The notes beneath the pieces are model-generated. The model was not told the origin of the DNA, made no database searches, and was given only the letters and a program-made list of their open reading frames with translations. Shown here piece by piece: positions 1 through 64,000 of a stretch of DNA of 64,000 bases. The position numbers and the translations under genes were made by a program. The DNA is from an uncultured Candidatus Saccharibacteria bacterium. GTDB lineage: Bacteria > Patescibacteriota > Minisyncoccia > Phycocordibacterales > UBA2100. The DNA is taken from contig CAZPGE010000003.1 in NCBI GenBank assembly GCA_964586255.1, positions 2,537 to 66,536 on the forward strand, given 5' to 3'. Numbering within the stretch: position 1 is the first letter of the stretch; each line of letters opens with the position of its first letter.

Positions 1-1
1 C

Positions 2-1501
2 TCGGTCTCTGGCAATGCGTACTTTGCAGGATCTGGAATCTGGAATTCGAGCGGGAGTGTAGGTGTCGGTACGACATCGCCGTACGCAAAGCTTGCGGTG
101 CAGGCGACGGCGGGGCAGACAAATCCTCTTTTTGATATTGCGAGCTCGAGCGTAGGCACGTCGTTCTTCACGATTACGTCATCCGGGAGTGTTGGTGTGG
201 GTACATCGAGTCCTTCTGCAAGATTGGAAGTTGTTCATACCTCCAGCGGTGCGACTGCGGAACAGCTTTATCTCACTAACTTTGCATCGGCTACGTCGAC
301 CGCTTCGAGGATGACCTTCCGCGCCGCAGACGTGTCGGGCAGTGCGACATCGACAGCTGCGATTACATCGATATTGCAGCAAAATTATACGACCGGCAAA
401 GGTGACCTTGCATTCTCGACGCTTCAGAGTGGCACACTCACAGAAGTTTTCCGCGCGACAAGTCTTGGTAATGTTGGCGTTGGTACCACCACCCCGCTTC
501 GTCGTTTTGCGGTGGAGCAAGCAGCGTCCGCCGCGCAATTCTCCGTGGCATACGACACGACGCGTGTCACAGAAATACAAACCGATTCTTCAGGCGATGC
601 AATCATTAATCCGTCGGGCGATGATATCCGCGTCAACGATGACAATCTCTGGGTCTGTAGTGGCGGTTCGTGTCCCTCGGGCACTCCGAGTGGCACCGGT
701 AACTTGCTTGTTGAAACGGCATTGGGTGTGGGCACATCGACGCCTGTGTGGCCCCTCACTGCCTCTCATACGACGCTCCCGCAACTCTCCCTCACTGACG
801 GCTCAGCGACAAGTAACGCATGGACATTCCGCAGCGTCACGAATACCCTTTACATTGCGACATCCACTGCGTCGGCGACATCGACGGTCGCTGCAGTCAC
901 TATTACGCCGAATGGGCGTTTCGGAGTAGGCACCTCCACACCGACCACCCTGCTCTCTGTGGGCGGTCTCTTGAGCGTGGGAGCGAGCTCGACCGGCCAA
1001 CTGGCCACGATGGGAACGGCCACCTCCACGTTTAACGGTGACATCAAGATTACGGGCAAGCTCGACGTGGGCACCATCGACCCGGTATACACCATAGCCG
1101 GCATAAAATACGCAACATACGGTCATTCGACAGTGGGTATCAAGGAAGAAACGGTGCAAACTATTCATCTCGAAAAAGCAGACGACGGGTCGTATGCATA
1201 CACAATCGATTTCGACCATCTCCAGAAAGGAAGTGATCTCTGGCTGTTCTACCAGATTACCGATTTTGGAAAGAATTGGAGTGCGCTTGTAGTCTCACTT
1301 ACGCCTTCATTTGAGGGCACGGTGTACTACAAAAAGAATGTCGCTGAAAATACACTCACCATCAAGAGCAATAAGAAGGGCGAGGTCTCGATGCGACTCG
1401 TGGGCAATCGCTTCGACTTCTCCAAGTGGCCGAATCTTCGCACCGACCAAGATGGAGACACGTCAGGGTCGCACGTGATACCGGTGAAATCCAGACAATA
1501 G
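2..1501 (+). CDS. Giant repetitive 'tail-fibre-like' surface protein, 5'-truncated by the window edge (paralogue of the next gene)
   Basis: The reading frame is open from base 2 with no stop, so the ORF-track start at 98 is not the real start. It has 'GNVGVGTTTP'-type repeats. One block (PLRRFAVEQAASAAQFSVAYDTTRVTEIQTDSSGD...DDNLWVCSGGSCPSGTP) and the ~130-aa C-terminal domain (KITGKLDVGTIDPVYTIAGIKYATYGHSTVGIKEE...NRFDFSKWPNLRTDQDGD) are near-identical to those of 1503..4874. Confidence 0.7.
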   Translation, partial: SVSGNAYFAGSGIWNSSGSVGVGTTSPYAKLAVQATAGQTNPLFDIASSSVGTSFFTITSSGSVGVGTSSPSARLEVVHTSSGATAEQLYLTNFASATSTASRMTFRAADVSGSATSTAAITSILQQNYTTGKGDLAFSTLQSGTLTEVFRATSLGNVGVGTTTPLRRFAVEQAASAAQFSVAYDTTRVTEIQTDSSGDAIINPSGDDIRVNDDNLWVCSGGSCPSGTPSGTGNLLVETALGVGTSTPVWPLTASHTTLPQLSLTDGSATSNAWTFRSVTNTLYIATSTASATSTVAAVTITPNGRFGVGTSTPTTLLSVGGLLSVGASSTGQLATMGTATSTFNGDIKITGKLDVGTIDPVYTIAGIKYATYGHSTVGIKEETVQTIHLEKADDGSYAYTIDFDHLQKGSDLWLFYQITDFGKNWSALVVSLTPSFEGTVYYKKNVAENTLTIKSNKKGEVSMRLVGNRFDFSKWPNLRTDQDGDTSGSHVIPVKSRQ

Positions 1502-1502
1502 T

Positions 1503-4500
1503 ATGGCAGATCGAATACAGCTCGACGGAAAGACATTCATCCCCCTTATTGAGGCTGCCGGTATGACGGCCATATCGGAGAAACAGGTCATGGCGCTTGC
1601 ACAGTCCGGTCAGGTTTTCCTCAGGGCGATAGGGAAGAAAGTGTATGTCGATATTGATGGGCTGCGAAATGCTGTACGTACGCAACAATCGGCTCCCGTC
1701 GTGGAGGCGACTGTCGCGCCACTCCCTGTCGCTCCGCTGGTGAAGGCACGGGCGCTGTCTGCTCCGCCCGCCGCCCCAATCTCTGCGTCTGTGGATGTGC
1801 CAATGACTCCGCAGTCGCCGACAGTCCTGGTATGGCCGGCGCCGAAAGTATTGGAAACACTGCGCGTCGCGACGCCTCCGCTGCCTACGCCACATATTCC
1901 GGTGCAATCATCAATGACGGAGCAAGCGCCAATGCGTCCCGCATCGCTCGTTGCTGCCCCGCTCGCGTCTACGCAAGTGCGACCGGAAAACATATCACCG
2001 CACCATCTAAGCTCTGCCGAGTTGTCCGCCCTCGCACCTATAGAGATTTCTGCGCCAGCAGTACGGAGTACGGAATCGCTGCCATTGCAAGCCCCGTCGC
2101 GATCGAACTCTCTCCCGCGCATGGTACTTCCTCCCAAACAGCTTGCTGGAGGGACCGGCCGTTCTTTCGCGACGTCGGCCTCAACGCTTGTCGCTCTCGT
2201 ATTCGTAATAGGCGGAGGTGTTGCAGTGTATGAAAACAAGCCCGCACTCGCTCGTTTTGTTGGTCATGTCGGTGAGCAGGTCGCAGCCGCCGTGAGTTTC
2301 GGTAATACGGCGACATACCAGGCACAGCCCGGTACGCTAGGCAACTCACCGCTGGAAAATAGTCCGAGCGAACTGCAGGCGAGCACGCAGGCCGGTACGA
2401 TACCGGTCGCAGTGGCCTCGTCATCGCAACCCATTTACTACGTATATAACTACCCGGTGATTGAGCGCATCCGTACAGAGGTCCAGTATATTGACGCTGA
2501 GAGTCCACAGGATTTTGCTCAGCAGCTCGACGCGCTCTACCAGCGCATCCAAGCGCAGATACAGAGTCTGAATATCAGCACCAATACGAATTTCGCGCAG
2601 CAATACCAAGTCATCGCTCAGACCAACAATATCGATAAGCTCGGAAGCGTAACCATCGACAATAACTCAACATTCTCGGGCGGCACCGTGACAGGCTCGA
2701 CGCTCACCGATATCGCGTCACTTGCAGTATCGGGAGGTACGACGCTCGGAGGGCTCACGGTGGGCGACATCACCGCTTCGGGCGGTGGCACATTCTCGGG
2801 AGCAGGCATCTTTTCGTACCTAACGGCTTCGTCGACGAGCGCGACTTCCACATTCAATGGGGCATTGCTCGCTACGAGGGCGCCGACAATTCCGCACACG
2901 TTCTCATCATGGACTACGGGGGCCGCAAACTCTGGTGCGTTTGATGCTGCCTTGGTTATCAATCCGTCCAGTGCCGTAGCGGATAGCAACCTCTTCTCAG
3001 CGATGGTGAACGGGTCGGTGAAATTCCTTGTTGATGTGGAAGGTGATGTCTTCGTAAACAACCTGACCTCTGTCGGCTCAGTGACGCTCTCGACCACGTC
3101 GGCGTCGACATTCACCGTCGAGGGCAATACGACGCTTGGCGATTCAATCACTGATACGACGACGATTAACGGAGCGCTCGTCGTCTCAGGCACGACGACA
3201 GTCTCGACCGTCTCGGGTAAGTTTGGTGTGGGCACTACGACTCCGTGGGCCAAACTCGCAGTTCAAGCGACTGCGGGTCAATCTCACCCCATCTTCGAAA
3301 TCGCGAGCTCTTCGAGTGGCACCTCGTATCTCACTGTTGCATCGTCGGGGAATGTAGGGATTGGTACCACATCGCCATCCGCGACACTCGCGGTGACCGG
3401 GACATTTACCACCACGGGTACCAACACGTTCGGTGGTGCGCTCAACATCGCGGGAGCAATCACCTCCACCGCATCGACCGCCAATACATTCCCGTATGCA
3501 TCATCTACCGCGCTCACTGTCTCAGGCACGGGCTACTTCGCGGCTGCCTCCACGACCAATCTCACGGTATCGGCGCTCACAAGCGGTCGCGTACCATTTA
3601 TCACGACGGCGGGGGCATTCACCGATTCGAGTGCATTTGCATTCGACAGCTCTCTCACGAGGCTCACTGTCACGAATGCATCAACAACAGCACTTACGGT
3701 AAATGGTTCAGCATATTTCAACGTAGCCTCGACATCGCAGCTCTCCGTCTTTAGTCGTGCATATTTTGGCGGCTCTGCTACAAGTACATTCGATTCTGCC
3801 GGAAACATATTTGCGGTCGGAACACTCGGTGTGGGTACGTCATCACCACTCCGGAAGTTCGCTGTTGAACAGGCTGCCTCAGCGGCACAGTTCTCGGTCG
3901 CATACGATACGACGCGTGTCACTGAAATACAGACCGACTCGTCGGGAGATGTCGTCATCAATCCTTCCGGTGACGATGCTCGTCTCAACGATGACAATCT
4001 CTGGGTCTGCGCAGGAGGTTCGTGTCCAAGCGGCACGCCAAGCGATACCGGCAATCTCATCGTGGAGACCAAGATCGGTATCGGCTCTTCGACGCCGATG
4101 GACCTGCTGTCGATCAGTGGCACGCCGAATCCGCGTGTTCGATTCAACGATTCGGGAGGTTCCGCGTTCCAACTTCTCTTCGATAACTCCGACGCGTATT
4201 TGGATAATGCAAAAGTGGGTAAAAACTTTGTCTTTAGAACCTCGAACTCAAGTGCCTTAGACACGACGGCTATAACTATTCTATCGAGTGGAAAGACTGG
4301 TATCGGTACCACGACACCGACCGACATGCTCTCTGTGCACGGACTTCTGCGCGTGGGGGCGAATAGTGTCGCACCCGTAACACTAGGTACTGCCACTTCC
4401 ACATTCAACGGCGACATCAAGATATTGGGCAAGCTCGACGTGGGCACCATCGACCCGGCGTACACCATAGGAGGTACCAAATATGCGACATATGGGCACT

Positions 4501-4874
4501 CAACAGTCGGGATCAAGGAAGAGACGGTGTTGAAGATCAGTATGCAGCAGTGGGATCCGGAGAGTGGACTGTATCGATACATTATCGACTTTGACGAGCT
4601 CGAGAGAGGAATCGACCTTTGGCTCTTCTATCAGATCACGGACTTTGGAAAAGACTGGAAGAATCTTATTGTATCGCTTACGCCCGCATTCAACGGATTC
4701 GCATTCTATGAAGAAGATATCGAAAAGAACGCGATCATAATCTACTCATCTCAAGAGGGGCAAGTTTCCGCACGACTTATTGCAAATCGCTTCGACTTCT
4801 CGAAATGGACAAACCTACGACCAGATCAAGATGGTGACTCCAAGGGCACGCATGTCATCGAGGAGAAACGGTAG
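1503..4874 (+). CDS. Giant repetitive 'tail-fibre-like' cell-surface protein with an N-terminal cytoplasmic domain and one TM helix (type II anchor)
   Basis: It is 1123 aa. ATG sits 1 nt after the upstream stop. A Pro-rich linker is followed by a TM helix (LVALVFVIGGGVAVY), then long Gly/Thr/Ser-rich repeats (SSGNVGIGTTSPSATLAV). The C-terminal domain is shared with 2..1501. Confidence 0.8.
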   Translation: MADRIQLDGKTFIPLIEAAGMTAISEKQVMALAQSGQVFLRAIGKKVYVDIDGLRNAVRTQQSAPVVEATVAPLPVAPLVKARALSAPPAAPISASVDVPMTPQSPTVLVWPAPKVLETLRVATPPLPTPHIPVQSSMTEQAPMRPASLVAAPLASTQVRPENISPHHLSSAELSALAPIEISAPAVRSTESLPLQAPSRSNSLPRMVLPPKQLAGGTGRSFATSASTLVALVFVIGGGVAVYENKPALARFVGHVGEQVAAAVSFGNTATYQAQPGTLGNSPLENSPSELQASTQAGTIPVAVASSSQPIYYVYNYPVIERIRTEVQYIDAESPQDFAQQLDALYQRIQAQIQSLNISTNTNFAQQYQVIAQTNNIDKLGSVTIDNNSTFSGGTVTGSTLTDIASLAVSGGTTLGGLTVGDITASGGGTFSGAGIFSYLTASSTSATSTFNGALLATRAPTIPHTFSSWTTGAANSGAFDAALVINPSSAVADSNLFSAMVNGSVKFLVDVEGDVFVNNLTSVGSVTLSTTSASTFTVEGNTTLGDSITDTTTINGALVVSGTTTVSTVSGKFGVGTTTPWAKLAVQATAGQSHPIFEIASSSSGTSYLTVASSGNVGIGTTSPSATLAVTGTFTTTGTNTFGGALNIAGAITSTASTANTFPYASSTALTVSGTGYFAAASTTNLTVSALTSGRVPFITTAGAFTDSSAFAFDSSLTRLTVTNASTTALTVNGSAYFNVASTSQLSVFSRAYFGGSATSTFDSAGNIFAVGTLGVGTSSPLRKFAVEQAASAAQFSVAYDTTRVTEIQTDSSGDVVINPSGDDARLNDDNLWVCAGGSCPSGTPSDTGNLIVETKIGIGSSTPMDLLSISGTPNPRVRFNDSGGSAFQLLFDNSDAYLDNAKVGKNFVFRTSNSSALDTTAITILSSGKTGIGTTTPTDMLSVHGLLRVGANSVAPVTLGTATSTFNGDIKILGKLDVGTIDPAYTIGGTKYATYGHSTVGIKEETVLKISMQQWDPESGLYRYIIDFDELERGIDLWLFYQITDFGKDWKNLIVSLTPAFNGFAFYEEDIEKNAIIIYSSQEGQVSARLIANRFDFSKWTNLRPDQDGDSKGTHVIEEKR

Positions 4875-4916
4875 GAGAGCGATGGATTACACTACGACAC
4901 CTGGTGCTATATAATA

Positions 4917-5510
4917 ATGCACACACATATGCAGAAACGAACTCGGAAGATGATGGTTGCGGCAGTGATGGCGGCTTTAATTGGAGTTCCTTTGTTCGTG
5001 GGCGCGGTTGTTATCACGGAGACCAGTAGCGTGACCGGCCTCGCGAGCGTGCTCGGTGCCCTCTCAAAGGGCTCGGGCACATTCGTCATCGACCACCCAC
5101 TCGACCCCAAAAACAAGCTTCTCTATCACTCATTCGTCGAGTCGCCCGATGTAAAAAATCTCTACGATGGGATTGTACAGCTTGATGCGTATGGGGAAGC
5201 CGTCATAGAATTACCTGCGTATTTCCTCGCGCTCAACAAAGACTTCCGATACCTCGGTACTCCGGTAGGTGGGCCCATGCCAGAGCTTTACCTATCTAAA
5301 GAAGTTCATAAGCGTTATTTCAACGTGCTAGGTGCAATCTCGATACGCATATCGGGCGGTACTCCCAGCGGACGTGTATCTTGGCAGGTTACGGGTATTC
5401 GCCACGACAGATTCATCGAAGCGTACCCCATAGTCCCAGAAGTTGAAAAGGGGCCCGATGAGCTGGCAGATAAGGGCGAATACGTGTGTGAAGAATGCTA
5501 TGTGCAATAA
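4917..5510 (+). CDS. Small N-terminally anchored protein carrying the conserved 'IDHPLDP...SWQVTGIRHD' domain (paralogue 1 of 3)
   Basis: N-terminal hydrophobic segment. The domain reads SKGSGTFVIDHPLDPKNKLLYHSFVESPDVKNLYDGIVQLD...GGRVSWQVTGIRHD...EVEKGP and is shared with the next two genes. Confidence 0.65.
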   Translation: MHTHMQKRTRKMMVAAVMAALIGVPLFVGAVVITETSSVTGLASVLGALSKGSGTFVIDHPLDPKNKLLYHSFVESPDVKNLYDGIVQLDAYGEAVIELPAYFLALNKDFRYLGTPVGGPMPELYLSKEVHKRYFNVLGAISIRISGGTPSGRVSWQVTGIRHDRFIEAYPIVPEVEKGPDELADKGEYVCEECYVQ

Positions 5511-5513
5511 CAT

Positions 5514-6059
5514 ATGAGGATCTCTTCAGTCAGGCTGCTCATAATTCTTGCTGTCATACTCGTCCCGGGCGTAGTCGTGGCGGTAAAACTTACCGGCAAT
5601 GTACAATTTAGAGGCAGCCTTGCGATTTCGGGTGCCCTCTCAAAGGGCTCGGGCACATTCGTCATCGACCACCCACTCGACCCCAAAAACAAGCTTCTCT
5701 ATCACTCATTCGTCGAGTCGCCCGATGTAAAAAATCTCTACGATGGGATTGTACAGCTTGATGCCAACGGAGAGGCAGAAATAGAGTTACCGGAGTATTT
5801 TGACGCGCTCAATAAGGCGCCGCGGTATCAGTACTTTCCCCTCGACGAGGCGATGCCTGGCCTCTATGTTAAAGATGAGGAGAAAGAAAATGGATTCGTG
5901 ATTGCAGGAGGAGCGCCCGGGGGACGGGTGTCATGGCAGATTACCGGTATACGTCATGACCCGTATATACTGAGAAATCCAGTCCGCAATGAAGTGTGGA
6001 AAGGTCCAAACGAAGAAGTAGGCAGAGGCGAGTGTCTCTATGAACCCCTATGCGAATAA
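5514..6059 (+). CDS. Small N-terminally anchored protein with the same conserved domain (paralogue 2 of 3)
   Basis: Shares a 48-aa identical stretch (LSKGSGTFVIDHPLDPKNKLLYHSFVESPDVKNLYDGIVQLDA) with 4917..5510, and the C-terminal SWQITGIRHDPYILRNP...KGP motif. Confidence 0.65.
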   Translation: MRISSVRLLIILAVILVPGVVVAVKLTGNVQFRGSLAISGALSKGSGTFVIDHPLDPKNKLLYHSFVESPDVKNLYDGIVQLDANGEAEIELPEYFDALNKAPRYQYFPLDEAMPGLYVKDEEKENGFVIAGGAPGGRVSWQITGIRHDPYILRNPVRNEVWKGPNEEVGRGECLYEPLCE

Positions 6060-6811
6060 TTACACGGGCTACATGTTTCCTCTTGTTGCTGACGCCAATG
6101 AGCGCGCATGCATATTTCCAGGGTTATTATGAAGCCGCCTACTACTCGCAAGCAACCTACTATTCTCAGGCTACTTACTACTCGCAAGCAACCTACTATT
6201 CTCAGGCTACTTACTACTCGCAAGCAACCTACTATTCTCAGGCTACTTACTACTCGCAAGCCAGCTATCAGACGACGTTCACAAGAAATGCGTCTATCGT
6301 AGGAGGCCTCAGTGTGGCGGGGCACATCTCAAAGGGCTCAGGTACATTTGTCATCGATCACCCGCTCGACCCTTTCAATAAACTCCTCTTCCATTCGTTC
6401 CTCGAGTCGCCCGACGCAAAGAATCTCTACGACGGCATAGCGAAGCTCGACAAGGACGGCAGCGCGCGAGTCACGTTGCCGAAATACTTCGAAGCGCTTA
6501 ATACGGATTTTCGCTATCAGTTGAAGCCCGTTGGTGCGCCGATGCCACTACTTCATGTCCTGAGCGAGGTGTCGGACAATAGTTTCGCAATTGGCGGAGG
6601 CGTCGCTGGTGGAAAAGTCTCCTGGCAAGTCACGGGTACGCGCAAAGACCAGTACATTCTCGACAATCCCATAATTCCCGAAGTCGAGAAGGGTCCGGAG
6701 CAATTGGTTGAGAAAGGCCAGTATCTTTTTGCGGCGGGGTACGACAACGGCGGCATCCGATCAATTTTCTCCGGAATAGTAGACCTTTTGAACTCCCTGA
6801 TCGCCCGCTGA
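6050..6811 (+). CDS. Secreted protein with the same conserved domain plus an inserted (YYSQAT)n tandem repeat (paralogue 3 of 3)
   Basis: Signal-peptide-like N-terminus (LLLLTPMSAHA). Contains ISKGSGTFVIDHPLDPFNKLLFHSFLESPDAKNLYDG...KVSWQVTGTRKDQYILDNPIIPEVEKGP. Overlaps the previous gene by 10 nt. Confidence 0.65.
   Translation: MRIITRATCFLLLLTPMSAHAYFQGYYEAAYYSQATYYSQATYYSQATYYSQATYYSQATYYSQATYYSQASYQTTFTRNASIVGGLSVAGHISKGSGTFVIDHPLDPFNKLLFHSFLESPDAKNLYDGIAKLDKDGSARVTLPKYFEALNTDFRYQLKPVGAPMPLLHVLSEVSDNSFAIGGGVAGGKVSWQVTGTRKDQYILDNPIIPEVEKGPEQLVEKGQYLFAAGYDNGGIRSIFSGIVDLLNSLIAR
6131..6266 (+). repeat. In-frame tandem repeat, 36-nt unit x ~3.5 (encodes the YYSQAT hexapeptide about 7 times)
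   Basis: Unit 'tactcgcaagcaacctactattctcaggctacttac' repeats perfectly. It lies inside CDS 6050..6811. Confidence 0.85.
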
Positions 6812-6836
6812 AGTGTATTCCTATACAATACCAGTC

Positions 6837-8036
6837 ATGGGAAAGTTTGCCGTGAAATATACGATAATCCCCTTCTTCATTGCGCTTGTGTTCGGAGTCG
6901 GCTATTTCATCTTCGGTGCTAAGCCGTACGCTGAAGCATCCTCCATCGCCCGCGGCGTGGAGGACTTCAAGGAACTATCTCAGCGCTTCGTCGCTCTTTC
7001 AGAAAAGAAGAGTGCAGAGTATGCGTTTGAGATACTCCGACGCGCGGAGTTACCCCCGAATACGGATTTGCATCTGTTGGGGCACGTCGTGGGAGATGAA
7101 TTGTACAAACAGCAGGGGATAGACGGTATCGTCTTATGTACGCAGGATTTCCGCAACGCATGTTCGCATTCCATAGTCATAGGAGCACTCAATGAATTTG
7201 GCGGAGAACCCGCCCTTGCACGCATCCGCGACGCGTGCCGAAGAGCGCCAGGAGGTTCCGGTGCATATACCATGTGTTACCACGGGTTGGGCCATGGCAT
7301 TCTCGCCTTTTATGGGTACGATCTGGAGCCTACAATTGCGCTTTGCAAACAAGCCGGCACTTTGGAATATCGTGAGCGCGAATATATAGAGTGTGTGGGG
7401 GGAGCCGTAATGGAGCTCATGGGCGGTGGTGGTCATGACAGAAAGTTGTGGCTCGCGAGTAGGTCACGATACTTGAGTGGGGATACGCCTCTTGCGCCAT
7501 GCACGAGCGACGTCATTCCAAGTGAAATAAAACCGCTGTGCCTTGTCTACCTCACGCCACGACTCTGGGAATTGGCCGGCATCGACTTAGGACGTCCGGA
7601 CCCGTCACTTTTCTCGAAGGCATTTGCGATGTGCGACACGCTCTCTCGCTCACGGCAAGAATTACGTGCCGCATGTTTCGGAGGCTTCGGAAAAGAATTC
7701 ATTCCACTCGCAGGTGCGCGAGACATTCGAGGCGTGGACCGGTTTTCTGATGATGCGTATGCTCAAGCGATTGAGTGGTGTGGGTATGCACCTGCAGAAG
7801 ATGGTCGCACGGCATGTATTTCAGAGGCTTTGGCATCGATCTTCTGGGGCGGAGAGAATGACCCAGAGGCGAGTTTCCGGTTTTGCGCTCTTGTTTCTGA
7901 GTCTGGAATGCAAAGCGCATGCTACGGAAGCCTCGCGCGTAATATTCAGGACTACACGGAAGGTTCCGTGCGAAACGCGCTGTGCGCACGTATACCAGAA
8001 AAGGAGCGTATAGAGTGCACAATCTCAGGTATATGA
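6837..8036 (+). CDS. N-terminally anchored Cys/His-rich repeat protein (family member 1 of 5)
   Basis: The ORF-track start at 6813 is GTG; the ATG at 6837 precedes a TM helix (IIPFFIALVFGVGYFIFG). Recurrent C...C...GYxHGxGHG motifs (MCYHGLGHGILAFYGYD). About 20 Cys, mostly in pairs. Confidence 0.7.
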   Translation: MGKFAVKYTIIPFFIALVFGVGYFIFGAKPYAEASSIARGVEDFKELSQRFVALSEKKSAEYAFEILRRAELPPNTDLHLLGHVVGDELYKQQGIDGIVLCTQDFRNACSHSIVIGALNEFGGEPALARIRDACRRAPGGSGAYTMCYHGLGHGILAFYGYDLEPTIALCKQAGTLEYREREYIECVGGAVMELMGGGGHDRKLWLASRSRYLSGDTPLAPCTSDVIPSEIKPLCLVYLTPRLWELAGIDLGRPDPSLFSKAFAMCDTLSRSRQELRAACFGGFGKEFIPLAGARDIRGVDRFSDDAYAQAIEWCGYAPAEDGRTACISEALASIFWGGENDPEASFRFCALVSESGMQSACYGSLARNIQDYTEGSVRNALCARIPEKERIECTISGI

Positions 8037-9088
8037 CACGACGTACCCTTATAGCGATTGCACTCTGCGTTGTATTTGGGGCTGGTGGCATCGCAGTACG
8101 CCAGTATGCGACCGAGACCCAGAGCTCGTTGGCGAACAGGCAGCCGACTGAGAGCGAGAGAATATGGACGGAAAAAATACGTGCGCTTGGTGGCAAAGCG
8201 GCATACGCTTCGCTTGCAAAAGAGATAGAGGGTATGGCGCCGGAGGTTCAGCACACGAGCGCGCATGCATTTGGCGCAGCCCTCTTTGCTGTCGAAGATA
8301 ATGCTGGACTATCTGTGTGCGACGCGCGCTTCTCGTATGGGTGCTTCCACGAGTTCATGGGTAATTCGATCGCGTCGCACGGGCTCTCTGTCGTCAACGA
8401 ACTCAACGAGGGGTGTATCCGGGTACTAGTCAAAAGCCCGCTCTCTTGCCAGCACGGCATAGGACATGGAATATTAGCCTCTCTCGGATACGACGAGGAG
8501 TCCCTCATTACGTCACTCGGGGAATGCGCCAAACTTCCATACAGTGACCGTATAGGGGGATGCTATGGCGGTGTGTTCATGGAATACAATATGCAAACGA
8601 TGCTCGGTAAACAAGGGCACTTACGGTCGGCAGATTCCGAGGAGGGTTTGTACAAGCCGTGTGTCGGCTTGGAATCGAAGTACCATGCCTCGTGTGTATT
8701 TTGGCAGCCGCAATGGTGGCACATTGCAGTGCTGCATGCTGAAAGCAGCGAAGAATCGTTTGCGCAGCTTGGTACCTACTGCAGAGGAATGACACATACG
8801 AAAGAGTTACGTCGCGAGTGCTTCCAGGGTATTGGCAATATTACGAATCCGGCCACCGATTTCGATGTAGTGCGCTCGCGAGAACTATGCGATGCCACTT
8901 CTTCAGACCACCTTGAACGACTCTACTGTAGGGCGTATGCCGCCAACTCCCTCTTAAATGGGGGCGGAGGAAAAATCGGTGATGGGGATGCGTTGTGCGA
9001 CGGCTTACCCGAAAGTGAGCGAGAGTTCTGTCTTGCGTATGCGCGCAATGAGGCAAATTCAGCGAATGTGTTGGAATCTCCTCTATGA
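8033..9088 (+). CDS. N-terminally anchored Cys/His-rich repeat protein (family member 2)
   Basis: Start ATG overlaps the upstream stop (ATGA). TM helix (LIAIALCVVFGAGGIAV). Motifs include SCQHGIGHGILASLGYDEE and CDARFSYGCFHEF. Confidence 0.7.
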   Translation: MTRRTLIAIALCVVFGAGGIAVRQYATETQSSLANRQPTESERIWTEKIRALGGKAAYASLAKEIEGMAPEVQHTSAHAFGAALFAVEDNAGLSVCDARFSYGCFHEFMGNSIASHGLSVVNELNEGCIRVLVKSPLSCQHGIGHGILASLGYDEESLITSLGECAKLPYSDRIGGCYGGVFMEYNMQTMLGKQGHLRSADSEEGLYKPCVGLESKYHASCVFWQPQWWHIAVLHAESSEESFAQLGTYCRGMTHTKELRRECFQGIGNITNPATDFDVVRSRELCDATSSDHLERLYCRAYAANSLLNGGGGKIGDGDALCDGLPESEREFCLAYARNEANSANVLESPL

Positions 9089-10248
9089 AGCCAGTCTTCA
9101 CGGTGAGCGGCTTTCTCATAATCGCCGCATGTGCTTTTGCGCTTATATTTTTTGCTGATGTTCGCTCTGCGCATAGTGAAGCCCAGCGCATCGTGGAGAT
9201 TTGCTCAGGAGAATCAGCACATGCCGAGTGTTACGAACGGGAGGTTCCGAGATTGCTTCCCGACTATTCACTCACGCAGGCCTTCGACGTCATACGTCAG
9301 ATTCGGTTAATCGACCCTGCGTACCAATTTTGTCACGTGCTTGCGCATAAACTCGGAGAGAGAGTCGTCGCTGAAGACCCCGACAAATGGATAGATGCCA
9401 TCCCGCTCAATCCGACGGATGGCCTGTGTTCAAATGGATATATTCACGGGGTGTTGGGTGGCCGATTTCGAGCAGAGGTTCTTGAACCGGCGGCTCTCAG
9501 AAAACTCATACCAGACTTCACGAGAGCATGCGCGTCGAGGAAAGAGTGGCGCTCCAGCGAACTGGACCGCGCCATATGCAGCCACGGCATGGGGCATCTC
9601 TATATGTTTATCACCGATGCGGACATTCCGCTTTCCCTTTCGCTTTGTGAAGACACGATGCCTGAGCAGCTGAGGCGCGTATGCCGCGAGGGTGTATACA
9701 TGCAAATTTATCAGCCGCTCGAACCGGATGACTATCTACTCATTGAGCGCATGCCCATAAAGCCGACGAAAGAAACACTCCGTTCCTTCTGTGCACGATA
9801 CACGAAAGATGAGTATGAGGGCGCATGTCTGCGAGAGGGCTGGCCATTTTTCCGAGAAGAGCTAAAGACTGGCGAAGGCATAACGAAATTTTGCTCAGGC
9901 CAGCCAAATGACCGAGAAGAGATAGCGTGCTTCGAATCCACGCTCGCACTCTCGGGCAGATTCAATCTAGGGAATCAGGCCAAGGCGCTCTCGCTGTGCA
10001 ACGAGGTTGCGGATAAATGGAAGGCGATGTGTTATTCGAGTGCGGCACGCGCGATACTTGAAGAGGACAGGGCAGAAGGGAAAAAGGCTGTCGCATTTTG
10101 TAAGAGCGCGGCAAACGATCAGCAAGACGAGTGTCTCGGGCAGCTTGCAGACACTGCCAGCTTCGTTTTCGGCAACTCCTCCGAACAGAAAAGGTTTTGT
10201 TCTCTCCTCCCAGTCCAGCTTAAGGAGCGTTGCCTGGGACAGCCATAG
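9085..10248 (+). CDS. N-terminally anchored Cys/His-rich repeat protein (family member 3)
   Basis: ATGA overlap with the upstream gene. TM helix (FLIIAACAFALIFFA). Motifs include QFCHVLAHKLGE, CSNGYIHGVLGG and ICSHGMGHLYMF. Confidence 0.7.
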   Translation: MKPVFTVSGFLIIAACAFALIFFADVRSAHSEAQRIVEICSGESAHAECYEREVPRLLPDYSLTQAFDVIRQIRLIDPAYQFCHVLAHKLGERVVAEDPDKWIDAIPLNPTDGLCSNGYIHGVLGGRFRAEVLEPAALRKLIPDFTRACASRKEWRSSELDRAICSHGMGHLYMFITDADIPLSLSLCEDTMPEQLRRVCREGVYMQIYQPLEPDDYLLIERMPIKPTKETLRSFCARYTKDEYEGACLREGWPFFREELKTGEGITKFCSGQPNDREEIACFESTLALSGRFNLGNQAKALSLCNEVADKWKAMCYSSAARAILEEDRAEGKKAVAFCKSAANDQQDECLGQLADTASFVFGNSSEQKRFCSLLPVQLKERCLGQP

Positions 10249-10260
10249 ACGACGTCGATC

Positions 10261-11943
10261 CTAGAATTTCGCTCCTTCGTGAACTAGGAACTCACGCAGG
10301 TCGTGGGCGATGCGATCGCGGTGTTCGTCAAAGCGTATGTCCGAGTACGTGACAAGGGCGGGGAGAGTACCGTTACTTGTAGAGCGCGCCTTAGGTGTGA
10401 TGTACAGCATTTCTCTCGAAGTATCTGAGGCGAGAAGAAGTGTTGGGAATGCAGCGTGTGTGAGAAATAGCGTTTGCGCACTGAGGTCATGAGGTGCTCC
10501 CTCCGCATACGTATCAAGATTGTTTTGTGTAATACGTACGATATTGGCAACAATTAAATCGAGTCCCGCAGACCCACTGCTCCATAGAAGCACAATTTCC
10601 TCAAGCTCACGGAGTTCTCCTGGAGAATTCGCTTGCGTCAGCACTTCGATAAGTGCTTCGCGTGTGTACACATATGCGTCTGACTCGTACCATACGTCAC
10701 CGGTAGAAAGGAGCGCTGAGCGATACGTGCGTGCAATTTCAGGGTGACGCTCCGCGAACTTTGCGCTAGCGCGCACCGCCTTTGCTCTCGTAAGATCCGT
10801 GCCGACATCGGGGCACAGATAGAACATCGTGGGGTTAATACGACTGAAACGCATGTCGTACTTTTTAGCGAGATATTGCAGCATTGGCGCCTTCGTATTT
10901 TCTGTGGGAGAAAAGATCACATCACCCACATACCACAGCGGAGCGATACCTAGGGGCTCCTCATTTCCTACAATGACGACATGGGGGTGGGGTAGTTCGC
11001 GAAGGCACACACTTTGCGTGAGGACAATGGGAGTCGAATTAGTAAATATGGGGGACGCCCTTTTTGTGAAGGTCTCGGCGTACAGCGTTCTCACCGAATC
11101 TATTAGAGTCCGGGACGCAGTGGATACACGCGGCGTCTTTGCGGCCGAAAGTGGAAATGCACGGCCAAGTATGAGCGAATCGGGATAACAATTCTCGATG
11201 CGGCCTTTCAGGCATGCATCGAGTTCCTGCGACTGACTTCCGAGTCTCTCAAACTCGCTCTCTATGCTGCGCGAAGTATCCAGCATGCTTTGGACTGAAA
11301 TGCTGCCACCGAATCCCTGGAATTGAGCCTTCTTTCCTGCCGTTATGAGCTCGTATGTCTTACGGAAATACGTACTGTCTTGGCGGCCAGCGGCGAGCGC
11401 GCGTCTTAGAGACGCATGATACAAGTCTCCATCTGTATCCGTACCGGATGCAATAAATGTACGCCGCGCTTTCTCAAGCTCAGCAAGCGACAATAAAAAG
11501 TGAATCGGATAGAGGCTGCGTATGGCAGATGTTTCCTGTGCGGTCATTTGTACACCCGCCAACTCATCCATGACTTCAGCGAGTTGGTGTGTAGAATCTT
11601 CAAGAAGTTGCGGGTCGCTTCCGGCAGCACTTAAAAGCGGTGCGCGACTCGCAAGCGTACGCGCGTAAGCAAGACGAAGAGCATTTCGGGCCGCAGTCGT
11701 AGATGTTCTCATGCCGTCCTCAGCTTCGACAAGACCGCCATGAATTCTGAACGATTTCCCTCGATACACGACGACCTCCTCTGTGCTCATCGTTTGAAGC
11801 ACAGAAGAGAAAAATGTGTCTGCGGCAGCCTGTTCATGTCGGTATCGGACGGCCGAAGAGATGGCACTCGCGGCTGCGAGGCCGAGAATAGCGTAGGCGA
11901 TATACGTGCGAATCCGGGTACTCATGGCACTGTAAGCATACAT
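10261..11943 (-). CDS. Large N-terminally anchored hypothetical protein (paralogue A)
   Basis: 560 aa. N-terminal TM helix. Shares length, architecture and motifs (ALRLAYA...; HFLLSLAELEKARRTF versus DFLEELANLEVARRQF) with 11977..13650. Confidence 0.6.
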   Translation of the reverse strand: MYAYSAMSTRIRTYIAYAILGLAAASAISSAVRYRHEQAAADTFFSSVLQTMSTEEVVVYRGKSFRIHGGLVEAEDGMRTSTTAARNALRLAYARTLASRAPLLSAAGSDPQLLEDSTHQLAEVMDELAGVQMTAQETSAIRSLYPIHFLLSLAELEKARRTFIASGTDTDGDLYHASLRRALAAGRQDSTYFRKTYELITAGKKAQFQGFGGSISVQSMLDTSRSIESEFERLGSQSQELDACLKGRIENCYPDSLILGRAFPLSAAKTPRVSTASRTLIDSVRTLYAETFTKRASPIFTNSTPIVLTQSVCLRELPHPHVVIVGNEEPLGIAPLWYVGDVIFSPTENTKAPMLQYLAKKYDMRFSRINPTMFYLCPDVGTDLTRAKAVRASAKFAERHPEIARTYRSALLSTGDVWYESDAYVYTREALIEVLTQANSPGELRELEEIVLLWSSGSAGLDLIVANIVRITQNNLDTYAEGAPHDLSAQTLFLTHAAFPTLLLASDTSREMLYITPKARSTSNGTLPALVTYSDIRFDEHRDRIAHDLREFLVHEGAKF

Positions 11944-11976
11944 TTTTTCCCGTCTTCGGGCACTTTTCCCCTAAGG

Positions 11977-13650
11977 TCAGTTTGTATCGAGATCGAATGA
12001 GCGAAAGAACCGCATGTATGAAATAGCGTCGGTCGTGGACAGAGTCTCATTCGAGAGTTCGGAGAGCAGCGCATATGGTTGCACGTCGGCAGACAAGGTA
12101 TTTGCTGGGAAGATTTGGTCGGTACCGTGTAAGGTGATGTTGAGAGAATTCGGCACGAGAGATAAGAAACCGCTTCGCGCAAAAAATAAATATGTCGCAT
12201 CAAAATCAATCGCTGCTTCGGGGGGGAAATGCAAATGCTTGGTCTCGTATGTATTGATGTCGCGCACCACACCCAGGATTCCGTCGCTCTTTGTGCGCAT
12301 GCGGAGCCACAACGAGCGAACATCATGCGAAATGGACTCCGGGAAGTCTGGGCTTTCCGAAAGTGTCCGCGCGTAGGTGAGATATGTCTCGACGTCGGCT
12401 GTTGTGATTATGTAAGCGGAGGCAAACGTGTTCTCAAGGCGCTCGAGCTCGGTGGCAAGGTTTCCTGAAGCCCTCATACTCAAGGTCTGGCGCAATGCAA
12501 AGTCCTTCACGGCATACGCTGCCATTACAGTCCCGAGGTCTGCTTGGGCCCCCACACATTCATAGTACGAGAGCGAGCTCATGTACACATACGGAATATG
12601 ATGAGCCGCAAAATATCCTATATACGGCAGTCCCGCGTATGGAGCACTTTCTACAAAGAGAATGTCTCCCACAAAAAGAGGTGAGGGTAGGGTTCCGCTG
12701 CCATTGTCTCGCATAGAAAAGAGTGGAGCCGTGCTGGAGTTCAGTGGCGTACATGCACTGTCGGGGAGTAGAAGTAGTTGCGAAGAGGTAAATCGGTAGC
12801 CGGAGCGCTCAAATATGTCGAGTGCACGTCCGGCGAATGTACGTGCCTCCGGATGCACAGGAGCAGCGAAGGTCGTCTGAAATTCTGGTAGGAGAATTTC
12901 AGTAGACGTGCATGCGCGGACGTGGCCTCGGAAGCATGTGAAGCGATTGCGCATGGAATTCGCTACATTGCCAGCATCTTTCTCGAGCTGGTCGAGTGCG
13001 TCAATAAAGTCGTCTCTACTCACGATTGATTGCGGGGTCGCAAAGCTTGGCGCGTCCAGAGGGACGGCCTTCTTAAACGCACGCTCAAATGCCGCGCGGT
13101 CTCTTTGAAAGGCATGAACCGTAGATAAGAGCTGAATTCGATAGCGCCTTGCGCTCTCGTCGTCGCCCACATTGAGGAATTGTCTTCTGGCCACTTCGAG
13201 ATTTGCAAGCTCTTCGAGAAAGTCGATGGGATACAAAAAGTGTTGTACAGAAAAAGTCTGATTGGAGCGTGTTTGTCGCACGGCCAGTTGTGATGCGGTA
13301 GAGCGGAGATTGGTTACGGAAGCTCGAAAGAAATCGATATCGATGTCGGGCAGCGCGAGTAGTGGATTGTTGCGCGCAGCGGATTTTTCGTACGCGAGTC
13401 GGAGTGCGGTGCGCTCTACTGCTCCCGCGACAGGCCCCGCTTCGTTCGCAACGGCGCCGAGCGATACGCGATAGGATACTCCGCGTATAGATACGGTCTC
13501 TTCGATGTGAGCATCTCGAAGAGCATTTGAAAAAAATGCCACCTCCGTGCGTTTTGCAGAGATTACTGAAACGAGGAGAACAAATCCGAAAAGTGCAAAG
13601 AAAAAAAGAGGGGCACGCACGAAGCGTTTCGACGCGAGACAAGCACGCAT
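11977..13650 (-). CDS. Large N-terminally anchored hypothetical protein (paralogue B)
   Basis: 557 aa. N-terminal TM helix (LFFFALFGFVLLVSVI). Tandem paralogue of 10261..11943. Confidence 0.6.
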   Translation of the reverse strand: MRACLASKRFVRAPLFFFALFGFVLLVSVISAKRTEVAFFSNALRDAHIEETVSIRGVSYRVSLGAVANEAGPVAGAVERTALRLAYEKSAARNNPLLALPDIDIDFFRASVTNLRSTASQLAVRQTRSNQTFSVQHFLYPIDFLEELANLEVARRQFLNVGDDESARRYRIQLLSTVHAFQRDRAAFERAFKKAVPLDAPSFATPQSIVSRDDFIDALDQLEKDAGNVANSMRNRFTCFRGHVRACTSTEILLPEFQTTFAAPVHPEARTFAGRALDIFERSGYRFTSSQLLLLPDSACTPLNSSTAPLFSMRDNGSGTLPSPLFVGDILFVESAPYAGLPYIGYFAAHHIPYVYMSSLSYYECVGAQADLGTVMAAYAVKDFALRQTLSMRASGNLATELERLENTFASAYIITTADVETYLTYARTLSESPDFPESISHDVRSLWLRMRTKSDGILGVVRDINTYETKHLHFPPEAAIDFDATYLFFARSGFLSLVPNSLNITLHGTDQIFPANTLSADVQPYALLSELSNETLSTTDAISYMRFFRSFDLDTN

Positions 13651-13654
13651 TTCG

Positions 13655-13867
13655 TCAGTATATGCCCCCGCAGCTTATGAAGAAAATCTCGTCTTCGTAT
13701 GCGTCGGGAACGCATCGTGCCGCCGCTAAAGTGTTCCTGTCCGTATTACCCTCGGAGTGAGTAAACCAGCCATGCGTCGACGAGGTATCCCCATATACGA
13801 GTATCCCGATGATGCCAACGAAGCACCCGAAAAGGAATAATTTCAGTGTCCTCATGTGTACGACCAT
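13655..13867 (-). CDS. Small TM peptide ending ...EDEIFFISCGGIY (candidate precursor or substrate peptide)
   Basis: 70 aa with an N-terminal TM helix (LKLFLFGCFVGIIGILVY). Its C-terminus resembles that of 23586..23816 (...KMLFISCGGFLD). Lies immediately downstream of the PaaK-like gene 13931..15196. Confidence 0.45.
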   Translation of the reverse strand: MVVHMRTLKLFLFGCFVGIIGILVYGDTSSTHGWFTHSEGNTDRNTLAAARCVPDAYEDEIFFISCGGIY

Positions 13868-13930
13868 AGTTCTCTGTCAGTATATCGTCCGCGAGAAGAT
13901 TCGCTAGAAGAGAAGGTGCTCACGGAGTGC

Positions 13931-15196
13931 TCAATGCCGTACAATTCTTCGAATCTTTGTGCCCGGTACGAGTGTAAGGTGTTCACATGTAAGTGGCAGG
14001 TAACGCGCAGAGGCGACCCCCTCCGCGTACGACATGAAAGGCCCGACGCGTATGAGCGACGAAATATCGGCGGCAAACACATCAAGTTTTACATCGGCAC
14101 GCAATTCGATATGGAGGGCGAACTTTAACTGTGGGCCAGACGGAGTTTCAACCTCGGAATAGTGGAGCTCAAACACATCTGAAACCTGCGAGGGGAATAG
14201 TCTGAGCACGCGCGCTATTTCGTCTGCACGCAACAAGCCACCGGGGATTTTAATGAAATCCATATCAGTGCGGCCAAGTACCGTAAATGACCACATCCCA
14301 TGTTCGTGACAGGGCGCCTCCATGATGCGTATCGTGTCACCGATGCGGAAACGAATAAGTGGAAAGGATGCCGGCTCTCCGGGGTATGTCGTAACTAAGA
14401 GATCACCTTCCGCGCCCACGCTCGGCTCGATGATGTTGCCGCTCTCGGCGTCGAGCAGTTCCAAGTAGTGTGTCTCTTTCGGGTGGTAATGGGCGATTGG
14501 TTCAAGAAGTGTAAGTGGTCGACATGGCATGCCCATATGCGCATCCTCGATTTCGCTTGAATTGTACGATTGTACGATAGTGGCATTGGGGAATGTATCG
14601 TGCATGTACTGTATTTGTGCACGGCTGCACACCTCCCCGGTCACTTCAATAAATCGAATTTCCGTATTGTTACCGAGCGCCTTCATTTCTTCTCCGATAT
14701 CGCGCACGTGGTATACAAATGCCGAAAATGCGTCTGCACCCGCCGCTTGCGCGAGTCTCGCCGACGCGCGCGGCTCTCTCGGGTCGAGGCATAGTACGTG
14801 CGGGGAACCGCCGTGCTCCTTTTGAAACGTTTCGTGCCAATGGGGCATCAAGGGTACGGTGAATGCCAGGAATGGTCTCTTGAAGTCATGGAAACGGAGT
14901 CGGTAGTCCATGCCTCGCACGTGCGTGCGAGGGGAAAAGAGTGGAATTTTGCCGCTTGTGCCGGACGATGCGCGCACGTGGTCAAGATTGGAAAGTGGAA
15001 TGAAGGATCGTTCCGCGAGTGCTTTGCGGGCAAGTGCGTCCTTTGTGAGAATCGGAAGCGCGCGCCAGCCGTCCATATCTTGGAGGTCGAGCGCAGGGGC
15101 ATCATGCGATAGACCATACAACTCGCGATAGAACGTGTTGTTGCCTGACCGTGTCGCGCGAGCAGCCAGGGCGTACAGGTCTTTTTGGGAAAGCAT
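13931..15196 (-). CDS. Adenylate-forming enzyme of the PaaK / coenzyme-F390-synthetase-like (ANL) family
   Basis: P-loop SSGTSGKIPLF, A7-like LIRFRIGDT, hinge-region GRTDMDFIKIPGG. 421 aa. Confidence 0.7.
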   Translation of the reverse strand: MLSQKDLYALAARATRSGNNTFYRELYGLSHDAPALDLQDMDGWRALPILTKDALARKALAERSFIPLSNLDHVRASSGTSGKIPLFSPRTHVRGMDYRLRFHDFKRPFLAFTVPLMPHWHETFQKEHGGSPHVLCLDPREPRASARLAQAAGADAFSAFVYHVRDIGEEMKALGNNTEIRFIEVTGEVCSRAQIQYMHDTFPNATIVQSYNSSEIEDAHMGMPCRPLTLLEPIAHYHPKETHYLELLDAESGNIIEPSVGAEGDLLVTTYPGEPASFPLIRFRIGDTIRIMEAPCHEHGMWSFTVLGRTDMDFIKIPGGLLRADEIARVLRLFPSQVSDVFELHYSEVETPSGPQLKFALHIELRADVKLDVFAADISSLIRVGPFMSYAEGVASARYLPLTCEHLTLVPGTKIRRIVRH

Positions 15197-15249
15197 ACTT
15201 GAAAACTATCGCACGCTCTCCCTGCTACCACAATTGCGGATGACCCTCT

Positions 15250-16302
15250 GTGTTCTATAATCACGTTATGCAAATGAACTGGATACGGGCAATCGTAGCC
15301 GTCGTGGTGATTGGGCTAGCCGCGTACGCCATATTCTTCCACAAAGCGACAGGAAGTGATGCGTCAGGTGCGTCGCGCACGGTGACGTGGCTTCTCTCAC
15401 ATCAGCCTACTGACGTCTTTGCCCGCGCAGCCGATGTGTTCGACGAGACTCTCCAAAGAGAGAGCGGAGGGAGTCTTTCTCTCGTACTCATGAAGCCCGA
15501 AGATATTGGAGTTGAAAAAGGCGACGTACCGCATGCAAAAGTGCTTGAGCAACTGAGTTTGGGCACTGCCGATATTGCCTCGGTCTATACCATACCGCTG
15601 GGGAATGAGTACCAGGATTTTCAGATGCTCAACCTGCCGTTCCTCTTCGGCTCATATGAAGAGGCGAATGCCTCGCTCGACGGAGCTGCATTATCGATTC
15701 TTGATACGCGCATGGACAACGTGAGGGGGCTCGCGTTCACTATGAGCGGAGGGCTACGCATCATTGCGTCGAGGAATACGGATATCCGAAAGATGAGCGA
15801 CCTGAAAGGTAAGCGCATTGCGACATCAGGCGGCGCTGTCGCGGAAGCGACCCTTGTGGCGCTTGGCGCCATTCCCGTGCCTCTTGATCTCGAGAATGAT
15901 GGTTCACGCGATTTTTCTTCCATCGATGGCGTAGAGACTACATATGCTCGCCTCTCGACGGCGCTTGGCTCAAACACTGCATTTACTTCACATATAAACG
16001 AGACAAATCACAGTGTGTTTCTCACGGCGATTATCGCGAGCGATACATTCTTCGATTCACTGACGCCCGTCGAGCAAGCGGCGCTCATCTCTGCGGCTCG
16101 TGCCGCGGCGAAAGTCGAACGGCAGGACTCTATCGCACTCAACGCCACGGTAAAAGAGGCGCTTCGTGCGAAAGGGAGCACTGTGAACGAAATATCTCCC
16201 GTGTCTCATCAGGAATTCGTGAACGCAACGAAGGCCGTATACCGGGAGTTTATGTCCCGCTTTTCACCGGATGTCTATGATGCGGTAGTGGGGGAGCGCT
16301 GA
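15250..16302 (+). CDS. Membrane-anchored TRAP-type (DctP-family-like) solute-binding protein, orphan (no DctQ/DctM nearby)
   Basis: N-terminal TM helix. Segments NLPFLFGSYEEANASLDG, DLKGKRIATSGG and ALGAIPVPLDLEN match the DctP fold consensus as I recall it. Confidence 0.55.
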   Translation: MFYNHVMQMNWIRAIVAVVVIGLAAYAIFFHKATGSDASGASRTVTWLLSHQPTDVFARAADVFDETLQRESGGSLSLVLMKPEDIGVEKGDVPHAKVLEQLSLGTADIASVYTIPLGNEYQDFQMLNLPFLFGSYEEANASLDGAALSILDTRMDNVRGLAFTMSGGLRIIASRNTDIRKMSDLKGKRIATSGGAVAEATLVALGAIPVPLDLENDGSRDFSSIDGVETTYARLSTALGSNTAFTSHINETNHSVFLTAIIASDTFFDSLTPVEQAALISAARAAAKVERQDSIALNATVKEALRAKGSTVNEISPVSHQEFVNATKAVYREFMSRFSPDVYDAVVGER

Positions 16303-17099
16303 GCGTTCTGCGCCCGGACAATTGTTTTCCCACAGACGCAGAGCCCCACTTCATCTGTGGTCAGACTGGTTTCGTAACGTATGAGGGGCAGTGGATCATC
16401 AATGTGGCCCGTGACGAGTGCATTGGTCCCGTGTTCCCAGGTGTACCCTGCGCCGACATGAAAGGAGAATTCTTTTCCTGCGATGTGTGCACACTGTTCG
16501 AGAACGGGCACCCCGGGTATTAGATGAATCTCTTGTACGAGTGTACGAGCCGAGTTCGTCAGTGCGGGTACGAGTGGCACCATGGAATCGCTTTTCTGTA
16601 CGATGTGCCATGTATCAGGAAATGAGAGACCGTTCACCATAAGAAATGTTGCGAACTCATTTGCGTCTGCAGCGTCTGTGACCACGACCGCAACTGATGA
16701 GCGAAGTATCGCCATCGCCCCGAGGGGCATGTTCCCCTTGTCGTTAACAAAAATAAAAAGACCTTGCTTGTTACACGCTGAAAAAAGCGGGATTTCGACT
16801 TGCCAAAAAAGCGGCAGGCGGACCATCAGCCCACGGCCCTCGTGATCGGCCAGCGTCCTCTCTATCGAGTCCCATCGCCATGATTCTGCGCGAGGGAATA
16901 TGGTGAGCGATGAGTCGCTGGGTGAAAACGAGCTCGGAACGTAGCGTCCTCGTAGGGATTGTGTATGCGTCAAAACTTTCTTTAATGAAATCGCAAGCGT
17001 CTCTGGCGTCATCTGTCGCTCCTCAATCTCTACGCCAGCACGTGCCCATTTCGCGCGCTCCGCAGCCGCTGCCTGTGAAATTCCTACGTCGTCCTGCAT
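16275..17099 (-). CDS. P-loop-less PaaK-like paralogue (degenerate adenylate-forming-enzyme homologue)
   Basis: Ends with a PaaK A7-like region (PLPLIRYETSLTTDEVGLCVCGK) but has no SxGTTG P-loop and no C-terminal subdomain. Same architecture as 24968..25750. Confidence 0.5.
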   Translation of the reverse strand: MQDDVGISQAAAAERAKWARAGVEIEERQMTPETLAISLKKVLTHTQSLRGRYVPSSFSPSDSSLTIFPRAESWRWDSIERTLADHEGRGLMVRLPLFWQVEIPLFSACNKQGLFIFVNDKGNMPLGAMAILRSSVAVVVTDAADANEFATFLMVNGLSFPDTWHIVQKSDSMVPLVPALTNSARTLVQEIHLIPGVPVLEQCAHIAGKEFSFHVGAGYTWEHGTNALVTGHIDDPLPLIRYETSLTTDEVGLCVCGKTIVRAQNAQRSPTTAS

Positions 17100-17167
17100 A
17101 GCGCGAATCCTAGCATAGTGGTACTACGCAGCTCTGTGACACGGATGCACCGTGATTGTGGCGTCTG

Positions 17168-17635
17168 TTACATCGCTCCACCAAACAAGATCACGTCCGC
17201 ATTCGCGCGCTCCGCGCGCCACTTACGAGAAAGATCAACAGCAATAAGCATGCCAGGAGAAAGATCGGCGAGTGAGCCTGAGGCGGTCTCGGAGAAGCCC
17301 ACATACACTCCGTCGGAGGATATGAGACTTTGTCTGATAAAGAGGGTAACCTCGCTCACATCGATGGTGAGAGTCACATTTTCTTGTCCAGCTAAAATCT
17401 GATTTCTAAGAATTATGGTGAGTTGGTTTTTCGGAACATCGACACCGACGACTTCGGCGTGCCAAAGTGTCGAGCGTTGTGATAGAAGACTGCGCTCGGT
17501 CTCGTATTGAGCTACGAGCTTAGCGTATGTGCTTTGAAGGGTGTCATATGCATAACGATAGCTGAATGTTGCAAAAGCAAGTCCAGAGAGGCTCGCTGCA
17601 ATCACGACCACACCGGCAATATTCAGGATTTTCAT
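17168..17635 (-). CDS. Small N-terminally anchored hypothetical protein
   Basis: 155 aa. TM helix (IAGVVVIAASLSGLAFATF). Weak similarity to the adjacent 17632..18111 gene (VVGVDVPKNQLTIIL versus IVESVDLTQREITILV). Confidence 0.4.
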   Translation of the reverse strand: MKILNIAGVVVIAASLSGLAFATFSYRYAYDTLQSTYAKLVAQYETERSLLSQRSTLWHAEVVGVDVPKNQLTIILRNQILAGQENVTLTIDVSEVTLFIRQSLISSDGVYVGFSETASGSLADLSPGMLIAVDLSRKWRAERANADVILFGGAM

Positions 17636-18111
17636 AGATTCTCGGGGAGCGGTTTATTGACGACGAGTGAGAGCACTCTGAACGGGCCAGGATCTCGTTG
17701 GAGTCGAATCAAAGCGAGCAGTCCTCCTTGTGTTTTGCTGATATCGTATCGGGGAGTCTGGGCACGATCCAGGGTACTGGTGCTTTCCGCGATGCTGACA
17801 TTTGCAAAATTGTTTACGGCGTCGAAAGAAATCCTAAATGGCGCCCTCGCCTCCGGAAATCCGGGATACGCGACAAGAATGGTAATCTCTCTTTGAGTGA
17901 GGTCAACGCTCTCCACGATGCCGCGAATGCTAATGATTGACGTGGCGCTCTTTGGAGGTAATCCTCCCACCGTCCCCATCGATTCTATGAAGGGCGACAT
18001 CATAAAGTATGTGCTCAGTAGTCCGATGGCGCATCCACAAGTGATGCTCAGAATCGTGGTGCTTTGCATACACTCAAGTATATCGCGGTTGCGGATAAGG
18101 TAGGAAATCAT
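17632..18111 (-). CDS. Small N-terminally anchored hypothetical protein (possible paralogue of the previous gene)
   Basis: 159 aa. TM helix. Overlaps its neighbour by 4 nt. Confidence 0.4.
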   Translation of the reverse strand: MISYLIRNRDILECMQSTTILSITCGCAIGLLSTYFMMSPFIESMGTVGGLPPKSATSIISIRGIVESVDLTQREITILVAYPGFPEARAPFRISFDAVNNFANVSIAESTSTLDRAQTPRYDISKTQGGLLALIRLQRDPGPFRVLSLVVNKPLPENL

Positions 18112-19987
18112 GTCACAGATTGCACAGTGCTACACTTGGGGTACAGGTATGTGGCGCATGTCACTTTCTACAGCAGTTGTCATGTACGGCGGCGCACTTA
18201 TGGCGCTGCCGCTCATTGTCGCTCTTCTCAATACGGTAGGGATGGGTCTCGTCGGGGGATGGATACCCCTCCTTGCGCTCGGCGCAGCTTCAGCTGTTGC
18301 AGCGCTCGCGCTCCTCACAAGAAAGACGACGATAGCGCTCCCGCGAAATATTCATATTTTGGCCGGACTCCCCATTCTCGTTGTGTCGGTGGCATCGCTC
18401 GTAGGTCGACCATCGCTTGAAACCATGGTATTCGGAGTCTCGCTTGAGACAGGCACCGTAGGCTCGTTTTTTTTGTTTGCGAGCGCTATAGTATGCGGCT
18501 CTCTCATGGCACGCGCAAACATGTTGCGCCTCCTCGATATTTTTTTGGGTGCCTCTGCGGCAGGTTCCGTTATAACGTTTACCCGCATAGCTTTCTTGGG
18601 ATGGGAGCATGTTGAACTCATGAACAATGTATCGCTCATTATATGTGCGGCCCTGATTGTCGCAGTCTTACGAGCTGAAGGAGCACGCGGGAGAGCACGT
18701 CTTGTATATGGTGCATGCGCGTTCTTGTTTAGCGCCCTTCTCTTCTTCACATCTAGTGGGAGCACCAACTTGCTTTCGGTAATTACCTTGCTCGCTATAA
18801 GTGCGTTCGTGGTTTGGCGTAGCAACATCGAGCATATTCCGTGGACCGCGGTAATCTCCACTCTTTTTATCGGAGTCTTATTGCTTGTTGGTCACGTGGG
18901 GAAATTCATACCGACATCACCTGATGTGAGACCCTCCTTGTCGGTGACTTCGCGTTTAGCCGGTGCGCTGTATTTCCAAGACATACAAGGCGCCTTGTTG
19001 GGAATTGGCCCAAATGGATTTCACTATGCGTGGGAGAAGCATCGTGTACCTGAGCTCAATGCTTCGCCGCTTTGGCAACTTTCTCCTCACCACGGTTATT
19101 CGACAGCCGCGACGTTCGCTGTGACGATGGGAATGCTCGGATTCCTCGCATTTTTTCTTATGACACTTTCATTCGTCGTGTTTACCGTACATCGACTTGT
19201 GTGTTTATTCAAAGACGGCGATGCTGAGATGCTCACGCACGCACTCCCGGCTGTAGCGCTTGCACTTTTTGCCCTCGCAGCGATGTTCACGGAGGTCCTC
19301 GAGTCCCCGTTATTTCTCATCGGTGGGGTAGCAGTCGGTATGTCTGTACGCGCGCTAGAATCGGAAGTGCGCATCATACCTATCGACTTTTCATTTGGTG
19401 GGTCGCGTCTTGTTGCAGGACTTATTGCGATAGTGGCACTCGCCATGTCTGCACTATTGCTACAGGCTTCGATGCGCCCGGTGATTGCCGAGAGATTTCA
19501 TGCCCGGGCAGTTGCCCATGCCTCCGTGGGGGACGCCATAGCACCAGAATTGTTTGAACGTGCGGCGCGCATCTGGAAAACACCTCGCTATAGTCTTGAT
19601 GCATCTCGGGCTTTTGTGGAGCGTGCTCGCGTAGCCGGAGAGGGGGGCGATACATATGGTCTACGCGTCTCAGTCGAGAAGGCCATTTCGTATGCGGGAG
19701 GCGCTACTGATTCTGATCCGAATAATTATGAAGTATGGCTGTATCGAGGTTCACTTTTTATGGCACTTATCTCGAGTGGATATCCCCAAGCGGCAGAAAA
19801 TGCGTACGCTGACATTCAGGAGGCAAAAATGCGAGCTCCTGCGCGTCCAGATGTGCACTACCAAGAGGCGCTGCTTGAGACGGCGCGTGGTAGAAAAGTG
19901 AATGCCCGCATTGCTCTGGAAAGAGCGATAGAGCTCAAGCCCGATTACGCCGAGGCGCTTTCTCTTTTCAAATCATTGTCTGAATAA
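18110..19987 (+). CDS. Polytopic membrane protein with a C-terminal TPR-like domain (O-antigen-ligase/Wzy-like architecture)
   Basis: At least 10 predicted TM helices, followed by ~170 aa of helical repeats (EVWLYRGSLFMALISSGYPQAAENAYADIQEA...KPDYAEALSLFKSL). Confidence 0.45.
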   Translation: MSQIAQCYTWGTGMWRMSLSTAVVMYGGALMALPLIVALLNTVGMGLVGGWIPLLALGAASAVAALALLTRKTTIALPRNIHILAGLPILVVSVASLVGRPSLETMVFGVSLETGTVGSFFLFASAIVCGSLMARANMLRLLDIFLGASAAGSVITFTRIAFLGWEHVELMNNVSLIICAALIVAVLRAEGARGRARLVYGACAFLFSALLFFTSSGSTNLLSVITLLAISAFVVWRSNIEHIPWTAVISTLFIGVLLLVGHVGKFIPTSPDVRPSLSVTSRLAGALYFQDIQGALLGIGPNGFHYAWEKHRVPELNASPLWQLSPHHGYSTAATFAVTMGMLGFLAFFLMTLSFVVFTVHRLVCLFKDGDAEMLTHALPAVALALFALAAMFTEVLESPLFLIGGVAVGMSVRALESEVRIIPIDFSFGGSRLVAGLIAIVALAMSALLLQASMRPVIAERFHARAVAHASVGDAIAPELFERAARIWKTPRYSLDASRAFVERARVAGEGGDTYGLRVSVEKAISYAGGATDSDPNNYEVWLYRGSLFMALISSGYPQAAENAYADIQEAKMRAPARPDVHYQEALLETARGRKVNARIALERAIELKPDYAEALSLFKSLSE

Positions 19988-19991
19988 CGGT

Positions 19992-21344
19992 ATGCTCATG
20001 CAATCTCGAAATATCGGCTTCGGAGTGGGCGTGACCGTACTCACGTGCGTACTCGCAGCGTATGCGGTAGTTTCGAGTCTTTCTCCGAAAGTCTTTACGA
20101 TTACGCTCACCGAGTCAGGATTTGTGCCCTCAAGATTGCTCATAGATAAGGGAGATACCGTCGTCTTTATATCTGAGGTCGAGGACGCATTCTGGCCGGC
20201 ATCGGACTCGCATCCCACCCACGGTCGCTATCCTGAATTTGACCCAGGTCGCGCGCTCGTTCCGGGAGAGTCATGGGAATTCACGTTTGAGAAAGCCGGT
20301 GTGTGGACATTCCATGATCACCTGAGGACGGGTCTGAGAGGCAAGATATTGGTCATGGGCGCAAAAGGTGAAAGCAGCAGGAATTGTCTAAAGGTACAAA
20401 CCGGGACCATACAGCCTGAGTGCTGGGAAGCCGAAGTTGTATCTGTCGTGCGCACAAGAGGTACGGAAGCGGCATTCGACTCGATACGAACATGGTATGA
20501 AGAGAGCAGTGACTTCCGGAGAAATTGTCATGATGTTATGCATATTGTGGGCGTTGCGGCATATGCCGAATATGCCGGGAAAGGACTCGTTACGATACGA
20601 GACGAGACGTCGTATTGCGGGCATGGCTTTTATCACGGATTTGTTGAAAAGATGCTTTTGGAACGCGGGGCAGGCCAGTACGCGGAGGCCGATGCGTATT
20701 GCACGGATCTCAAGGTCATGAAGCCCGAGGCGGCCGGATCGTGTTATCACGGTATCGGTCACGCGGTATTCGATTCAATCGATGGTTCTTTGTGGGGTAA
20801 TGACGTCGGCATGGTCGACTTCGCGCTTGGCGTATGCCAAGCGGCACTGTCAGGCGAGTGGGAGCGCGTGCGTTGTGGTTCCGGCATCTTTAATGCGCTG
20901 GCGAATGCGTATAGTGCAAGAACCTATGACCTCACGTATCTCGATAATAAGCCGCCCTCTCTTTGCGACAATGTGCCGAAAGCGTATCAAGACTTTTGCA
21001 ATATGGAACTTGGCAATGGATATATCCGAGATAAACATTGGGGGCAGGCACAGGAAATCGATTTCATTCGACGTATCGAAAATCAGGAAGTTCGCGCTGC
21101 GATCATCGTGGGATATATGGACACTGAGGTCAAACGTTCTATAGATGCTGTTGACGTAGGGGCATTCGCGAAGTTGTGCCGCTCCTTCTCAATAGAGCAA
21201 GATATTCATGCGTGCGTTGTAGGAGTTCATTCGGGTTTGCGGGGGATCGGCGAGCCCGAAAACGAGGATGGGCTCGTGGAATCGTTTTGCAGGCTTTTGG
21301 ATGGTCCATACCGCATGACGTGTACCGAGAGTACTCGCCCATAG
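19992..21344 (+). CDS. Anchored fusion protein: cupredoxin-like domain plus Cys/His-rich repeat domain (family member 4)
   Basis: TM helix, then a cupredoxin-fold signature (GDTVVFISEVEDAFWPASDSHPTHGRYPEFDP...WEFTFEKAGVWTFHDHLRTGLRGKILV), then YCGHGFYHGF and SCYHGIGHAVFD motifs. Confidence 0.7.
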   Translation: MLMQSRNIGFGVGVTVLTCVLAAYAVVSSLSPKVFTITLTESGFVPSRLLIDKGDTVVFISEVEDAFWPASDSHPTHGRYPEFDPGRALVPGESWEFTFEKAGVWTFHDHLRTGLRGKILVMGAKGESSRNCLKVQTGTIQPECWEAEVVSVVRTRGTEAAFDSIRTWYEESSDFRRNCHDVMHIVGVAAYAEYAGKGLVTIRDETSYCGHGFYHGFVEKMLLERGAGQYAEADAYCTDLKVMKPEAAGSCYHGIGHAVFDSIDGSLWGNDVGMVDFALGVCQAALSGEWERVRCGSGIFNALANAYSARTYDLTYLDNKPPSLCDNVPKAYQDFCNMELGNGYIRDKHWGQAQEIDFIRRIENQEVRAAIIVGYMDTEVKRSIDAVDVGAFAKLCRSFSIEQDIHACVVGVHSGLRGIGEPENEDGLVESFCRLLDGPYRMTCTESTRP

Positions 21345-21364
21345 TGTGCAATAATGGCCTCGAT

Positions 21365-21751
21365 ATGCGCGCGGTATTCAGTATCTTGATAGTGCTTGCA
21401 GTCGTCGCGCTCGTAGGTGCCCTCGTGTATACGAGCACCCCATCCAAAGTAAAGATAGTCGACTTTCAGGGACAAGAAAGAGTCGATATCGTGCTGAAAG
21501 AAGACGGTTTCGAACCGCGCGATATCCGCGTGACTCGGGGCACCGTGGTGACCTTTACTACAACGCGTCCAAACAAATTCTGGCCGGCTTCCAACGCGCA
21601 TCCATCGCATGATGTGTACCCGCAGTTTGACCCGCAGAAGGTGCTGAGCCCAGAGGAATCATGGTCGTTCACATTTGACGTGGTGGGTGTGTGGGGTTAC
21701 CACGATCACGTGCGTTCGTATTTTACCGGGGTCATATATGTGGATGAATAA
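21365..21751 (+). CDS. Small anchored cupredoxin-like protein (stand-alone paralogue of the N-terminal domain of 19992..21344)
   Basis: Starts at Met 64 of ORF 21176..21751 (MRAVFSILIVLAVVALVGALVY). Contains RGTVVTFTTTRPNKFWPASNAHPSHDVYPQFDP...WSFTFDVVGVWGYHDHVRSYFTGVIYV. Confidence 0.65.
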   Translation: MRAVFSILIVLAVVALVGALVYTSTPSKVKIVDFQGQERVDIVLKEDGFEPRDIRVTRGTVVTFTTTRPNKFWPASNAHPSHDVYPQFDPQKVLSPEESWSFTFDVVGVWGYHDHVRSYFTGVIYVDE

Positions 21752-22946
21752 AAAGATATTGGTACGCGTGGGGGCAGGTGCGGTGCTCTGTATTGCGCTG
21801 GCCGCTCTGCTTTTTTCATACAGAGACAATTCGAAATCGACGCTCGCGCCATGCCGCAAGGAAACAGTCGATACACAGCAAATAGAATGCATTTTCCGCT
21901 CGATTGAGCGTGAGATTCTTGACGACGGGATGTCAGCGGGTATGGTGCTTTTCTCGCGTGCATACGCTGACTTCCCTTCATTCGTAGCTCAAGGATGTCA
22001 CAAGCAAGCTCACAGAGTCGGAGATATCGTGTATGCGCGTCTTTACACGTCCGAAGGGGGAATGGACGCACTCGATTTTCCGCAAGAGACAACCGCGTGC
22101 GGATACGGATTTTTCCACGGGTTTCTCGAACACTTGATACAAGACAGACCCGACCCCAAGTTTGTCGACTCGATATGTACAAACTTGAGCACGCGTCTCA
22201 GTGGGACGATGGGTTCCATAAAGAGCATATGTTTTCATGGGAGCGGACATGGATTTGCGCTCGCTCATGCAGAGACATTGCCCCGCTCTGCGTGGGGAAA
22301 TGTGCGGGAATTCACGGTGGATGCTGCCGCGATGTGTGACAAGCTTACTGAGGCCGATGAACGTTCGGTTGAGGAATGTAAGGAGGGCGTGTTCAATGTG
22401 TTGGTAGAGTGGATGTCCCTGAAGCAGTACGGCTTTTCCTACGATCAGGCGCGGCCATTTGTTCCATGCGACGCGGGGCCGAGAAGCTTACAGAGTGCGT
22501 GTTACTACGAGATGGCGCAGAAATTGGATGGACTCGCGGAGCGCGACCCTGTCAAGCTTGCACGTATTGTCGCCGATATTCCCGATGAACGATTGAGACT
22601 CATGTCATTCAAAGTCGGTATTGCGGGCATCGTCCAAAATACGATACAAGACAAAGGTGCTTCGGAGAGGATACTTTCTGCATGTGCCACATTGGATAGG
22701 CGATTTCTCAATCTGTGCCTGGAGAATTTCGTACATGGATTATTTGAACATGGTGCACCGCAGGAAGAATATATCCGTGCACTCGGCATGTGCAGGCTCG
22801 ACGCTGTTGTTGAGAATGATCTTGCATCGAAATGCTATGTTGCTGTCATGGAGCGTTTGCCCCGCTTCTACTCTCAAGACCAGCAGAGAAGTATTTGCAC
22901 TGAGTTTCCGCCAGAATTCCGCTCGGATTGCACGCGAAGCTTATAA
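21744..22946 (+). CDS. N-terminally anchored Cys/His-rich repeat protein (family member 5)
   Basis: Start ATGAATAA overlaps the upstream stop (alternative ATG at 21738). TM helix (GAGAVLCIALAALLF). Motifs include ACGYGFFHGFLEHL and CFHGSGHGFALAH. Confidence 0.7.
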   Translation: MNKKILVRVGAGAVLCIALAALLFSYRDNSKSTLAPCRKETVDTQQIECIFRSIEREILDDGMSAGMVLFSRAYADFPSFVAQGCHKQAHRVGDIVYARLYTSEGGMDALDFPQETTACGYGFFHGFLEHLIQDRPDPKFVDSICTNLSTRLSGTMGSIKSICFHGSGHGFALAHAETLPRSAWGNVREFTVDAAAMCDKLTEADERSVEECKEGVFNVLVEWMSLKQYGFSYDQARPFVPCDAGPRSLQSACYYEMAQKLDGLAERDPVKLARIVADIPDERLRLMSFKVGIAGIVQNTIQDKGASERILSACATLDRRFLNLCLENFVHGLFEHGAPQEEYIRALGMCRLDAVVENDLASKCYVAVMERLPRFYSQDQQRSICTEFPPEFRSDCTRSL

Positions 22947-22978
22947 ATCGGCCTGAGTCCCATGATAGCCTGCACAGT

Positions 22979-23539
22979 ATGAGTACAAAGGCGACACCGT
23001 ATATCTATTTTTCGGGTGTTTTGCTCGGCACCCTTCTTAGTGTTGGAAGTGCTTCCGTTTTGGCTCCTCAGCATGTGCTCGCCCATTCACTTGGCGCATC
23101 TTTCGAAGCGACCTCCTCGCCGTACCGCGTCGACGTGGGGTATGACCCTGTCGACTTTTTGGCCGGAGACGCAAGTCGATTTGACTTCGACTTGCGCGAA
23201 GAGTCCGGCCCTATCACTGACTACGATTACGTGTGGGTCAGAATAACGAAAGAAAAAAAGACGCTTTTTGCCACGGGCATCGAGCGGCAGACGCTCGGAC
23301 CCACGACACTTGTCTATACATTTGATACACCCGGTGATTACGTGCTGCATGTAAGTTACCGACAAGGCGCAGACGTGATGGCGGAAGCCTCGTTTCCATT
23401 CACGGTTCTCTTAAGCGACTCCGGTCCCGCGATTCCTGCGGATGCCCTCATGGGGTTTGGAATTGGTGCCGTCCTCTCCATTGCTGCAGCATCTCTCTGG
23501 CTCAGACTCCGCCGCGTACCAATGCGAAACGTGCTCTAG
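22979..23539 (+). CDS. Hypothetical secreted protein with a C-terminal TM anchor
   Basis: Internal ATG precedes a signal-like segment (YFSGVLLGTLLSVGSASVLA). C-terminal helix (GFGIGAVLSIAAASLWL) followed by a basic tail. Confidence 0.45.
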   Translation: MSTKATPYIYFSGVLLGTLLSVGSASVLAPQHVLAHSLGASFEATSSPYRVDVGYDPVDFLAGDASRFDFDLREESGPITDYDYVWVRITKEKKTLFATGIERQTLGPTTLVYTFDTPGDYVLHVSYRQGADVMAEASFPFTVLLSDSGPAIPADALMGFGIGAVLSIAAASLWLRLRRVPMRNVL

Positions 23540-23585
23540 GCTCTCGTATTGTACATAGCCTTAGTATCGATGTTATTATATTTAC

Positions 23586-23816
23586 ATGAAAAGTCTCCGA
23601 GAAAGAACCTCCGGTATCTTTTTTGGCCTGGCGGCTCTCGGCTTAACCATCGGAGCCACAATGGCCTTGTGGTCTGCTCGTTTCGGGACCTCCGTGTTTG
23701 GGCACAAGTCCTCACTCTCAGTTTCCAACACATGTCTTCCGGGACAGGCCTCGGTGCTTAAAAAAGAAAACCCAAACAAGATGCTCTTCATCTCATGCGG
23801 TGGATTTTTGGATTAA
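23586..23816 (+). CDS. Small TM peptide ending ...NKMLFISCGGFLD (candidate precursor or substrate peptide)
   Basis: 76 aa with an N-terminal TM helix (IFFGLAALGLTIGATMALW). Its C-terminus is shared with 13655..13867. Immediately upstream of the PaaK-like gene. Confidence 0.45.
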   Translation: MKSLRERTSGIFFGLAALGLTIGATMALWSARFGTSVFGHKSSLSVSNTCLPGQASVLKKENPNKMLFISCGGFLD

Positions 23817-23862
23817 TGACGACGTGTCATACCGTCGGCAGTGGAATAAGCGGTAATCGCAC

Positions 23863-24966
23863 ATGATGGAAAGAAGTGACATTGCCGCACTCTACAACGA
23901 GATTCTCGATGAGTTTGTTGCACACCCACCCGAAAAGCCGCAGGAGTACTGGATACGCATGACCTCGGGTACGACGACCGGTAGGCCTTTCCTCACGATG
24001 TGGCACAAGAAAAGCGCCGCTGATTGGCCTCATGCAGAGAGCATGCGTCGTTTTATTGTTGCATACGGATTGCTTGCGACTCGCATGAGCAACGTGCTTT
24101 CTTTTCGCATCAATACTGAAAACGAAGGTGCGCTCGTCCTTCCGTTCGATGCCGGTGCGCTCGAACCGTGGGTCGAGCGCCTCCTCTATGATTTTGCACC
24201 CGACAGTTTTTACGCAATCCCGTCTTTTGCTGTCCGCATCTCCGAGCATATGAGCGAAGAATCCCGGAGCAACGTACACACGCTCGGTTTTTCGGGTGAA
24301 CCAATGTCAAAGACGCTTAGAGATTTGTTTATGTCACGATTCCCAAAGGCGAGGCAGGTTATTACATTCGCCACGTCCGAGACCGGAGTCATCACAGGAT
24401 TCCCGTGCGATTATCTTTCTCCGAATCGATATCATCCGCGCGAGGGAGTCGTGATTGAAGTCGAGGAGCCCGACGAGCGGGGTATCGGATACCTACTTAT
24501 CAGTAAAGACCTTCTCTTCGGGAAGCGCATGGAGCGCTACAAGATTGGTGATATGGCCCGCATCGTGCCGGAAGCATGTCCGTGCGGGCAAGCGCTCACA
24601 TTTGAAGTTTTTGGCCGCGCCGGATACGATTTTATAAAAGTAGCTGGAGCAATTTTGCAGCGAGAGGAATTTGATCGTGTCGCGAGCGAATGCGCGGCAC
24701 TCTTCGACGACTACTATGCGGAGGCGGAAGCCGTCGTCGCCGACGGAAAGTTGAAGGGTAAAATAGTTCTCACCGTGTATCGGTCGAATGGCGCGCCGGC
24801 TGTTGAAGAAATTGCACGGGAATTTTCGGCGCGAATATATCTCAGTGTCTCGCAAACGCTGGAGCAGTTTGTTGCACAAGGATTGTTTCTCCCGCTCACC
24901 GTTTTAGTGAGCACAACACCCTTGGTGCGGGACGGGAAGGCGAAGAAGCTTTCGTTGCGTACATAA
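23863..24966 (+). CDS. Adenylate-forming enzyme of the PaaK / coenzyme-F390-synthetase-like (ANL) family
   Basis: P-loop TSGTTTGRPF, A7-like RYKIGDMARIVPEACPCGQ, hinge GRAGYDFIKVAGAIL. Confidence 0.7.
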   Translation: MMERSDIAALYNEILDEFVAHPPEKPQEYWIRMTSGTTTGRPFLTMWHKKSAADWPHAESMRRFIVAYGLLATRMSNVLSFRINTENEGALVLPFDAGALEPWVERLLYDFAPDSFYAIPSFAVRISEHMSEESRSNVHTLGFSGEPMSKTLRDLFMSRFPKARQVITFATSETGVITGFPCDYLSPNRYHPREGVVIEVEEPDERGIGYLLISKDLLFGKRMERYKIGDMARIVPEACPCGQALTFEVFGRAGYDFIKVAGAILQREEFDRVASECAALFDDYYAEAEAVVADGKLKGKIVLTVYRSNGAPAVEEIAREFSARIYLSVSQTLEQFVAQGLFLPLTVLVSTTPLVRDGKAKKLSLRT

Positions 24967-24967
24967 C

Positions 24968-25750
24968 ATGCATATGAGTACACCGATTGAGAATAGCACC
25001 GAGCTTGAGCAACTAATCTCGTTTGTACGCGAAAGTTCGCTCAGTGATTTCTATAGAAATAAATGGGGGACCGCGCAGACATACGGCGGTCTTCCACATA
25101 CTTCGCGCGCTGACTTCATAGCGGCCCCACTTTCCAAGCGTCGCTATAAGAAAGAGAAAGGTATGGTGAAAATCGTAGGAACAGGCGAACAAGCTTTTTT
25201 GTCCGAATGGAGCTTTACGGACATTGGACGAGAACCGTATGCACCGCATAGCACACGCCCGTTTGTCTACATGACAGATTCATATGATGCGGTAGAGAAA
25301 TCTTTGTGGTGCTATGAGAATGGCATGACGCCGCTCGTCGGAGAGAAAGACTCGGACATGGCCATCTTTGCAGCTGAGCGATATCAAATCGACTCGCTAC
25401 TCGTCGACGAACAGTCTCTTGCGAAATTTGCACCGTTTTTTTCGACACTCGAGGCACCGCTTTCCTCTATTACGATTATTGCGTCTAGCTTTTCTCCAAG
25501 CGAGCTTATGTCGCTTGAACGGTACGCCTCATCTATACGCCTGGTCCTCGCGCTGCCCGAAACAGGTGCATTTGCCGAAGCACCACTCTCACGAAACCCG
25601 GAATTCGCCCCGCTCCCGCACTGTGTAATCGAGCATGAATCGGGGATTATTCTCACGAAATTCGCACGGTATCCGACGCCAATCATTCGCTACCGAACCG
25701 ACATACACACACTACCGATTCCCGGTAGCCAGAGCTTTACGTTGCTCTAG
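24968..25750 (+). CDS. P-loop-less PaaK-like paralogue (degenerate adenylate-forming-enzyme homologue)
   Basis: Starts 1 nt after the upstream stop. About 260 aa, ending in an A7-like YPTPIIRYRTDIH. No P-loop. Confidence 0.5.
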   Translation: MHMSTPIENSTELEQLISFVRESSLSDFYRNKWGTAQTYGGLPHTSRADFIAAPLSKRRYKKEKGMVKIVGTGEQAFLSEWSFTDIGREPYAPHSTRPFVYMTDSYDAVEKSLWCYENGMTPLVGEKDSDMAIFAAERYQIDSLLVDEQSLAKFAPFFSTLEAPLSSITIIASSFSPSELMSLERYASSIRLVLALPETGAFAEAPLSRNPEFAPLPHCVIEHESGIILTKFARYPTPIIRYRTDIHTLPIPGSQSFTLL

Positions 25751-25828
25751 AGGCACAGGAGGTTGCTCCTTGAAGCGTGTGGACAGGGAGATATGGTAGC
25801 TCCAAGGCGCAGCGTATAATACAGATAC

Positions 25829-26890
25829 ATGTCGATACTGCATTTCCTTAGCTATCACAACGCGGTGCCGATTGCGGTATCCGTCGTGCTCCTCGGCGCC
25901 GGAGCAAGCTTTGCAGCCACAAATCCAGAGACCATATATTCAGAATCACAAACGGTTTTGTCCATCGACAATACGTATCTCGTCAACAAAGACCTCGGTG
26001 CGTACAGTCCTCGGGCGCAAATAGTTACGGTCACGGAGGACGCGGATACGTACTACATAGAATACACTCTCTTCACAATCGATATCGAAGATGCTGTATG
26101 GAAAGACATCTCCCGGCAACAGATTATGAAAGTTTCTAAAGCGGCGCTCGGCCCCTATCGAGACCTCGGTGTGTATGTCACCGGTCAGCTCAGAGAAAAT
26201 ATAGAGCAAGAGATACGACGACTCACCGAGACACAGGAGATAGAAAAGAGAAATGTCTCACAGAAAATAGTTGCGACCGAATACGGAGGACTTGTCGGCA
26301 AAATGCTCGACACCACGACCGAGACACTGCCGGGCTATACACCTGTCGTGGTCCGTCCACCAGAGCCACAAGTCGCGGTAGTCGGCGAAGCGGTGGGGGG
26401 TGCGCCGGCGTCCGGAACGCCGTCGCAAGAGATTCCGTCTACGGCAGCTCCACAGAGCGATCCGGGTGCGCCCACGATTCAGGTCCTCGGCAACAATCCT
26501 GCGCGGATTCCTCTCGGAAGTACGTATGCTGACCTCGGTGCCGCGATTACCGGCCCCACGCCACAAGACCAAACCCTTGGTATCCATGTATTTGTCAATG
26601 GCAATGAGATGCAGACGCCTTCCATCGACACAGCTATCGCTGGGGAGACAATGATCCGCTACGAGGCCACGAATGCAGCGGGCCTGAAAGGAGTAGCGGA
26701 CAGAGTTGTCGTTGTCTATGACCCAAACGCGTCGAAGGAGCCGGCTGCGTCAGCCTCTGTTGCGGAAACAGTGTCTGCGACCTCTACGGCAGGACAGACT
26801 GGAGCAGTCGCGCCTTCATCAGGAAGCGAACCTGCATTGGACGCAGTATCGGCGCAGTCGGCATCTTCGACAGATGCGACGGCGCAATAA
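25829..26890 (+). CDS. Secreted hypothetical protein with an Ig-like (DUF5011-type) domain and a low-complexity Ala/Ser/Thr-rich C-terminus
   Basis: Signal peptide (AVSVVLLGAGASFAAT). The segment PTIQVLGNNPARIPLGSTYADLGAAITGP resembles the DUF5011 Ig-like motif as I recall it. Confidence 0.5.
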   Translation: MSILHFLSYHNAVPIAVSVVLLGAGASFAATNPETIYSESQTVLSIDNTYLVNKDLGAYSPRAQIVTVTEDADTYYIEYTLFTIDIEDAVWKDISRQQIMKVSKAALGPYRDLGVYVTGQLRENIEQEIRRLTETQEIEKRNVSQKIVATEYGGLVGKMLDTTTETLPGYTPVVVRPPEPQVAVVGEAVGGAPASGTPSQEIPSTAAPQSDPGAPTIQVLGNNPARIPLGSTYADLGAAITGPTPQDQTLGIHVFVNGNEMQTPSIDTAIAGETMIRYEATNAAGLKGVADRVVVVYDPNASKEPAASASVAETVSATSTAGQTGAVAPSSGSEPALDAVSAQSASSTDATAQ

Positions 26891-26953
26891 TGGGCGTTGG
26901 CCACATCCGAAAGGGATTTTCCTGGAAAGGCGGGTGATATACTGCTTCGTACT

Positions 26954-27958
26954 ATGGCAAAAATCGCAATCAACGGCTTCGGCCGCATCGGGAGAGGGTT
27001 TATGCGTGCAGCGCACGGGCAGGCAGATATTGAAGTTGTTGCAGTCAACGACCTCACTTCCCCAGCTAATCTCGCGTACCTCTTAACATACGATTCGGTC
27101 TATGGGAGAGCGCCGTTTAGCGTTTCGTCTACTGAAAAGACACTCACCGTCGACGGGAAAACGATTCCCGTACTCTCTGAGAGGGATCCGGGAGTGCTCC
27201 CGTGGCGCGATATGGGTATTGACATCGTTCTTGAGTCGACAGGATTTTTTACCGATGCAGAAAAAGCGCGTGCGCATATCACGGCAGGCGCTAAAAAAGT
27301 CGTCATAACCGCACCCGCAAAAGGGGCGGGAGCGGAAACGATTCTGATTGGCGCCAACGAGAGTAAGTTTGGCACGTGCGACATCACATCGAACGCATCC
27401 TGCACGACGAATGCCGCGAACCCCCTCATCGGTGTGCTGGACGAAGCTATCGGTATCGAGAGAGCGCTTCTCAATACGACGCACGCATACACGGCGACAC
27501 AGGCAATCGTCGATGCGCCGGCATCCGACGACTTCCGCCGTGGCCGAGCGGGTGCGCTCAATCTCTCGCCAAGCTCAACCGGAGCCGCAAAAGCGACATC
27601 TCTCGCATATCCGCAGCTTGCGGGCAAATTCGACGGTATTGCAGTACGCGTCCCCGTACCGTCAGGCTCCATCGTTGATATCACGTTCGTCCCCAAGCGC
27701 CCCACGACGGTAGAGGAAGTGAACAGCGCGCTCCGTGCGGCCGCAACAAGTGACCGGTGGAAGAGGGTGTTTGCCGTCACCGAAGAGCCGCTCGTTTCTT
27801 CAGATATTCTAGGACTTCCATATGGTGCGATTGCCGATTTGCAAATGACTCGTGTCGTTGATGGGACACTTGTAAAAGTACTCGCATGGTATGACAATGA
27901 AATGGGGTACGTACACACGCTCCTCGAACACGTAAAAGAGGTCGCAAAGAGAATGTAG
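26954..27958 (+). CDS. gap: Glyceraldehyde-3-phosphate dehydrogenase (type I)
   Basis: MAKIAINGFGRIGR Rossmann N-terminus. SNASCTTNA catalytic-Cys region. WYDNEMGY near the C-terminus. Confidence 0.9.
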   Translation: MAKIAINGFGRIGRGFMRAAHGQADIEVVAVNDLTSPANLAYLLTYDSVYGRAPFSVSSTEKTLTVDGKTIPVLSERDPGVLPWRDMGIDIVLESTGFFTDAEKARAHITAGAKKVVITAPAKGAGAETILIGANESKFGTCDITSNASCTTNAANPLIGVLDEAIGIERALLNTTHAYTATQAIVDAPASDDFRRGRAGALNLSPSSTGAAKATSLAYPQLAGKFDGIAVRVPVPSGSIVDITFVPKRPTTVEEVNSALRAAATSDRWKRVFAVTEEPLVSSDILGLPYGAIADLQMTRVVDGTLVKVLAWYDNEMGYVHTLLEHVKEVAKRM

Positions 27959-27959
27959 T

Positions 27960-28454
27960 ATGCGCGTGTATTTTGCATCTGACCACGCAGGATTCGAACT
28001 CAAAAATAAACTCGTAGAGTATGTCAGAGATTTCCTTGGAGTCGACGTGGAAGATTGCGGCGCGCTCGAGCTCGACGCCACCGACGATTACCCCCACATC
28101 ATCGCGTCGGCAGCGAAACGCCTTTCGACGGACGTATCGCAGGGAATAGAGAGCAGAGCGATTTTGCTCGGTGGCTCTGGCCAGGGAGAAGCGATGGTCG
28201 CCAATCGATTCAAAGGCGTCCGTGCTGCGCTCTACTATGGTGAGGCGAAGGCTCCACAGACAGATGCCACGGGAAAGCGATTGGACATAATCGCCTCCGT
28301 GCGAGAACACAATGATGCCAATGCGCTGTCGCTAGGAGCTCGGTTTGTCTCCCTAGAAGAGGCGCAGGACGCAGTCAAAAAGTGGCTCGAGACACCGTTT
28401 TCTGGAGATGAGCGCCATGCTCGGAGGGTTGCTGATATCGACACATTGTCCTAG
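27960..28454 (+). CDS. rpiB: Ribose-5-phosphate isomerase B
   Basis: MRVYFASDHAGFELK...ILLGGSGQGEAMVANRF is typical of the RpiB/LacAB family. Starts 1 nt after the gap stop. Confidence 0.85.
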   Translation: MRVYFASDHAGFELKNKLVEYVRDFLGVDVEDCGALELDATDDYPHIIASAAKRLSTDVSQGIESRAILLGGSGQGEAMVANRFKGVRAALYYGEAKAPQTDATGKRLDIIASVREHNDANALSLGARFVSLEEAQDAVKKWLETPFSGDERHARRVADIDTLS

Positions 28455-28509
28455 AAACACTATCCACAAAGGCTTTTCCTTAGCCGTCCTCTCACGTATA
28501 CTTCTCTCT

Positions 28510-28737
28510 ATGAGCGACTTACGATTCGACACAGGAGATACTGAATTTGCGAGTTCGCGCGAGACTTCGGCGGGCCTTGACCTTGCAGGCAAGCTCGTAG
28601 CGTGGGGGCTCGTATCAGACAGACAGCAGGCCACCTATGTGCTTATAGGCGCCGGTGTGCTCGCACTCATTATCGCGTTTTTCTTATTTAGGTCGAGCGG
28701 CAGCGATCTGCCGCCGCCGCCGCCCGTAGGTGTATAG
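28510..28737 (+). CDS. Small tail-anchored hypothetical protein
   Basis: Internal ATG of ORF 28408..28737. C-terminal TM helix (YVLIGAGVLALIIAFFLF) and a PPPPP tail. Confidence 0.3.
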   Translation: MSDLRFDTGDTEFASSRETSAGLDLAGKLVAWGLVSDRQQATYVLIGAGVLALIIAFFLFRSSGSDLPPPPPVGV

Positions 28738-28742
28738 ATTGC

Positions 28743-29180
28743 ATGAAGACCAATTCAACTAAGCGAGGCTTCACACTCATCGAACTACTCGTGGTGATAG
28801 CGATTATTGGCATGCTTTCCTCAGTCGTCCTTTCATCTTTGAACAGCGCGAGGAAAAAGGCGCGTGACGCTCGACGTCTTGCCGATTTCAAACAGCTCCA
28901 GACTGCGCTCGAGCTGTACTATTCCGACAACACGGCATATCCAGCGTCGGTTACCCAAGCGAATATTTCGACGGCGCTCTCAGGTCTTGCGCCGGCGTAC
29001 ATGGCAGCGATACCGGAAGACCCGCTCGGCGGCAGCTATCATTATGTGTACAAGACAACGTCAGGTGGCACATTCTATTGTCTCGGGACTGCATATGAAG
29101 GCACAGCTCCTGCCTCGACGTGCAACACTACGAGCCTTGGGAGCTCTCTCACTGGGGTAGGGTATTCTGTCGGTCCGTAA
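28743..29180 (+). CDS. Type IV pilin / pseudopilin with a prepilin N-terminal cleavage-methylation domain
   Basis: MKTNSTKRGFTLIELLVVIAIIGMLSSVV is the class III signal: G|FTLIE plus a hydrophobic helix. Confidence 0.85.
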   Translation: MKTNSTKRGFTLIELLVVIAIIGMLSSVVLSSLNSARKKARDARRLADFKQLQTALELYYSDNTAYPASVTQANISTALSGLAPAYMAAIPEDPLGGSYHYVYKTTSGGTFYCLGTAYEGTAPASTCNTTSLGSSLTGVGYSVGP

Positions 29181-29203
29181 TTCTGCACACGCTTCCATCG
29201 AAG

Positions 29204-29941
29204 ATGAAGTATCTCTGCAACCCCCGCATACTGCCGACGAACACGTGTCCGCCGGATTTGTCAGAGCTCTCTCGGCGCGCCGAAGAGTTTTCGCGATTCG
29301 CAACTGAAATCCAATTGGATATTGCCGATGGCGTGTTTGCCCCCGTCGTATCGTGGCCATATCAATCGGGCCAATGGGAGGAACTAGAACGGCTCGCGCA
29401 AGGTGAAAAGTTACCTTTCTCAGACGCGGTTGCGTATGAAGCGCACCTCATGGTGCAAGAGCCGCTCGACGTTGGAGTTTTGCTTGCTAAAGCGGGGTGC
29501 CAGCGTCTCATCTTTCATATCGAAACGGTCGCTGTGGCGGAAAGGAGAGCAATGATTGATGCATGGAAGGATGCCGGCGCGAAAGAGGTTGGCGTGTCGC
29601 TCCTCGTGGAAACACCGCTCGAGGCTATCGATGATGTCATCGGTGCTGTTGATGTCGTACAGCTCATGTCGATACCCAAAATCGGCGCTCAAGGACAGCC
29701 GTTTGATGAGCGCACACTTTCACGGGTAGAAGAGCTTCACGCAAAGTATCCGAACATGATGGTCGCTGTCGATGGAGGCATTTCAGAGTCCAATATTGAG
29801 CTCCTCGTTCGTGCGGGGGCGAATCGATTGTGCGTCGGCTCCGCGATATCAAATGCGATGAATAAAGAAGTCGCGTTCGTCACACTTCTCGAGCGGGCGA
29901 TGCGTGGATGTGCACCACAGAGCGCGTCCCCGGTACTCTAA
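29204..29941 (+). CDS. rpe: Ribulose-phosphate 3-epimerase
   Basis: Starts at Met 29 of ORF 29120..29941. Contains LDIADGVFAP, HLMVQEP, VDVVQLMSIPKIGAQGQPF and VAVDGGISESNIELLVRAGANRLCVGSAI, which match the Rpe barrel consensus. Confidence 0.8.
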   Translation: MKYLCNPRILPTNTCPPDLSELSRRAEEFSRFATEIQLDIADGVFAPVVSWPYQSGQWEELERLAQGEKLPFSDAVAYEAHLMVQEPLDVGVLLAKAGCQRLIFHIETVAVAERRAMIDAWKDAGAKEVGVSLLVETPLEAIDDVIGAVDVVQLMSIPKIGAQGQPFDERTLSRVEELHAKYPNMMVAVDGGISESNIELLVRAGANRLCVGSAISNAMNKEVAFVTLLERAMRGCAPQSASPVL

Positions 29942-29959
29942 GAAAAAGAGCTCACAGTA

Positions 29960-30868
29960 GTGTGGAAGAAGAAGCCTGTAGGCGACTCGACGCGGTATAC
30001 TACTCTCATGGAAGCTCTTGGCGACGCAGAAGTTAAGCGGCTTGAAACTAAAGCCAGTGCGATCAGGCAGACGATCATAGAAATGTTAGTGGCTGCGGGG
30101 AGCGGCCACACCGCCGGACCACTCGGGATGGCGGATATTTTCACGGCGCTCTATTTTCATGTTCTCAAGCATGACCCGCAAAATCCTGCATGGGAAGAGC
30201 GTGACCGACTCATGCTCTCCAATGGTCACATTGCTCCCGTGCGCTATGCAGCGATGGCTCACGCCAGGTACTTTGCGGTAGAAGAGTGCCTGACGCTGAG
30301 GAAATTTGGCTCGCGACTCCAGGGGCATCCGGAACGCGATAAGCTCCCCGGCGTTGAGACGACCTCAGGGCCGCTCGGGAGCGGTCTCTCACAAGCATCG
30401 GGGTACGCGTATGCGGCTCGTATGGACGGGAAGACATTTCGTGTCTTTTGCGCTATGTCGGATGGCGAGCAACAGGAGGGGAATACGTGGGAGGGCGCGA
30501 TGTTTGCGGGTAAGTATCGTCTCTCAAATCTCACTGCAATCATGGATCGCAACAATATACAGATAGACGGTATGACAGAAGACATCATGCCGCTTGAGCC
30601 TCTGAGAGATAAATACGAAGCTTTCGGCTGGCACGTCCTTGAGGTGGATGGGCACAATATCCCGCAATTCATCCAGGCGTGCGATGAAGCCAGCGCCATC
30701 GCAGAGAGGCCTACGCTCATTCTCGCGCACACAATTCCGGGGAAGGGCATACGCGCAATCGAGCGTGATTATCGCTGGCACGGCAAACCGCCGAGCAAAG
30801 AAGAGGCCGCGCTTTTCTTGAACGAGCTCAGGACCATGGAGGGAAAAGTGGCGAGTGAGCACCAGTAA
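29960..30868 (+). CDS. Transketolase, N-terminal subunit (split form)
   Basis: AAGSGHTAGPLGMADIF (TPP-binding region), GHP, GPLGSGLSQASG and MSDGEQQEGNTWE. A possible alternative start at 30008 (MEALGD) is not excluded. Confidence 0.85.
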   Translation: MWKKKPVGDSTRYTTLMEALGDAEVKRLETKASAIRQTIIEMLVAAGSGHTAGPLGMADIFTALYFHVLKHDPQNPAWEERDRLMLSNGHIAPVRYAAMAHARYFAVEECLTLRKFGSRLQGHPERDKLPGVETTSGPLGSGLSQASGYAYAARMDGKTFRVFCAMSDGEQQEGNTWEGAMFAGKYRLSNLTAIMDRNNIQIDGMTEDIMPLEPLRDKYEAFGWHVLEVDGHNIPQFIQACDEASAIAERPTLILAHTIPGKGIRAIERDYRWHGKPPSKEEAALFLNELRTMEGKVASEHQ

Positions 30869-30870
30869 TT

Positions 30871-31857
30871 ATGCTGAATCAAGACATAAAACTCGCAGCC
30901 AACATATTCGACACTCCTGCGCAGGCGGCGACGCGTGATGGATTTGGCAAGGGACTCGTCGAGGCGGGAGATGCCGATGCGCGTATCGTCGCGCTCTCTG
31001 CCGACTTGACCGAAAGTACCCGTGTCGAGGAGTTCAAGAAAAAATATCCTGAGCGCTTCGTCGAGGTGGGAGTGGCCGAGCAAAACATGGCGACCGTCGC
31101 AGCGGGCATGGCTAATTACGGCAAGATACCGTTTATCACTTCGTACGCAGCATTTTCTCCGGGTCGCAACTGGGAGCAGATACGCACCACTATCGCGCTC
31201 AACGATGTACCGGTGATTGTCTGTGGCATGCACGCAGGGGTTTCTGTCGGGCCCGATGGTGCCACACATCAAATGCTGGAAGACCTGGCGCTCATGCGCG
31301 CGATGCCCAACATGATAGTGATTTCTGCCTGCGATAGTGAAGAGGGCAGAAAGGCGACACTCGCAGCGGCGAAGCTCGGTAAGCCTGTGTATATGCGATT
31401 TGGTAGGGAGAAGACTCCCGTCATGACGACAACGGATACGCCATTTGAAATCGGAAAGGCCAATGTGCTGTACGAAGGTGACACCTCCGCGTGCGCGATA
31501 TTCGCGACCGGAGCGCTCGTCTACAATGCGCTTCTCGCCGCGAAGCAGTTAGAGAGTGAAGGAGTGGCGGTGAGCGTGACCAATATTCATACAATAAAAC
31601 CTCTTGATAGGGAGACGGTCGTGCGCGAAGCGAAGCGCGCAGGCGCGGCGGTCACCGTAGAGGAACATCAAATCGCTGGCGGGCTTGGGAGCGCGATTGC
31701 AGAGGTGCTTTCACAAGAGGCGCCGGTACCCATGGAATATATTGGCGTGCATGATTCATACGGCCAGTCGGGGGAGCCCAAAGAACTTATCGAACACTAT
31801 GGCATGGGGGTCTCGCATATCATTGCTGCGGTAAGAAAAGTCACGGCACGGAAATAA
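30871..31857 (+). CDS. Transketolase, C-terminal subunit (split form)
   Basis: RDGFGKGLVEAG, EVGVAEQNMATVAAGMA and the C-terminal GVHDSYGQSGE motif. Starts 2 nt after the N-terminal subunit. Confidence 0.85.
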   Translation: MLNQDIKLAANIFDTPAQAATRDGFGKGLVEAGDADARIVALSADLTESTRVEEFKKKYPERFVEVGVAEQNMATVAAGMANYGKIPFITSYAAFSPGRNWEQIRTTIALNDVPVIVCGMHAGVSVGPDGATHQMLEDLALMRAMPNMIVISACDSEEGRKATLAAAKLGKPVYMRFGREKTPVMTTTDTPFEIGKANVLYEGDTSACAIFATGALVYNALLAAKQLESEGVAVSVTNIHTIKPLDRETVVREAKRAGAAVTVEEHQIAGGLGSAIAEVLSQEAPVPMEYIGVHDSYGQSGEPKELIEHYGMGVSHIIAAVRKVTARK

Positions 31858-31903
31858 AAAGAATCGAGCCTGCGCGGGGCGCAGGCTCGAGGTAGTGGAA
31901 GAA

Positions 31904-32479
31904 CTAAGCAGTCGGTAGGGGGTATTTGCACCCTCTTTTTTCCTGGAACGCCGTGTGGGAGCCGAAGCGACCCACCGGCAGGAGTTTCGAATCGAAGTAC
32001 TTTGCAGACTTCTTCGAGACCCCCTTTCCGTCGGTTCGTTTGTAGAACCGCGCACATTCCCAACCGCTCGGAAGACGATACGTAGTCCAGGCATTTCGCA
32101 GAAGATCGCGCGCGATATATTGCGCCTCCTCCCACTTGGCCTGCTCGCTACGACTCGTGGCAAGCTTGTGCTCAAGAACCCAGCTGAACTGGCGCTCCTG
32201 TGCGACTGCGCCGCAGATGGTCTTTGGCCACTGCGGATCAGGATCTGCCACGCGTGCGAGCGTGAGCATCCCCAGCTTGTGTTTCTCGTCGCGGGACTCA
32301 CCGCGAGCCTCGTGGTACAGATTCTCCGCGAGACACATGGCTGCCTTTTCGTTTTTCACGTACACCGAGAGGGAATACCCCCCATAGGTGATGGCGAGAA
32401 CGGCAAGGCAAGCAAACGAGAAGTAGGGGGCGAACCGAAAGAGCGTTGCTTCGATTCGCCACAGATTCTTGATACGCAT
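31904..32479 (-). CDS. Cell-wall hydrolase, SleB/CwlJ-like
   Basis: AAMCLAENLYHEARGE is the hallmark of SleB-family hydrolases. N-terminal TM/signal segment. Confidence 0.6.
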   Translation of the reverse strand: MRIKNLWRIEATLFRFAPYFSFACLAVLAITYGGYSLSVYVKNEKAAMCLAENLYHEARGESRDEKHKLGMLTLARVADPDPQWPKTICGAVAQERQFSWVLEHKLATSRSEQAKWEEAQYIARDLLRNAWTTYRLPSGWECARFYKRTDGKGVSKKSAKYFDSKLLPVGRFGSHTAFQEKRGCKYPLPTA

Positions 32480-32659
32480 ACTCAGACTCCACAAGGTTGA
32501 TGTTGGGGGTCCGAGTGTTCCTGTCCTCTGTGCGCCCGGGGAGATTGGGCACTATTGCAATTATAACATCATGCAGCTTGAAAGTCAACTATCTGTAATG
32601 GCTCTACAGAGCGGTCGTTTGTGTGCGGGGGCCGCACGGATTCAGAGTCTGTTGAAGTG

Positions 32660-34024
32660 TTAGAAAAGTCCCTCAGCGTGGAGCATCTCTTTGAATTGCT
32701 TGACGAGCGGCGCATGGGTCCTCGCGGTAGTCGTCGCAAGCAAACTCTTCTTTTCGGCTGGATCCGACGATAGGTCAAACATGAAACTCTTACTCGGCAC
32801 TCGCACCGCCCGCATATAGACGAGATTACTCCATCGCGCACCTTCCGAGCTTTTCTCTATGACGGGCAAGTTCGTGTCCCAGGCACCGACAGCAGCAAGA
32901 GAAGATGGTGGGACGATGTCAGGCGTGATTGTGTGAAGGGAAAAAGGATAGCCGTTCTCGTACCGCAAGAGTCGCTTGCCCAGGCTTCCTCCTGTCAGCA
33001 GTGGCGAGATGTCGTCTCCGACAAATGTCTCCGGGCTTGAAATACCCATGACCGAAAGGACGGTCGGCCCGAGGTCGAGGAGAGAAATGGGTTCAGTCAC
33101 ACGGAGCACGTCTGTGCCTGGTGCGCGGACCATAAACGGCACATGCATCTCTTCTTTGTGAAGTGAAAGGCCATGCCAGAAATGGCCGTGTTCCCAGAAT
33201 GCTTCGCCGTGATCGGACATGAGGATGACGACCGTATCGTCGAGCGCGGATTCCGGTATAGACTCTAGAAATTTTCCCAGCTTGTCGTCGAGACGGAGGA
33301 GTTGCTGATCGTACCGCAGAGTGTAGTCGTGCAGTGTCTCCATGGTCGGTGTGGCTGCTTGATTCGCGCGGAGTATGTCCTGCATCGTCACGGTTTTGTT
33401 GCGCTCGCTTGTCCCGAATGCGCTGTCATAGGGAGGCAGAGGGCTGTAGGGGTCATGCGCATCAAAAGTGTGCACCATAAGTAGGAACTGGTTGTCGGTA
33501 CGCTTTGACTGCTCCAAAAGTCTTCGCACCGCACCCTCGGCCTTTGAAAAAGTATCAGTGCCCCCATACTCGATTTCCTCCTCCATGAACGGACTGTTGA
33601 CTGCATCCGTGACGAATACGGTATTAGGGAGCAGGACTCCATATATCGTGCTCCCCGCGTCTCGGGCAGCGCTTACAAAGGACGGTTTTCCATTGCGTGC
33701 GAGATCCTTGAACGTGACTTGGGATGGGACATTCGAAAAGTATAGTGATGCGAACGACGGTAGTGTCCACGGAGCTCCCGAATACGCGTTCTCGAAAATT
33801 GTCCCACTCGAGAAAAATTGTTCTGTCCGCGGCATTGTGTCGCGATCGTAGCCGTATGTGCGCAGGTGTCCCGCTGCGAGGGTGTCCACGACGATAATAA
33901 TCACATTGCACCCTTCTGTGCATCGAATCGATTCTGGCCCGCGGTTGTCTGTAGTGTGGAAGAGTACACCCGCAAGCAAAGCAAGGATAATCAAAAAGAA
34001 GGCGACTTTACCGCGCAATTTCAC
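32660..34024 (-). CDS. Membrane-anchored sulfatase-family hydrolase/transferase (alkaline-phosphatase superfamily)
   Basis: NVIIIVVDTLAAGHLRTYGYDRDTMP...NAYSGAPWTLPSFASL is the sulfatase-fold N-terminal signature. It has DTL where classical arylsulfatases have C/S-x-P-x-R. Confidence 0.7.
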   Translation of the reverse strand: MKLRGKVAFFLIILALLAGVLFHTTDNRGPESIRCTEGCNVIIIVVDTLAAGHLRTYGYDRDTMPRTEQFFSSGTIFENAYSGAPWTLPSFASLYFSNVPSQVTFKDLARNGKPSFVSAARDAGSTIYGVLLPNTVFVTDAVNSPFMEEEIEYGGTDTFSKAEGAVRRLLEQSKRTDNQFLLMVHTFDAHDPYSPLPPYDSAFGTSERNKTVTMQDILRANQAATPTMETLHDYTLRYDQQLLRLDDKLGKFLESIPESALDDTVVILMSDHGEAFWEHGHFWHGLSLHKEEMHVPFMVRAPGTDVLRVTEPISLLDLGPTVLSVMGISSPETFVGDDISPLLTGGSLGKRLLRYENGYPFSLHTITPDIVPPSSLAAVGAWDTNLPVIEKSSEGARWSNLVYMRAVRVPSKSFMFDLSSDPAEKKSLLATTTARTHAPLVKQFKEMLHAEGLF

Positions 34025-34096
34025 TTCGGCATTTTATCACGGGAGCAATGTACAGAGAGGATTCCTGCTCGGTCCGGGTCGTGGCCCAGTCGCTGT

Positions 34097-35089
34097 CTAT
34101 AATGAAGTTGCTCTGAAATCTGCAGGGCGTTTTACGTACCATTCCTCAATCTTTTCTGCGCTCAGAAGGCCTCGTTGTGCACCAATTTCTTGTACGACGT
34201 ATGCAGAGTTTATGTGGCCGCGCAAAAGTGCTTCCTGGAGCGAGAGGCCTTTGATTAGATATGCCACTGTCGTAGATGCTGTCGCGTCGCCCGCGCCCGT
34301 GCGCTCCAGCGGGGGCTTCGGGTCTGGATACATCGGTGCGTGCCAAGCAGCTCCACTCTCGTCCATTGCATACGAGCCACCTCTGCCGTCGGTGATGACC
34401 GCGTTTTTCGAGCCCAGACCGCGCATACCCTCGAGGAGAAGCTTGAAGTCGGTATCCTGCGTCTTGAGTATCATCTGTGCTTCCTGTTTATTGCAGAAAA
34501 CTATCTCCGCATTTTCATACAGAGGCTTGAGCGCATCAGCGCCCTGTTTGATCTGAAATGTGCCCGGCTGAAATGCGAGTTTTACAGAGGGGTTCTTTGC
34601 GACGTATTCGCCTATCGCCATCTGGTACGGAATCGTACCCTCGCCGAGAGAAGAAAGGTAAATCCACTTCGGTGGCTCTGGAAGTACCGGCATCTCGTAC
34701 GCGTACGCCTCATGCTTAATAAGTATGGTGCGCTCGCTCTCGTACCAGAGCACAAAGTGGTAGTTGGTCTTTTTGCCCTTTTCCGTCACGATAAGCGACG
34801 TATCGACCCCTTCTTTCTTAAATGTTTCGATGCACAGACGGCCATTGTCATCATCGCCGACATGGACGCGGAGTGACGCGTTCAGTCCGAGCCGCGCGCA
34901 CGCTACTGCAGCGTTGGCGGAATTGCCGACAGCCGGGATTTTTTCAGAAAACTCAAACGGCACCTTGTCGCCGAAGCGAACGCTGAGCATGCAGTGCTCG
35001 TCGTTGATGTCGCAATTGACGCGGGCGTCCTTGAGGCGAATAAATTCGTCGATGACGGTGTCACCAATAGCAAGAAAATCAATACTCAT
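34097..35089 (-). CDS. PfkB-family (ribokinase-like) sugar or sugar-phosphate kinase
   Basis: GDDDNG near the N-terminus and the C-terminal TGAGDATAS (GAGD anion-hole motif). An alternative upstream start at 35137 is possible. Confidence 0.75.
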   Translation of the reverse strand: MSIDFLAIGDTVIDEFIRLKDARVNCDINDEHCMLSVRFGDKVPFEFSEKIPAVGNSANAAVACARLGLNASLRVHVGDDDNGRLCIETFKKEGVDTSLIVTEKGKKTNYHFVLWYESERTILIKHEAYAYEMPVLPEPPKWIYLSSLGEGTIPYQMAIGEYVAKNPSVKLAFQPGTFQIKQGADALKPLYENAEIVFCNKQEAQMILKTQDTDFKLLLEGMRGLGSKNAVITDGRGGSYAMDESGAAWHAPMYPDPKPPLERTGAGDATASTTVAYLIKGLSLQEALLRGHINSAYVVQEIGAQRGLLSAEKIEEWYVKRPADFRATSL

Positions 35090-35131
35090 GCCAGCAATTT
35101 TATCATGCGAGACAGGTGGTATTATGTTGGC

Positions 35132-35986
35132 ATGCAAACGTTACGCGAAGCGATTGAAGAGGCGCGCGATGCTCATATTGGCATCGGGCATTTCAATGTT
35201 TCGGATTCCAACCAGCTGAATGCGGTAGTGGACGCATCTAAAAACACTTCGCTTCCGGTCATTATTGGGGCCTCCGAGGGTGAAAGAAAGTTCTTCGGCG
35301 TGCGAGCGCTCGCTGCCGTTGTCTCGTCTATACAAGCCCAGGCGGGTCGCATATATCTCAACGCCGATCACACGTACTCAATCGAGCTCGTAAAGGAGGC
35401 CATTGATGCGGGTTTTGATGCCGTTATTTTCGACGGGAGCCACCTTCCACTTGAAGAGAATATTGCGCAGACGCGCGCCGCGGTTTCGTATGCGCGCGCG
35501 AGTGGTCGCGACGTGCTGATAGAAGGTGAGATTGGGCGGATTGGTACGTCGAGCAAGTTGCTCGACAAGGCACCCGAAGATATCGATACCGAGCTCACGA
35601 CACCCGATGACGCGGCACGATTTGTCCGCGAGACCGGGGTCGACTTGCTTGCGCCCGCGGTCGGTACGATGCACGGGAGACTCAAGAGCGGTCCCATGCC
35701 GCGCATCAATGCACAGCGCATAGAAGAGATTCGAGAGGCAGCCGGCGTGCCGCTCGTTCTCCACGGCGGTTCGGGCTCGACTGACGAGGATTTCGTGGCG
35801 GCAGTGAAGGCGGGTATCTCAATCGTCCATATCAATACTGATATTCGTATAGCGTACAGAAAGGGTATAGAAGCGGGCCTTTCAAAGGATGCCGACGAAA
35901 TCGCTCCCTACCGATTCTTGCAGCCTGGTGTCGATGGGGTGCGGGCAGAGACGGAGCGATACCTCAAGCTTTTTGCTCTCAAGTAG
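35132..35986 (+). CDS. fba: Class II fructose/tagatose-bisphosphate aldolase
   Basis: HFNVSD, LNADHT and LVLHGGSGS are class II FBA metal-site motifs. Starts at Met 47 of ORF 34994..35986. Confidence 0.8.
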   Translation: MQTLREAIEEARDAHIGIGHFNVSDSNQLNAVVDASKNTSLPVIIGASEGERKFFGVRALAAVVSSIQAQAGRIYLNADHTYSIELVKEAIDAGFDAVIFDGSHLPLEENIAQTRAAVSYARASGRDVLIEGEIGRIGTSSKLLDKAPEDIDTELTTPDDAARFVRETGVDLLAPAVGTMHGRLKSGPMPRINAQRIEEIREAAGVPLVLHGGSGSTDEDFVAAVKAGISIVHINTDIRIAYRKGIEAGLSKDADEIAPYRFLQPGVDGVRAETERYLKLFALK

Positions 35987-36095
35987 GGAAAGGGTTTGCA
36001 AAAAAGCCCTACATACATATACCCCGTGAGATAGGAATTCTCGCGCGGGACAGATGGCCTTGATTTTTTTATCTCACGGGGTAGACTGCTGAGCC

Positions 36096-36737
36096 ATGAT
36101 AGTGAAGTTGGAAGTCAGTCCTCGCGATTCGAAAGAATCGACAGAAACGCTCCGCCAGCGCGGCGCGGTCCCGGCTGTTTTCTATGGCCCGAAGGAAGAA
36201 TCGACCGCCATCTCGATAGATGCACGAAAGCTCGCATCGGTATGGAAAGATGCCGGCGAGACCACCATCATCACGCTCTCTGGAGCCGGTGAAGACAAGG
36301 ATACACTCATCCGCGATGTGCAATTCCATCCCGTCACAAGCGCGCTTCTCCATGCAGACTTTTACGTTCTCGAAAAAGGTAAGAAAATCACCATCAACAT
36401 CCCGCTCGAATTCGAGGGCCAGGCTCCTGCTGAAAAAGCCGGACACGTCATCTCGAAGGCGCTCCATGAAATCGAAATCGAGGTTGCTCCCGCAGAGCTT
36501 CCGCAGCATCTCGCTGTCGACCTTGCCCTGCTTGCAAATGTCGGCGATCACATCACCGCATCCCAGATCAAGCTCCCTCCGAGTGCGACACTTCTCACGG
36601 GCCCCGAAGAGATTGTTGCGTCGGTCACCGAGCACATGGAAGAGAAAGAACCGGCCCCTGCTGCTGAAGGTGCGGCTCCTGCTGAGGGTGCGGCTCCAGA
36701 GGGTGAGGCGGCTTCTGAAGGTGAGGCAAAGGAGTAA
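36096..36737 (+). CDS. rplY: 50S ribosomal protein L25 / general stress protein Ctc, with a low-complexity Ala/Glu/Pro C-terminal tail
   Basis: L25 fold (SRDSKESTETLRQRGAVPAVFYGPKEE...HADFY) plus the C-terminal beta-barrel domain. Tail EPAPAAEGAAPAEGAAPEGEAASEGE. Confidence 0.85.
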   Translation: MIVKLEVSPRDSKESTETLRQRGAVPAVFYGPKEESTAISIDARKLASVWKDAGETTIITLSGAGEDKDTLIRDVQFHPVTSALLHADFYVLEKGKKITINIPLEFEGQAPAEKAGHVISKALHEIEIEVAPAELPQHLAVDLALLANVGDHITASQIKLPPSATLLTGPEEIVASVTEHMEEKEPAPAAEGAAPAEGAAPEGEAASEGEAKE

Positions 36738-36741
36738 CGTT

Positions 36742-36844
36742 CAGTCCCCTTGTGTTTTGGAGTACGAAATTCCTCTGCTGAGGAATTTCTCGGCTTTCGC
36801 ACCGTCGTGCTCAAGAGCCTCCAAAACACAAGGGGACGTTCACT
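36742..36844 (+). promoter_or_regulatory. Nested multi-hairpin RNA structure (~100 nt) directly after the L25 stop, with no U-tract
   Basis: A perfect 18-bp stem (tccccttgtgttttggag / ctccaaaacacaagggga) encloses an inner 10-bp hairpin (gaaattcctc / gaggaatttc). Confidence 0.4.
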
Positions 36845-36931
36845 GATGTTGGAAATGGAATAATGAAACCCGGCGCTCGAGCGCCGATTTTTTGTCACAA
36901 GAGCTTGGTATAATCGTCATACCTTCTGAAT

Positions 36932-38272
36932 ATGAAACAATCGTTCGTTCTTTTCGCATGCGCCGTGGTTTTCCTTGGCGCGCTCTCATTCCCCACCGCG
37001 TCTTTCGCGGTAACGAGTGCTGAGGAGCGTGCTGCGCTACAGGCGCAGCTCGATCAGATAGAGCGCGACATAGCCAACAACAAAGGCACGCTCTCGGAGC
37101 TCCAAAAACAGCGTACGACGCTTGAGCGAGATATCGCGATTCTCGACAATAAGATTAAAACAGCGCAAAAGCAGATACGGCAGACCGACCTCACGCTCAA
37201 ACAGATACAGACGGATATCACTGATAAGCAGCAGGCAATCCGTCTGGTCGACATAAAAGTCGTGAAAGGCCAAGATTCGCTCGCTCAAATACTGCGCCGC
37301 ACCCGCGAGATTGACGATCTCTCGATAGCGACACTTGCACTCGCGACCGGCTCTATTTCGGATGTGTTTCAGCAAATAGACAGCTACGAGGCGATTCAAA
37401 AGGCGCTTGGCGAATCTTTTGAAGAGATGGCGCTGTATAAAGAAGAGCTTTCCAACAGGAAAAGGTCTCTCGAAGAAAAAGAAGACGAGGCACAGAAGGT
37501 GCGCACGGCGCAGCTGATAGCGAAGCAGGCGATTCTCGAGGATGAGAAAGAGAAGCAGACGATACTGAATGCCACAAAGGGGCAGGAAAAGACGTATCAA
37601 CAAATCATCGCCGATAAACAAAAGCAGGCTTCTGCAATCCGTGCAGCGCTCTTCGGTCTGCGCGATAGCGGTGCGATACCGTTTGGCACCGCGTACGATT
37701 ATGCGAAGCAGGCCTCGCAGGGTACGGGCGTGCCAGCCGCCTTGATTCTCGCGATTCTCACCCAGGAGACAAATCTCGGAGAGAACCAAGGTTCGTGCTT
37801 CGTGAAGGACCTTGCGACAGGCAATGGCGTGGGCAAGAACACGGGACGCGCGTTCAATAAAGTGATGGCCGCGCCGCGAGACACGACGCCGTTCCAGACG
37901 ATTACCGAATCGCTCGGACGGGATTGGTCGAACACACCGGTGTCCTGCCCTCAGTCAGTGGGCTATGGCGGGGCCATGGGTCCTTCGCAATTCATCCCAT
38001 CGACATGGATGCTCTATAAGACGCGTCTCGCAAACCTGACGGGCGAGGCCTTCCCTGACCCGTGGAATGCGCGAACGGCAATATTCGCGACCGCGCTCCT
38101 CATGGAGGACAATGGCGGTGACGGCGGCACGCGCGAGAGTTGGCGCAAAGCGGCTCTACGCTATTTTGCGGGAGGCAATTGGAGCAAACCAGCCAACGCA
38201 CCATATGGCGATGGCGTGTTGCGACATATGGACAAAATCCAGGCGGAAATCAACATCCTGGAAGGCAAATAG
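36932..38272 (+). CDS. Secreted coiled-coil protein with a C-terminal lytic-transglycosylase (MltB/SLT_2-like) domain
   Basis: Signal peptide, ~250 aa of heptad-rich coiled coil, then GTGVPAALILAILTQETNLG and GAMGPSQFIPSTW, which I recall as the SLT_2 catalytic-region signature. Confidence 0.6.
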   Translation: MKQSFVLFACAVVFLGALSFPTASFAVTSAEERAALQAQLDQIERDIANNKGTLSELQKQRTTLERDIAILDNKIKTAQKQIRQTDLTLKQIQTDITDKQQAIRLVDIKVVKGQDSLAQILRRTREIDDLSIATLALATGSISDVFQQIDSYEAIQKALGESFEEMALYKEELSNRKRSLEEKEDEAQKVRTAQLIAKQAILEDEKEKQTILNATKGQEKTYQQIIADKQKQASAIRAALFGLRDSGAIPFGTAYDYAKQASQGTGVPAALILAILTQETNLGENQGSCFVKDLATGNGVGKNTGRAFNKVMAAPRDTTPFQTITESLGRDWSNTPVSCPQSVGYGGAMGPSQFIPSTWMLYKTRLANLTGEAFPDPWNARTAIFATALLMEDNGGDGGTRESWRKAALRYFAGGNWSKPANAPYGDGVLRHMDKIQAEINILEGK

Positions 38273-38318
38273 CGCCACCATTTGTCTTTTTCAAAGAATT
38301 TGGGTATAGTACCGCGAC

Positions 38319-38585
38319 ATGAAAAAGGATATTCATCCGGAGAACTATCGCAGCGTTATCTTCGAGGACGTAACCTCGGGGAAGCGTTTTCTGATTGGTT
38401 CGACCATCGCGACCGAAAAGACCGACAAATGGGAGGATGGAAAGGAATACCCCGTCTACCAGATTGAAATCTCAAGCGCGTCTCACCCCTTCTACACCGG
38501 CCAGTCCAAGACCATCGACACCGCAGGTCGCGTAGAGAAGTTCAAGACTCGCGCCGCTGCCAAGAAGACCAAGACCTCCAAATAA
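38319..38585 (+). CDS. rpmE2: 50S ribosomal protein L31 (type B, no zinc ribbon)
   Basis: [29 protein letters not shown]...HPFYTGQ. The CxxC pairs are absent. Confidence 0.85.
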
Positions 38586-38598
38586 AAAGACGCTCGGC

Positions 38599-38631
38599 AT
38601 CCGTTCTCGTTCGCACGGATATTTTTCTGTT
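38599..38631 (+). terminator. Putative intrinsic terminator after rpmE2
   Basis: Stem atccgt / acggat with a 10-nt loop, then atttttctgtt. Confidence 0.5.
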
Positions 38632-38738
38632 GAAAAATTCCTCGTGCGAGATGTCCTGGGTCGGCAGACGACGCGCTCGCAAGGCTCACTTGAACCGATG
38701 CACTCGCTAAAAGCCGGAAATGCCAATATACTCGCGGT

Positions 38739-39743
38739 ATGAATGAGACAAAGCACATAAATCCGGAAGAGTTCGCTGACGACCAGCGAGTGGCATATCT
38801 CATACCTGAATGGAAACGACTTACGCAAGCGGAGAAAGATGCCGCCGAGCTTCTGGAAGTGGACCCTGCGATGAAAGAGCTTGCCGAGAAAGAACTCGAA
38901 GAGATAAGTTTGCAGAAAGACGCACTTTTGGCACAGATGGAGAATATCGTCGGCAAAGTGGGCGAGCGCGAATGGCCCAACGAGATTGTGCTCGAAGTCC
39001 GGGCAGGAGTCGGTGGCGATGAAGCGTCGTTGTTTGCAGAAGACTTAGCTCGCATGTATTTGCGTTATGCGGAGTCCAAGGGCTGGAAGACACGTTCTCT
39101 CGACGAATCACGCGCAAGTATCGGCGGCTATAAAGAAGCGCAATTTGAGATTCGCGGTGAAAACGCTTATCGCGAGTTGCAATTTGAGACAGGTGTACAT
39201 CGCGTGCAGCGCGTACCTGCCACTGAGAAGGCAGGGCGCACACACACTTCGACCGCATCGGTCGCGATAATGCCGATATACAAGCGCACGACTATCGTCA
39301 TCAATCCTTCCGACCTCGAGATAGAAACATCTCGCTCGGGAGGTGCGGGCGGACAAAACGTCAACAAGGTGGAGACGGCAGTGCGCATCATCCACAAACC
39401 GACCGGTATGGATGTGCGCTGTACATCGGAGAGAAGTCAGGTCCAAAACAGAGAGAAGGCAATGATGCTCCTCACGAGCAGGTTGCAGCAGGCGCAAGAC
39501 GAGCGCGAGGCCAGGGAGCGGGCCGCAGACCGCAAGCAGCAGGTGGGTACTGGCGATCGCTCGGAGAAGATTCGCACGTACAATTTCCCGCAGGACAGAG
39601 TCACCGACCACCGCATCAAACAATCATGGTCGAATATTGAGGGCATTATGCAGGGTCGTATAGGGCCTATCTTGGAGGCTCTTGAGAAGGCAGAGGGGGG
39701 AGACCTATCCGAGGGGGAGGGCGCCTCCGGTGAAGACGAGTAA
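38739..39743 (+). CDS. prfA: Peptide chain release factor 1
   Basis: [18 protein letters not shown] (GGQ motif). [14 protein letters not shown] (P-A-T tripeptide, RF1-type). Acidic C-terminal extension ([16 protein letters not shown]). Confidence 0.85.
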
Positions 39744-39820
39744 TCCGCCCTGCCCTTGCAGGGGCGGCTTCGCTTTGGTACTATCCCAGTGCTCCGCCGC
39801 CTGGCGGATTCAACATATTC

Positions 39821-40534
39821 ATGGCAACAGAAAGCGATATCAAGACACTCTTCGAAGCGGGCGCGCACTTCGGTTTTTCTCGCGCACGCAGACACCCCAC
39901 TGCAGCTCCCTTTCTTTTCGGTACCAAAGATCGCACTGATATTTTTGACCTTGAGGAGACTGAGCGCCGTCTTGCCGCCGCAGCAGAGTTTGTCGCTTCA
40001 ATCGCCCAGTCAGGCAAGCAAGTACTTTTTGTCGGCGGTAAGCATGAAGCGGTCGCGACGGTGAAAAGTCTCGCTGAGCAGATAGGGGCGCCGTACGTCG
40101 CAGGACGCTGGATTGGCGGCACGCTCACCAATTTCAAAAACATCCGCAAGCGCATCGACCTCCTCCTCAAGCTCTCTGAAGAGCGTGAGACGGGAGCACT
40201 TGAGAAGTACACTAAAAAGGAGCGCCTCCTCATCGACCGTCAAATAGAAGAGCTCATCGCCCGCTTCGGCGGACTTGTAAGCATGACGGATCTTCCTGGT
40301 GCACTGTTCGTCGTCGACTCAAGGCACGAGAATACTGCAGTCCAAGAAGCAAACCAGCTCAGCATACCGGTTGTCGGACTCGCATCCTCGGATTGCGACT
40401 TCGCGCTCGTGCAGTATCCAATACCGGCCAACGACACTTCAGTGCGTAGCATCCGCCTCGTCGCGGAAGCTATCGCAGAAGCGTACCAGGGTGCGAAGCG
40501 TGCTCCCGCTCCCAAGGCGGCAGTACAGCGCTAA
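39821..40534 (+). CDS. rpsB: 30S ribosomal protein S2
   Basis: LFEAGAHFGFSRARRHPTAAPFLFGTKDRTDIFDLEET...VLFVGGK matches bS2 along its whole length. Confidence 0.9.
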   Translation: MATESDIKTLFEAGAHFGFSRARRHPTAAPFLFGTKDRTDIFDLEETERRLAAAAEFVASIAQSGKQVLFVGGKHEAVATVKSLAEQIGAPYVAGRWIGGTLTNFKNIRKRIDLLLKLSEERETGALEKYTKKERLLIDRQIEELIARFGGLVSMTDLPGALFVVDSRHENTAVQEANQLSIPVVGLASSDCDFALVQYPIPANDTSVRSIRLVAEAIAEAYQGAKRAPAPKAAVQR

Positions 40535-40579
40535 GTGTTATAATCGATAAATAGGCCGCCTGCGGTCACTTGTTCTACT

Positions 40580-41161
40580 ATGGCTACAACTGAAGAAATA
40601 AAGGCATTGCGTGATGAGACAGGCGTTTCGATAATGCAGTGCAAGAGGGCACTCGAAGAGGCTGCGGGTGACGTGGAGAAGGCCAAGGTCTTGCTTCGCA
40701 AGGCATCGGCAGCCATTGCTACAAAGAAATCTGACCGTGAACTCGGCGCGGGCGTCGCTGCTGCGTATGTGCACGCAGGAGGCTCTGTAGTAGGCGCTGT
40801 GGTGCTTGCCTGTGAGACTGACTTCGTATCGAAGAACGAAGAGTTTTCGAAGCTCGCGTACGACATAGCCATGCACGTAGCAGCTATGAAGCCGCAATTT
40901 AAAACGAAAGACGACGTGAAAGACACGGATGTACGCGCCGCCAAAGAGGTTTTCACTGAGGAAGCGGCGAATGTGCCGGCGGAAAAACGCGACATGGTCG
41001 TACAGGGGAAACTCGATGCGTATCTCAAAGAGCGCGTGCTTCTCGAACAGCCATTTGTGAAAAACGGAGATATCACGATTCGCGAGCTCATCGACACGCA
41101 CATGCAGAAGTTCGGCGAGAAGATTGAAATAACGCGCTTCGAACGACTCTCGGTAAAATAG
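40580..41161 (+). CDS. tsf: Elongation factor Ts (short form)
   Basis: MATTEEIKALRDETGVSIMQCKRALEEAAGDVEKAKVLLRK (UBA-like N-terminus) and VVLACETDFVSKNEEF (dimerisation core). Confidence 0.9.
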   Translation: MATTEEIKALRDETGVSIMQCKRALEEAAGDVEKAKVLLRKASAAIATKKSDRELGAGVAAAYVHAGGSVVGAVVLACETDFVSKNEEFSKLAYDIAMHVAAMKPQFKTKDDVKDTDVRAAKEVFTEEAANVPAEKRDMVVQGKLDAYLKERVLLEQPFVKNGDITIRELIDTHMQKFGEKIEITRFERLSVK

Positions 41162-41163
41162 TC

Positions 41164-41556
41164 ATGATTGCAGCGGCATCAGTATTTTTCGTATCGCTCA
41201 CTGGACTCTCCCTGCTCTTCGGACTCAAGGCGATTGAATCAAAGCGAGGAAATATATTCCTGCCTCGTGTGCGCTCCGCAGCGGACGATGCAGCACTCTC
41301 TCTCAAATCGCTTCTCTCGGATCTCCGCGCCATGATCTCCAAACTGCCGCCTGCATGCGTGTACCTGAGCCGAGTCGCACTCCATAAGCTTGCGCTTGGT
41401 TCTGCTCAGCTTGCGCGCCTCGCCGAGGCGCAGTCGCATAAAGTGGCGGACCTCGTATCGCATAAGCGAAACTTTGAGAAGCGCGAGCCACGCTCTGACT
41501 TCCTCAGGCAAGTGGGAGAGAGGAATGATATCGATTCAGGTCTTGATACGAAGTAA
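41164..41556 (+). CDS. Small N-terminally anchored hypothetical protein
   Basis: TM helix (IAAASVFFVSLTGLSLLFGL) and a helical remainder. Starts 2 nt after the tsf stop. Confidence 0.35.
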   Translation: MIAAASVFFVSLTGLSLLFGLKAIESKRGNIFLPRVRSAADDAALSLKSLLSDLRAMISKLPPACVYLSRVALHKLALGSAQLARLAEAQSHKVADLVSHKRNFEKREPRSDFLRQVGERNDIDSGLDTK

Positions 41557-41693
41557 GAGAGAGGGCACAATAGCCCCACGCCGCCTTAGCTCCCTGCTTC
41601 GCACAAGCAATGCATGAGCTTCGCAGGGCAAGCAGTAGTACTTTCCACTACGACTTGCACTTCGAAGCTCCGGCGTAGCCGGAGCGTAGTAGT

Positions 41694-41766
41694 GCCGCCT
41701 TAGCTCAGTTGGTAGAGCAACGCTTTTGTAAAGCGAAGGTCCCCGGTTCGAGTCCGGGAGGCGGCT
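41694..41766 (+). tRNA. tRNA-Thr (anticodon UGU)
   Basis: Folded by hand. Acceptor stem gccgcct / aggcggc (7 bp). D-arm gctc-agttggta-gagc. Anticodon loop tt-TGT-aa. T-arm cccgg-ttcgagt-ccggg (GTTCGAGTC consensus). Discriminator t. CCA is not encoded. Confidence 0.8.
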
Positions 41767-41853
41767 CAAACGAAGTGCAGAGACGCGTCCCGGACTGGAT
41801 AGGGACGGGAAAACCGGGGGTTTCCCAGCCGCCTGCGAGGCGGTTCAAAGAAA

Positions 41854-42567
41854 TTACCTATCCGTTGATGTAGCAGTCGTGCTTGCAGCTTCTTCGAGGG
41901 TAGAGAGTTCAGGGAGAATCTCGGCGATATCATCCATCGTCTTGAAGCCATAGTAGGCCTGACCGTTTATTACGAGCGCTGGCAGCGCATTTCGGACATC
42001 GTTGATGTCGATGAGCGTCTGGAGCGCTGCGAGGTCGAGATTGTAGTCGAAAGAGTAGATGCGAAGCTGTGGATATTTTTCATTAAGACCCGTGAGCACG
42101 TACCCCTGCTGCTCGCAGTCTTCACAGTCGCCCTTGTTGGAGTAGAAGTAGAGAATGAAGACGGGGTCAATGTTGCGGCATTTTTGTGTAACCTCCTGCA
42201 TGAGCATGAGGTCCTTTATCTGAAGAAGCGAATAGTAGCGTTTGAGACGGTCGAGCTCGTTTTCGTCGACTCCCGGTTGCAGCTCGAGGTAGGAGAGCCT
42301 GCTTGCCAGTGGTCGTATTTCACTGGAGAGCACGGAGTTTTCCGTGATGTCGCGGCAAGCGTGTTCGGCAAGAAGTTCAAACTGCGTCTCTAGGGAGAGT
42401 ATATCTATAGAGATATTGTCCTGCGTCGCCTGTATATCAGCGATACGGCGGTTGTTGAAATAGTTGGATACGTAGAGCGCGGTCGCAAAGATGAGCGCCG
42501 TGATGACGAATGCCACTATATAGCTGCTCCAGCGAGCAGAGCGCGTTTCGACTACCGGTTCTTCCAT
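41854..42567 (-). CDS. Membrane-anchored thioredoxin-fold protein with a CxxC motif (putative extracytoplasmic thiol-disulfide oxidoreductase)
   Basis: N-terminal TM helix (YIVAFVITALIFATALYV). Contains FYSNKGDCEDCEQQGYVL and a later ALPALVING, a cis-Pro-like region. Confidence 0.5.
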   Translation of the reverse strand: MEEPVVETRSARWSSYIVAFVITALIFATALYVSNYFNNRRIADIQATQDNISIDILSLETQFELLAEHACRDITENSVLSSEIRPLASRLSYLELQPGVDENELDRLKRYYSLLQIKDLMLMQEVTQKCRNIDPVFILYFYSNKGDCEDCEQQGYVLTGLNEKYPQLRIYSFDYNLDLAALQTLIDINDVRNALPALVINGQAYYGFKTMDDIAEILPELSTLEEAASTTATSTDR

Positions 42568-42571
42568 AGAG

Positions 42572-43819
42572 TTATCGCCACCTTACACCAGTCTTGAAGA
42601 CTGCGCGAACCACGGCGGCGGAGAGCCAGAGCGGCGCGAGGAAGCTATAAAAGAGGAGGAAAAGTGGTGTCGCGGCGGGTGGCCTGCGTGAACCGGTCCC
42701 AATGAACGAGCCTGCCGAGATGAGGACAAGAATAAGCCCCACGCTGACAAACACGAGAAATATCATCGCGCTCGTATTTACATAGAAAAGTTCAAACGAA
42801 CCTGGCGACACATAGAGGCCCGAGAAGTATACGCGGGCGAGTTCATCGCGGAGCATCAATGCTCCCTCGGCGAGAATGCGGAGGAAGAAATAGATACCCG
42901 CTCCGATTGAGAGAATGGCAGAGGGGAGCACAATGAGACCGAGGTTCCCGTACTTCTTATTGCCGAGCATGAAGCGGTAGTCGACCGCGTTGCGCAACCA
43001 GCCATACGTCCATCGTACTCGCTGACGGAAGAGTGCGGGGAGGGTACGTGGGGTCGACGTGTGCACTATAGCTTTGGGTGCATTTGCGATGAGATGGCCA
43101 GCGACCTGCATGCGGAGCGCCATTTCCATGTCCTCGGTGGAGTGAGCGTATCGCCATCCGCCGAGCTCGCGTATGACAGATGCTCGGAAGAACGAAAATG
43201 GGCCCGGTGTGATAAACGCTGAGCCAAGCGCGGCGAGGATGAAGCGGTTGAAAATCGAGAGGCGATATTCCACGTGCTGCATGTGCTGCAGGATCGTCTG
43301 TGGGTCGCGTACGTGAATGCCCGGCGTCACCGCAGCAATCTTTTCGTTGTCGAAGACAGGTACGATTCGCAGAAGTGCCTCTTTTGCTACCACGGAATCG
43401 GCATCGAGACAGCCGATGAGCTCGGCGTGAGTTCGCTCAATCGCATGATTCATCGCGGTGTGTTTGCCGCCGTTGGCTTTCGTGAAGACGCGGACGCGTG
43501 GGTCCGCTTCAAACGTACGGAGCACCTCGAGCGTGTTATCTACCGAGCCGTCGTCGACCGCAATGATTTCGAGTCGGTCAGCGGGGTAGTCGAGCGCGAG
43601 AAGCGAGCGCATCGTACTCTCTACCGTGCGGCCTTCGTTGTAGCAGGGGACCACAATGGCGACCGAAGGAAAGTGAGTAGGCACTCGAACCGCGGCGGGG
43701 AGCGTCTTTTGAAAACGACGGCGCACAAATGCAAGCAGCAAGAACACCTCGAAGTAGAGGGACGTAAAAAGAAGCACGTATGTAGCCAAAGCTGCGGCGT
43801 TCATAAATTGTGGGTGCAT
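42572..43819 (-). CDS. Family-2 glycosyltransferase, processive type (PgaC / cellulose-synthase-like), integral membrane
   Basis: VAIVVPCYNEG, IIAVDDGS, GCLDADS and the QxxRW-type motif FRQRVRWTYG, with N- and C-terminal TM helices. Starts at Met 76 of ORF 42572..44044; the upstream 75 codons look non-coding. Confidence 0.75.
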   Translation of the reverse strand: MHPQFMNAAALATYVLLFTSLYFEVFLLLAFVRRRFQKTLPAAVRVPTHFPSVAIVVPCYNEGRTVESTMRSLLALDYPADRLEIIAVDDGSVDNTLEVLRTFEADPRVRVFTKANGGKHTAMNHAIERTHAELIGCLDADSVVAKEALLRIVPVFDNEKIAAVTPGIHVRDPQTILQHMQHVEYRLSIFNRFILAALGSAFITPGPFSFFRASVIRELGGWRYAHSTEDMEMALRMQVAGHLIANAPKAIVHTSTPRTLPALFRQRVRWTYGWLRNAVDYRFMLGNKKYGNLGLIVLPSAILSIGAGIYFFLRILAEGALMLRDELARVYFSGLYVSPGSFELFYVNTSAMIFLVFVSVGLILVLISAGSFIGTGSRRPPAATPLFLLFYSFLAPLWLSAAVVRAVFKTGVRWR

Positions 43820-43979
43820 TATAGCAAAAAGGGGTGCTCGGCGGCAGTGTTCGTGGGAAACACGCGTTTCCGCCTGCTGGCGGAACGGCTCCTCTCGCTC
43901 CCGTCGGGGCTGCGAGGGGTTTCCCACGAACACTGCCGCGCTCGCGCTTGTTCGAGGATGCGGTACTCGCTTTAAGCCT

Positions 43980-44738
43980 TTGGGAGAGGCTATACTGTCT
44001 CGCATGCCAGAAACGGGACACGTGCACCCTATCTCATACCTCATTCGCGAGGCGAATCGTATTTTTCACGGCATGGGCTTTACGTTTGCCTCGGGGCCAC
44101 TCCTTGAGAGCGAGTGGTACAACTTCGACGCGCTCAACGTGCCCAAAGATCATCCGGCTCGCGACATGCAAGATACGTTTTTCATAAAGGACGAGCCCGG
44201 ATACGTGCTTCGTACACACACGTCGCCTGTGCAGGTGCGCTATATGGAAGCGCAGATGAAAAAAGGCATCGAGCCGCCGTATCGAGTGATTGTGCCGGGC
44301 AAGGTCTTTCGCAATGAGGCGACCGATATGACGCACGAAGCAGAATTCTTTCAGATAGAAGGACTCGCCGTTGGCGAAGACGTGACGCTCGCACACCTCA
44401 AAGGTACGCTTGAGAAATTTTTCAAAGAACTTTTCGCTGGCGCGAATGTGGAAATCCGATTTCGCCCGAGCTTTTTCCCTTTTACAGAGCCCAGCGTCGA
44501 AGTCGATATGCGCCTTGTGGGCGATGCGGCACCGGAGAAGCTCCGCGACCGTTGGATAGAGATGATGGGCGCCGGCATGGTACATCCGAGCGTGTTGCGC
44601 AACGCAGGGCTCGACCCGGAAAGATATCGTGGCTTCGCCTTCGGCATGGGGCTCGACCGTCTCGCTATGCTTCGGTGGGGCATCGACGATGTGCGCCACA
44701 TGCACTCAGCGGACCTGCGTTTCATCAATCAGTTTTAA
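43980..44738 (+). CDS. pheS: Phenylalanine--tRNA ligase alpha subunit (catalytic core only, short form)
   Basis: HPARDMQDTFF (motif 1), FRNEATDMTHEAEFFQIEG (motif 2) and GFAFGMGLDRLAML (motif 3). About 250 aa, with no long N-terminal domain. An alternative start at 44004 (MPETGH) is possible. Confidence 0.85.
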   Translation: MGEAILSRMPETGHVHPISYLIREANRIFHGMGFTFASGPLLESEWYNFDALNVPKDHPARDMQDTFFIKDEPGYVLRTHTSPVQVRYMEAQMKKGIEPPYRVIVPGKVFRNEATDMTHEAEFFQIEGLAVGEDVTLAHLKGTLEKFFKELFAGANVEIRFRPSFFPFTEPSVEVDMRLVGDAAPEKLRDRWIEMMGAGMVHPSVLRNAGLDPERYRGFAFGMGLDRLAMLRWGIDDVRHMHSADLRFINQF

Positions 44739-44739
44739 T

Positions 44740-46557
44740 ATGAAAATCTCACGCAATTGGCTCCAGACGTTTTTCGATTCACCACTCCCTGAGAGCGATG
44801 TTCTCTCTGAAGCGCTTACATTTCATGCATTTGAAATTGAGAGCATTGAAAATGACGTGCTCGATATAAAAGTGACTGCCAATCGTGGTCATGATTGCCT
44901 TTCCCATCGCGGTATCGCGAAAGAACTTTCTGCCATACTCGAGAAACCGCTTCGTGCCGATCCTCTGCGTCAGCAGCCTGACCTCTCACAAAGGACCGAC
45001 AGGGTGGAAGTCACCATCGAAGAGCCGAGTCTCTGCAAGCGCTACATCGCAGGCTACATTCGTGGCGTGCAGGTGGGTCCATCGCCCGAGTGGCTTCAAA
45101 AGGCGCTTGAGTCGGTGGGGCAGCGCAGTATCAACAACGTAGTCGATGCGACGAACTACGTGATGTTTAACCTAGGACAGCCCTTGCACGCTTTTGATGC
45201 GGGGCAGCTCATCGAGAAAGATGGCGTGTATTCGATAAAGGTACGCAAAGCGAAAAGCGGTGAGCGCATGGTCGCGCTTGACGAAAAAGAGTACACGCTC
45301 TCGGATTCCATGCTGGTCATTGCCGATGCGCGGGCAGATTCTGCGATAGGTATCGCCGGCGTAAAGGGCGGCGCACCTGCGGGTATCACACAAGAGACGT
45401 CGGACATCATCATCGAATCCGCAAATTTCGAAGGTGTCTCGGTTCGAAAAACTGCCGCAGCACTCAAGCTCCGCACCGACGCATCGTCGCGCTTTGAACA
45501 GGTCATCTCGCCAGAACTCACTGCGTACGGTATGCGTGCGGCTGCCGATCTCATACTCGAACTCGCGGGTGGAGAGCTCGTCGGCTTTGTCGACGAATAT
45601 CCCGTGACGCAGGAAAAGATGACTGCGAGTGTCTCCGTGCCTCATATCAACAAGACGCTCGGTACCTCATTTAGCGCGGAGGAGGTGGTGCGAATCTTCG
45701 GTAGACTCGATTTGGCGCATTCACAGACAGGAGATGCCTTCGAAGTGCATGCCCCCTTCGAGCGACTCGACCTCTCTATTCCGGAAGATTTGGTGGAAGA
45801 GGTCGCGCGTATCGCAGGATATGAGCATGTGCCCACTGTTGAGCTGTCGCCGCTTTCGACCCCGGTAGAAGTCAACGCGGAATTTGCACGGTCCGAACGC
45901 GTCCGCGCGTTCCTTTGCAGCCTAGGCTTTAGTGAAGTGTTCACATCGGTATTCACCACAAAAGGTGACCGCGTGGTGCTCAACAAGGTCGACGGTGTGA
46001 AGCCGCACCTGCGCAGAAGCATTGCCGAGTCGCTTCAGGAAGCCCTTGAGCGCAATATCCGCAATAAAGACGTGCTCGGTCTCGCGCAGGTGAAGATTTT
46101 TGAGATAGGCACGGTATGGAAGGGCGGCAAGGAAGAAGTGGAAGTGGAAATCGCGGTGGAAAAAGTAAAAGGACAGAAGAATACGGAAGAATACAAGAAA
46201 CTCCTTGAAGAGCATCTCTCCGAGTACGGCGAGGGGGACTCGTACGAAGACCTGCCGTTTACAGGAGCGTTGCGATACGAGCCATTTTCAAAATATCCTT
46301 TCATTGTTCGCGATATTGCGCTCTGGGTGCCAGACGGGACACAGGCGGACGAGGTGCTGAGTGTCATCCGCGATGCGTCGGGTTCACTTTTGGTGCGCAG
46401 TGCACTTTTTGATGAGTTCACAAAAGAGGGTCGTACTTCGTACGCATTTCGGCTTGTGTTCCAATCGTTTGATAGGACGCTCACCGACCAAGACGCGAAC
46501 GAGCGAATGGAAAGCGTGCAAACCGCCGTTGCGTCAAATGGCTGGCAGGTCCGCTAA
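44740..46557 (+). CDS. pheT: Phenylalanine--tRNA ligase beta subunit (short form, ~605 aa)
   Basis: MKISRNWLQTFF (B1 domain), the B3/B4 region (INNVVDATNYVMFNLGQPLHAFD), B5 (FEGVSVRKTAAALKLRTDASSRFE) and the C-terminal FDX-like domain. Starts 1-2 nt after pheS. Confidence 0.85.
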   Translation: MKISRNWLQTFFDSPLPESDVLSEALTFHAFEIESIENDVLDIKVTANRGHDCLSHRGIAKELSAILEKPLRADPLRQQPDLSQRTDRVEVTIEEPSLCKRYIAGYIRGVQVGPSPEWLQKALESVGQRSINNVVDATNYVMFNLGQPLHAFDAGQLIEKDGVYSIKVRKAKSGERMVALDEKEYTLSDSMLVIADARADSAIGIAGVKGGAPAGITQETSDIIIESANFEGVSVRKTAAALKLRTDASSRFEQVISPELTAYGMRAAADLILELAGGELVGFVDEYPVTQEKMTASVSVPHINKTLGTSFSAEEVVRIFGRLDLAHSQTGDAFEVHAPFERLDLSIPEDLVEEVARIAGYEHVPTVELSPLSTPVEVNAEFARSERVRAFLCSLGFSEVFTSVFTTKGDRVVLNKVDGVKPHLRRSIAESLQEALERNIRNKDVLGLAQVKIFEIGTVWKGGKEEVEVEIAVEKVKGQKNTEEYKKLLEEHLSEYGEGDSYEDLPFTGALRYEPFSKYPFIVRDIALWVPDGTQADEVLSVIRDASGSLLVRSALFDEFTKEGRTSYAFRLVFQSFDRTLTDQDANERMESVQTAVASNGWQVR

Positions 46558-46628
46558 ATACTCACGCGAGGTGGGGGATTTCGACTAGGCAAGGAGGTCA
46601 TTTTTTGCTATACTTCGGGCATAAAACT

Positions 46629-48692
46629 ATGGCTGTAAGTAAGGGAAAATCCGCCGATTCCGCCGCCCCAAAAAAGGGCGGAAGTTCGTATGGGGCAGCC
46701 GACATCACCGTCCTTGAGGGGCTCGAGGCAGTACGTCGCAGGCCGGGTATGTACATCGGCACCACCGGTGTCTCTGGTCTGCATCATCTCGTATGGGAAA
46801 TCTTCGACAACTCGCGCGACGAGGCCATGGGCGATTTTGCCGATGACATCGAAATAGCGCTTCTCCCTGGCAATCGCGTACGCGTCGCCGACAACGGTCG
46901 CGGCATCCCGGTCGACATCCACCCGAAGACAAAGGTCTCAGCACTCGAGACGATTATGACTACTCTGCATGCCGGCGGTAAGTTCGGAGGCGAAGGATAC
47001 AAAGTATCCGGCGGACTTCATGGTGTTGGTGCATCGGTCGTGAACGCGCTTTCGACAAAGGTGCGAGCGATTGTACACCGCGATGGCGGCGAGCACGTAC
47101 AAGAATACAAAGACGGCGGCAAGGCAGTCAGCAAGGTCAAGAAGCTCGCCGCGTCGAAGCTTCACGGCACTATCATCACATTTCAACCCGACCCGTCGAT
47201 TTTCCCCGACACTGCTTTCAACTGGGACACTATCGTGTCGCACATGCGCCAGCAGGCGTACCTGGTGAAAGGTATGCGTATTTCGATACTCGATTTGCGC
47301 AATGTCGAAAAAGTGCGTGACGAAGATGTCTTCTATATCCGCGAACTCGGTCTTGATGCGCCGTCGGTGACCTTTTACTTTGAGGGTGGCTTGCGTAGCC
47401 TCGTGTCCTTCCAGAATCACCATCTCGACCCGATTCACAAAACCGTTTTCTATATAGAAAAAGAACAAGATGACGTGCACGTAGAAGTCGCACTTCAGTA
47501 TGTCGACGACATTACCTCGCGTATTTCAGCATTTGCCAACAACATCTACACCGCAGAGGGCGGCACGCATGTGACCGGCTTCAAGACTGCGCTTACGCGC
47601 TCGATCAACGCAAAGAGTGGTGCCGCAGAGAGCTTCACCGGCGACGATGTACTCGAAGGTCTCACGGCGGTGGTCTCGGTCAAGCTTCGTGAAATTCAGT
47701 TTGAGGGCCAAACAAAAGGAAAGCTCGGCTCTGTAGAGGCACGCGGTGCCACAGAGGCCATCTTTGGTGAGGCGTTCAATACGTTCCTCGAAGAAAATCC
47801 GGACGAGGCGCGCGCTATCATCGGCAAAATCACCCTTGCGATGAAGGCACGTAAAGCCGCCAAGGCCGCCAAGGATTCGATACTCCGCAAAGGTGCGCTC
47901 GATGGCATGACCCTGCCGGGCAAGCTCGCCGACTGTCAGACGAAATCAGCAGAGGAGGCCGAGCTCTTTATCGTGGAGGGAGATTCGGCAGGAGGCACGG
48001 CAAAAATGGGCCGCGACCGTCGCATACAGGCTATCCTTCCGCTCCGCGGCAAGATTCTCAACATCGAACGTGCTCGTCTCGACAAGATGCTTGCGAGCGA
48101 GCAGATAAAGAATCTCGTGGTCGCACTCGGTACCGCGATAGGTGACATCTTCAATATCGAGAAGCTCCGCTACCACAAGATAATCATCGCCACCGATGCC
48201 GATGTGGACGGTGCACACATTCGCACGCTCTTGCTCACACTCATGTTCCGTCATTTCCGACCGATAATCGACGGCGGCTTCCTCTACATCGCACAGCCAC
48301 CGCTCTTTAAGGTGAAGAAGGGCAAGGAAGTTTTCTATGCGTACTCTGACGAGCAGCGTGTTGCGCTCGTCGGCAAGGATCTGCCGCTCGAAGTTGAGGG
48401 CGGTGATGAGTCTGGGGAGAGCGAACAAGAAGAAGCAGCCGAAGAAGTGGAAGATAAGAAGGCAAAGAAGACTCCGAAAATATCTGTTCAGCGCTACAAG
48501 GGCCTCGGAGAAATGAACTCGGAGGAGCTATGGGAGACAACCATGGACCCTGAGCGTCGCATACTCAAGCAAGTCACTATCGTCGACGCCCAGGAAGCCG
48601 ATATGATATTCGATATGCTCATGGGCACCGACGTCCCCGCCCGTAAATCATTCATCCAGTCGCACGCAAAAGAAGCGACCATCGACATATAA
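46629..48692 (+). CDS. gyrB: DNA gyrase subunit B
   Basis: GLEAVRRRPGMYIGTT, the ATP lid (HAGGKFGG...GLHGVGASVVNALS), Toprim (FIVEGDSAGGTAKMGRDR...PLRGKILN) and the C-terminal RYKGLGEMN. Confidence 0.9.
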   Translation: MAVSKGKSADSAAPKKGGSSYGAADITVLEGLEAVRRRPGMYIGTTGVSGLHHLVWEIFDNSRDEAMGDFADDIEIALLPGNRVRVADNGRGIPVDIHPKTKVSALETIMTTLHAGGKFGGEGYKVSGGLHGVGASVVNALSTKVRAIVHRDGGEHVQEYKDGGKAVSKVKKLAASKLHGTIITFQPDPSIFPDTAFNWDTIVSHMRQQAYLVKGMRISILDLRNVEKVRDEDVFYIRELGLDAPSVTFYFEGGLRSLVSFQNHHLDPIHKTVFYIEKEQDDVHVEVALQYVDDITSRISAFANNIYTAEGGTHVTGFKTALTRSINAKSGAAESFTGDDVLEGLTAVVSVKLREIQFEGQTKGKLGSVEARGATEAIFGEAFNTFLEENPDEARAIIGKITLAMKARKAAKAAKDSILRKGALDGMTLPGKLADCQTKSAEEAELFIVEGDSAGGTAKMGRDRRIQAILPLRGKILNIERARLDKMLASEQIKNLVVALGTAIGDIFNIEKLRYHKIIIATDADVDGAHIRTLLLTLMFRHFRPIIDGGFLYIAQPPLFKVKKGKEVFYAYSDEQRVALVGKDLPLEVEGGDESGESEQEEAAEEVEDKKAKKTPKISVQRYKGLGEMNSEELWETTMDPERRILKQVTIVDAQEADMIFDMLMGTDVPARKSFIQSHAKEATIDI

Positions 48693-48743
48693 ACTAAACC
48701 CCAATCAAATGGACGCCTTTCGGCGTCCTTAGATGATGAAGGC

Positions 48744-48780
48744 ATGACGGAGTTCGTAACTCCGTCATATTGTTTTAGTA
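48744..48780 (+). terminator. Hairpin plus T-run after gyrB (the region also holds a second hairpin at 48711-48728 on the convergent gene's side)
   Basis: atgacggagt-tcgta-actccgtcat followed by attgtttta. Confidence 0.45.
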
Positions 48781-49749
48781 GATTGGGTACTGATACGGAG
48801 CGTTGTAGTTGTACGGATAGCTTCCGCTTATGTACTGAGAGTCGGTGTTGTTGACCTCATTGCTCTCAGCTGCAGTATTCGATGGGTCGACAATCACATA
48901 TACCTGACCAGGGATTGCTTGCGTGAATCGCAGCGTGTTGACGATGTACGAGCCAGGAGCGAGCGAAGACTGTAGCGGTGACATGTAGGTGTATGGCTGC
49001 GCTGTCGGAATCTGTGCAGTGAAGTAGTAGCTGCCGCTGTTTCCCGTGCCGATGTTGGAGATGTTAAACGTCACTGTACCGTTGCCGTACTGGTCTATCG
49101 AGACCGATGTGATGGTGACGGCGAGATCACCGAGGCCATACGCGGCAGGTTTCGCAGGTGTCGGTGTTGGCGTCGCGGGCGTGATTGGTTTCTTTGGCTC
49201 CGTGACGACAGGAGTCGTCGGCGTACTCGGCGCGGGGGTGCCGGAAGATGCGAGGACCGTCATCGTGACCGAACCTTCTGCTGGGGTGGACGATGTAGCG
49301 CTTGGGATGAAGAGCACAGAGAGGGGAGTCTTTACCGATGAGGTGCCGGTGAGCATCGGGAGGATGGTCGCGCTCGTCGTCGCTGTGCCGAGCGTATATG
49401 CGGTGCCGCACGGGATAGTCGTAAATGTCTGCACAGCCGAAGGTGTCGAGAAACGGAGTCCCTCAGTGCATGGATAGATAAGTGCGTATGAGCCAGCTTC
49501 ACTCGTCTTATGTTTCCACGAAATACGCGCGCTCTGACCGGAGTTTACAGAAGCGGGAGCGGTGACAGATATCGATGTGTCGCCCTTTCCGTCAAAGAGT
49601 GAAGAGAAAAAGCCGCCTGAAATCGAGAGGAGATGTATAAGACCCCAAATAATTATCACCACAAGGATAATCGAACCTATGATGGCGAGGATATTCGCAA
49701 GCATCATCGTGCCGGCGCCCTTTTGGTTTGTGTCTGACATGGCCGGCAT
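48775..49749 (-). CDS. N-terminally anchored, Thr/Pro-rich surface protein with a C-terminal CARDB-like domain
   Basis: TM helix (LANILAIIGSIILVVIIIWGLI), a TP-rich linker (PAPSTPTTPVVTEPKKPITPATPTPTP), then a C-terminal region (VIVDPSNTAAESNEVNNT) that resembles the CARDB motif. Start chosen at MPAMSD. Confidence 0.55.
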   Translation of the reverse strand: MPAMSDTNQKGAGTMMLANILAIIGSIILVVIIIWGLIHLLSISGGFFSSLFDGKGDTSISVTAPASVNSGQSARISWKHKTSEAGSYALIYPCTEGLRFSTPSAVQTFTTIPCGTAYTLGTATTSATILPMLTGTSSVKTPLSVLFIPSATSSTPAEGSVTMTVLASSGTPAPSTPTTPVVTEPKKPITPATPTPTPAKPAAYGLGDLAVTITSVSIDQYGNGTVTFNISNIGTGNSGSYYFTAQIPTAQPYTYMSPLQSSLAPGSYIVNTLRFTQAIPGQVYVIVDPSNTAAESNEVNNTDSQYISGSYPYNYNAPYQYPIY

Positions 49750-49815
49750 CTTTACATGAATATATGCGTTTGTCAAGTGCTCTGGGAGGGGCCTATTGAC
49801 AAAGAGGCACATAAG

Positions 49816-50520
49816 ATGTATGATTCACCTATGAATCCTACCCACGGCACAACAAAGCCACAAAAAACCGCTCCCAAGAGCGTCTTTCTTGCTGCGACGC
49901 TCGTGGTCTTCTTTCTCTCGCTCTCAGCGGCAGATTCTGTCGGCTTTGTTCCCGATTACATCGATGGGACGAATACAGAGTACGAGACCGTCGCAGAGAC
50001 ACTCTCTGAAGAGACGGTAGCTCTCTCGAGTCTTCCTGAGCTTGGTCCAAGTACGCCTGTTGTCGAAGAAATCGCCGTAAAGCCGGAGCGCCTCATCATC
50101 TCTGCTATCGACCTCGACCTCTCCATACAGAATCCAGGGACGCGCGACATCGGCGAGCTCGATGCGCTTCTTAAAAATGGTCCTGCGAGGTACGTCGACT
50201 CTGCGATGCTCGGCGAGAACGGCGGCAACATGATTATCTTCGCACATTCGTCGAATCTTCCTGTAGTGCGCAATCAGATGTACAAAGCGTTCAACAAAGT
50301 ACCGACACTGGTCGCGGGGGATACCATCACCATCCAGGCTGATGGAAAGAGTTACTTGTACATGGTCACGTCGGTAAAAAAGGCAGATGCGTCGGACACT
50401 CGAATCGACATGTCGCGCACGCTTGGTACGCGTCTCACCCTCGTGACGTGCGATACCCTCACTTCAAAAGATGCACGCTTTGTGCTGGAGGCCTCATTTG
50501 TTGGCTCGTACGACATATAA
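49816..50520 (+). CDS. Sortase-family transpeptidase
   Basis: N-terminal TM anchor. Candidate catalytic His (NMIIFAHSS), Cys (TRLTLVTCDT) and a downstream Arg (KDARFVLEA). Confidence 0.65.
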   Translation: MYDSPMNPTHGTTKPQKTAPKSVFLAATLVVFFLSLSAADSVGFVPDYIDGTNTEYETVAETLSEETVALSSLPELGPSTPVVEEIAVKPERLIISAIDLDLSIQNPGTRDIGELDALLKNGPARYVDSAMLGENGGNMIIFAHSSNLPVVRNQMYKAFNKVPTLVAGDTITIQADGKSYLYMVTSVKKADASDTRIDMSRTLGTRLTLVTCDTLTSKDARFVLEASFVGSYDI

Positions 50521-50524
50521 ATCT

Positions 50525-51100
50525 ATGAACACCATGAAAACACTCATCATCCCTCTCGCGTGTGCCGCCATCCTCCTTGGTGCAAACACGGCATCTGCCG
50601 CATCCAACTGCGGATGCGATGAAATCGTAGTTTCGCGCAGCACGATAGTCGCACAGCCTGTCACCATTGCGGGTCCCGTCACTGTAGGACGACCGGCTAC
50701 AGTCGGCCGTCCAGCGACAGTCGGTCGCCCCGTAAACGTAGGGCGCCCTGTGAGTGTGGGCTATCCCGTCATAATCGGCCGACCCATCAGTCTTGGGTAT
50801 CCGGTTGAAATCGGCTACGCGGTAGACGTCGCACACGCTGTCGAAATCGCGCATGCGGTAGACATCGCACGCGCCGTCGATATCGGTAAGGTGGTCGACA
50901 TTGCGCACGCAGTCACGATTGGTTCTGTTGCAAACATCGGCTCCGTCGTCTCGATTGGTCATGCTGTGGAAATCGCGCGTGCGGTAGATGTAGGACGCCC
51001 CGTCGAGATTGCACATGCGATAGATATTCATCGCCAGACGAAGCCCGACAATTCCGTCGAATCAAATCTCGAGCAGATGCGTCGCATCTTAGCGAATTAG
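50525..51100 (+). CDS. Secreted protein built almost entirely of ~20 hexapeptide repeats ([VIL]-[GA]-x-[PA]-V-x; left-handed-beta-helix-like periodicity)
   Basis: Signal peptide (LIIPLACAAILLGANTASA), then VGRPATVGRPATVGRPVNVGRPVSVGYPVIIGRPISLGYPVEIGYAVDVAHAVEIAHAVDIARAVDIGKVVDIAHAVTIGSVANIG... Starts 5 nt after the sortase stop. Confidence 0.55.
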   Translation: MNTMKTLIIPLACAAILLGANTASAASNCGCDEIVVSRSTIVAQPVTIAGPVTVGRPATVGRPATVGRPVNVGRPVSVGYPVIIGRPISLGYPVEIGYAVDVAHAVEIAHAVDIARAVDIGKVVDIAHAVTIGSVANIGSVVSIGHAVEIARAVDVGRPVEIAHAIDIHRQTKPDNSVESNLEQMRRILAN

Positions 51101-51179
51101 GGTATTCATTGACATTTGTCTTCTGCGTGGCACAATAGCCACGGCAAACGCGGCATAGAGTCGCAGAGAGGAGTCTGGA

Positions 51180-51617
51180 ATGCCCATCCATCATACGAAA
51201 ATGCCTGCGAGCATTTGGGTCGTTTTCTACATCGGCGTGCTCGCAAGCATCGTCTACTCCGCCGCAATCTTCTTCCTCACGATTTTCCCGCACTGGTTCG
51301 GTGCAACAAGTCGTGGCCATATCACAGAGTGGTGGGGAATTGCGGGCGGCGTATTCATCTGCCTGCAGATCATCCCGGTCGTCTCGAGGCCCGTGCACAA
51401 GGATGCGTGGGAGATTGCGGACCACCTCACGTCCTGGATCCCTATTGTGATCTTGCTCGGTGCATTTCCGGCGATCTGGTTTACAAGGGGCATCATGCCC
51501 GATCGTTGGACCTGGCAGGTCTACGGAACTGGCCTTGCGCTGAGTATCGCGGACGTGCTTCTGACGTTCGTGTCGCTGAAGATTTCGCGCTTTGCTCAGC
51601 GGATTACCTCGGCGTAG
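51180..51617 (+). CDS. Small 4-TM membrane protein
   Basis: 145 aa with four hydrophobic helices. Confidence 0.5.
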   Translation: MPIHHTKMPASIWVVFYIGVLASIVYSAAIFFLTIFPHWFGATSRGHITEWWGIAGGVFICLQIIPVVSRPVHKDAWEIADHLTSWIPIVILLGAFPAIWFTRGIMPDRWTWQVYGTGLALSIADVLLTFVSLKISRFAQRITSA

Positions 51618-51646
51618 ATCTGCTGTTTGAGCGGGGATAGTTCTCA

Positions 51647-51702
51647 AATTGAGCGGGGCTGCAAGGCCCCGCTCTTGACTTTTTGATATATTAGTGTACA
51701 AT
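51647..51702 (+). promoter_or_regulatory. Terminator-promoter module A: GC-rich hairpin fused to TTGACT (-35), 16-nt spacer, TACAAT (-10)
   Basis: Hairpin gagcggggc-tggcaag-gccccgctc, then cTTGACTtttt...gtgTACAATt. The next gene begins about 38 nt downstream with a GGGAGA Shine-Dalgarno. Confidence 0.55.
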
Positions 51703-51739
51703 TTCAGGAGCGCAACCTTGTTTTTAACGGGAGAGACCC

Positions 51740-52225
51740 ATGAATGGAATGCAGCGATTCGTGTTCGTCGGTTCGGGGGTCGTTGCCCTCGTCTATGCGG
51801 CCTTCATCGCCACGGTGCTGTCGGCCAACTTCACGCCTGTCTACAGCCTCAGCGTGGACGAAGCAATCACCTCGACCGCCAACGTCATTGGATGGACGGC
51901 AATTCTCGCGTTCGTCCATGTCATCTTCCAGATCGCCCTCGACCGTGTCGAGCTGCAGGAGGAGACCGTCGGCGAGAAGGCGTGGGATATGCTCACGACG
52001 TTCATGCCGATTGTCGTATTCGTCCTCGTTTCCTTCTATATGGCGGGCAAGACGCCGAAAGTGGCGTGGTGGTCGACGCTGTATAGCTGGGTGTGGTGGA
52101 TCGTTCTCGCCTCGCTCATCGTCGACCTGTACAACGCCTGGAAGAGGGGGAGGGTCTGGCTGAGCTCGGCCGCGGCGCATGCGCCGGCGGCTCATCCTCC
52201 GGCAGGAGGTGCAGGAAACCCGTAA
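51740..52225 (+). CDS. Small 4-TM membrane protein (possible analogue of 51180..51617) with a Pro/Ala/His-rich tail
   Basis: 161 aa with four hydrophobic helices. Tail SSAAAHAPAAHPPAGGAGNP. Confidence 0.5.
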   Translation: MNGMQRFVFVGSGVVALVYAAFIATVLSANFTPVYSLSVDEAITSTANVIGWTAILAFVHVIFQIALDRVELQEETVGEKAWDMLTTFMPIVVFVLVSFYMAGKTPKVAWWSTLYSWVWWIVLASLIVDLYNAWKRGRVWLSSAAAHAPAAHPPAGGAGNP

Positions 52226-52245
52226 TACGGGGTGCAAGCTCTATC

Positions 52246-52305
52246 GGGGCGCGTCGGGATTCACTCCCGCCGCGCCCTTGACTTTTGTATACTATTTGCT
52301 ATAAT
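52246..52305 (+). promoter_or_regulatory. Terminator-promoter module B: GC-rich hairpin fused to TTGACT, 16-nt spacer, extended -10 TGcTATAAT
   Basis: ggggcgcg...cgcgccc hairpin, then cTTGACTtttgtatactattTGcTATAATaaaa. Confidence 0.6.
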
Positions 52306-52356
52306 AAAAACCGAATAAAACTATCGGTTTTGGCCCTAACATTGAGAGGAAATGCC

Positions 52357-52656
52357 ATGTCAGCTGGCGGTCATGATACCCACGGAAGTGGTGCGCTCGG
52401 GAAAGTTGCTGGCTGGGTGGCAGTTGCCACCTTCGCCGTCATTGTCGTCAACGGAGCCTTCAACAGGCTCGATGGCAAGAACTTCTTCGACGGGATCTTC
52501 AGCGGAGGTTCGCGCTCGCCGACAAGCTTCCAGGGTGTGAACAATCCGGGACGGCGTGTCGGCTATGTCGCCGGCGCTCCGACAACTGCACGGGAATGTG
52601 CCGCGCGTGGGGGCTCTGTCGTCAACGGCGGCATGTCCTGCAGCGGCTACCAATAG
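52357..52656 (+). CDS. Small N-terminally anchored protein with the conserved C-terminal two-Cys domain (family member P1)
   Basis: The start follows the promoter and a GAGAGGA Shine-Dalgarno. TM helix (VAGWVAVATFAVIVV). C-terminus RVGYVAGAPTTARECAARGGSVVNGGMSCSGYQ. Confidence 0.55.
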   Translation: MSAGGHDTHGSGALGKVAGWVAVATFAVIVVNGAFNRLDGKNFFDGIFSGGSRSPTSFQGVNNPGRRVGYVAGAPTTARECAARGGSVVNGGMSCSGYQ

Positions 52657-52668
52657 AGAGGAGATGTC

Positions 52669-52953
52669 ATGTCGAACGATACGCCGAAACATGAGTCCGG
52701 CTTCGAAAAGGGTATGGGCATTGGCTTCGGAATAGTGTGGGCCATTGCGCTCGTTGTTGCCGGCACCTTGCTCTTGATCATGATCTTCGAGCGATTCGGT
52801 CCGCCGAGCGCTTCGTACCGATCTCGTCAGGCTGCGGTCATCGGCACTCCCGGCAGCGGTTACGTCGCAGGAGCGCCCGTCAATGCGACGGAATGCATCG
52901 CGCGCGCTGGCCATGTCGTCTACGGCGGCAAGGGATGTCGTGACTACCGGTAA
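52669..52953 (+). CDS. Small N-terminally anchored protein with the conserved C-terminal two-Cys domain (P2)
   Basis: GAGGAG Shine-Dalgarno. TM helix (GIGFGIVWAIALVVAGTLLLIMIF). C-terminus GSGYVAGAPVNATECIARAGHVVYGGKGCRDYR. Confidence 0.55.
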   Translation: MSNDTPKHESGFEKGMGIGFGIVWAIALVVAGTLLLIMIFERFGPPSASYRSRQAAVIGTPGSGYVAGAPVNATECIARAGHVVYGGKGCRDYR

Positions 52954-52971
52954 CCATGGTCTTTACAACAA

Positions 52972-53020
52972 GGGAAGCGGCCTCGCCTCAGGCTTGGCCG
53001 CTCCCCGCTACTTTCTGAAA
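52972..53020 (+). terminator. GC-rich hairpin after P2 (a near-duplicate of the hairpin after P3)
   Basis: gggaagcggcc-tcgcctcaggctt-ggccgctcccc. Confidence 0.4.
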
Positions 53021-53104
53021 ATCCGATACGGTTTGATACATCGAACTGTGCCGGACTTTCACGAAAGGCGTGAGAGCACGAGTTCTTTGAAGGAGAGAAT
53101 ACAG

Positions 53105-53515
53105 ATGACCAAGATTGTCAGGTTGTTCTTCGGGTTGGCGATGCTCGCTATCTCGCAGATGGCTATGTCGAATGAGGCATCGGCTCAGCGCCGATGCGGC
53201 GATTTTATCCAGAACGGCACCATCTACGTCGCGAGTCGCGCGAGGGATTGTGACCGCGGCACTTCCTGGCAAAGGGATCGGCGCGGAAACCGCATCTGGG
53301 GCATGTCGCGTGCTTCATCGCATCGGGCCTACTATCACGGTCGTCATGCCGCGGCTCGACAGTACGGGCGTACGCGTTCGTACGCGTATCGTCCTGCAGC
53401 GGTTGCGGCGGTCACGACCAATTACATCCCCGGTGCGCCGCGAAATGTCGCGGAGTGCTATGCTCGCGGTGGCACGCTCGCCAACGGCGGACGCGGATGT
53501 GCCGGTTATCGCTGA
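53105..53515 (+). CDS. Secreted protein with the conserved C-terminal two-Cys domain (P3)
   Basis: AAGGAGAG Shine-Dalgarno. Signal peptide (LFFGLAMLAISQMAMSNEASA). C-terminus TNYIPGAPRNVAECYARGGTLANGGRGCAGYR. Confidence 0.55.
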   Translation: MTKIVRLFFGLAMLAISQMAMSNEASAQRRCGDFIQNGTIYVASRARDCDRGTSWQRDRRGNRIWGMSRASSHRAYYHGRHAAARQYGRTRSYAYRPAAVAAVTTNYIPGAPRNVAECYARGGTLANGGRGCAGYR

Positions 53516-53525
53516 AGTTCTTCCC

Positions 53526-53570
53526 GGAAGCGGCCTCGCCTGAGGCCTGGCCGCTTCCCAAGATTTTTCT
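53526..53570 (+). terminator. Intrinsic terminator after P3
   Basis: Perfect 10-bp stem ggaagcggcc / ggccgcttcc, then caagatttttctccc. Confidence 0.6.
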
Positions 53571-53709
53571 CCCACACTTGCGAATATCATTTCAGAGGTA
53601 TATGCCTCTGGATAGTCTTCGGAAGAAGATATTATGTTGAGCCGCTCGGACCGAAAGGGAAGAGCATCCTGTTCTACGACAATGCCCATGATGGGCGATG
53701 GAGAAGACC

Positions 53710-54369
53710 ATGAAGATGAGAATCGGTTTGGCAGCGCTTGCGCTGCTCGCGTTCATCCCCGCGGCGAATGCCAACGGGGCTGACAATAAGGCCTGCGAAC
53801 CCGACTGCTACAAGACGGTCACGAAGTCGAAGATCGTCGGATACAAGTGGGCGCGCGTGCCCGTTCGCAAGAAGTACGAGGTCAAGGAAAAGGTCACTTG
53901 CAAGGACGACTGCTCGCCTGTGAAGGTGAACGCCGGTCCCGGTGTCGACATTCCCTCGCCACCACCCGCGGTCGTCATTCAGAACCAGAAGGTCCTGGTG
54001 ATCACCCGCCCGGTCGTCGAATATGCCCCGGTTCCGCCGGTCCGCATTCTCCCGGCACCGGAGGTGGTCTACGACCAGCCGACCCTCGTACGCGCTCCGC
54101 CTCCGCCGATGGTGCAGGTGGTTCGCGCTCCGACGCAGTGCCGGCCGATCGTGCGTGCGACCTGCAATGGTTGCCAGCCCGTGCGGACCGCGTGCGTGCC
54201 TCCGGGTCATCATGGTCCGGCGAACGCTCATGGTGCCCCGCAGCAGACTGCAGCGGTCGGCTCGCCCGGCGGCGGTTATATCGCCGGCGCACCGACGAAT
54301 GCGCAGGAGTGCATCGCGCGCGGTGGCCAGCTCGCCAACGAAGGCCGCGGTTGCGCCGGCTACCGCTGA
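53710..54369 (+). CDS. Secreted Cys/Pro-rich protein with the conserved C-terminal two-Cys domain (P4)
   Basis: Signal peptide (MKMRIGLAALALLAFIPAANANG). Pro-rich middle region with 8 further Cys. C-terminus GGGYIAGAPTNAQECIARGGQLANEGRGCAGYR. Confidence 0.55.
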   Translation: MKMRIGLAALALLAFIPAANANGADNKACEPDCYKTVTKSKIVGYKWARVPVRKKYEVKEKVTCKDDCSPVKVNAGPGVDIPSPPPAVVIQNQKVLVITRPVVEYAPVPPVRILPAPEVVYDQPTLVRAPPPPMVQVVRAPTQCRPIVRATCNGCQPVRTACVPPGHHGPANAHGAPQQTAAVGSPGGGYIAGAPTNAQECIARGGQLANEGRGCAGYR

Positions 54370-54429
54370 TGCTCCAAGTTCTATCCTAGGCGACTCATTC
54401 GCCCAGGCAGCCCATTATCTCGGGCATCC

Positions 54430-54498
54430 GAGAGGCTCCATCGCAAGATGGGGCCTCTTTCTTTTTATACTTGACAAACCAATAGTATCTGCTATAAT
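54430..54498 (+). promoter_or_regulatory. Terminator-promoter module C: hairpin plus T-run, TTGACA, 16-nt spacer, extended -10 TGcTATAAT
   Basis: agaggc...gcctct hairpin plus ttcttttta, then cTTGACAaaccaatagtatcTGcTATAATag. Confidence 0.6.
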
Positions 54499-54581
54499 AG
54501 ATAGAGTACTGCAAACCCGCTTCGCGAAAGCGAAGCATCGTTCTCAAAGCGCCCAATTCGGGCATCATAGAGGAGACTTCC

Positions 54582-55145
54582 ATGAACAAATTGTTCACGC
54601 TGACCGCCGCTGTTCTCGCTTTGACCGCTTCCGTCGCATCTGCGCAGGATGTCGGCAGGTCGAAGGACATCGTCGAGTCCGCGCCCGCCGCTGCCGCTCC
54701 GGCACCCGTTCCGGGCCCGGTATCGACGTTCCCGACGGCCACTGCGCCGTCGTGCACGCTGATGCAGGTCCGCGTCGAAGTCCTGAAGAAGCCGGCGCGA
54801 TTCGTTGTCGCTGCCTTCGATCAGGCGTTCAACGAGACCGGCTCGGATGCGGACAAGGCCAAGTTCGTCGACGAGATGAAGACGTGCAACGGCGATGTCA
54901 TCGCCGTGCGCCCGAACTCGAAGTACGTCTCGGTCGACATTCACGTCGTGTCCGATACGCAGGGCTGGGCTACGATCAAGGTGCCCGCTTCGCGCAAGGC
55001 CAAGATGGTCGCGACGTTCCACTCGTCGGTTCCTGAGCTGAAGGCGACCCCGTTCTGGGCGTCTGCACAGTTCGCCGACCTGACGCAGGTGGATCTGAAG
55101 ACGGTGAATCCGGGCACGGTCGCGCAGAAGCACGACAAGCGCTGA
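54582..55145 (+). CDS. Secreted hypothetical protein
   Basis: Signal peptide (LTAAVLALTASVASAQD). 187 aa with a GC-rich codon bias like the rest of the cassette array. Confidence 0.5.
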   Translation: MNKLFTLTAAVLALTASVASAQDVGRSKDIVESAPAAAAPAPVPGPVSTFPTATAPSCTLMQVRVEVLKKPARFVVAAFDQAFNETGSDADKAKFVDEMKTCNGDVIAVRPNSKYVSVDIHVVSDTQGWATIKVPASRKAKMVATFHSSVPELKATPFWASAQFADLTQVDLKTVNPGTVAQKHDKR

Positions 55146-55398
55146 TATTCATCGGCAAGTTCTCCTTCGAGCGACGACGCAAGGCCTCTCAGCCTTGTGT
55201 CGTCGCCGAAACTTTTCGCAAACATCTGTCTTTCGAGATGAAAGACGACAGACAGATTTTTACGAACCCTTTTAGGTCAAAAAGGGAAGTAGGAATCGGC
55301 TGTGTACGAAAGGCGCACGACCTTGACAAGGGCCGATACGCGTGATAGTACGCTCACATTAGTAGGGTAGGAATTACTAAATAGAAACGATTAATTAT

Positions 55399-56829
55399 AT
55401 GAACATCAATAAAATAGTCGCAGTTGGTCTCTGCGCAGTAGTGTTCGGCATCATGCCGACCGTCGCGAACGCACAGTACGATTTCTCAGATTCGTATGTC
55501 GATTACGGTGGTTTTTCGGATTACTCAGGCGGCTACGACTTCTCGGACTCGTACGTCGACTACGGTGGTTTTAGTGACTACACCGGCACTGGCGGCTACG
55601 ACTTCTCGGACTCATACGTCGACTACAGTGGCTTTGGTGACTACACCGGCACTGGTGGCTACGACTTCTCGGATTCGTATGTCAACTATGACGGATTCAA
55701 CAACTACTCAGATTTCCCGAACACGTACTCGGATTTCCCAACGGATTGCGGTGGCGTATCCTGCACGTACTCGGATTTCCCGACCACGTACTCGGACTTC
55801 CCGACGTACAGCGATTTCCCAACGACGTACTCGGACTTCCCGACGTACAGCGACTTCCCATCAGACTGCGGCTCAAGCTGTGGCCAGGTGACGTACAACG
55901 AGTCGTGCGGCTGCTACGAGACTCGCGGCGGTAGCTACGGCGGCGGATTCGGTGGTGGCTTTGGCGGCGGCTTCAAGATGCCTTCCTTCGGTGGCATGTC
56001 GATTGTTCCTCCGAGCTATCCGACTCCTCCTCGTCCTACCCCGACCCCGCACTACCCTCAGCCGACTCCTCCTCGTCCTACCCCGACGACTCCGTCGACT
56101 CCAATCAACATCAACAACGTGAACACGAACACGAATACCAACACCAACGTGAACACGAATGTGACGACCGTCACGCCAGTAACCCCGGGCCCCGTCGTGC
56201 AGTATGTCTACCCGTACTCTCCGCAGTATCCGACATACCCGACCCAGGCACCGTTCTGTGTCATCACAGCAAGCAATCAGTACAACTATGGCAACGGCAT
56301 GATAACGCTCACGTGGAGCTCAAGTGGAGCCACGAGTGCCTACATCACACCGGGCCTCGGTCAGGTCGCTCCCAACGGTTCGACGACGCTCTATGGGTAC
56401 AACAACACTGTGTACACCATGACAGTCTCCGGACAGGGTGGTTCGTACACGTGCCACACACAGTCGTACGTCAATCCGATAACTCCGGTGAGCCCGTACG
56501 TATCGCTTACGCAGATACCGTACACAGGTCTTGCACTTGGTCCTATCGGCAACGCGCTCTACTGGATGGGTCTCATCTCAGTAGCGGTAGCCGGTGCGTA
56601 CCTCTTGGTCTACTACAGGGGCGGCATGCTTGCCCTCGCAGGCCAGACTCTCTCAGCTTCGATTGCACGTCGTTCGCAGGAAGAGGATGTATCTCCGGTG
56701 GCAGCTCCTCATCAGGAAAAGGTAGCGGCTCTCGCTCACCTTCCGGTACAGGAAACGACGACTCGTGACGCGATGAAGATTGTCCGCTCGGAAGACGGAA
56801 CTCCTCGCCTCGTCATCTCTCGCGCCTAA
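55399..56829 (+). CDS. Large low-complexity secreted protein with a C-terminal IPYTG motif, hydrophobic helix and charged tail (candidate sortase substrate or surface-layer protein)
   Basis: Signal peptide. Repeats (YDFSDSYVDYGGFSDYTGTGG x4; TYSDFPT x7; GGGFGGGFGGGF; PTPPRPTPT; NTNTNTNVNTN). Then SLTQIPYTGLALGPIGNALYWMGLISVAVAGAYLLVYYRGG. Confidence 0.6.
   Translation: MNINKIVAVGLCAVVFGIMPTVANAQYDFSDSYVDYGGFSDYSGGYDFSDSYVDYGGFSDYTGTGGYDFSDSYVDYSGFGDYTGTGGYDFSDSYVNYDGFNNYSDFPNTYSDFPTDCGGVSCTYSDFPTTYSDFPTYSDFPTTYSDFPTYSDFPSDCGSSCGQVTYNESCGCYETRGGSYGGGFGGGFGGGFKMPSFGGMSIVPPSYPTPPRPTPTPHYPQPTPPRPTPTTPSTPININNVNTNTNTNTNVNTNVTTVTPVTPGPVVQYVYPYSPQYPTYPTQAPFCVITASNQYNYGNGMITLTWSSSGATSAYITPGLGQVAPNGSTTLYGYNNTVYTMTVSGQGGSYTCHTQSYVNPITPVSPYVSLTQIPYTGLALGPIGNALYWMGLISVAVAGAYLLVYYRGGMLALAGQTLSASIARRSQEEDVSPVAAPHQEKVAALAHLPVQETTTRDAMKIVRSEDGTPRLVISRA
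55477..55870 (+). repeat. Coding tandem-repeat region (63-nt and 21-nt units) inside 55399..56829
   Basis: Repeated tacgacttctcggactcgtacgtcgactacggtggttt... and gtactcggacttcccgac... units. Confidence 0.7.
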
Positions 56830-56925
56830 CTGCCGCCGCCTGTCCTGCGAAGCCTTTCGCGAAGCAGGACCCAGCTCCAGCCTTCTTTCGTGAAAGCGAA
56901 AGACAGGTACAAAAGTGAACGCAAA

Positions 56926-56950
56926 CCGCCCCGAAAGGGGCGGTTTTGTG
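56926..56950. terminator. Bidirectional intrinsic terminator between convergent genes (55399..56829 on + and thrS on -)
   Basis: ccgcccc-gaaa-ggggcgg followed by ttttgtg; T-rich on the opposite strand too. Confidence 0.6.
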
Positions 56951-56964
56951 CATGTACAACCGTC

Positions 56965-58197
56965 TTACGAGCGGGACGTTATTTCTTGCTTTAGTTTTGC
57001 GACGAGGTCGGGGATAGCGAGCACATCTTTCCCGCCATCGCGGCCTTCGAGTGTCGCGGTCGATGCATTCACTTCTTTGTCGCCGAGCACGAGTGTGTAG
57101 GGGACTTTCTCCAGCTTGCTCTGTCGTATGCGCTTACCGAGGCTGTCGTCGGCATCAATTTCGGCGCGAATCCCCGCTTCGCGGAGTTGCGTGAGGACTT
57201 CCGATGCGTACGCGGCATGCTTCTCCGAGACCGGAAGTATCTTCGCTTGCACCGGCGCGAGCCAGAGAGGGAAGGCGCCACCGTAGTGCTCGATGAGGAA
57301 TGCGACGATGCGCTCTATTGCGCCTATGGAGGAGCGGTGCACGACAAACGCGCGCTTCTGCGTGCCGTCTGCGGCGGTGTAGGTGAGGTCGAATCGGCTC
57401 GGCATACAGAAATCGTACTGCACCGTAAACGCGGTATCTTCCTTGCCGTTTACATTTTTCATCTGGATATCAATCTTGGGACCATAGAATGCTGCCTCGT
57501 CTCTGGCTTCTTCAAATTTCTCGCCGCGTGCTTTGAGGACTTCGCGCAAAAGGTGTTCGCCCTTCTCCCATGCGGCATCGTCTTGGAAATATTTCTCAGT
57601 ATTTGAGCGGTCACCGAGCGAGAGTCGGAAGTGGTAGTTCTCACCCATCTTGAGACCAAAGACCTTTGCGATGTCGACGATAAGGTCGAGCGCCTTGGCG
57701 ACCTCCTCCGCTGCCTGCTCCTCCGTGGCACAGATGATGTGTGCATCGGCAAGGCAAAACGAGCGCACACGCTGCAGGCCCATGAGCTCGCCGGATTGCT
57801 CGTAGCGGTAGAGCTTAGCGAGCTCCGCGATACGCATGGGGAGTTCGCGGTAGCTGTGCGGCTTTGCAAGGTAGAGCTCGAAGTGATGGGGGCATGTCAT
57901 GGGGCGGAGCATGAACTCTTCGTCGTCGACCTGGATAGGTGCGTACATCGAGTCCTTGTAGTGCGGGTAGTGCCCGCTCTTGCGATAGAGATCGAGCTTG
58001 GCGATATCGGGCGTGTAGACGTGGAGATAGCCGCGCTTGATTTCCTCATCGACGATAAACCGCTCAAGCTCACGGCGTATCACCGAGCCCTTGGGTGTCC
58101 AGAGGGGGAGGCCCTTGCCGACGGCATCGGAAAATGTAAAAAGGTCGAGCTCCTTCCCGAGCTTCTTGTGGTCTCTCTCGTGTGCGTCGTGTTCCAT
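56965..58197 (-). CDS. thrS: Threonine--tRNA ligase, catalytic plus anticodon-binding domains only (no N-terminal TGS/editing domains)
   Basis: It begins directly with the catalytic-domain N-terminus (RDHKKLGKELDLF). Class II motifs (FRNE-like MLRPMTCPHH; RVRSFCLADAHI...). C-terminal anticodon-binding domain (VQAKILPVSE...). 410 aa. Confidence 0.85.
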   Translation of the reverse strand: MEHDAHERDHKKLGKELDLFTFSDAVGKGLPLWTPKGSVIRRELERFIVDEEIKRGYLHVYTPDIAKLDLYRKSGHYPHYKDSMYAPIQVDDEEFMLRPMTCPHHFELYLAKPHSYRELPMRIAELAKLYRYEQSGELMGLQRVRSFCLADAHIICATEEQAAEEVAKALDLIVDIAKVFGLKMGENYHFRLSLGDRSNTEKYFQDDAAWEKGEHLLREVLKARGEKFEEARDEAAFYGPKIDIQMKNVNGKEDTAFTVQYDFCMPSRFDLTYTAADGTQKRAFVVHRSSIGAIERIVAFLIEHYGGAFPLWLAPVQAKILPVSEKHAAYASEVLTQLREAGIRAEIDADDSLGKRIRQSKLEKVPYTLVLGDKEVNASTATLEGRDGGKDVLAIPDLVAKLKQEITSRS

Positions 58198-58298
58198 AGT
58201 TTTTGATGTTTGACCAATGATAGCAGTATTCTAGGCCTCTACGCAAAAAGATGACCCCGGGCGCGTGCCCGGGGTCGTTCGTAGTTCGTTCTCAAGCG

Positions 58299-58652
58299 CT
58301 AGGCCGGGTTGGCCATGTTGAGAAGGAATGTACCGATGCGCTCGCGTCGGTGCGACTCAGCTTTCGCTGGCCTTTTCGTGGCGCCGAATGCCTCGGCTAG
58401 GAAATTACGCAATCTGGTGTCGTCCTTTCCAAAGCTCGAGTGGACGGACGCCGCTGCGGCTCGCAGTCGCGCCTGCACAGTTTCGTCGAGAAGAAGAAAG
58501 CCTTCTTCCGTCCGAACCTTCTTCAGCACGTCTGCAACCTGGCCGCAGGGTGTGAGGTCTGGAGCTTCGCCATCGTTGAGTTTCTTGAGAGCCTCGCCCG
58601 CCTTCGCGAACGCGTCCTCGTCAATAATGGGTGGCACCTCATCAGCCTTCAT
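58299..58652 (-). CDS. Small hypothetical protein
   Basis: 117 aa, helical, no recognisable motif. Confidence 0.35.
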   Translation of the reverse strand: MKADEVPPIIDEDAFAKAGEALKKLNDGEAPDLTPCGQVADVLKKVRTEEGFLLLDETVQARLRAAAASVHSSFGKDDTRLRNFLAEAFGATKRPAKAESHRRERIGTFLLNMANPA

Positions 58653-58756
58653 TCCACATTGCTCCCTTTTTTCTCGCGTCGTCTTCGGCGCGTGCGCGTA
58701 CGATAAACCCTCACGCGCTCATGTCAATACTTTTTCGAGCTTATCTGTATAAAAAC

Positions 58757-58790
58757 AAAAGGGGCGGCCGCTTTCGCAACCGCCCCTCCG
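58757..58790 (-). terminator. Intrinsic terminator, read on the minus strand, after 58814..59662
   Basis: The minus strand reads ggggcgg-ttgcgaaagcgg-ccgcccc followed by ttttgttttta. Confidence 0.6.
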
Positions 58791-58813
58791 CCATTCTTGA
58801 TGAACTTCTCGCG

Positions 58814-59662
58814 CTAGATCGCGAGCGCCGCGTCGGAGACCTCCTTCGCTTTCGCCTTCGCATCGTCCACCGCATTGACGAGGACGGGCACCAGTTTTCC
58901 GAGCTGACCGACGAGCGAATCGACAGCGTCGGCCCTCGGGCGCTTCGCAAAGGTGCGGAGATCTTCCGCAAGGATGCCGAGGTTGACCGCGTAGGGCTCG
59001 AGATACTTCGCGAGATTGTCGAAGCGAACCGGGTCCTTCGCCTGCAAGTCGCCGATCAGCTTGGCGAACGAGTCGGCGGCAATCGCAGCTTTCCCGGGCT
59101 CCTTCTGCCAGCGGCCGTACTTCGTCAGCGCCACGGCGGTGATCGCCGAGGTGAGCATGATGGTAGCAGTCGGCGAACCCTCGTTCTTCGGCGTGTCGCG
59201 CGGCTCGTCGTTCAAGGACTGCTTCATGCTCTGCATGAAATCGCCGAGGGGCGACTGCGGTTGTTCGGCGCGACCGGGTTTGCCGGGGCCGAAGTCTGCG
59301 AACGCACTGCGGCCGCCGTGGCGGTCGGAGTAGCGCATCGCGTTCATGAGCGCACCGAGATCGAGGCCGTCGCCGAGCTTCGTCTCGACGACCGAGCCGG
59401 AGATGATGTGGCTGCCGTCGGGCATTTCGTGCAGTTCGGGATTGACCATTCCGGCCATAGTCGCCTTGATCTCATCCAGCGCCCGCTGGGGGAGCTTGGA
59501 ACCCTTCTTCGTGCCGACTTCGTCGAGCGCCGTGATGATGGCGTCGACACCGGTGGCGATGACCTTGCCGCCCTTGAGTTCGGCGTTGCCGAGAATCGAG
59601 GCCATTGACGCCGCAAAACTGGCGCCGCTTCTTGAGGAATTGCGTTCGGGATCGTGACGCAT
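58814..59662 (-). CDS. Hypothetical protein, GC-rich gene, start uncertain
   Basis: The long minus-strand ORF is 58814..59839, but dnaE ends at 59761, so an internal Met was chosen (M60 at 59662, or M38 at 59728). The plus-strand ORF 58631..59608 is its GC-driven antisense shadow. Confidence 0.4.
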   Translation of the reverse strand: MRHDPERNSSRSGASFAASMASILGNAELKGGKVIATGVDAIITALDEVGTKKGSKLPQRALDEIKATMAGMVNPELHEMPDGSHIISGSVVETKLGDGLDLGALMNAMRYSDRHGGRSAFADFGPGKPGRAEQPQSPLGDFMQSMKQSLNDEPRDTPKNEGSPTATIMLTSAITAVALTKYGRWQKEPGKAAIAADSFAKLIGDLQAKDPVRFDNLAKYLEPYAVNLGILAEDLRTFAKRPRADAVDSLVGQLGKLVPVLVNAVDDAKAKAKEVSDAALAI

Positions 59663-59760
59663 CTGCGTGTCTTTCTCTATTGAGGGTGTTGGTGAATGGC
59701 ACTGACCAAGTACCCGTGCCGATGGCATAAAAACACATAATAGGCGGATGCGCAAGGGGT

Positions 59761-62700
59761 CTAGAGCGCCTTCGCTTTTTCGGCGACGAAGCTCGGGGTG
59801 CCGTTTCTTTCCGATATTTTGCCCCTGAGCATGATGCATTGGCCGGGGGCGAGGATGGCCTCGTACTCTTTAAGGACGCGCGGGAATGCCACGACCTCGA
59901 TGTTGTCGGAGAGGTCGGCGACTTTGAGAAACATCATGCGTTCACCGTTTTTGGTCAAGATAGATTGCACCGTCTCCACGAATCCGGCGATGACCGTCTC
60001 GACACCCTTGAGGTGTTCTTTCGCATGCCTGATGCTGTTCTTCGCGTTTTGGAGCTTTGCGGCGTGCTTGTCGAGCGGGTGCCCAGATATGTAGAGCCCA
60101 AGAAGCTCTTTCTCCCACGTGAGCTTCTCATCGAGATGCATAGGGGGCGCATCATCTAATTTGATTTTCGAAGCAGGGGAGACTGACGCGCCGAAAAGCG
60201 AGCCCTGGTCGACAGGGGCTTTCATGTGTTCTTTGTGGAAGATAAGAAGGCGTTCGGCGTTGGCGAGAAGTGCGCCGCGCTCTCCGAATTCATCCATGGC
60301 GCCACTCTGGATAAGTGACTCGAGCGATTTTTTGTTGAGATTTTTATCCGGATTGCGAGAAATAAAATCGGACACGTCGGTGAACCTACCTCCCTTTTCG
60401 CGCGCCGCGATGATGGAGTTTGCGACACCTTCGCCAAAATTCTTTATCGAGTAGAGACCGAAGCGTATGGTCTTGTCATCTATCACCGTGAATGTGCCCA
60501 TGCTCTCGTTGACCGATGGCGGTAGTATCGAGATATTCATGTGTTTGCACTCCGCGACGATTTCCGCGATTTTCTCCACATCGCCAGCATCAGCGGTGAG
60601 CACTGCCGCCATGTAATCGACAGGGAAGTTGGCTTTCATGTACGCGGTCTTGTAGGCGAGGTTGCCGTATGAGGCGGCGTGCGCTTTGTTGAAGCCATAC
60701 GCGGCAAACGTCTCTATCTGCTCCCAAAGCTTGGTGACCGATGCAGGCTTCATGCCGTGCTCGATGCAGCCTTTTGTGAAGTGCTCTTTTTGTGCGGCCA
60801 TCTCGGACTGGATTTTCTTACCCATCGCTTTGCGGAATTTGTCAGCTTCTCCCCATGAGTATCCTGCGAGTTGCACCGCTATCATCATCACGTCGTCTTG
60901 ATAGATAAGGACGCCATACGTGGGTTTGAGGATTTGCTCCATGCGCGGGTCGAGGTAGGTGACGCGCGCAGGGTTGCGTTTGCGCTGGATGTATTCAGGA
61001 ATAAACGCCATCGGGCCGGGGCGATAGAGTGCGACCATCGCGTTAAGGTCGTGAATCACCGTGGGCTTCAGATCCTTGAGGTATGCCGTCATGCCGCTGC
61101 CTGCCATCTGAAAGACACCGAGGGTTTCCCCGCGCGTGAGCATTTCATAGACCTTGCTGTCGTCGAGCGGGATTTTGTTGAGATCGACATCGATTCCGTG
61201 GCGTACTTTTACGCGCGCCACCGAATCGGCGAGGACCGAGAGGTTGGTAAGTCCGAGAAAGTCGAACTTGAGGAGACCCACGCCGCCGTATTCGTCGGCG
61301 ATTGAGTACATATCGTACTGTGTAATCGTCTTGCCGCCTTTCGGGTCGAGCTGGATGGGTGCGTACTCGGTCACCGATTTTGGCGCAATCACGACACCGG
61401 CTGCATGCACACCGACGTGTCGCGCGTTGCCCTCTATCTTCTGTGCGAGGTCGAGAATCTCTCGTGCATCTGCGTCGCGTTTGTAGAGCTCGAGGAGCTC
61501 TGGGGTTTCTTCAAGCGCGCCCTGGATGGTGACGGGGAATCCTTGCTTACCAAAAGGGATGAGCTTCGCCACGGTGTCGCCGAGCGCGTAGCTATGCCCG
61601 AGTGCGCGAGCCACATCGCGGACCGCAGCGCGAGCCATCATCGTGCCAAATGTACCTATCTGTATGACATGGTCGGTGCCGTATTGTTTGCGCGCGTACT
61701 CGATGAGCTCATCGCGGCGGTTGTCAGCGATGTCCATATCGATATCGGGTGCCGAAGGGCGCTCAGGATTGAGGAATCGTTCAAACGGCATGTTGAACTT
61801 AATCGGGTCGACGGTCGTGATACCGCAGAGGTACGAGACGAGTGAGCCTGCAGCAGAGCCCCTCGTGTTGGTGAAGATACCGACTTCTGCTGCATGGCGA
61901 AGCAAATCCGCGACGATAAGAAAGTAGGATGCATATCCCTTGTTGGCGATAATCTCGAGCTCGTAGTTGATGCGTTCTCTCAGCGCAGGGGTATCCTCGA
62001 GACCTCGCTCTGTGATACCGAGCTCCGCGCGCTTGCGTAGTTCCTCGTTGTCAGTCGTACCAGGCGGGATGGGGAAGGAGGGGAAGATAGCTTTTCCGAG
62101 CGTGAGTTCGAGGTTGCAGGCTTCGGCGATCTTTACCGTATTATCGACCGCTTCGGGAAATCGCTTAAAGAGTTCTGCGGCTCTCTCTCGATTGAAAAAT
62201 GAAAAGTCGGGGAGGTTGTCAATGATGTCGCGATTGAGGGTGCTTGCGGTGCGTATTTTGTTGACGAGCTCGCGCGCGACCGCGTCGTCTTGTTTGAGAT
62301 AGTACGAGTCGGCTGCAGCGACGAGGGGAATCTCTGCCTCGTTCGCGAGCTCGATCACCCTCTTCATGCGCTCCTCAAAACCGTCGACATCAGGATGATG
62401 CGTAATCTCTGCGTAACATCCGCCAGCCGGCGGAGCGCCATACAGCTTCTTAAACCACCGAAGCGATTCGCGGGCTTTTTCCTCCTGGCCGTCTTTCACT
62501 GCTCGTGCGTGCTCACCGGAAAAAGATGGGAGTATCGCGATGAGTCCTGCACTGTGTTTCTCGAGTAGTTCGCGGTCCACGCGCGGACGATAGTAAAAAC
62601 CCTCCAGGTAGGACGCCGACACGAGTTGAATCAAATTTCGGTAGCCCTCCTCATTTTTCGCCAAGAGGACCAGGCGCGTCGTCTGGTCGTCGATGCGATG

Positions 62701-62940
62701 TTCTTTGTCGTGCCTGGTACGGGGTGCTACAAAGAAATCGACACCGAGAATCGGTTTTATGCCGTGCGTCTTGCATTCTTTATAAAAATCGATAGCACCG
62801 TACATGTTGCCGTTGTCGGTAAGCGCAAGTGCAGTCTGACCATCGCTTTTTGCAGCCGCCACGAGGTCTTCGGCCTTCGGGAGTGCTTCGAGGAGGGAAT
62901 AGTGAGAATGCGTGTGAAGATGCACGAAATCGCGAGCCAT
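59761..62940 (-). CDS. dnaE: DNA polymerase III alpha subunit (DnaE type)
   Basis: PHP domain N-terminus (FVHLHTHSHYSLLEALPKAEDLV), the polymerase core (GLLKFDFLGLTNL) and an OB-fold C-terminus. About 1060 aa. Confidence 0.9.
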   Translation of the reverse strand: MARDFVHLHTHSHYSLLEALPKAEDLVAAAKSDGQTALALTDNGNMYGAIDFYKECKTHGIKPILGVDFFVAPRTRHDKEHRIDDQTTRLVLLAKNEEGYRNLIQLVSASYLEGFYYRPRVDRELLEKHSAGLIAILPSFSGEHARAVKDGQEEKARESLRWFKKLYGAPPAGGCYAEITHHPDVDGFEERMKRVIELANEAEIPLVAAADSYYLKQDDAVARELVNKIRTASTLNRDIIDNLPDFSFFNRERAAELFKRFPEAVDNTVKIAEACNLELTLGKAIFPSFPIPPGTTDNEELRKRAELGITERGLEDTPALRERINYELEIIANKGYASYFLIVADLLRHAAEVGIFTNTRGSAAGSLVSYLCGITTVDPIKFNMPFERFLNPERPSAPDIDMDIADNRRDELIEYARKQYGTDHVIQIGTFGTMMARAAVRDVARALGHSYALGDTVAKLIPFGKQGFPVTIQGALEETPELLELYKRDADAREILDLAQKIEGNARHVGVHAAGVVIAPKSVTEYAPIQLDPKGGKTITQYDMYSIADEYGGVGLLKFDFLGLTNLSVLADSVARVKVRHGIDVDLNKIPLDDSKVYEMLTRGETLGVFQMAGSGMTAYLKDLKPTVIHDLNAMVALYRPGPMAFIPEYIQRKRNPARVTYLDPRMEQILKPTYGVLIYQDDVMMIAVQLAGYSWGEADKFRKAMGKKIQSEMAAQKEHFTKGCIEHGMKPASVTKLWEQIETFAAYGFNKAHAASYGNLAYKTAYMKANFPVDYMAAVLTADAGDVEKIAEIVAECKHMNISILPPSVNESMGTFTVIDDKTIRFGLYSIKNFGEGVANSIIAAREKGGRFTDVSDFISRNPDKNLNKKSLESLIQSGAMDEFGERGALLANAERLLIFHKEHMKAPVDQGSLFGASVSPASKIKLDDAPPMHLDEKLTWEKELLGLYISGHPLDKHAAKLQNAKNSIRHAKEHLKGVETVIAGFVETVQSILTKNGERMMFLKVADLSDNIEVVAFPRVLKEYEAILAPGQCIMLRGKISERNGTPSFVAEKAKAL

Positions 62941-63042
62941 GTAGCTAGTATACACGCACCACTTTTCGGCTTAGCGACGCCTCTTTTCTTATAGAATACT
63001 TCGTGGCATAGTACCGCGCAGTCGCAGCCAGGAGTTGATTCC

Positions 63043-63216
63043 ATGAAAAAGCGAGGGAAGAAGACGAAACCTGCAAAGAGCAGCCGAAAGGTCACCACGC
63101 AAAGCATCGGCGCCCAGAAGCCAGCGTTCCGGCCTCCGGAAAGGCGTGCCGTCACCGGAAACCCGCTCGCACTTGTTCGGCTCAATCACGAGCTCGCCCG
63201 AGGGGAGCACAAGTAG
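63043..63216 (+). CDS. Possible small, highly basic protein (57 aa)
   Basis: GGAG Shine-Dalgarno 8 nt upstream. MKKRGKKTKPAKSSRKVTTQSIGAQKPAFRPPERRAVTGNPLALVRLNHELARGEHK. It is below the ORF-track length cutoff and competes with the minus-strand ORF 62989..63210. Confidence 0.3.
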   Translation: MKKRGKKTKPAKSSRKVTTQSIGAQKPAFRPPERRAVTGNPLALVRLNHELARGEHK

Positions 63217-63293
63217 TTCTAGACCCTGGCAGGGTCTTCCAAGGGGCCGCCATACGCGGCCTTTTTGATTACCGTATATATAATAGACACATA

Positions 63294-63896
63294 ATGAAGT
63301 ACCTCATCGGTATCGACGAAGCTGGACGAGGGCCGCTTGCAGGGCCAGTGTCGGTTGGTGCCGTGATGGTTTTGAAAGGAAAAGAGACCTCGCTTCTCAA
63401 GCTCATGCGCGACTCGAAGCAGCTCTCAGAAACGGCACGAGAAGAACTTTTTACAGACCTGACGCGTCTCAGAGAACAAGGCGTACTCAATTTTTCACAT
63501 TCATTTTCGTCCGCGACCGTTATCGACCGTCGCGGCATCGTGCCTGCTATTCGGGGAGCACTCTCACGATGTCTCTTGAAGCTTGAAGCAGACTCGAGGA
63601 AGTGTGAGATCTTGCTCGATGGGAGCCTCTATGCGCCGGAAGAGTTTATCGCTCAAAAGACCATCGTTCGCGGGGACGCGAGTGAGCCCATCATTTCTGC
63701 CGCGTCTATCGTGGCAAAAGTCATGAGAGACAGATATATGGTGCGTATTGCCAGCGAGTACCCTGCATACGGGTTCGAGGTACACAAGGGGTATGGGACC
63801 CTCAAGCATCGAGAGGCCATCCGTCGTCTGGGACTCTCAGGGCTCCACAGAGCCTCCTTTTGCAGAAGTTTGCACCCCGCCAGAAATACGGTATAG
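63294..63896 (+). CDS. rnhB: Ribonuclease HII
   Basis: MKYLIGIDEAGRGPLAGPVSVGAVMV (DEAGRG active site) and the C-terminal HKGYGTLKH. Confidence 0.85.
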   Translation: MKYLIGIDEAGRGPLAGPVSVGAVMVLKGKETSLLKLMRDSKQLSETAREELFTDLTRLREQGVLNFSHSFSSATVIDRRGIVPAIRGALSRCLLKLEADSRKCEILLDGSLYAPEEFIAQKTIVRGDASEPIISAASIVAKVMRDRYMVRIASEYPAYGFEVHKGYGTLKHREAIRRLGLSGLHRASFCRSLHPARNTV

Positions 63897-63906
63897 TATC
63901 GCGACT

Positions 63907-64000
63907 ATGGTAGTACGAATGCGGGTCAACCGCTCGAAAACCGGTAAGCGCCGTTCACATCACGGGCTTTCAACCGCGCGCATCACCAAAGACGCAGCAG
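63907..64000 (+). CDS. rpmF: 50S ribosomal protein L32, 3'-truncated by the window edge
   Basis: MVVRMRVNRSKTGKRRSHHGLS matches the bL32 N-terminal pattern (R-x-SK-x-x-KRRSH-x-x-L). Confidence 0.45.
   Translation, partial: MVVRMRVNRSKTGKRRSHHGLSTARITKDAA

Follow-up and report, generated by a model that had tools for sequence, protein, structure and literature searches.

The locus at 13655-17099 of the window (the whole 64-kb stretch of DNA that was analysed, to which all positions refer) is one copy of a putative micropeptide-modification module that is specific to, and common across, the tiny bacteria of the candidate phyla radiation (CPR). The module combines a membrane-anchored micropeptide whose end is an invariant cysteine motif, the ATP-dependent ligase dedicated to it, an inactive paralogue of this ligase, and a binding protein without a transporter. 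We found no published description of the module in the literature, and it is hitherto undescribed. In our main reading, to which we assign a probability of about 0.4, an organic acid, which is probably aromatic, would be activated by the ligase and attached to the cysteine of the peptide.

Gene Organization of the Module and Its Two Copies in the Window

The four open reading frames of the preliminary description, pepA, ligA, the DctP-like gene and degA, were all recovered with their coordinates and strands (Table 1). The pepA gene lies 63 bp downstream of ligA and 4 bp upstream of X557. The DctP-like gene and degA are convergent and overlap by 28 bp, and the start of the DctP-like gene is separated from the divergent ligA by 53 bp. 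The preliminary description omitted X557 and X560, paralogues of about 560 residues that begin 4 bp past pepA and are also members of the module.

Table 1. Features of the module and of its neighbourhood in the window.
Feature	Position	Strand	Description
X560	10261..11943	-	X557 paralogue, 26% identity
X557	11977..13650	-	557 aa, N-terminally anchored, extracytoplasmic
pepA	13655..13867	-	70-aa micropeptide, ORF
ligA	13931..15196	-	421 aa, PaaK-like adenylate-forming ligase
DctP-like	15250..16302	+	350 aa, orphan binding protein, membrane-anchored, PF03480
degA	16275..17099	-	274 aa, PaaK N-domain paralogue
Polytopic membrane protein	18110..19987	+	~11 TM, C-terminal TPRs, recurrent neighbour
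pepB	23586..23816	+	76-aa B-type micropeptide, end NPNKMLFISCGGFLD, Cys 6th from end
ligB	23863..24966	+	B-type PaaK-like ligase, identity with ligA 26%
degB	24968..25750	+	B-type dead paralogue, start 1 bp past ligB stop

The second locus of the window (23586-25750, + strand) has the order pepB-ligB-degB. The identity of the proteins encoded by the two loci is low (26% for ligA and ligB, 21% for degA and degB) and nucleotide similarity between the loci is absent, so that a recent segmental duplication is refuted and the loci are ancient paralogues. The proposal that the two copies differ in gene order and have the same content holds for the peptide, the ligase and the dead paralogue, which occur in both, but not for the binding protein and X557, which the B copy lacks. 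Likewise, the placement of the DctP gene between the two enzymes is true of some genomes only, and its position elsewhere is variable. The functional linkage of peptide, ligase and dead paralogue was, in turn, borne out in other genomes: deg and pep were each present in 22 of the 23 fully flanked modules, and the type of the peptide tail tracks the ligase subtype. Up to four peptide/ligase modules can occur in one 21-kb locus, with one peptide per ligase.

X557 was found in 21/23 fully flanked modules, and in almost every module its gene is the next after that of the peptide. The protein has four invariant cysteines and no match in Pfam, NCBIfam or PDB, and its AF2 model was unusable (pLDDT 51). 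The polytopic protein encoded at 18110..19987 is assigned to the module tentatively; Pfam identified only its TPRs, with no Wzy/O-antigen-ligase match. In two distant loci, L012 and L014, this protein is encoded next to the ligase.

A Putatively Active Ligase and Its Dead Paralogue

The profile of the ligase family matched solved structures of PaaK proteins (9s3l, 7e-15; 2y4o, 2.5e-14; 4r1l, 2.3e-13). The NCBIfam matches of ligA to the PaaK, FlxY and DVU_1553 models were weak (2e-9 to 5e-8), and its scores with the curated PaaK models TIGR02155 and NF041878 were far under the cut-offs (29.8 bits vs 646 and 36.6 vs 700, respectively); ligB scored 15.5 and 26 bits with the same models. The Pfam AMP-binding match was under the gathering threshold or absent. 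The core motifs of the ANL superfamily (P-loop, A5 Y-x-S-E, A7 GD, A8 GR and A10 Lys) are all present in ligA, at SSGTSGK77-83, Y211..E217, R282..G286-D287, G308-R309, K316 and K414. Across 21 homologues, the motifs SSGTSGK, Y-x-SSE, RFRIGD and GR..K..GG, as well as the C-terminal Lys414, show no variation or almost none, and the same ANL motifs are common to the distant CPR ligases. More than 130 homologues of ligA were found, and those that are named all belong to Patescibacteria. On its motifs, ligA is predicted to be an active, cytoplasmic ligase of a distant PaaK type, with the catalytic residues of the ANL superfamily intact. No paa catabolic enzyme was matched by Pfam or NCBIfam among the scanned ORFs of the window (the neighbours of the module and about ten others), and the ligase is surrounded by genes of secreted or anchored proteins of unknown function.

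PaaK-like CoA-independent ligases adenylate aromatic acids, and several of them transfer the product directly to a nucleophile other than CoA (PMC9400959). The closest solved or curated relatives of lig and deg are found in this group, namely ClxA, NatL2, BagE/FevW and the flexirubin enzyme FlxY, whose substrates are small molecules of natural-product pathways; lig differs from them in scoring far under every curated cut-off. To our knowledge, none of these enzymes has a ribosomal peptide or a truncated dead paralogue as its partner.

The AF2 model of degA (pLDDT 85, pTM 0.84) had ClxA, BT_0428 and PaaK1/2 as its best PDB matches in Foldseek (E down to 1.4e-9), which are the structures that the ligase profile also matched, and degA aligned with the ligase profile in hhalign with E=1.7e-4. 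Neither the P-loop nor the C-terminal domain is present. As modelled, degA is a paralogue of the N-terminal domain of PaaK that is catalytically dead. In many loci deg and lig are translationally coupled, and a natural deg-lig fusion occurs in P0105. The deg protein probably acts as a non-catalytic partner of the ligase or as a peptide-docking subunit.

A Micropeptide with a Cysteine at a Fixed Distance from the C-Terminus

The pepA product has basic residues at its N-terminus, a single hydrophobic helix and an internal Cys, and it ends with the invariant FFISCGGIY (codons at 13658..13684 of the minus strand), in which the Cys is fifth from the C-terminus. In 43 non-redundant relatives of pep the distance from CGG to the stop codon is fixed, and every synonymous codon of the motif as well as all three stop codons are in use. 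On this evidence pepA is a real gene whose motif is under selection at the protein level. In the family as a whole, one TM helix is followed by 38-59 residues, and the invariant Cys is at -5 or -6: the A-type peptides have it at -5 and end with Tyr/Phe, and the B-type peptides have it at -6 and end with D, E or Q. The pairing of tail type with ligase subtype was perfect (27/27 and 9/9, thus 36/36 in total), with the peptide gene always adjoining a ligase gene of its own subtype and with gaps of 40-65 bp between the two. The more distant CPR ligases keep a micropeptide with Cys(-5), and the motif generalised to these relatives is [F]-x-[GST]-C-x-x-hydrophobic-hydrophobic-COOH. Its part Cys-x-x-hydrophobic-hydrophobic-COOH, with the position of the stop codon fixed, is the most conserved feature in all branches. 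The positive-inside rule predicts an N-in, C-out topology.

A microprotein of comparable layout is known from the Dlt system, in which the ANL ligase DltA activates a small acid, and DltX, which has one TM helix and an invariant residue within its conserved extracellular C-terminal hexapeptide, is the acyl shuttle to an anchored extracytoplasmic transferase (PMC12148441). Like DltX, pep combines one TM helix with a conserved motif at the extreme C-terminus, at a fixed distance from the end. However, this motif is Cys-based (CGG-x-x), in contrast to FxYxxF of DltX, and Pfam and NCBIfam identified no MBOAT (DltB), carrier protein (DltC) or SGNH protein (DltD) in the module island. As in RiPP clusters, a short putative precursor gene adjoins the gene of a dedicated, putatively modifying enzyme and co-varies with it; protease, ABC exporter and RRE domains were absent among the neighbours scanned.

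In a second reading, the ligase would adenylate the C-terminal carboxylate of the peptide itself, and the Cys four residues upstream would close a 5-residue thiolactone. A cyclic thioester peptide similar to AIP would thereby be formed at the expense of ATP and independently of AgrB, and the ring would be a signal for the binding protein or an activated C-terminus for transfer by X557 or an Lnt-like enzyme. The motif common to all branches has the layout of the staphylococcal AIP rings CSSLF and CDFIM, and pep resembles the agr peptide in its N-terminal membrane-associating segment and in a Cys that has four residues after it, of which the final two are hydrophobic. The co-variation of the tail with the ligase subtype, the Tyr/Phe ends of the A-type tails, which are akin to the aryl-acid substrates of PaaK, and the ability that Lnt-type enzymes (Cys acyl-enzyme, amine acceptor) could have to take a thioester donor agree with this reading as well. 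Nevertheless, we consider it unlikely. We know of no ANL ligase that activates the C-terminus of a ribosomal peptide. The B-type peptides, with the Cys at -6 and D, E or Q at the end, do not fit, and pep, unlike the agr peptide, ends at the ring position with no C-terminal tail for cleavage, and the formation of the ring would need ATP via the ligase. AgrB, AgrC and AgrA domains were not found among the module neighbours scanned, and a lyase encoded beside the peptide in the distant branch (see below) would be left unexplained.

The tetrapeptides that end with the motif cysteine (FISC, FVSC, FSGC, FVGC and FAGC) agree with the central part of the lipobox consensus, [LVI][ASTVI][GAS]C, which in lipoproteins is located where the N-terminal signal peptide ends. 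The Cys could, accordingly, be lipidated or prenylated in a manner resembling that of lipobox or CaaX proteins, with the pentapeptide N-acylated by an Lnt-like and carboxyl-methylated by an ICMT-like enzyme, and with the acyl or carboxyl group supplied or activated by the ligase. In the distant branch, Lnt-like, ICMT/PEMT-like and UbiA-family genes are indeed found repeatedly next to the ligase. However, in the window and in the core-type loci no gene of these three kinds was found. Unlike in bacterial lipoproteins, the lipobox-like tetrapeptide of pep is at the extreme C-terminus, following acidic residues and 38-59 residues past the helix, which is unlike any known Lgt substrate, and the Cys of CaaX is at -4, not at -5 or -6. 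This is the least probable of the readings considered here.

Binding Proteins without a Transporter

The assignment of the orphan binding protein to the DctP family was upheld by profile search (Pfam PF03480, E=1.1e-34, 120.5 bits vs the cut-off of 23.4). In NCBIfam it matched NF037995 (TRAP_S1) with 89.5 bits (cut-off 50), and its score with TIGR00787 (74.6) was under the cut-off of 175. The best solved relative was 4p47 (1.4e-17), and a hydrophobic TM helix spans residues ~6-24. The co-occurrence of such orphans with the module in other genomes, raised in the preliminary description, was confirmed: a DctP or TctC gene was present within 5 kb in 22 of 23 fully flanked modules. There were 26 such genes in 373 kb, as compared with none in 510 kb of distant-CPR loci and none in 1.37 Mb of control loci (1.9 Mb for the two sets together). 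In some modules DctP is replaced by TctC, which belongs to a different family of organic-acid binders.

As had been noticed for the vicinity of the locus, DctQ and DctM are missing; neither they nor TctA/TctB-like proteins are encoded in the whole 64-kb window, and among the genes marked by Pfam within +/-10 kb in seven related loci no TRAP or TTT permease was present. As no permease was found in these regions, the suggested delivery of the acid into the cell has no route and is not supported. The closest known proteins are the binding proteins of TRAP (DctP) and TTT (TctC) systems, including orphan TctC proteins of the "Bug" type; the domain assignment is clear, but here the membrane subunits are absent and the two families are interchangeable within one conserved non-transport module. 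Since the distant modules work without any binding protein, the binding protein is an accessory part of the module.

DctP and TctC are classic receptors of organic-acid uptake, and PaaK relatives usually produce CoA thioesters. This uptake-receptor role (PMC3610893), the usual CoA thioester product and the strong association of binding proteins with the module would fit the scavenging of a captured external acid, which would be imported and converted by the ligase to acyl-CoA for metabolism or the envelope, with the micropeptide and X557 as surface proteins that are merely co-located and do not serve as substrates. This reading is the closest to that of the preliminary description. We regard it as very unlikely: DctQM, TctAB or any other conserved permease is absent (from the window and from +/-10 kb in seven loci), the distant ligase-peptide pairs have no binding protein at all, and neither the perfect peptide-ligase pairing, with one peptide per ligase, nor the dead paralogue is explained by it.

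The Arg of G-L-K-[IM]-R, which we take to be the equivalent of SiaP Arg147, aligns with the Ala of G-K-R-I-A-T in the window protein (as compared with 4p47, 4p9k and 4n8y). The same Ala is found in 10 DctP-like orthologues, in which an Arg is located two positions before it. SiaP Arg147 is the conserved carboxylate-binding Arg of DctP proteins, and the DctP-type protein TarP binds coumarate and cinnamates (PMC3610893). The proposal that the ligand is the acid activated by the ligase is supported indirectly by the exchange of DctP for TctC and by a TAL-like gene beside the peptide in the distant branch that lacks the binding protein; the alignment of the canonical Arg with Ala may speak against it. 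A binding protein without the carboxylate-clamping Arg would suit a ligand lacking a free carboxylate, such as the thiolactone considered above.

The Distant Branch and Its Putative Aromatic-Acid Enzymes

In the distant CPR branch, from which the binding protein is absent, the ligase and peptide are coupled with an Lnt-like acyltransferase (at least 13 loci), an enzyme resembling tyrosine ammonia-lyase (TAL) and an ICMT-like methyltransferase; ICMT/PEMT-like and UbiA-family genes are also recurrent. The TAL-like gene shares an operon with that of the peptide in at least seven loci, and its product scored 552-630 bits with the FlxA model vs ~405-442 bits with that of histidine ammonia-lyase. 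The weak matches of lig include FlxY and BagE, which are aromatic-acid ligases working with TALs. In this branch the aromatic acid would be made in situ by the TAL-like enzyme.

The pyp-pCL-TAL operons of photoactive yellow protein (PYP) encode a TAL, an ATP-dependent aromatic-acid ligase and a protein whose Cys accepts the thioester (PMC12826048). The distant branch is similar in having the TAL-like gene in an operon with the Cys-peptide and the ligase nearby. The differences are that the acceptor is a membrane-anchored micropeptide of ~70 aa, not a PAS-fold photoreceptor, that the ligase is PaaK-like, not 4CL-like, and that in the clade of the window there is no TAL; its modules contain X557, an orphan binding protein and a dead paralogue of the ligase instead.

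Proposed Mechanism

In the acid-loading mechanism that we propose, an organic carboxylic acid, most likely an aromatic one, would be adenylated by the ligase in the cytoplasm at the expense of ATP, and the acyl group would be passed directly from the ligase to the thiol of the invariant Cys. The acyl-thioester formed would be comparable to p-coumaroyl-Cys69 of PYP, and its formation to CoA-independent transfers of the ClxA/NatL2 type. The tail of the peptide would then be positioned outside the membrane, where it would meet X557 and the binding protein or, in the distant branch, the Lnt-like acyltransferase. The ligand of the binding protein would be either the acid in its free form or the tail-bound acyl group. 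The invariance of the Cys, together with the known precedents, suggests the Cys as the acceptor instead of an amine or CoA.

This mechanism is supported by the perfect pairing of tails with ligase subtypes, the tight 63-bp and 4-bp gaps, the fixed C-terminus of the peptides and the selection on the motif, the intact ANL motifs and the matches to PaaK/ClxA structures, the fold of deg and its coupling or fusion to lig, the association with binding proteins, the two organic-acid-binding families in one slot, the TAL-like lyase and the Lnt-like enzyme of the distant branch, and the FlxY/BagE matches. The PYP operons, the CoA-independent PaaK-like ligases and TarP are precedents for it. On the other side, the clade of the window has no lyase and no permease for an externally bound acid, and its DctP proteins appear from the alignments to lack the canonical carboxylate-binding Arg. 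The Cys motif is predicted to be outside and the ligase cytoplasmic, so that the loading would have to precede export, and the strictly fixed distance of the Cys from the C-terminus is needless for simple S-acylation.

A more specific function, which we consider distinctly unlikely, is that of an energy shuttle: a high-energy thioester formed at the invariant Cys of the microprotein in the cytoplasm, either acyl-S-Cys or a C-terminal thiolactone, would be carried outside and spent by X557 or the Lnt-like enzyme for extracytoplasmic ligation. The acyl or peptidyl group would then be joined covalently to an acceptor held by the DctP/TctC-type protein or located on the cell or host surface. If this is true, episymbiotic CPR bacteria, which have no extracellular ATP, would possess a single-use, ribosomally encoded energy shuttle, and solute-binding proteins would have been repurposed in them for the presentation of a substrate, rather than for reception in transport.

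Organization of the two ligase loci

The four genes assigned to the A copy in the preliminary description, encoding a micropeptide (pepA), a PaaK-like ligase (ligA), its dead paralogue (degA) and a DctP-like solute-binding protein (SBP), were all present with the positions and strands reported for them (see the table below). The A copy has the order deg-lig-pep, and the B copy has the order pep-lig-deg. The products of ligA and ligB are 26% identical and those of degA and degB 21% identical (E=0.002), and there was no nucleotide similarity between the A and B loci. A recent segmental duplication of the two loci, already discounted because of the differing gene order, is ruled out by this lack of nucleotide similarity and by the low protein identity, and the loci can be regarded as old paralogues. 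The window derives from a CPR/Patescibacteria genome; where the sources of ligA homologues were named, they were Kaiserbacteria, Nomurabacteria, Lloydbacteria or Minisyncoccota. A promoter and terminator scan revealed nothing exceeding shuffled expectation, and the sole Rfam match was a tRNA-Thr.

Positions of the module genes and neighbouring features in the window, and of gene clusters in compared loci around ligase homologues (L-numbers)
Feature	Positions	Strand	Description
Local paralogue families	98-4874, 4917-6811		No known domains
Island proteins	6813-10248		Conserved single-TM families
X560	10261-11943		Follows X557, its paralogue
X557	11977-13650		Starts 4 bp after pepA
pepA	13655-13867	-	70 aa, C-terminal end ...IFFISCGGIY
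ligA	13931-15196	-	421 aa
DctP-like gene	15250-16302	+	350 aa
degA	16275-17099	-	274 aa
Island proteins	17168-18111		Two anchored small proteins, 155 and 159 aa
TPR protein	18110-19987		~11 TM, C-terminal TPR
Island proteins	19992-23539		Conserved single-TM families
B copy	23586-25750	+	Order pepB, ligB, degB
pepB	First gene of B copy	+	76 aa, C-terminal end ...NPNKMLFISCGGFLD
ligB	Within B copy	+	367 aa
degB	Within B copy	+	260 aa
Island proteins	25829-26890		
GAPDH gene	26897-27958		
RpiB-like gene	27960-28454		
Type IV pilin-like gene	28743-29180		N-terminus KRGFTLIELLVVIAIIG
CARDB-domain surface protein and sortase-domain protein	48775-50520		Adjoining genes
Four adjacent predicted ORFs	52285-54369		Shared C-terminal segment
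Modules, L009	800-13900		SBPs: 3 TctC, no DctP
Sister cluster, L101	9959-14231		
Sister cluster, L117	4323-9744		
Modules, L166	1-21266		Four ligases, four SBPs (2 DctP and 2 TctC)

Composition of the module

For the comparison, we took 23 ligase genes flanked on either side by 5 kb of sequence or more; many of these loci come from related MAGs, and the counts are not phylogenetically independent. The deg and pep genes each accompanied 22/23 ligases, and X557, a ~560-aa anchored extracytoplasmic protein encoded 3' of pepA, 21/23. DctP was found at 19/23 modules and a TctC-family protein (PF03401) at 6/23, so that one or the other was present at 22/23. DctP-like orphans thus co-occur with the module elsewhere, as the preliminary description had proposed to check. 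The module exceeds the extent originally given to it, and the SBP is one of its members. It is conserved in several CPR lineages and multi-copy, as many as four paralogous ligase/peptide modules standing within ~20-21 kb together with a matching number of SBPs.

X557 and X560 are both N-terminally anchored, share four invariant Cys and resemble no known family. Pfam, NCBIfam and PDB sequence searches with X557 were all without match, a word-indexed homologue search returned only 3 matches, and an AF2 model from 4 sequences reached a pLDDT of 51. The other proteins of the island had no informative family matches, only weak cupredoxin-like N-termini. Its single-TM families accompany the module in most related loci: V407, V368 and V387 are mutually related, V387 being 50-57% identical between genomes, and Z450, Z423 and Z191 combine the weak cupredoxin-like N-terminus with Cys/His-rich domains. 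The two small anchored proteins and the TPR protein recur beside the B-type module in L003, L008, L163 and L164, and in the distant loci L012 and L014 the TPR protein is encoded no more than ~1 kb from the ligase. The description of this 625-aa polytopic protein as O-antigen-ligase-like was dropped, as its Pfam matches were TPRs only and its PDB matches designed TPR proteins only.

Among the local paralogue families, a 1123-aa ORF has a neighbour of 467 aa that matches its C-terminal third at 61% identity, and three anchored proteins encoded in tandem (197, 181 and 253 aa) share 55-58% identity. Downstream of the B copy, inspection of the sequence and Pfam marks in L164 revealed pentose-phosphate/glycolysis genes adjoining the gene of a type IV pilin-like protein, a kind of protein typical of CPR genomes. 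Further along, the CARDB-domain and sortase-domain proteins could form a sortase-substrate pair, and the four adjacent predicted ORFs share a conserved C-terminal segment of ~30-55 residues at 48-61% identity. The GC content is 57-59% at 52-60 kb and ~52-55% elsewhere in the window.

The ligase and its dead paralogue

The ligA product had no Pfam match and scored 2e-9 against NCBIfam PaaK models, far under their cut-offs; existing database names for the ligase are 'phenylacetate-CoA ligase family' or 'hypothetical'. A profile of 21 homologues matched solved PaaK-family structures at 7e-15, and all ANL catalytic motifs, including the P-loop and the C-terminal Lys, are invariant or nearly so in these homologues. 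By these motifs, ligA is predicted to encode an active, highly divergent PaaK-like ligase.

In the degA family, the P-loop and the entire C-terminal domain are absent. The family aligned with ligase residues ~130-310 (hhalign, E=1.7e-4), and the top PDB matches of the degA AF2 model (pLDDT 85, pTM 0.84) were ClxA, BT_0428 and PaaK1/2, with E down to 1.4e-9 and TM of ~0.6. Taken together, these results confirm the earlier view of degA as degenerate PaaK-like. The deg and lig genes are translationally coupled in many genomes, and in the homologue P0105 they are fused, the deg portion matching at E=3e-20, both of which fit a complex of the two proteins. In P0105 (590 aa, from a 50.6-kb contig), part of a deg domain is joined with a complete ligase; the fusion could be genuine, or stem from a frameshift or from faulty gene calling.

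The micropeptide and its C-terminal tail

Scanning ~50 related loci gave 43 non-redundant peptides; a metagenome scan added only ~11 further close loci. The peptides consist of basic residues and one hydrophobic helix followed by 38-59 residues, and end in an invariant CGG followed either by exactly two residues, [ITLMF][YF] (32 peptides), or by three, F[LIF][DEQ] (11 peptides). In 42/43 peptides, another Cys lies 14-24 residues ahead of this motif. The tail class matched the ligase subtype perfectly (A 27/27, B 9/9). Every synonymous codon for Cys (two) and Gly (four) is used in the Cys-Gly-Gly stretch, and each of the three stop codons occurs at the fixed stop position, which indicates selection both for the protein and for where its C-terminus lies. 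The micropeptide gene can, on such sequence grounds, be considered real and conserved. Charge and hydrophobicity predict, by the positive-inside rule, an N-in, C-out topology with the conserved tail outside the membrane. A profile search with both window peptides, exhaustive though of low power with such short queries, gave 11 matches of 67-84 aa and no fusions.

DctP and TctC proteins as orphan members of the module

The DctP assignment held under profile searches: the window protein matched PF03480 (E=1.1e-34), exceeded the NCBIfam TRAP_S1 cut-off, and gave 60 matches to solved DctP-family proteins, the best being 4p47 (1.4e-17). Its single N-terminal hydrophobic helix, without a lipobox, suggests membrane anchoring. 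TctC-family assignments had Pfam E-values of 5e-14 to 3e-45. By HMM, there were 26 DctP/TctC genes in 373 kb of core-type loci (modules of the window clade), 0 in 510 kb of distant-CPR loci (remoter ligases) and 0 in 1.37 Mb of ordinary PaaK loci.

The DctP gene has no fixed position. In the window, L006, L007 and L163 it separates deg from lig, in L164 and L165 it separates lig from pep, and in L003 and L167 it is upstream; beside an A-type ligase, the DctP and ligase genes run on opposite strands in nearly all cases. The SBP copy number roughly follows the number of modules. In agreement with the permease absence reported initially, no TRAP/TTT membrane subunits were found in the window or within +/-10 kb at seven other Pfam-marked loci. 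When the window DctP and its orthologues were aligned with three solved relatives, an Ala stood opposite the Arg of the G-L-K-[IM]-R motif, an Arg that we take to be the equivalent of the carboxylate-clamping SiaP Arg147; two residues upstream, the window DctP and its orthologues have an Arg. The importance of SiaP Arg147 is documented (PMC3610893).

Distant ligases and a sister architecture

CPR ligases only 22-31% identical to ligA or ligB also have a TM-anchored micropeptide nearby, with the ends ...FSGCNSIL/II, ...FSGCSSLI, ...LFVGCNGFF, ...RFIGCNNMF or ...LFAGCAVIF. The generalised invariant of the peptide is a Cys at -5 with a hydrophobic final two residues, a lipobox-like F-x-[GS] before the Cys, and a second Cys upstream. 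Such Cys(-5) peptides occurred at 8.9 per 100 kb in core-type, 4.5 in distant-CPR and 0.21 in control loci, where the three matches belong to the same peptide family, their loci having been misclassified. Median scores against the A-type profile were 116 bits for distant ligases, 78 for window-type B ligases and 70 for ordinary PaaKs, and the distant ligases share the family motifs, K-x-[KR]-x-[ILV]-x-x-H at the C-terminus among them. In the distant modules, DctP/TctC is absent and deg mostly absent. The invariant core is the ligase and the Cys(-5) micropeptide.

In one sub-branch, the ligase gene is divergent from X557 (L013, L110 and L116). A second has a strikingly conserved gene set: an ICMT/PEMT-like membrane methyltransferase gene is divergent from that of the ligase (at least 11 loci), and in 13 or more loci the ligase shows translational coupling with an Lnt-like apolipoprotein N-acyltransferase (LNT_N + CN_hydrolase; TIGR00546, 8e-33). 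In at least 7, the gene of an aromatic-amino-acid ammonia-lyase immediately adjoins that of the peptide, in the same orientation. These lyases scored 552-630 bits on the model of the flexirubin tyrosine ammonia-lyase FlxA, compared with ~405-442 for histidine ammonia-lyase. Some loci of this sister architecture also carry an O-methyltransferase and a UbiA-family prenyltransferase gene. Besides L101 and L117, the sister cluster was seen in L018, L019, L024, L040, L053, L100, L102, L103, L106-L108, L113, L118 and L119; its micropeptide operonic with the FlxA-like enzyme ends in ...FSGCNSIL. As L053 is labelled Acidimicrobiales, the ligase-Lnt pair may reach beyond CPR. X557 and the Lnt-like enzyme never occurred in one locus among those compared, as if the two may fill equivalent extracytoplasmic roles.

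A candidate function in acylation of the peptide

Our leading interpretation, to which we give a probability of about 0.4, is that the ligase would activate an organic, probably aromatic, acid with ATP and load it onto the invariant Cys of the micropeptide, with deg as a non-catalytic partner; outside the cell, the ligand of the SBP may be the free acid or the acylated tail. We favour it because of two precedents. For photoactive yellow protein (PYP), a tyrosine ammonia-lyase (TAL) makes p-coumarate, which a ligase activates and which forms a thioester on Cys69 (PMC12826048), and PYP operons resemble the distant CPR branch, where a TAL-like enzyme stands by the peptide and a PaaK/FlxY/BagE-like ligase. 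ClxA and NatL2, the closest solved relatives, pass aryl-adenylates directly to non-CoA nucleophiles (PMC9400959). In architecture, the peptide comes closest to the DltX microprotein 'acyl shuttle' (PMC12148441); no MBOAT, DltC or SGNH transferase, the partners that define the Dlt system, was found in the island with Pfam or NCBIfam models.

The rigid distance between the Cys and the C-terminus would be best explained if the ligase adenylated the peptide's own C-terminus, and the Cys four residues upstream then formed a thiolactone. This main rival reading accounts neither for the lyase nor for the B-type tails; we consider it unlikely. Lipidation of the tail at a C-terminal lipobox or CaaX-like motif agrees less with the data than acid loading onto the Cys, and seems very improbable.

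In the window clade, there is no lyase, and an SBP from one of two organic-acid-binding families is present instead. The proposal that the SBP ligand is the acid used by the ligase gains indirect support from this replacement, and from the binding of coumarate and cinnamates by TarP, a DctP-type protein (PMC3610893). With no permease near the loci, the Arg apparently lost and the SBP absent from distant modules, any role given to the SBP is tentative. Plain acid scavenging by the module would agree less with the data than the loading of the peptide, and is improbable.

Implications

We found no published account of this module in the literature on PaaK-like enzymes with precursor peptides, phenylacetate-CoA ligases of Patescibacteria, CPR orphan SBPs, or TAL with Lnt, and there are no Pfam or NCBIfam models for pep, deg and X557. 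Individually, an ANL ligase, an SBP and a Cys-acceptor peptide are of known kinds, but their combination, its CPR-wide spread and the orphan use of TRAP/TTT SBPs appear new. The genomes of CPR/Patescibacteria are small and their genes mostly unannotated, and the module offers testable roles for five or more families listed as 'hypothetical', among them the PaaK-like ligase with its dead paralogue, the Cys-tailed micropeptide, X557 and the orphan DctP/TctC proteins. Should the ligase acylate or cyclise the peptide, this would be a new ANL-enzyme route of ribosomal peptide or protein modification, and TRAP/TTT binding proteins would gain a new non-transport use. The sister architecture, with its TAL-like enzyme, ligase, Lnt-like and ICMT-like enzymes and micropeptide, points to an aromatic-acid- or lipid-modified surface peptide, which would bear on how host-attached organisms build or decorate their envelope.

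Follow-up and report, generated by a model that had tools for sequence, protein, structure and literature searches.

What can a cupredoxin-type domain do when the cysteine of the type-1 copper site is missing? The question is raised by two neighboring genes in the window, a 64,000-nucleotide stretch of contig CAZPGE010000003.1 from an uncultured Candidatus Saccharibacteria bacterium. An earlier note on this DNA had described a Cys-less cupredoxin pattern in both gene products and had linked them to a family of Cys/His-rich proteins. We refer to the two cupredoxin-fold domains as cup1 and cup2 and to the Cys/His-rich helical domains next to them as CH1 and CH2. The relevant features, in window positions, are as follows.

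6813..10248, plus strand: three tandem, more distant CH paralogues without a cupredoxin domain (tblastn, HMM)
18110..19987, plus strand: polytopic membrane protein (625 aa) with C-terminal TPR repeats, given for context only
19992..21344, plus strand: fusion gene, 450 aa, encoding a transmembrane anchor, cup1 and CH1 (open reading frame; AF2)
20007..20081, plus strand: N-terminal transmembrane helix of the fusion protein, aa 6-30 (AF2 DSSP helix 6-30; hydrophobic sequence)
20085..20357, plus strand: cup1, cupredoxin-fold domain, aa 32-122 (Foldseek; Pfam PF13473, 18.5 bits)
20193..20222, plus strand: family-specific insertion motif of cup1, W68-P-A-S-D-S-H74-P-T-H77 (alignments)
20313..20321, plus strand: H108-D109-H110 of cup1, at the tip of the beta7/beta8 hairpin, with Asp at the type-1 Cys position (alignments, AF2)
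20361..21344, plus strand: CH1, all-helical Cys/His-rich domain, aa 124-450 (invariant columns of alignment A2)
21365..21751, plus strand: cup2, stand-alone gene of 128 aa, with a transmembrane anchor (aa 2-23) and a Cys-less cupredoxin domain (aa 37-127)
21581..21610, plus strand: insertion motif of cup2, W73-P-A-S-N-A-H79-P-S-H82 (alignments)
21701..21709, plus strand: H113-D114-H115 of cup2 (alignments)
21738..22946, plus strand: CH2, transmembrane-anchored Cys/His-rich helical protein (open reading frame; 160 homologues)
22979..23539, plus strand: protein of 186 aa with a signal peptide, an Ig-like beta domain and a C-terminal transmembrane anchor

Both cup genes are also called in public assemblies, where the proteins P0291 (450 aa) and P0001 (128 aa) are 100% identical to the fusion protein and to the cup2 protein, respectively. 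The genes are tightly packed: the fusion gene begins 4 nt after the end of the upstream membrane/TPR gene, and the start of CH2 overlaps the stop codon of cup2, which lies between two members of the Cys/His-rich family, just as the earlier note had said. The AF2 model of the fusion protein (pLDDT 93.7, pTM 0.90) consists of a helix at residues 6 to 30, beta strands at 34 to 122 and 17 helices at 127 to 447, and Arg6 lies on the cytoplasmic side of the transmembrane helix. With an N-terminal transmembrane helix on each protein and conserved cysteine pairs in the partner, both cup proteins face outward, outside the membrane.

The proposed cupredoxin fold was borne out when the fold check was run. 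From their sequences, cup1 (residues 32 to 122 of the 450-aa protein) and the 128-aa cup2 are paralogues (45 of 110 residues identical, 41%; BLASTP E 6e-32). The AF2 model of cup2 was confident (pLDDT 88.6) and gave 329 Foldseek matches in the PDB at an E value of ≤1e-3; all 50 of the matches listed contained cupredoxin-fold domains. The fusion protein found plastocyanins and amicyanins as its best matches (target-normalised TM 0.7 to 0.8), and Foldseek assigned a probability of 1.00 to PDB matches with plastocyanins, amicyanin and a purple cupredoxin (target-normalised TM 0.70 to 0.80). Taken together, AF2 and Foldseek describe an eight-stranded Greek-key beta-sandwich that can be superposed on known cupredoxins. 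A profile of the family, compared with PDB sequences, matched amicyanin (E 1.7e-7) and the C-terminal domain of the NirK-like protein 9cck (E 1.2e-7), and at this profile level the family is homologous to established cupredoxins. The Pfam model Cupredoxin_1 (PF13473) covers nearly the full length of the domain in both window proteins (18.5 and 24.1 bits), neither of which reaches the gathering threshold of 27 bits, whereas some homologues carry a precomputed PF13473 match; the family thus sits at the edge of that model.

The fold has been kept, but the copper site has not. A gap-free alignment to amicyanin and to classical cupredoxin repeats that contain Cys puts the type-1 ligands His, Cys, His and Met at positions 72, 114, 117 and 120 of cup2, which hold Phe72, Asp114 and two variable residues. 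Over 286 unique homologous domains (numbered as in the 128-aa protein, here and below), position 72 is Phe in 56% and His in 17%, position 114 is Asp in 90%, and positions 117 and 120 are variable; the ligand set His...Cys-x(n)-His-x(m)-Met(/Gln/Leu) is absent. The Asp of the H-D-H motif aligns with Cys92 of amicyanin, the type-1 Cys, and aligns gap-free with the Cys of classical cupredoxin repeats found by the same profile, in agreement with the missing Cys ligand described earlier. In the AF2 model, only a 2-residue turn is left of the beta7-beta8 ligand loop. As read from these alignments, the family proteins are not blue-copper proteins and have lost the classical type-1 site. The suggestion of extracytoplasmic metal handling or electron transfer is divided: the location outside the membrane stands, and electron transfer of the plastocyanin type is unlikely, given that conservation is missing at three of the four type-1 ligand positions.

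A different set of residues is conserved in place of these ligands. The FWPAS, SHP(T/S)H and HDH motifs that had first drawn attention to the two proteins recur far beyond chance among the 286 domains, at least 90% of which keep W-P-A-S-[ND]-x-H-P-x-H, an F-D pair and H-D-H at a tight hairpin tip. Individual positions are conserved at 94% (H79), 94% (P80), 93% (H82), 95% (S76), 99% (D89), 95% (H113), 94% (H115) and 90% (D114, with Asn in 5% and Cys in 5%); since Asn occupies position 114 in about 5% of members, Asp114 may have a structural role and not coordinate a metal. The insertion motif of cup1 is almost invariant both in alignment A2 and family-wide. About 140 of the 150 best cluster representatives contain the motif pair at a fixed spacing of 37 residues. 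The W-P-A-S...H-P-x-H segment is a 10- to 12-residue insertion directly after the lost type-1 His position, where classical cupredoxin repeats have a gap. In classical cupredoxins, the type-1 His position neighbors the Cys position, so H-P-x-H and H-D-H are likely to be close together. Six aromatic residues (W73, Y85, F88, W100, W110 and Y112) are also conserved; they would fit a surface that binds a non-metal ligand as well.

The partner domain is all-helical. CH1 has about seven conserved Cys pairs, invariant H180, H184, H215, H253 and H257, and E219 (alignment A2). Across 149 CH domains, the five His are near-invariant, C179 and C209 are lost together, and Glu219 is enriched among the cup-associated domains. 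CH paralogues with no cupredoxin nearby keep the His cluster just as well. CH1 and the corresponding part of CH2 are paralogous (29% identity, E 8e-23), and the three copies at 6813 to 10248, which are without a Pfam match, were recognized by tblastn and HMM matches with E values of 4e-16 to 1e-29. The CH domain had no match in Pfam or NCBIfam, none of the 160 CH2 homologues carries a Pfam domain, and a 51-sequence CH profile found no match among PDB sequences. Foldseek gave no non-cupredoxin PDB neighbor for CH at E ≤ 1e-3 except for a poor whole-chain alignment with EfeO. The C-x-x-G-x-x-H-G and HxxxH elements were also considered as LanC-like or type-3-copper-like; both readings were dropped, and nothing supports either one.

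The reported connection between cupredoxin-like and Cys/His-rich proteins proved to be widespread. We found at least 57 cup-CH fusions among the top representative matches and about 100 fusion clusters in several Patescibacteria classes. The gene pairs of loci L001 and L004, orthologous to cup2-CH2, overlap by 11 nt. Subtypes also covary, with a cup2-type cupredoxin in 5/5 CH2-type fusions and a cup1-type cupredoxin in 5/6 CH1-type fusions. The pTM of 0.90 for the fusion model suggests that cup and CH pack against each other in a fixed arrangement. The constant adjacency that the earlier note had raised does not hold: among 80 species-level loci, 19 were fused, 18 were adjacent, 2 had a partner nearby and 41, including all 11 archaeal loci, had none within 5 kb. 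The functional link between cup and the CH family is thus strong but not universal.

The cup family comprises at least 470 clusters (50% identity) at E ≤ 1e-30. Its hosts are Patescibacteria, DPANN archaea, some Actinomycetes and some Chloroflexota, with a concentration in CPR bacteria and DPANN archaea. No homologue was found in a plasmid collection, and our literature search found no paper on the family. In one 721-kb genome, the fusion of the window and a stand-alone cupredoxin-like gene stand at this locus in an unbroken row of about 12 genes that lack a confident Pfam match. The window contains no gene for a copper transporter, oxidase or chaperone, and long contigs with fusions have no conserved neighbor of known copper function. 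The upstream 625-aa membrane/TPR protein was rejected as a component of the system; a homologue precedes cup only in the close relatives L001, L002 and L007. Homologues of the 186-aa protein, by comparison, adjoin cup or CH genes in 10 other loci. This protein has His36 (nt 23084-23086) directly after a predicted A-x-A cleavage site, and in the alignments of eight homologues an invariant His comes right after an A/V/S-x-A/G motif; it probably begins with a free N-terminal His. It has only weak filamin/Ig-like matches and no similarity to CopC, YcnI or LPMO models; its layout (signal peptide, probable N-terminal His, beta domain and C-terminal transmembrane segment) is one that we take to be YcnI-like.

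Known cupredoxin systems share parts of this design. Like amicyanin and plastocyanin, the cup domains have a Greek-key beta-sandwich, a G-x-[WY]-x-[YF] pattern in beta7, a C-terminal G-x-[IV]-x-V strand and the F-D pair, which presumably corresponds to F41-D42 of plastocyanin. Unlike them, they have Asp for Cys and a 2-residue ligand turn in place of the His/Cys/His/Met set, and they add the 10- to 12-residue H-P-x-H insertion, a membrane anchor and a helical partner. In multicopper oxidases (MCO), the two flanking His of H-C-H bind the trinuclear cluster. In weak alignments, H-D-H of cup falls on this H-C-H motif and H79 falls on a His of the MCO H-x-H motif; as with MCO H-x-H and NirK His100, the cup His follows the type-1 His position by a few residues, and a second domain (CH) with its own His cluster is attached. 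MCO and NirK have at least two cupredoxin domains, four H-x-H-type motifs that build a type-2 or trinuclear site between domains, and a type-1 site, whereas each cup protein has one cupredoxin domain, no type-1 site and a helical partner, and its likeness to the MCO/NirK motifs is limited to H-[DN]-H and a single His upstream. The copper-motif alignments are weak (domain i-E value of ~9; hhalign probability of 7.5%); hhalign sets H115 beside the Cys position in one mapping and on NirK His145 in another, and exact ligand equivalence was rejected in view of three weak alignments that differ by 1 to 2 residues. We found no evidence for oligomerization of the cup proteins.

Cys-free His copper sites on extracellular beta-sandwiches occur in PmoB (the CuB H-x-H), CopC, YcnI and the histidine brace of LPMOs, all with nitrogen/oxygen-only, non-blue coordination; the cup domains, unlike these, have no N-terminal His brace, and sequence comparison detected no similarity to such proteins. 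Three Bacillus anthracis structures, 4HCF (Cu), 4HCG (Zn) and 4HCI, for which we found no paper, represent a small uncharacterized PF13473-type domain crystallized with Cu or Zn and have a TM score of 0.65 to 0.69 with the model. They fall outside the 60 best family-profile matches and for that reason probably lack the motif pair.

We propose that both cup domains belong to a large, undescribed cupredoxin-fold subfamily anchored on the outer face of the membrane, in which the type-1 site would have been replaced by the two insertion His ([N/D]-x-H-P-x-H), the F-D pair and H-D-H at the beta7-beta8 tip. This new set would bind one metal ion, most likely copper, at a putative non-blue, type-2-like His3-4/Asp site located at or beside the old copper pocket. 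The analysis shows the fold, the lost type-1 ligands, the conserved motif, the orientation to the outside and the pairing with CH; that a metal binds is putative, as are its assignment to copper, the shape of the site and a catalytic role. In this lineage, cup would be an obligate partner of CH, through fusion or translational coupling. CH itself is a set of disulfide-stapled helical repeats with its own five-His cluster (HxxxH, H and HxxxH, plus Glu when cup-associated), and the pair would probably act as an extracytoplasmic metal-transfer or redox module, with the small Ig-like protein, probably bearing a free N-terminal His, often encoded alongside. The invariant His of that protein and the DoxX/MauE-like, VKOR and DsbA-like neighbors of a Cys-insert subfamily (see below) speak for a redox or copper setting; against the proposal stand the half of the loci that have no CH partner and the lack of copper transporter, oxidase and chaperone genes in the window. 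We give this explanation as a whole about an even chance of being right. In a bolder form, cup and the five-His CH domain would form an inter-domain, all-histidine (multi)copper centre of a new extracellular oxidase or oxygen-/thiol-reactive class, with cup supplying the face on which multicopper oxidases carry one half of their trinuclear cluster. Since CH keeps its cluster equally well without a cupredoxin, the cup and CH sites may be separate; we regard this extension as a long shot.

It is also conceivable, if unlikely, that cup is metal-free, a beta-sandwich adaptor or ligand-binding module (CBM-like) that positions or regulates CH. The function proper would then lie with CH, which could be, for instance, an enzyme or a receptor for host or cell wall polymers, with the conserved His, Asp and Trp residues of cup as contacts for a polar ligand or for the partner. 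Consistent with such a role, the conserved set is rich in aromatic residues besides His and Asp, the CH cluster persists without cup, and CH genes occur as large tandem paralogue arrays, which are typical of diversifying surface proteins; a beta-sandwich joined to helical repeats is, moreover, a common layout among polysaccharide-active enzymes. However, four invariant His and an Asp on a cupredoxin scaffold, at or near the ancestral copper pocket, are most simply read as a metal site, and Pfam, NCBIfam, Foldseek and PDB sequence searches found no similarity to carbohydrate-active families.

Alternatively, cup could be a metal-dependent (copper or other) electron sink or oxidant for extracytoplasmic disulfide formation, serving the 14-Cys CH domain in cis or serving DsbA/VKOR in organisms without quinones and respiratory chains. 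The roughly seven Cys pairs of CH would suit this role, as would the surroundings of one Cys-insert subfamily, whose members, in genomes of DPANN and part of the CPR, immediately precede DoxX/MauE-like, VKOR and DsbA-like genes: a DoxX/MauE-like membrane protein directly follows the subfamily member in 8 loci, VKOR (PF07884, E 5e-27) occurs in 3 and a DsbA-like thioredoxin (E 2e-36) occurs in 5. This context is confined to the Cys-insert subfamily, which may simply need a disulfide of its own. Neither the window nor the surroundings of cup-CH loci contain a Dsb, VKOR or DoxX gene, and CH paralogues with the same Cys pairs occur without cup; we consider a role in disulfide formation improbable.

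The fusion protein might instead be an EfeO-like component of iron uptake, with a metal-oxidizing or metal-binding cupredoxin and a helical metal-binding domain. EfeO is likewise extracytoplasmic, has the same order of an N-terminal cupredoxin-like domain and an all-helical domain with metal-type motifs, and belongs with PF13473, the EfeO-type cupredoxin family, which cup matches below threshold; Foldseek aligned the whole fusion with Escherichia coli EfeO (7wgu_A) over 427 columns (E 1.6e-4). The superposition was poor, however (root mean square deviation of 20.9 Å; TM ~0.2), hhalign to the EfeO Cup domain was weak (E 5.6e-4, probability 30%), both cup motifs are absent from EfeO, and no EfeU or EfeB homologue is nearby. 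Homology of CH to the EfeO M75/imelysin-like domain (HxxE site) was rejected in a profile comparison with E. coli M75 (hhalign E 0.45, probability 0.1%), and an EfeO-like role seems very doubtful. That the cup proteins are ordinary blue-copper electron carriers of the plastocyanin/amicyanin type is barely credible: JGI labels many homologues "plastocyanin" and the closest PDB relatives are amicyanin and plastocyanin, but the Cys is replaced by Asp, the N-terminal His is mostly Phe, the C-terminal His and Met are unconserved, the ligand loop is a 2-residue turn and the domain has no Cys at all.

Cupredoxins are a textbook example of how a single fold can accommodate different copper sites (blue, green, red and purple), and a large natural family with an invariant His4/Asp set instead of the type-1 site would be a further variant. 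The "plastocyanin" labels that many of these genes carry in metagenome annotations would mislead metabolic reconstructions by implying a capacity for electron transport. For the "hypothetical" helical CH family, with its five His and seven disulfides, the repeated fusion to cup provides a first functional handle, and cup is probably one half of a metal or redox module that has not been described before. To our knowledge, CPR bacteria and DPANN archaea, with their tiny genomes, have almost no known redox or metal biology; an inter-domain copper centre, if it is real, would be an oxidase or oxygen-/thiol-reactive class widespread in CPR bacteria and in some other phyla believed to be nearly free of redox metabolism.

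The Cys-less cupredoxin domains (cup1 and cup2) lie on the forward strand at 18110-23539, in a closely packed string of five ORFs that also encodes two Cys/His-rich all-helical domains (CH1 and CH2).

ORFs of the gene string (window positions)
18110-19987, forward: 625-aa polytopic membrane protein with TPR repeats
19992-21344, forward: 450-aa protein, a fusion of cup1 and CH1, identical to the publicly called protein P0291
21365-21751, forward: 128-aa protein, cup2, identical to the publicly called protein P0001
21738-22946, forward: 402-aa protein, CH2, whose start overlaps the cup2 stop
22979-23539, forward: 186-aa protein

The earlier note, which had described two related cupredoxin-like domains carrying H-D-H in place of the type-1 Cys and linked to a Cys/His-rich family, read the sequence correctly: cup1 (residues 1 to 123 of the 450-aa protein) and cup2 are paralogues with 45 of 110 residues in common (E = 6e-32), as are CH1 (the remainder of that protein) and CH2 (29% identity; E = 8e-23). 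Three further, more distant CH paralogues are encoded at 6813-10248 (forward). The nearest relatives carry the names Minisyncoccota, Kaiserbacteria or Parcubacteria, and the window is thus from a CPR (Patescibacteria) genome. The remaining window genes are housekeeping genes (GAPDH, RpiB, Rpe, transketolase, gyrase, PheT and DnaE), and no copper transporter or oxidase gene was found among the window genes. Seven large ORFs (181 to 1123 aa) at 98-6811 (forward) and 10261-13650 (reverse) flank the CH array and matched nothing in Pfam at E ≤ 0.01. ORFs 13931-15196 (reverse) and 24968-25750 (forward) are likewise without a Pfam match, and ORF 23863-24966 (forward) gave a weak adenylate-forming (AMP-binding) match (E = 1.5e-4); in the related locus L001, a weak AMP-binding gene lies upstream of the cupredoxin-like locus, close to a solute-binding-protein gene.

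The cup domain has the cupredoxin fold. Pfam Cupredoxin_1 (PF13473) matched the cup1 and cup2 proteins end to end at subthreshold scores (18.5 and 24.1 bits, respectively, versus 27), and the family profile matched amicyanin on sequence alone (E = 1.7e-7). An AF2 model of cup2 (24-sequence alignment; pLDDT 88.6) gave 329 Foldseek matches in the PDB at E ≤ 1e-3, and the best 50 were all cupredoxin-fold domains. The matches listed include plastocyanins, amicyanin, pseudoazurins, the Nitrosopumilus purple cupredoxin, CuA domains, the CopA metal-binding domain 4f2f and domains of multicopper oxidases and NirK; target-normalized TM scores for the single-domain targets among them were mostly 0.5 to 0.8. 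The models, the Foldseek matches and the amicyanin match thus bear out the Greek-key beta-sandwich that the earlier note's reading requires. The whole 450-aa protein, modeled with AF2 from 100 fusion homologues (pLDDT 93.7; pTM 0.90), comprises a TM helix (6-30), a beta domain (34-122) and 17 helices over 127-447; the cup proteins are outward facing and membrane anchored.

Within this fold, the type-1 copper site has been lost. We mapped the ligand positions by alignment to amicyanin and by gap-free alignment to classical Cys-containing repeats (P0156, P0162, P0206 and others), which sit in multirepeat proteins caught by the same family profile, and computed conservation over 286 unique cup domains.

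Occupancy of the type-1 ligand positions (cup2 numbering, 286 domains)
72, His ligand: Phe 56%, His 17%
114, Cys ligand: Asp 90%, Asn 5%, Cys 5% (the Cys cases being classical repeats)
117, C-terminal His ligand: top residue ≤26%
120, Met ligand: top residue ≤29%

In the 450-aa model, beta7 stops at the Asp of H-D-H and His-Leu forms a two-residue turn into beta8; because only this turn joins the two, the classical ligand loop is absent. With the type-1 site gone, the JGI label "plastocyanin" on many homologues is a misnomer. The proteins that supplied our internal ruler for ligand positions (P0149, P0156, P0159, P0162, P0163, P0206, P0218 and P0264; 700 to 1170 aa) consist of 6 to 10 tandem classical repeats, which contain the amicyanin-type C-x-x-H-x-x-M and score highly with the family profile.

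The lost site has given way to a new, invariant His4/Asp motif, part of which lies on an insertion. Across the 286 domains, W73 (92%), P74, A75, S76 (95%), N/D77 (87%), H79 (94%), P80 (94%), H82 (93%), Y85, F88 (98%), D89 (99%), G108, W110, H113 (95%), D114, H115 (94%) and G122 are conserved; F88-D89 is common to the cup family and the classical repeats. Residues 73 to 84 are an insertion relative to those repeats and begin one residue past the old His-ligand position 72. In classical cupredoxins, His and Cys ligands lie on neighboring strands around one copper. Because the insertion sits at the old His ligand, the neighbor of Cys, its H79 and H82 are likely to adjoin H113-D114-H115 in space, judging from the sequence mapping. 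In weak alignments, H-D-H falls on the multicopper oxidase motif H-C-H, in which the His residues flanking Cys hold the trinuclear cluster, and H79 falls on one His of the H-x-H motif of these oxidases; hhalign against domain 1 of Sinorhizobium NirK placed H113 on the type-2 ligand His135. These mappings disagree by one or two residues, and we therefore take the correspondence as resemblance only. The cup domain could serve as a metal-free adaptor or ligand-binding sandwich, which we consider unlikely; we favor a reading in which the His/Asp motif would bind metal in a non-blue site. That metal would most likely be copper, given the cupredoxin scaffold and the all-His/Asp chemistry.

Searched exhaustively with a profile, 1.84 billion cluster representatives yielded 12,192 proteins at E ≤ 1e-3 (ordinary cupredoxins included), of which 5,050 remained at E ≤ 1e-10 and 470 at E ≤ 1e-30; both motifs, at a constant 37-residue spacing, occurred in ~140 of the 150 best representatives. 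With each GTDB species represented by a single genome, the peptide G-x-W-G-[YF]-H-D-H was found at 195 loci, the majority in Patescibacteria; the rest fell in DPANN archaea (Woese-, Pace-, Nano- and Aenigmatarchaeota) and, in small numbers, in Actinomycetes, Chloroflexota and other groups.

One subfamily, present in DPANN genomes and in some from CPR, carries a Cys-containing loop insert. A DoxX/MauE-like membrane protein gene directly follows it in 8 loci, VKOR (PF07884; E = 5e-27) occurs in 3 and a DsbA-like thioredoxin (E = 2e-36) in 5. In DPANN archaea (L038:4908-8160 from Woesearchaeota; also L039, L068 and L052), a Cys-insert H-D-H cupredoxin heads a cluster, followed by genes for a DoxX/MauE-like protein, VKOR, a TM-bearing MarR-type regulator, a DsbA-like thioredoxin and a membrane protein with CxxC; the cluster looks like a disulfide-formation operon with a cupredoxin-like member. 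Such neighbors would suit a helper for disulfide formation, but the thiol-redox context holds for the Cys-insert branch only, and we regard this role as quite improbable for the cup domain.

The 186-aa protein has homologues beside cup or CH genes in 10 other loci (for example, L001:9597-10157, L024:7701-8234 and L020:8198-8737). All homologues have a signal peptide, an Ig-like domain and a C-terminal TM anchor, and an invariant His immediately follows the A-x-A-type predicted cleavage motif. Histidine-brace copper proteins such as YcnI combine a signal peptide, an N-terminal His, a beta domain and a C-terminal TM segment. The 186-aa protein recalls these (YcnI/CopC type) in layout; no sequence similarity between the two was found.

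Cup and CH domains are joined in 57 fusions (~470 to 520 aa) among the best representatives of the profile search, and a search with the fusion protein added ~100 further fusion clusters, from Kaiser-, Yanofsky-, Nomura- and Chisholmbacteria among others. The split form, a cup gene followed by a CH gene, recurs in two related genomes (L001 and L004), with an 11-nt overlap in both. Subtypes match: a cup2-like cupredoxin occurs in 5/5 fusions with a CH2-like domain and a cup1-like one in 5/6 fusions with a CH1-like domain. Together, fusions and gene pairs indicate that cup2 and CH2 in the window correspond to a gene that is fused elsewhere and here is split in two, and they provide a classical Rosetta-stone argument that the two domains would cooperate physically. 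The link claimed in the earlier note therefore stands, but it does not hold everywhere: among 80 species loci, CH was fused in 19, adjacent in 18, nearby in 2 and absent within 5 kb in 41. Association was seen in 26 of the 30 closest relatives and in 0 of 11 archaeal loci, and in this lineage the pairing is obligate. Tandem CH arrays reach 7 genes in ~10 kb (L012, L024 and L042), and consecutive fusions number five in L043 and four in L042. Fusion genes in L087 and L089 are flanked by unannotated strings of 330- to 540-aa genes; in L087 (positions 1-13359; a 721-kb CPR genome), a run of 12 genes lacking confident Pfam matches occupies the same position, upstream of GAPDH-RpiB-Rpe-transketolase.

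The CH domain, all-helical in the 450-aa model, had no match in Pfam or NCBIfam and no PDB sequence relative with a 51-sequence profile. Its Cys pairs are 11 to 14 residues apart, and a further pair, C179/C209 (450-aa numbering), is 30 apart and is lost jointly; such a pattern would fit a single disulfide in each helical hairpin. H180, H184, H215, H253 and H257 (HxxxH, H and HxxxH on three neighboring helices) stay near-invariant across 149 CH domains, with or without a cupredoxin nearby, and Glu219 is enriched in cup-associated CH domains; the five-His cluster looks like a putative second metal or active site. Foldseek (E ≤ 1e-3) found no structural neighbor in the PDB except a whole-chain Escherichia coli EfeO alignment at an rmsd of 20.9 Å. 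That the fusion is an EfeO-like iron component is very improbable: by hhalign, CH is unrelated to the EfeO M75 domain, and only the EfeO cupredoxin part is weakly related.

The cup feature is real and nontrivial. The cupredoxin assignment is not new, since automated annotation already gives "cupredoxin domain-containing protein"; our literature search found no publication on this family, and the site replacement and the CH partnership appear to be previously undescribed. A role as a classical electron carrier can effectively be dismissed. The cup-CH pair probably acts as a metal-transfer or redox module.

Follow-up and report, generated by a model that had tools for sequence, protein, structure and literature searches.

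A Patescibacterial gene cassette linking a divergent PaaK-type enzyme and its P-loop-less paralogue to membrane-anchored peptides with a Cys-Gly-Gly tail

Introduction

Why does a bacterium of the Patescibacteria (CPR) encode, twice within the same stretch of DNA, a small membrane peptide ending in a Cys-Gly-Gly tail together with an adenylate-forming enzyme and a shortened paralogue of that enzyme? The stretch, referred to here as the window, comprises 64,000 nucleotides from an uncultured Candidatus Saccharibacteria bacterium. CPR/Patescibacteria genomes are small and largely unannotated, and very little is known about signalling and attachment in these episymbionts. Four of the five components of the cassette described below (the peptide, the paralogue B, the membrane protein c1 and the subfamily of enzyme A) lack a family assignment.

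Results and discussion

Two copies of the cassette in the window

Copy 1 lies on the + strand and comprises pep1 (positions 23586-23816), which according to the ORF list encodes a type-1 peptide of 76 aa ending ...NPNKMLFISCGGFLD-stop; A1 (23863-24966), a complete PaaK-type adenylate-forming enzyme of 367 aa and of the short-N-terminus subtype, carrying TSGTTTGRPF, YKIGDMARI and GRAGYDFIKVAG; and B1 (24968-25750), a stand-alone paralogue of the PaaK N-domain of 260 aa that contains IIRYRTDIH and is devoid of both P-loop and lid. A single nucleotide separates the A1 stop from the B1 start. Copy 2 is arranged on the - strand in the order B2-[DctP]-A2-pep2, and consists of the type-2 peptide gene pep2 (13655-13867; 70 aa, ending ...EDEIFFISCGGIY-stop), A2 (13931-15196; 421 aa), which encodes a complete PaaK-type enzyme of the long-N-terminus subtype, and B2 (16275-17099; 274 aa), a P-loop-less, lid-less paralogue of a second type. 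All six ORFs are unbroken where a previous sequence-only reading of this DNA had placed them. Its description of copy 1 at 23586-25750 (76-aa TM peptide, full ANL enzyme, P-loop-less homologue of ~260 aa) therefore stands. Its claim that the same components recur at 13655-17099 holds for the intact ORFs but not for their contiguity, since a gene for a DctP-family (TRAP-type) solute-binding protein (15250-16302, + strand; Pfam DctP E 1e-34; N-terminal membrane anchor) lies between A2 and B2 on the opposite strand. In pairwise comparisons, A1 and A2 share 26% identity (E 3e-14) and B1 and B2 21% (E 1e-3), and the two peptides match at E 8e-4.

The pep2 stop codon is located 4 nt ahead of the start codon of c1a (11977-13650, - strand), and c1a is translationally coupled to pep2. 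Its 557-aa product has a TM helix at the N-terminus and a largely helical body, and four of its Cys residues are invariant. Since c1b (10261-11943, - strand; 560 aa) encodes a paralogue of c1a (21% identity), the window has two c1 genes for its two peptides. Possible accessory genes encode two small single-TM proteins (17168-17635 and 17632-18111, both - strand) and a polytopic membrane protein of 625 aa with C-terminal TPR repeats (18110-19987, + strand). Their membership of the cassette is uncertain, because synteny with it is found mainly in closer relatives. A sub-threshold PPTA repeat match falls in the TPR region of the 625-aa protein. RNA folding of the pep1-A1 and A2-pep2 intergenic regions was not better than that of shuffled sequences (z +1.0 and -0.1, respectively), which indicates that neither gap holds an attenuator or terminator.

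A peptide family defined by its C-terminus

When the 64-kb window is translated in six frames, FISCGG turns up at exactly two places, in pep1 and in pep2, each time 2-3 residues before the stop codon. The pep1 product consists of a short basic N-terminus, a hydrophobic helix of ~20 residues and a ~48-aa tail containing Cys50, and pep2 shows the same layout. The hydrophobic helix and its flanking charges predict a tail located outside the cell, clearly so for type 2. Type-1 orthologues, ending NPNK[ML]LFI[ST]CGGF[LI][ED], were found at 14+ loci whose A proteins span 35-87% identity, and type-2 orthologues, ending [DE]x[IV][FY]F[ILV][ST]CGG[ILMFT][YF], likewise at 14+ loci. All 36 non-redundant peptides carry exactly 2 or 3 residues past C-G-G (C-S-G in one of them), which places the tail Cys 5th or 6th from the end, and the remaining tail is variable. 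This fixed distance to the stop codon argues that the free C-terminus itself matters. The Cys, flanked by Gly-Gly, is the only invariant nucleophile of the tail. A further Cys, 20-30 residues past the helix, is nearly invariant and is preceded by variable residues at -1 to -3, with Q, R or E often at -1. Of the upstream C-x-P part of the shared motif C-x-P...FISCGG proposed from the sequence, the Cys is retained across the family and the Pro is not. Gene callers sometimes miss or mis-call the peptide gene; in locus L002, an ORF on the opposite strand was called instead.

Several familiar fates of a peptide with such features were considered and discarded. A lipobox or signal-peptidase site before the upstream Cys is ruled out by the position of this residue, so far past the helix, and by its -1 neighbour; no L-[AS]-[GA]-C lipobox directly after a signal h-region was found among the 36 peptides. 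CaaX-type prenylation requires a Cys exactly 4th from the C-terminus, which none of these peptides has; the sole pointer towards it was the sub-threshold PPTA match in the 625-aa neighbour. A ubiquitin-like GG terminus was dropped because residues always follow the GG and no E1 or JAMM gene is present. The tail also recalls the C-terminus of mycofactocin MftA (...CGVY), a reading dropped because there is no radical-SAM gene nearby.

Enzyme A is a divergent member of the PaaK-type ligases

The A3 P-loop pattern [ST][ST]G[ST][ST]G appears as TSGTTTG at residue 34 of A1 and as SSGTSGK at residue 77 of A2; the loop is present in 47/47 A ORFs, and its residues S35, G36 and T37 are invariant in 12 sequences. 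Also invariant in these 12 are G145-E146 (A5), G229-D230 (A7), the hinge/A8 stretch G251-R252..D256..K259..G262, and K359, which by its position is probably the catalytic Lys of A10. The Pfam and NCBIfam matches of A1 to AMP-binding and PaaK models are weak. The A family profile matches PaaK 4r1l with E 1.6e-18 over both domains (query 28-332 against chain 90-411), and further matches 9s3l (E 7e-13) and 2y27 (E 7e-11). Of the PaaK and LuxE families, both named earlier as families to search, the first is recovered and the second is not: neither A1 nor A2 matches LuxE PF04443 at E<=1. Against the PaaK equivalog models TIGR02155 / NF041878, A scores 15-37 bits, far under the cut-offs of 646 and 700, so A is not a PaaK orthologue; no paa catabolic genes were found in the neighbourhood. 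A microdomain (FYRELYG..W.ALPILTKDAL) precedes the P-loop in A2, and A1 has no such N-terminal microdomain. With all ANL core motifs kept and a match to PaaK across both domains, A is a catalytically complete, very divergent PaaK-type adenylate-forming enzyme and looks active. PaaK-type chemistry activates a carboxylate with ATP and then uses a thiol to form a thioester.

Protein B is a conserved inactive paralogue

B1 has no Pfam or NCBIfam match, and B2, which ends PLIRYETS...C.CG, matches PaaK weakly, in the A7 region. Close homologues of B1 number 58 (193-308 aa), and the whole B family forms 266 clusters at 50% identity, whose members (117-302 aa among the 150 listed) end after an A7-like IRY.T region and have no lid. 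The AF2 model of B1 (pLDDT 95.4) adopts the fold of the PaaK N-terminal domain, and Foldseek matched it to PaaK1 2y27, 4r1m and BT_0428 with TM 0.70-0.73 and E ~1e-10 (4r1m, E 8.5e-11, TMq 0.70; 2y27, TMq 0.73). This fold model covers B1 only, and the link of B2 to the ANL N-domain family is suggested by its sequence; a joint B profile aligns with the A profile at hhalign 81.5%, E 1e-5. The P-loop loss previously noticed in both second enzymes proved real: across 53 B1 sequences the loop at the P-loop position shows no conservation, and in B2 the whole P-loop hairpin is deleted and the microdomain is absent. The B family lacks the P-loop and the C-terminal lid that adenylation needs, and B is a conserved inactive paralogue made of the N-domain alone.

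The N-terminal microdomain of B1 (SDFYRNKW..LP.TSRADF) aligns with that of A2 (hhalign 97.9%, E 5e-13), and its distribution is complementary between the two proteins: absent from A1 and present in B1, present in A2 and absent from B2. Moreover, the L011 genome encodes a natural B-A fusion of 662 aa. The paralogy of B, the complementation of the microdomain, the B-A fusion and the tight start/stop codon coupling together argue for a single A-B complex, and the microdomain pattern and the fusion strengthen the earlier suggestion that the P-loop-less protein is a non-catalytic partner.

The features described so far could be dismissed as an artefact, with small ORFs arising by chance and P-loop-less genes representing decaying ligase fragments, and it is true that the peptide is sometimes missed or mis-called (L002). 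Nevertheless, a search of the DNA of all loci for the motif [ST]-C-G-G followed by 2-3 C-terminal residues gave 44 matches, against 0 once that DNA had been reversed, and the 36 non-redundant peptides extend across classes. B is an intact, stand-alone family of this breadth with a PaaK N-domain fold modelled at pLDDT 95, and is thus not a pseudogene remnant, a possibility that the sequence-only reading had itself raised. The artefact explanation is refuted and deserves practically no credence.

The cassette is conserved across CPR loci

Using enzyme A or B alone as bait, 24 distinct CPR loci were retrieved, of which 23 carry a TM peptide ending in [ST]-C-G-G plus 2-3 residues. Of 41 peptides, 39 have a gene for A, B or c1 no more than 300 nt away, and the median distance to A is 51 nt. 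Conservation of the peptide ORF and its adjacency to PaaK-like genes in related genomes had been named in advance as the test of a dedicated, conserved system, and with 23 of 24 independent loci the claim withstood it. The sole peptide-less locus, L018, presents a fragmented B gene and tRNA genes at the expected peptide site; across L017-L019, where the B gene is broken up and shortened and tRNA-Arg genes occupy the site, the missing peptide is explained by local decay. The two peptide classes are each encoded together with a particular A/B class: type-1 tails (CGGF[LI][EDNQ]) with short-N A1 and microdomain-bearing B1, and type-2 tails (CGG-x-[YF]) with A2 and B2. Genomes spread over Parcubacteria-type lineages contain two to four cassette copies, with peptide and enzyme copy numbers of roughly 1:1.

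A c1 gene is present at 19/24 loci, at a median of 38 nt from the peptide gene, and a DctP or TctC gene lies inside the cassette at 15/24. Consequently, the three-component module proposed at the outset was right in its peptide, A and B but incomplete, having missed c1 and the binding proteins; the cassette has 4-5 components, in which the peptide, A and B are accompanied by c1 and, as a rule, by a binding protein of the DctP or TctC family. PADLOC returned zero defence-system matches for any cassette component, Pfam and NCBIfam were empty for pep, B1 and c1, and literature searches on Patescibacteria PaaK, on PaaK-like enzymes with a precursor peptide and on ANL enzymes with RiPPs retrieved nothing relevant. 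No described family or paper was found to cover the cassette, in agreement with the earlier statement that no such pathway had been described, and we regard it as previously undescribed.

It is conceivable that these genes are conserved neighbours with no mechanism in common, in which case the peptide and c1 would form an extracellular disulfide-bonded surface complex and A-B would be an unrelated cytoplasmic ligase that merely shares the operon. The translational coupling of pep2 to c1, the four invariant Cys of c1 and the two of the peptide would fit such an arrangement, as would the wider synteny with GAPDH, RpiB and transketolase, which is likewise kept in these genomes. However, the association outlasts extensive rearrangement at A identities of 28-39%, with four gene orders (pep-A-B, B-A-pep-c1, pep-B-A, and A-B with an opposite-strand peptide), and whole-cassette duplication in L012, L014 and L030. 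We therefore consider mere neighbourhood a poor prospect.

Protein c1 and the binding proteins

c1 is a Cys-containing, membrane-anchored protein of ~550 aa that belongs to no known family. Only 3 database homologues were found; its AF2 model, built from 4 sequences, is poor (pLDDT 50.8), a Foldseek search with this low-confidence model gave no match below E 0.5, profile searches against PDB and Pfam were empty, and no catalytic motif was recognisable. The binding proteins are readily assigned. Matches to the TctC family range from E 1e-25 to 1e-45, the DctP protein of the window keeps the carboxylate-binding Arg (GGLRII; alignment to 4p47), and L029 encodes a binding protein of a third family.

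The recurrence of carboxylate-binding proteins from two unrelated families is at least as compatible with a small-acid substrate as with a peptide. Accordingly, the cassette might serve organic-acid scavenging: an anchored DctP or TctC protein would capture an extracellular carboxylic acid (e.g. aromatic or short-chain), and A, assisted by B in a regulatory or structural capacity, would convert it after uptake into an acyl-AMP or acyl-CoA; the peptide and c1 would be membrane or extracellular accessory subunits instead of substrates. In favour of this explanation, operons for aromatic acids typically combine a binding protein with a CoA ligase, and the nearest solved relatives of A are aryl-acid CoA ligases. 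On the other hand, none of the loci has a recorded DctQ, DctM, TctA, TctB or other transporter, and 9/24 cassettes are without such a binding protein, as against the peptide in 23/24. Scavenging also leaves unexplained the fixed C-terminal motif, the matching of peptide and enzyme classes and the ~1:1 copy numbers. On balance, we judge it a credible but rather unlikely account.

A proposed modification of the peptide tail

We tentatively favour the proposal that this Patescibacteria-specific cassette makes a C-terminally modified, membrane-anchored peptide, with A-B forming a thioester at the tail, most simply an ATP-driven C-terminal thiolactone, although we hold this proposal at less than even confidence. 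The peptide would then be the enzyme substrate, adenylated or ligated at its Cys-Gly-Gly end. A and B may form a pseudo-dimer with a single N-terminal microdomain, which B would either contribute or accept while serving for docking or as a scaffold. This cytoplasmic pair would bind the invariant tail phi-phi-[ST]-C-G-G-phi-phi(-D/E/N/Q)-COOH and spend ATP to place a thioester on its invariant Cys. Since the tail is predicted to lie outside the cell and A and B have no signal sequence, modification would have to precede membrane insertion; the peptide would subsequently be inserted or exported via its N-terminal helix and would meet, outside, the co-encoded extracytoplasmic c1 and, in many genomes, the carboxylate-binding DctP or TctC protein. 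Against this proposal, the nearly invariant Cys further upstream points to an ordinary disulfide formed outside the cell more than to a thioester, and the Pfam records of neighbouring genes show no protease, exporter or receptor.

In the simplest chemistry, the free terminal alpha-carboxylate would be adenylated and then captured by the Cys four or five residues upstream, yielding a 5- or 6-residue thiolactone that would resemble the ring of an AgrB-independent autoinducing peptide and parallel the use of ATP by the ThiF-like GrcB. That an ANL (PaaK-type) enzyme with a dead docking paralogue adenylates the peptide C-terminus and closes the tail onto the C-G-G Cys in this AIP-like manner is, in this specific form, an unlikely conjecture. 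If true, it would represent the first RiPP macrocyclase of the ANL family and define a new class of RiPPs restricted to CPR bacteria. Once displayed at the surface, the thioester could react further with the upstream Cys, or with an amine of c1 or of a host cell, and so serve episymbionts as a signalling molecule or as a warhead for covalent attachment.

The same tail could alternatively act as an acyl carrier, A-B adenylating a small acid and loading it as a thioester on the Cys of Cys-Gly-Gly in place of CoA, in a LuxE-like manner, so that the acyl group, carried on the S-acyl peptide, would be handed over or presented at the membrane. Such a role would reconcile the binding proteins with the peptide. 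It is also consistent with a Cys that is the tail's sole invariant nucleophile and is flanked by the sterically minimal Gly-Gly, and it has a precedent in LuxE, a PaaK-like enzyme acylating a Cys close to its own C-terminus. Yet the LuxE Pfam model found no match, an extracellular thioester would not last long, and no downstream enzyme accepting an acyl group was seen. The acyl carrier, moreover, accounts poorly for exactly 2-3 residues past CGG and for class-specific last residues. We consider it distinctly improbable.

Should A-B indeed modify the peptide tail, the ANL superfamily would join the enzymes that process ribosomal peptides, and B would provide a clear case of a pseudo-enzyme partner made by domain loss and microdomain complementation. 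A further implication would be a surface or signal peptide bearing a thioester, in organisms that so far cannot be grown by themselves. With a short peptide, a sharp motif and two enzymes, the system is directly testable.

Comparison with known systems

Like PaaK and PaaK-like ligases (2Y27, 4R1L/4R1M, NatL2-type 6SIW and AjiA1 6WUQ), enzyme A has the two-domain signature of the ANL fold and every core motif, and the PaaK-type N-terminal microdomain is carried here by A2 and B1. Unlike PaaK, enzyme A is always accompanied by an inactive paralogue of its N-domain, by a peptide with a CGG tail and by c1, and paa genes are absent. LuxE is a PaaK-like ANL enzyme of A1-like size that transfers an acyl group not to CoA but to a protein Cys near the C-terminus; here, the acceptor would be a separate peptide, and LuxC and LuxD are absent. 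The binding proteins are clear relatives of TRAP (DctP) and TTT (TctC) components and keep the carboxylate-binding Arg, but they are membrane-anchored orphans embedded in a peptide/ligase cassette, without DctQM or TctAB.

The arrangement by which RiPP clusters are recognised, a small precursor gene beside a modifying enzyme and co-conserved with it, was found at 23/24 loci. The conserved part of the peptide is its C-terminus, which is atypical for a RiPP core, and the Pfam records of the neighbours contain no peptidase or exporter. Like AgrD, the peptides are small precursors with an N-terminal membrane-associating helix, and both present a Cys followed by four residues of which the last two are hydrophobic (CGGIY, CGGFF and CGGLF here). 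Autoinducing-peptide rings include CSSLF and CDFIM. Unlike AgrD, however, the peptides stop where the putative ring would close, lack a recognition tail beyond it and have a second conserved Cys upstream; the energy for the ring would come from ATP and not from peptide-bond cleavage. Neither an AgrB-family peptidase nor AgrC/AgrA was found in the Pfam matches of the window neighbours or of the called genes of L001-L006 and L026-L030.

A chemical parallel comes from GrcB, which drives peptide thiolactone formation by ATP-dependent adenylation, and EnfB, which activates a C-terminal carboxylate; in both, a peptide carboxylate is adenylated and captured by an internal nucleophile to give a peptide thiolactone or imide (PMC12250964). 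By analogy, this logic equals that proposed for A-B. GrcB and EnfB are E1-like and carry an RRE domain, whereas A is an ANL enzyme with the separate pseudo-enzyme B as candidate docking unit, and the bond made by GrcB joins the side chain of a Glu with a Cys at the C-terminus, in the orientation opposite to that of the ring proposed here. None of the scanned proteins matched ThiF, and the sole ATP-using enzyme of the cassette is of the ANL type. Finally, in YcaO cyclodehydratases an inactive E1-like 'C protein' or domain (McbB, the N-terminal half of LynD) has been retained to dock the peptide for a RiPP enzyme that uses ATP. This retention of a dead adenylating-enzyme homologue as docking partner would be the role played by B, which differs from the 'C protein' in its fold and in its partner enzyme.

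Gene organization of the two modules

The six ORFs that a sequence-only reading had proposed as a two-copy module were all found intact in the window, and every motif quoted for them was confirmed. In module 1, the peptide gene pep1 (23586–23816, + strand; 76 aa) is followed by A1 (23863–24966, +; 367 aa), encoding a PaaK-like enzyme, and by B1 (24968–25750, +; 260 aa), encoding its P-loop-less paralogue, with the A1 stop and the B1 start 1 nt apart. Module 2, located ~6.5 kb away, comprises B2 (17099–16275, − strand; 274 aa), A2 (15196–13931, −; 421 aa) and pep2 (13867–13655, −; 70 aa). Both copies are real. Module 2 departs from the earlier description in two details: its genes stand in another order, and a DctP-family gene (15250–16302, +) interrupts it between B2 and A2. 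This gene and B2 are convergent, their 3' ends sharing 28 nt. The A proteins are 26% identical (E 3e-14) and the B proteins 21% (E 1e-3), whereas the peptides align with an E of 8e-4. Across all six reading frames of the 64 kb, the only two occurrences of FISCGG are those in pep1 and pep2, 2–3 residues ahead of the stop. Downstream of pep2 follow c1 (11977–13650), encoding a Cys-containing membrane-anchored protein, and a paralogue of it (10261–11943).

Upstream of pep1, a promoter-like element (TGTACA-18 nt-TATTAT, 23550–23579, +) carries a TG before the -10 hexamer and ends 6 nt 5' of the pep1 ATG (23586); it was recognized solely by its consensus, and comparable sites are no more numerous in the region than chance predicts. 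As no Shine-Dalgarno sequence is visible ahead of this ATG, the pep1 mRNA may be leaderless in translation.

Conservation of the cassette

Related loci (L-numbered below) were retrieved with A or B as bait, never with the peptide, which gave 24 different loci whose flanks could be used. They belong to lineages of the Parcubacteria type (Kaiserbacteria, Nomurabacteria, Paceibacterota, Minisyncoccota-labelled bins and two Saccharibacteria-labelled bins), and the lowest A identity to the window was 28–39%. The peptide was nevertheless present in 23 of the 24 loci, in one to four copies each, bearing out the earlier suggestion of a dedicated system. The 36 non-redundant peptides share a short basic N-terminus, a single hydrophobic helix of ~20 residues and a 41–56-aa tail that ends in phi-[FY]-[FILV]-[ST]-C-G-G followed by exactly two residues in type 2, the class of module 2 (e.g. 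IY, FF, LF), or three in type 1, the class of module 1 (F[LIF][EDNQ]); tail sequences include NPNKMLFISCGGFLD and EDEIFFISCGGIY. Across all loci, this motif was found at ORF ends 44 times in the real DNA versus 0 times in reversed DNA. A second Cys, 14–21 residues upstream of the tail Cys, is kept in nearly all peptides; from the 'C-x-P' noted previously, the Cys is thus conserved but the Pro is not.

Of 41 peptides, 39 have an A, B or c1 gene no more than 300 nt away, and type-1 peptides pair with A1 and B1, type-2 peptides with A2 and B2. These comparisons demonstrate the composition, conservation and class pairing of the cassette, and a mere co-location of peptide and enzymes appears highly improbable. 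The sole cassette without a CGG peptide (L018:8900–9990, the same in L017 and L019) has an intact A and a B truncated and split into two ORFs, with two tRNA-Arg genes and a 228-aa ORF where the peptide and the B N-terminus would be.

The arrangement of the cassette is variable. In L006, L002 and L015, the DctP gene and the modules 1 and 2 on either side of it form one cluster, from which the window differs in that ~6.5 kb has come to separate its modules. In L012 and L030 a pep-c1-B-A unit is repeated. The place of the DctP gene inside module 2 differs among the window, L001 and L006, indicating repeated moves, always within the cassette.

Protein A is a divergent PaaK-type enzyme

Protein A gave only sub-threshold matches to the AMP-binding and PaaK models, whereas a 12-sequence A profile matched the solved PaaK-like ligase 4r1l over both domains (E 1.6e-18). 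The A alignment retains as invariant the P-loop SGT, GE, GD, GR..D..K..G and a C-terminal Lys. On the basis of this match and these core motifs, A is a complete, very divergent PaaK-type adenylate-forming enzyme. Its scores of 15–37 bits, against PaaK cut-offs of 646–700, rule out a PaaK orthologue; A falls in the ANL superfamily, within the PaaK-like clade, yet it is not PaaK.

Protein B is a conserved, P-loop-less PaaK N-domain

Sequence searches with B found no match in Pfam, NCBIfam or the PDB. A word-indexed search retrieved 58 homologues, every one of 193–308 aa and annotated as 'hypothetical', and exhaustive searching of 1.84 billion representatives with a profile returned 266 clusters (146 at E<=1e-30), of which the 150 members listed were all stand-alone proteins of 117–302 aa. 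The B1 model (pLDDT 95.4) most closely matched the PaaK-like BT_0428 and PaaK1 (E ~1e-10, TM 0.70–0.73). Where the P-loop would be, B1-type sequences have a loop that is not conserved and B2-type sequences have a deletion, and all B proteins end just past the A7-like IRY.T region. B is thus a conserved PaaK N-domain without P-loop or lid, having the ANL N-domain fold and failing the features needed for adenylation, in agreement with the non-catalytic paralogue suggested earlier. The alternative that the P-loop-less ORFs are pseudogene remnants is refuted by this stand-alone, conserved, well-modelled and uniformly ending family.

A and B are related in a further respect. A1-type enzymes all lack the PaaK N-terminal microdomain and have their P-loop at residues 30–47, whereas A2-type enzymes all carry it (FYR..YG...W..LP..TKD.L) and their P-loop lies at ~75. 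Conversely, B1-type proteins contain a microdomain, a homologue of the A2 one (hhalign 97.9%, E 5e-13), and B2-type proteins have none, so that each A/B pair holds exactly one. Moreover, one Paceibacterota genome encodes a 662-aa protein in which a B-like domain (~117–261 matched) is fused to a complete A-like enzyme (314–656). The ORF (L011:10373–12361, −, Candidatus Paceibacterota contig JBAYUL010000008.1) combines the microdomain, WSMWVYEH, LALPECG and PVVRYKAP in its B-like part with YSSGTTGAPK ... YGSTETG ... CSCG in its A-like part, and is a natural Rosetta-stone fusion of A and B. In most loci the A and B genes adjoin or overlap. The microdomain pattern, the fusion and the abutting genes provide evidence that A and B act as one unit.

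Neighbouring genes

Three paralogous membrane-anchored proteins of 387–450 aa are encoded in the window (9085–10248, 19992–21344 and 21675–22946, all +), one with a weak cupredoxin-like N-terminus and one Cys/His-rich with repeated C..HG.GHG-like motifs; 2–4 copies of this family adjoin the cassette in L020, L026, L028 and L029, and a CopC gene lies nearby in L026. Possible accessory genes encode two small single-TM proteins (17168–17635 and 17632–18111, −) and a 625-aa polytopic membrane protein with C-terminal TPR repeats (18110–19987, +). None of these three products matched Pfam at its cut-off, and their genes adjoin the cassette in ~8 loci (window, L001, L002, L006, L015, L016, L021 and L030). 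Seven consecutive ORFs of 181–1123 aa (98–9088, +; the largest at 1503–4874, +, 1123 aa) had no Pfam match at E<=1e-3. The block after the cassette, encoding an Ig-like surface protein, GAPDH, RpiB, ribulose-phosphate epimerase and a split transketolase (window 25829–28454, L004, L027, L028, L029), represents lineage-wide synteny and is no sign of functional linkage.

Proposed mechanism

In PaaK-type chemistry, a carboxylate and ATP give an acyl-adenylate, which is then handed over to a thiol. Each of these two groups is present just once as an invariant feature of the peptide tail, the carboxylate being that of the free C-terminus, and they lie at a fixed spacing of 4 or 5 residues bridged by Gly-Gly. 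We infer from both, as the most economical reading, that A-B, with B as docking subunit, would adenylate the peptide C-terminus and that the tail Cys would then close a 5- or 6-residue thiolactone. A peptide-directed thioester is possible, though doubtful; a thiolactone specifically is distinctly unlikely. In a close variant, which we consider very unlikely, a small acid would be loaded onto the peptide Cys, resembling LuxE, which loads an acyl group on a Cys of its own.

Three observations restrain our confidence in the thioester. The tail is predicted to be extracellular, with a clear prediction for type 2, and the presence of a second Cys suggests a conventional disulfide bond. In addition, 15 of 24 loci encode a membrane-anchored carboxylate-binding protein of DctP or TctC type, and the window DctP retains the ligand-carboxylate Arg; these proteins point to a small-acid ligand. 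Acid scavenging by the cassette is an unlikely explanation. DctQM and TctAB are on record at no locus, nor is any protease, radical-SAM enzyme, ABC exporter or kinase. The c1 protein (19 of 24 loci; 500–590 aa) has a TM helix at its N-terminus and a body that is largely helical, and four of its Cys are invariant. Its gene commonly starts 4–10 nt past the peptide stop, as after pep2. The protein has no relatives in Pfam or the PDB, and its structure model, built from a shallow alignment, was unusable.

Comparison with known systems

The peptide, B and c1 all fall outside the family models, and no description of the cassette was found in the literature searched, consistent with the earlier statement that no such pathway had been described. 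The combination of a peptide, an adenylating enzyme and a pseudo-enzyme as its partner is known in kind; the composition of this cassette is wholly undescribed. In YcaO systems a dead E1-like partner serves docking, much as proposed for B. The proposed ring would look like those of the staphylococcal autoinducing peptides. Its ATP-driven closure would have a precedent in the ThiF-like GrcB, which forms a peptide thiolactone in this way (PMC12250964). The cassette lacks the defining features of all four of the Agr, ThiF-type RiPP, LuxE and TRAP systems and, by analogy, would work like an adenylation-dependent peptide-modification system built from other parts.
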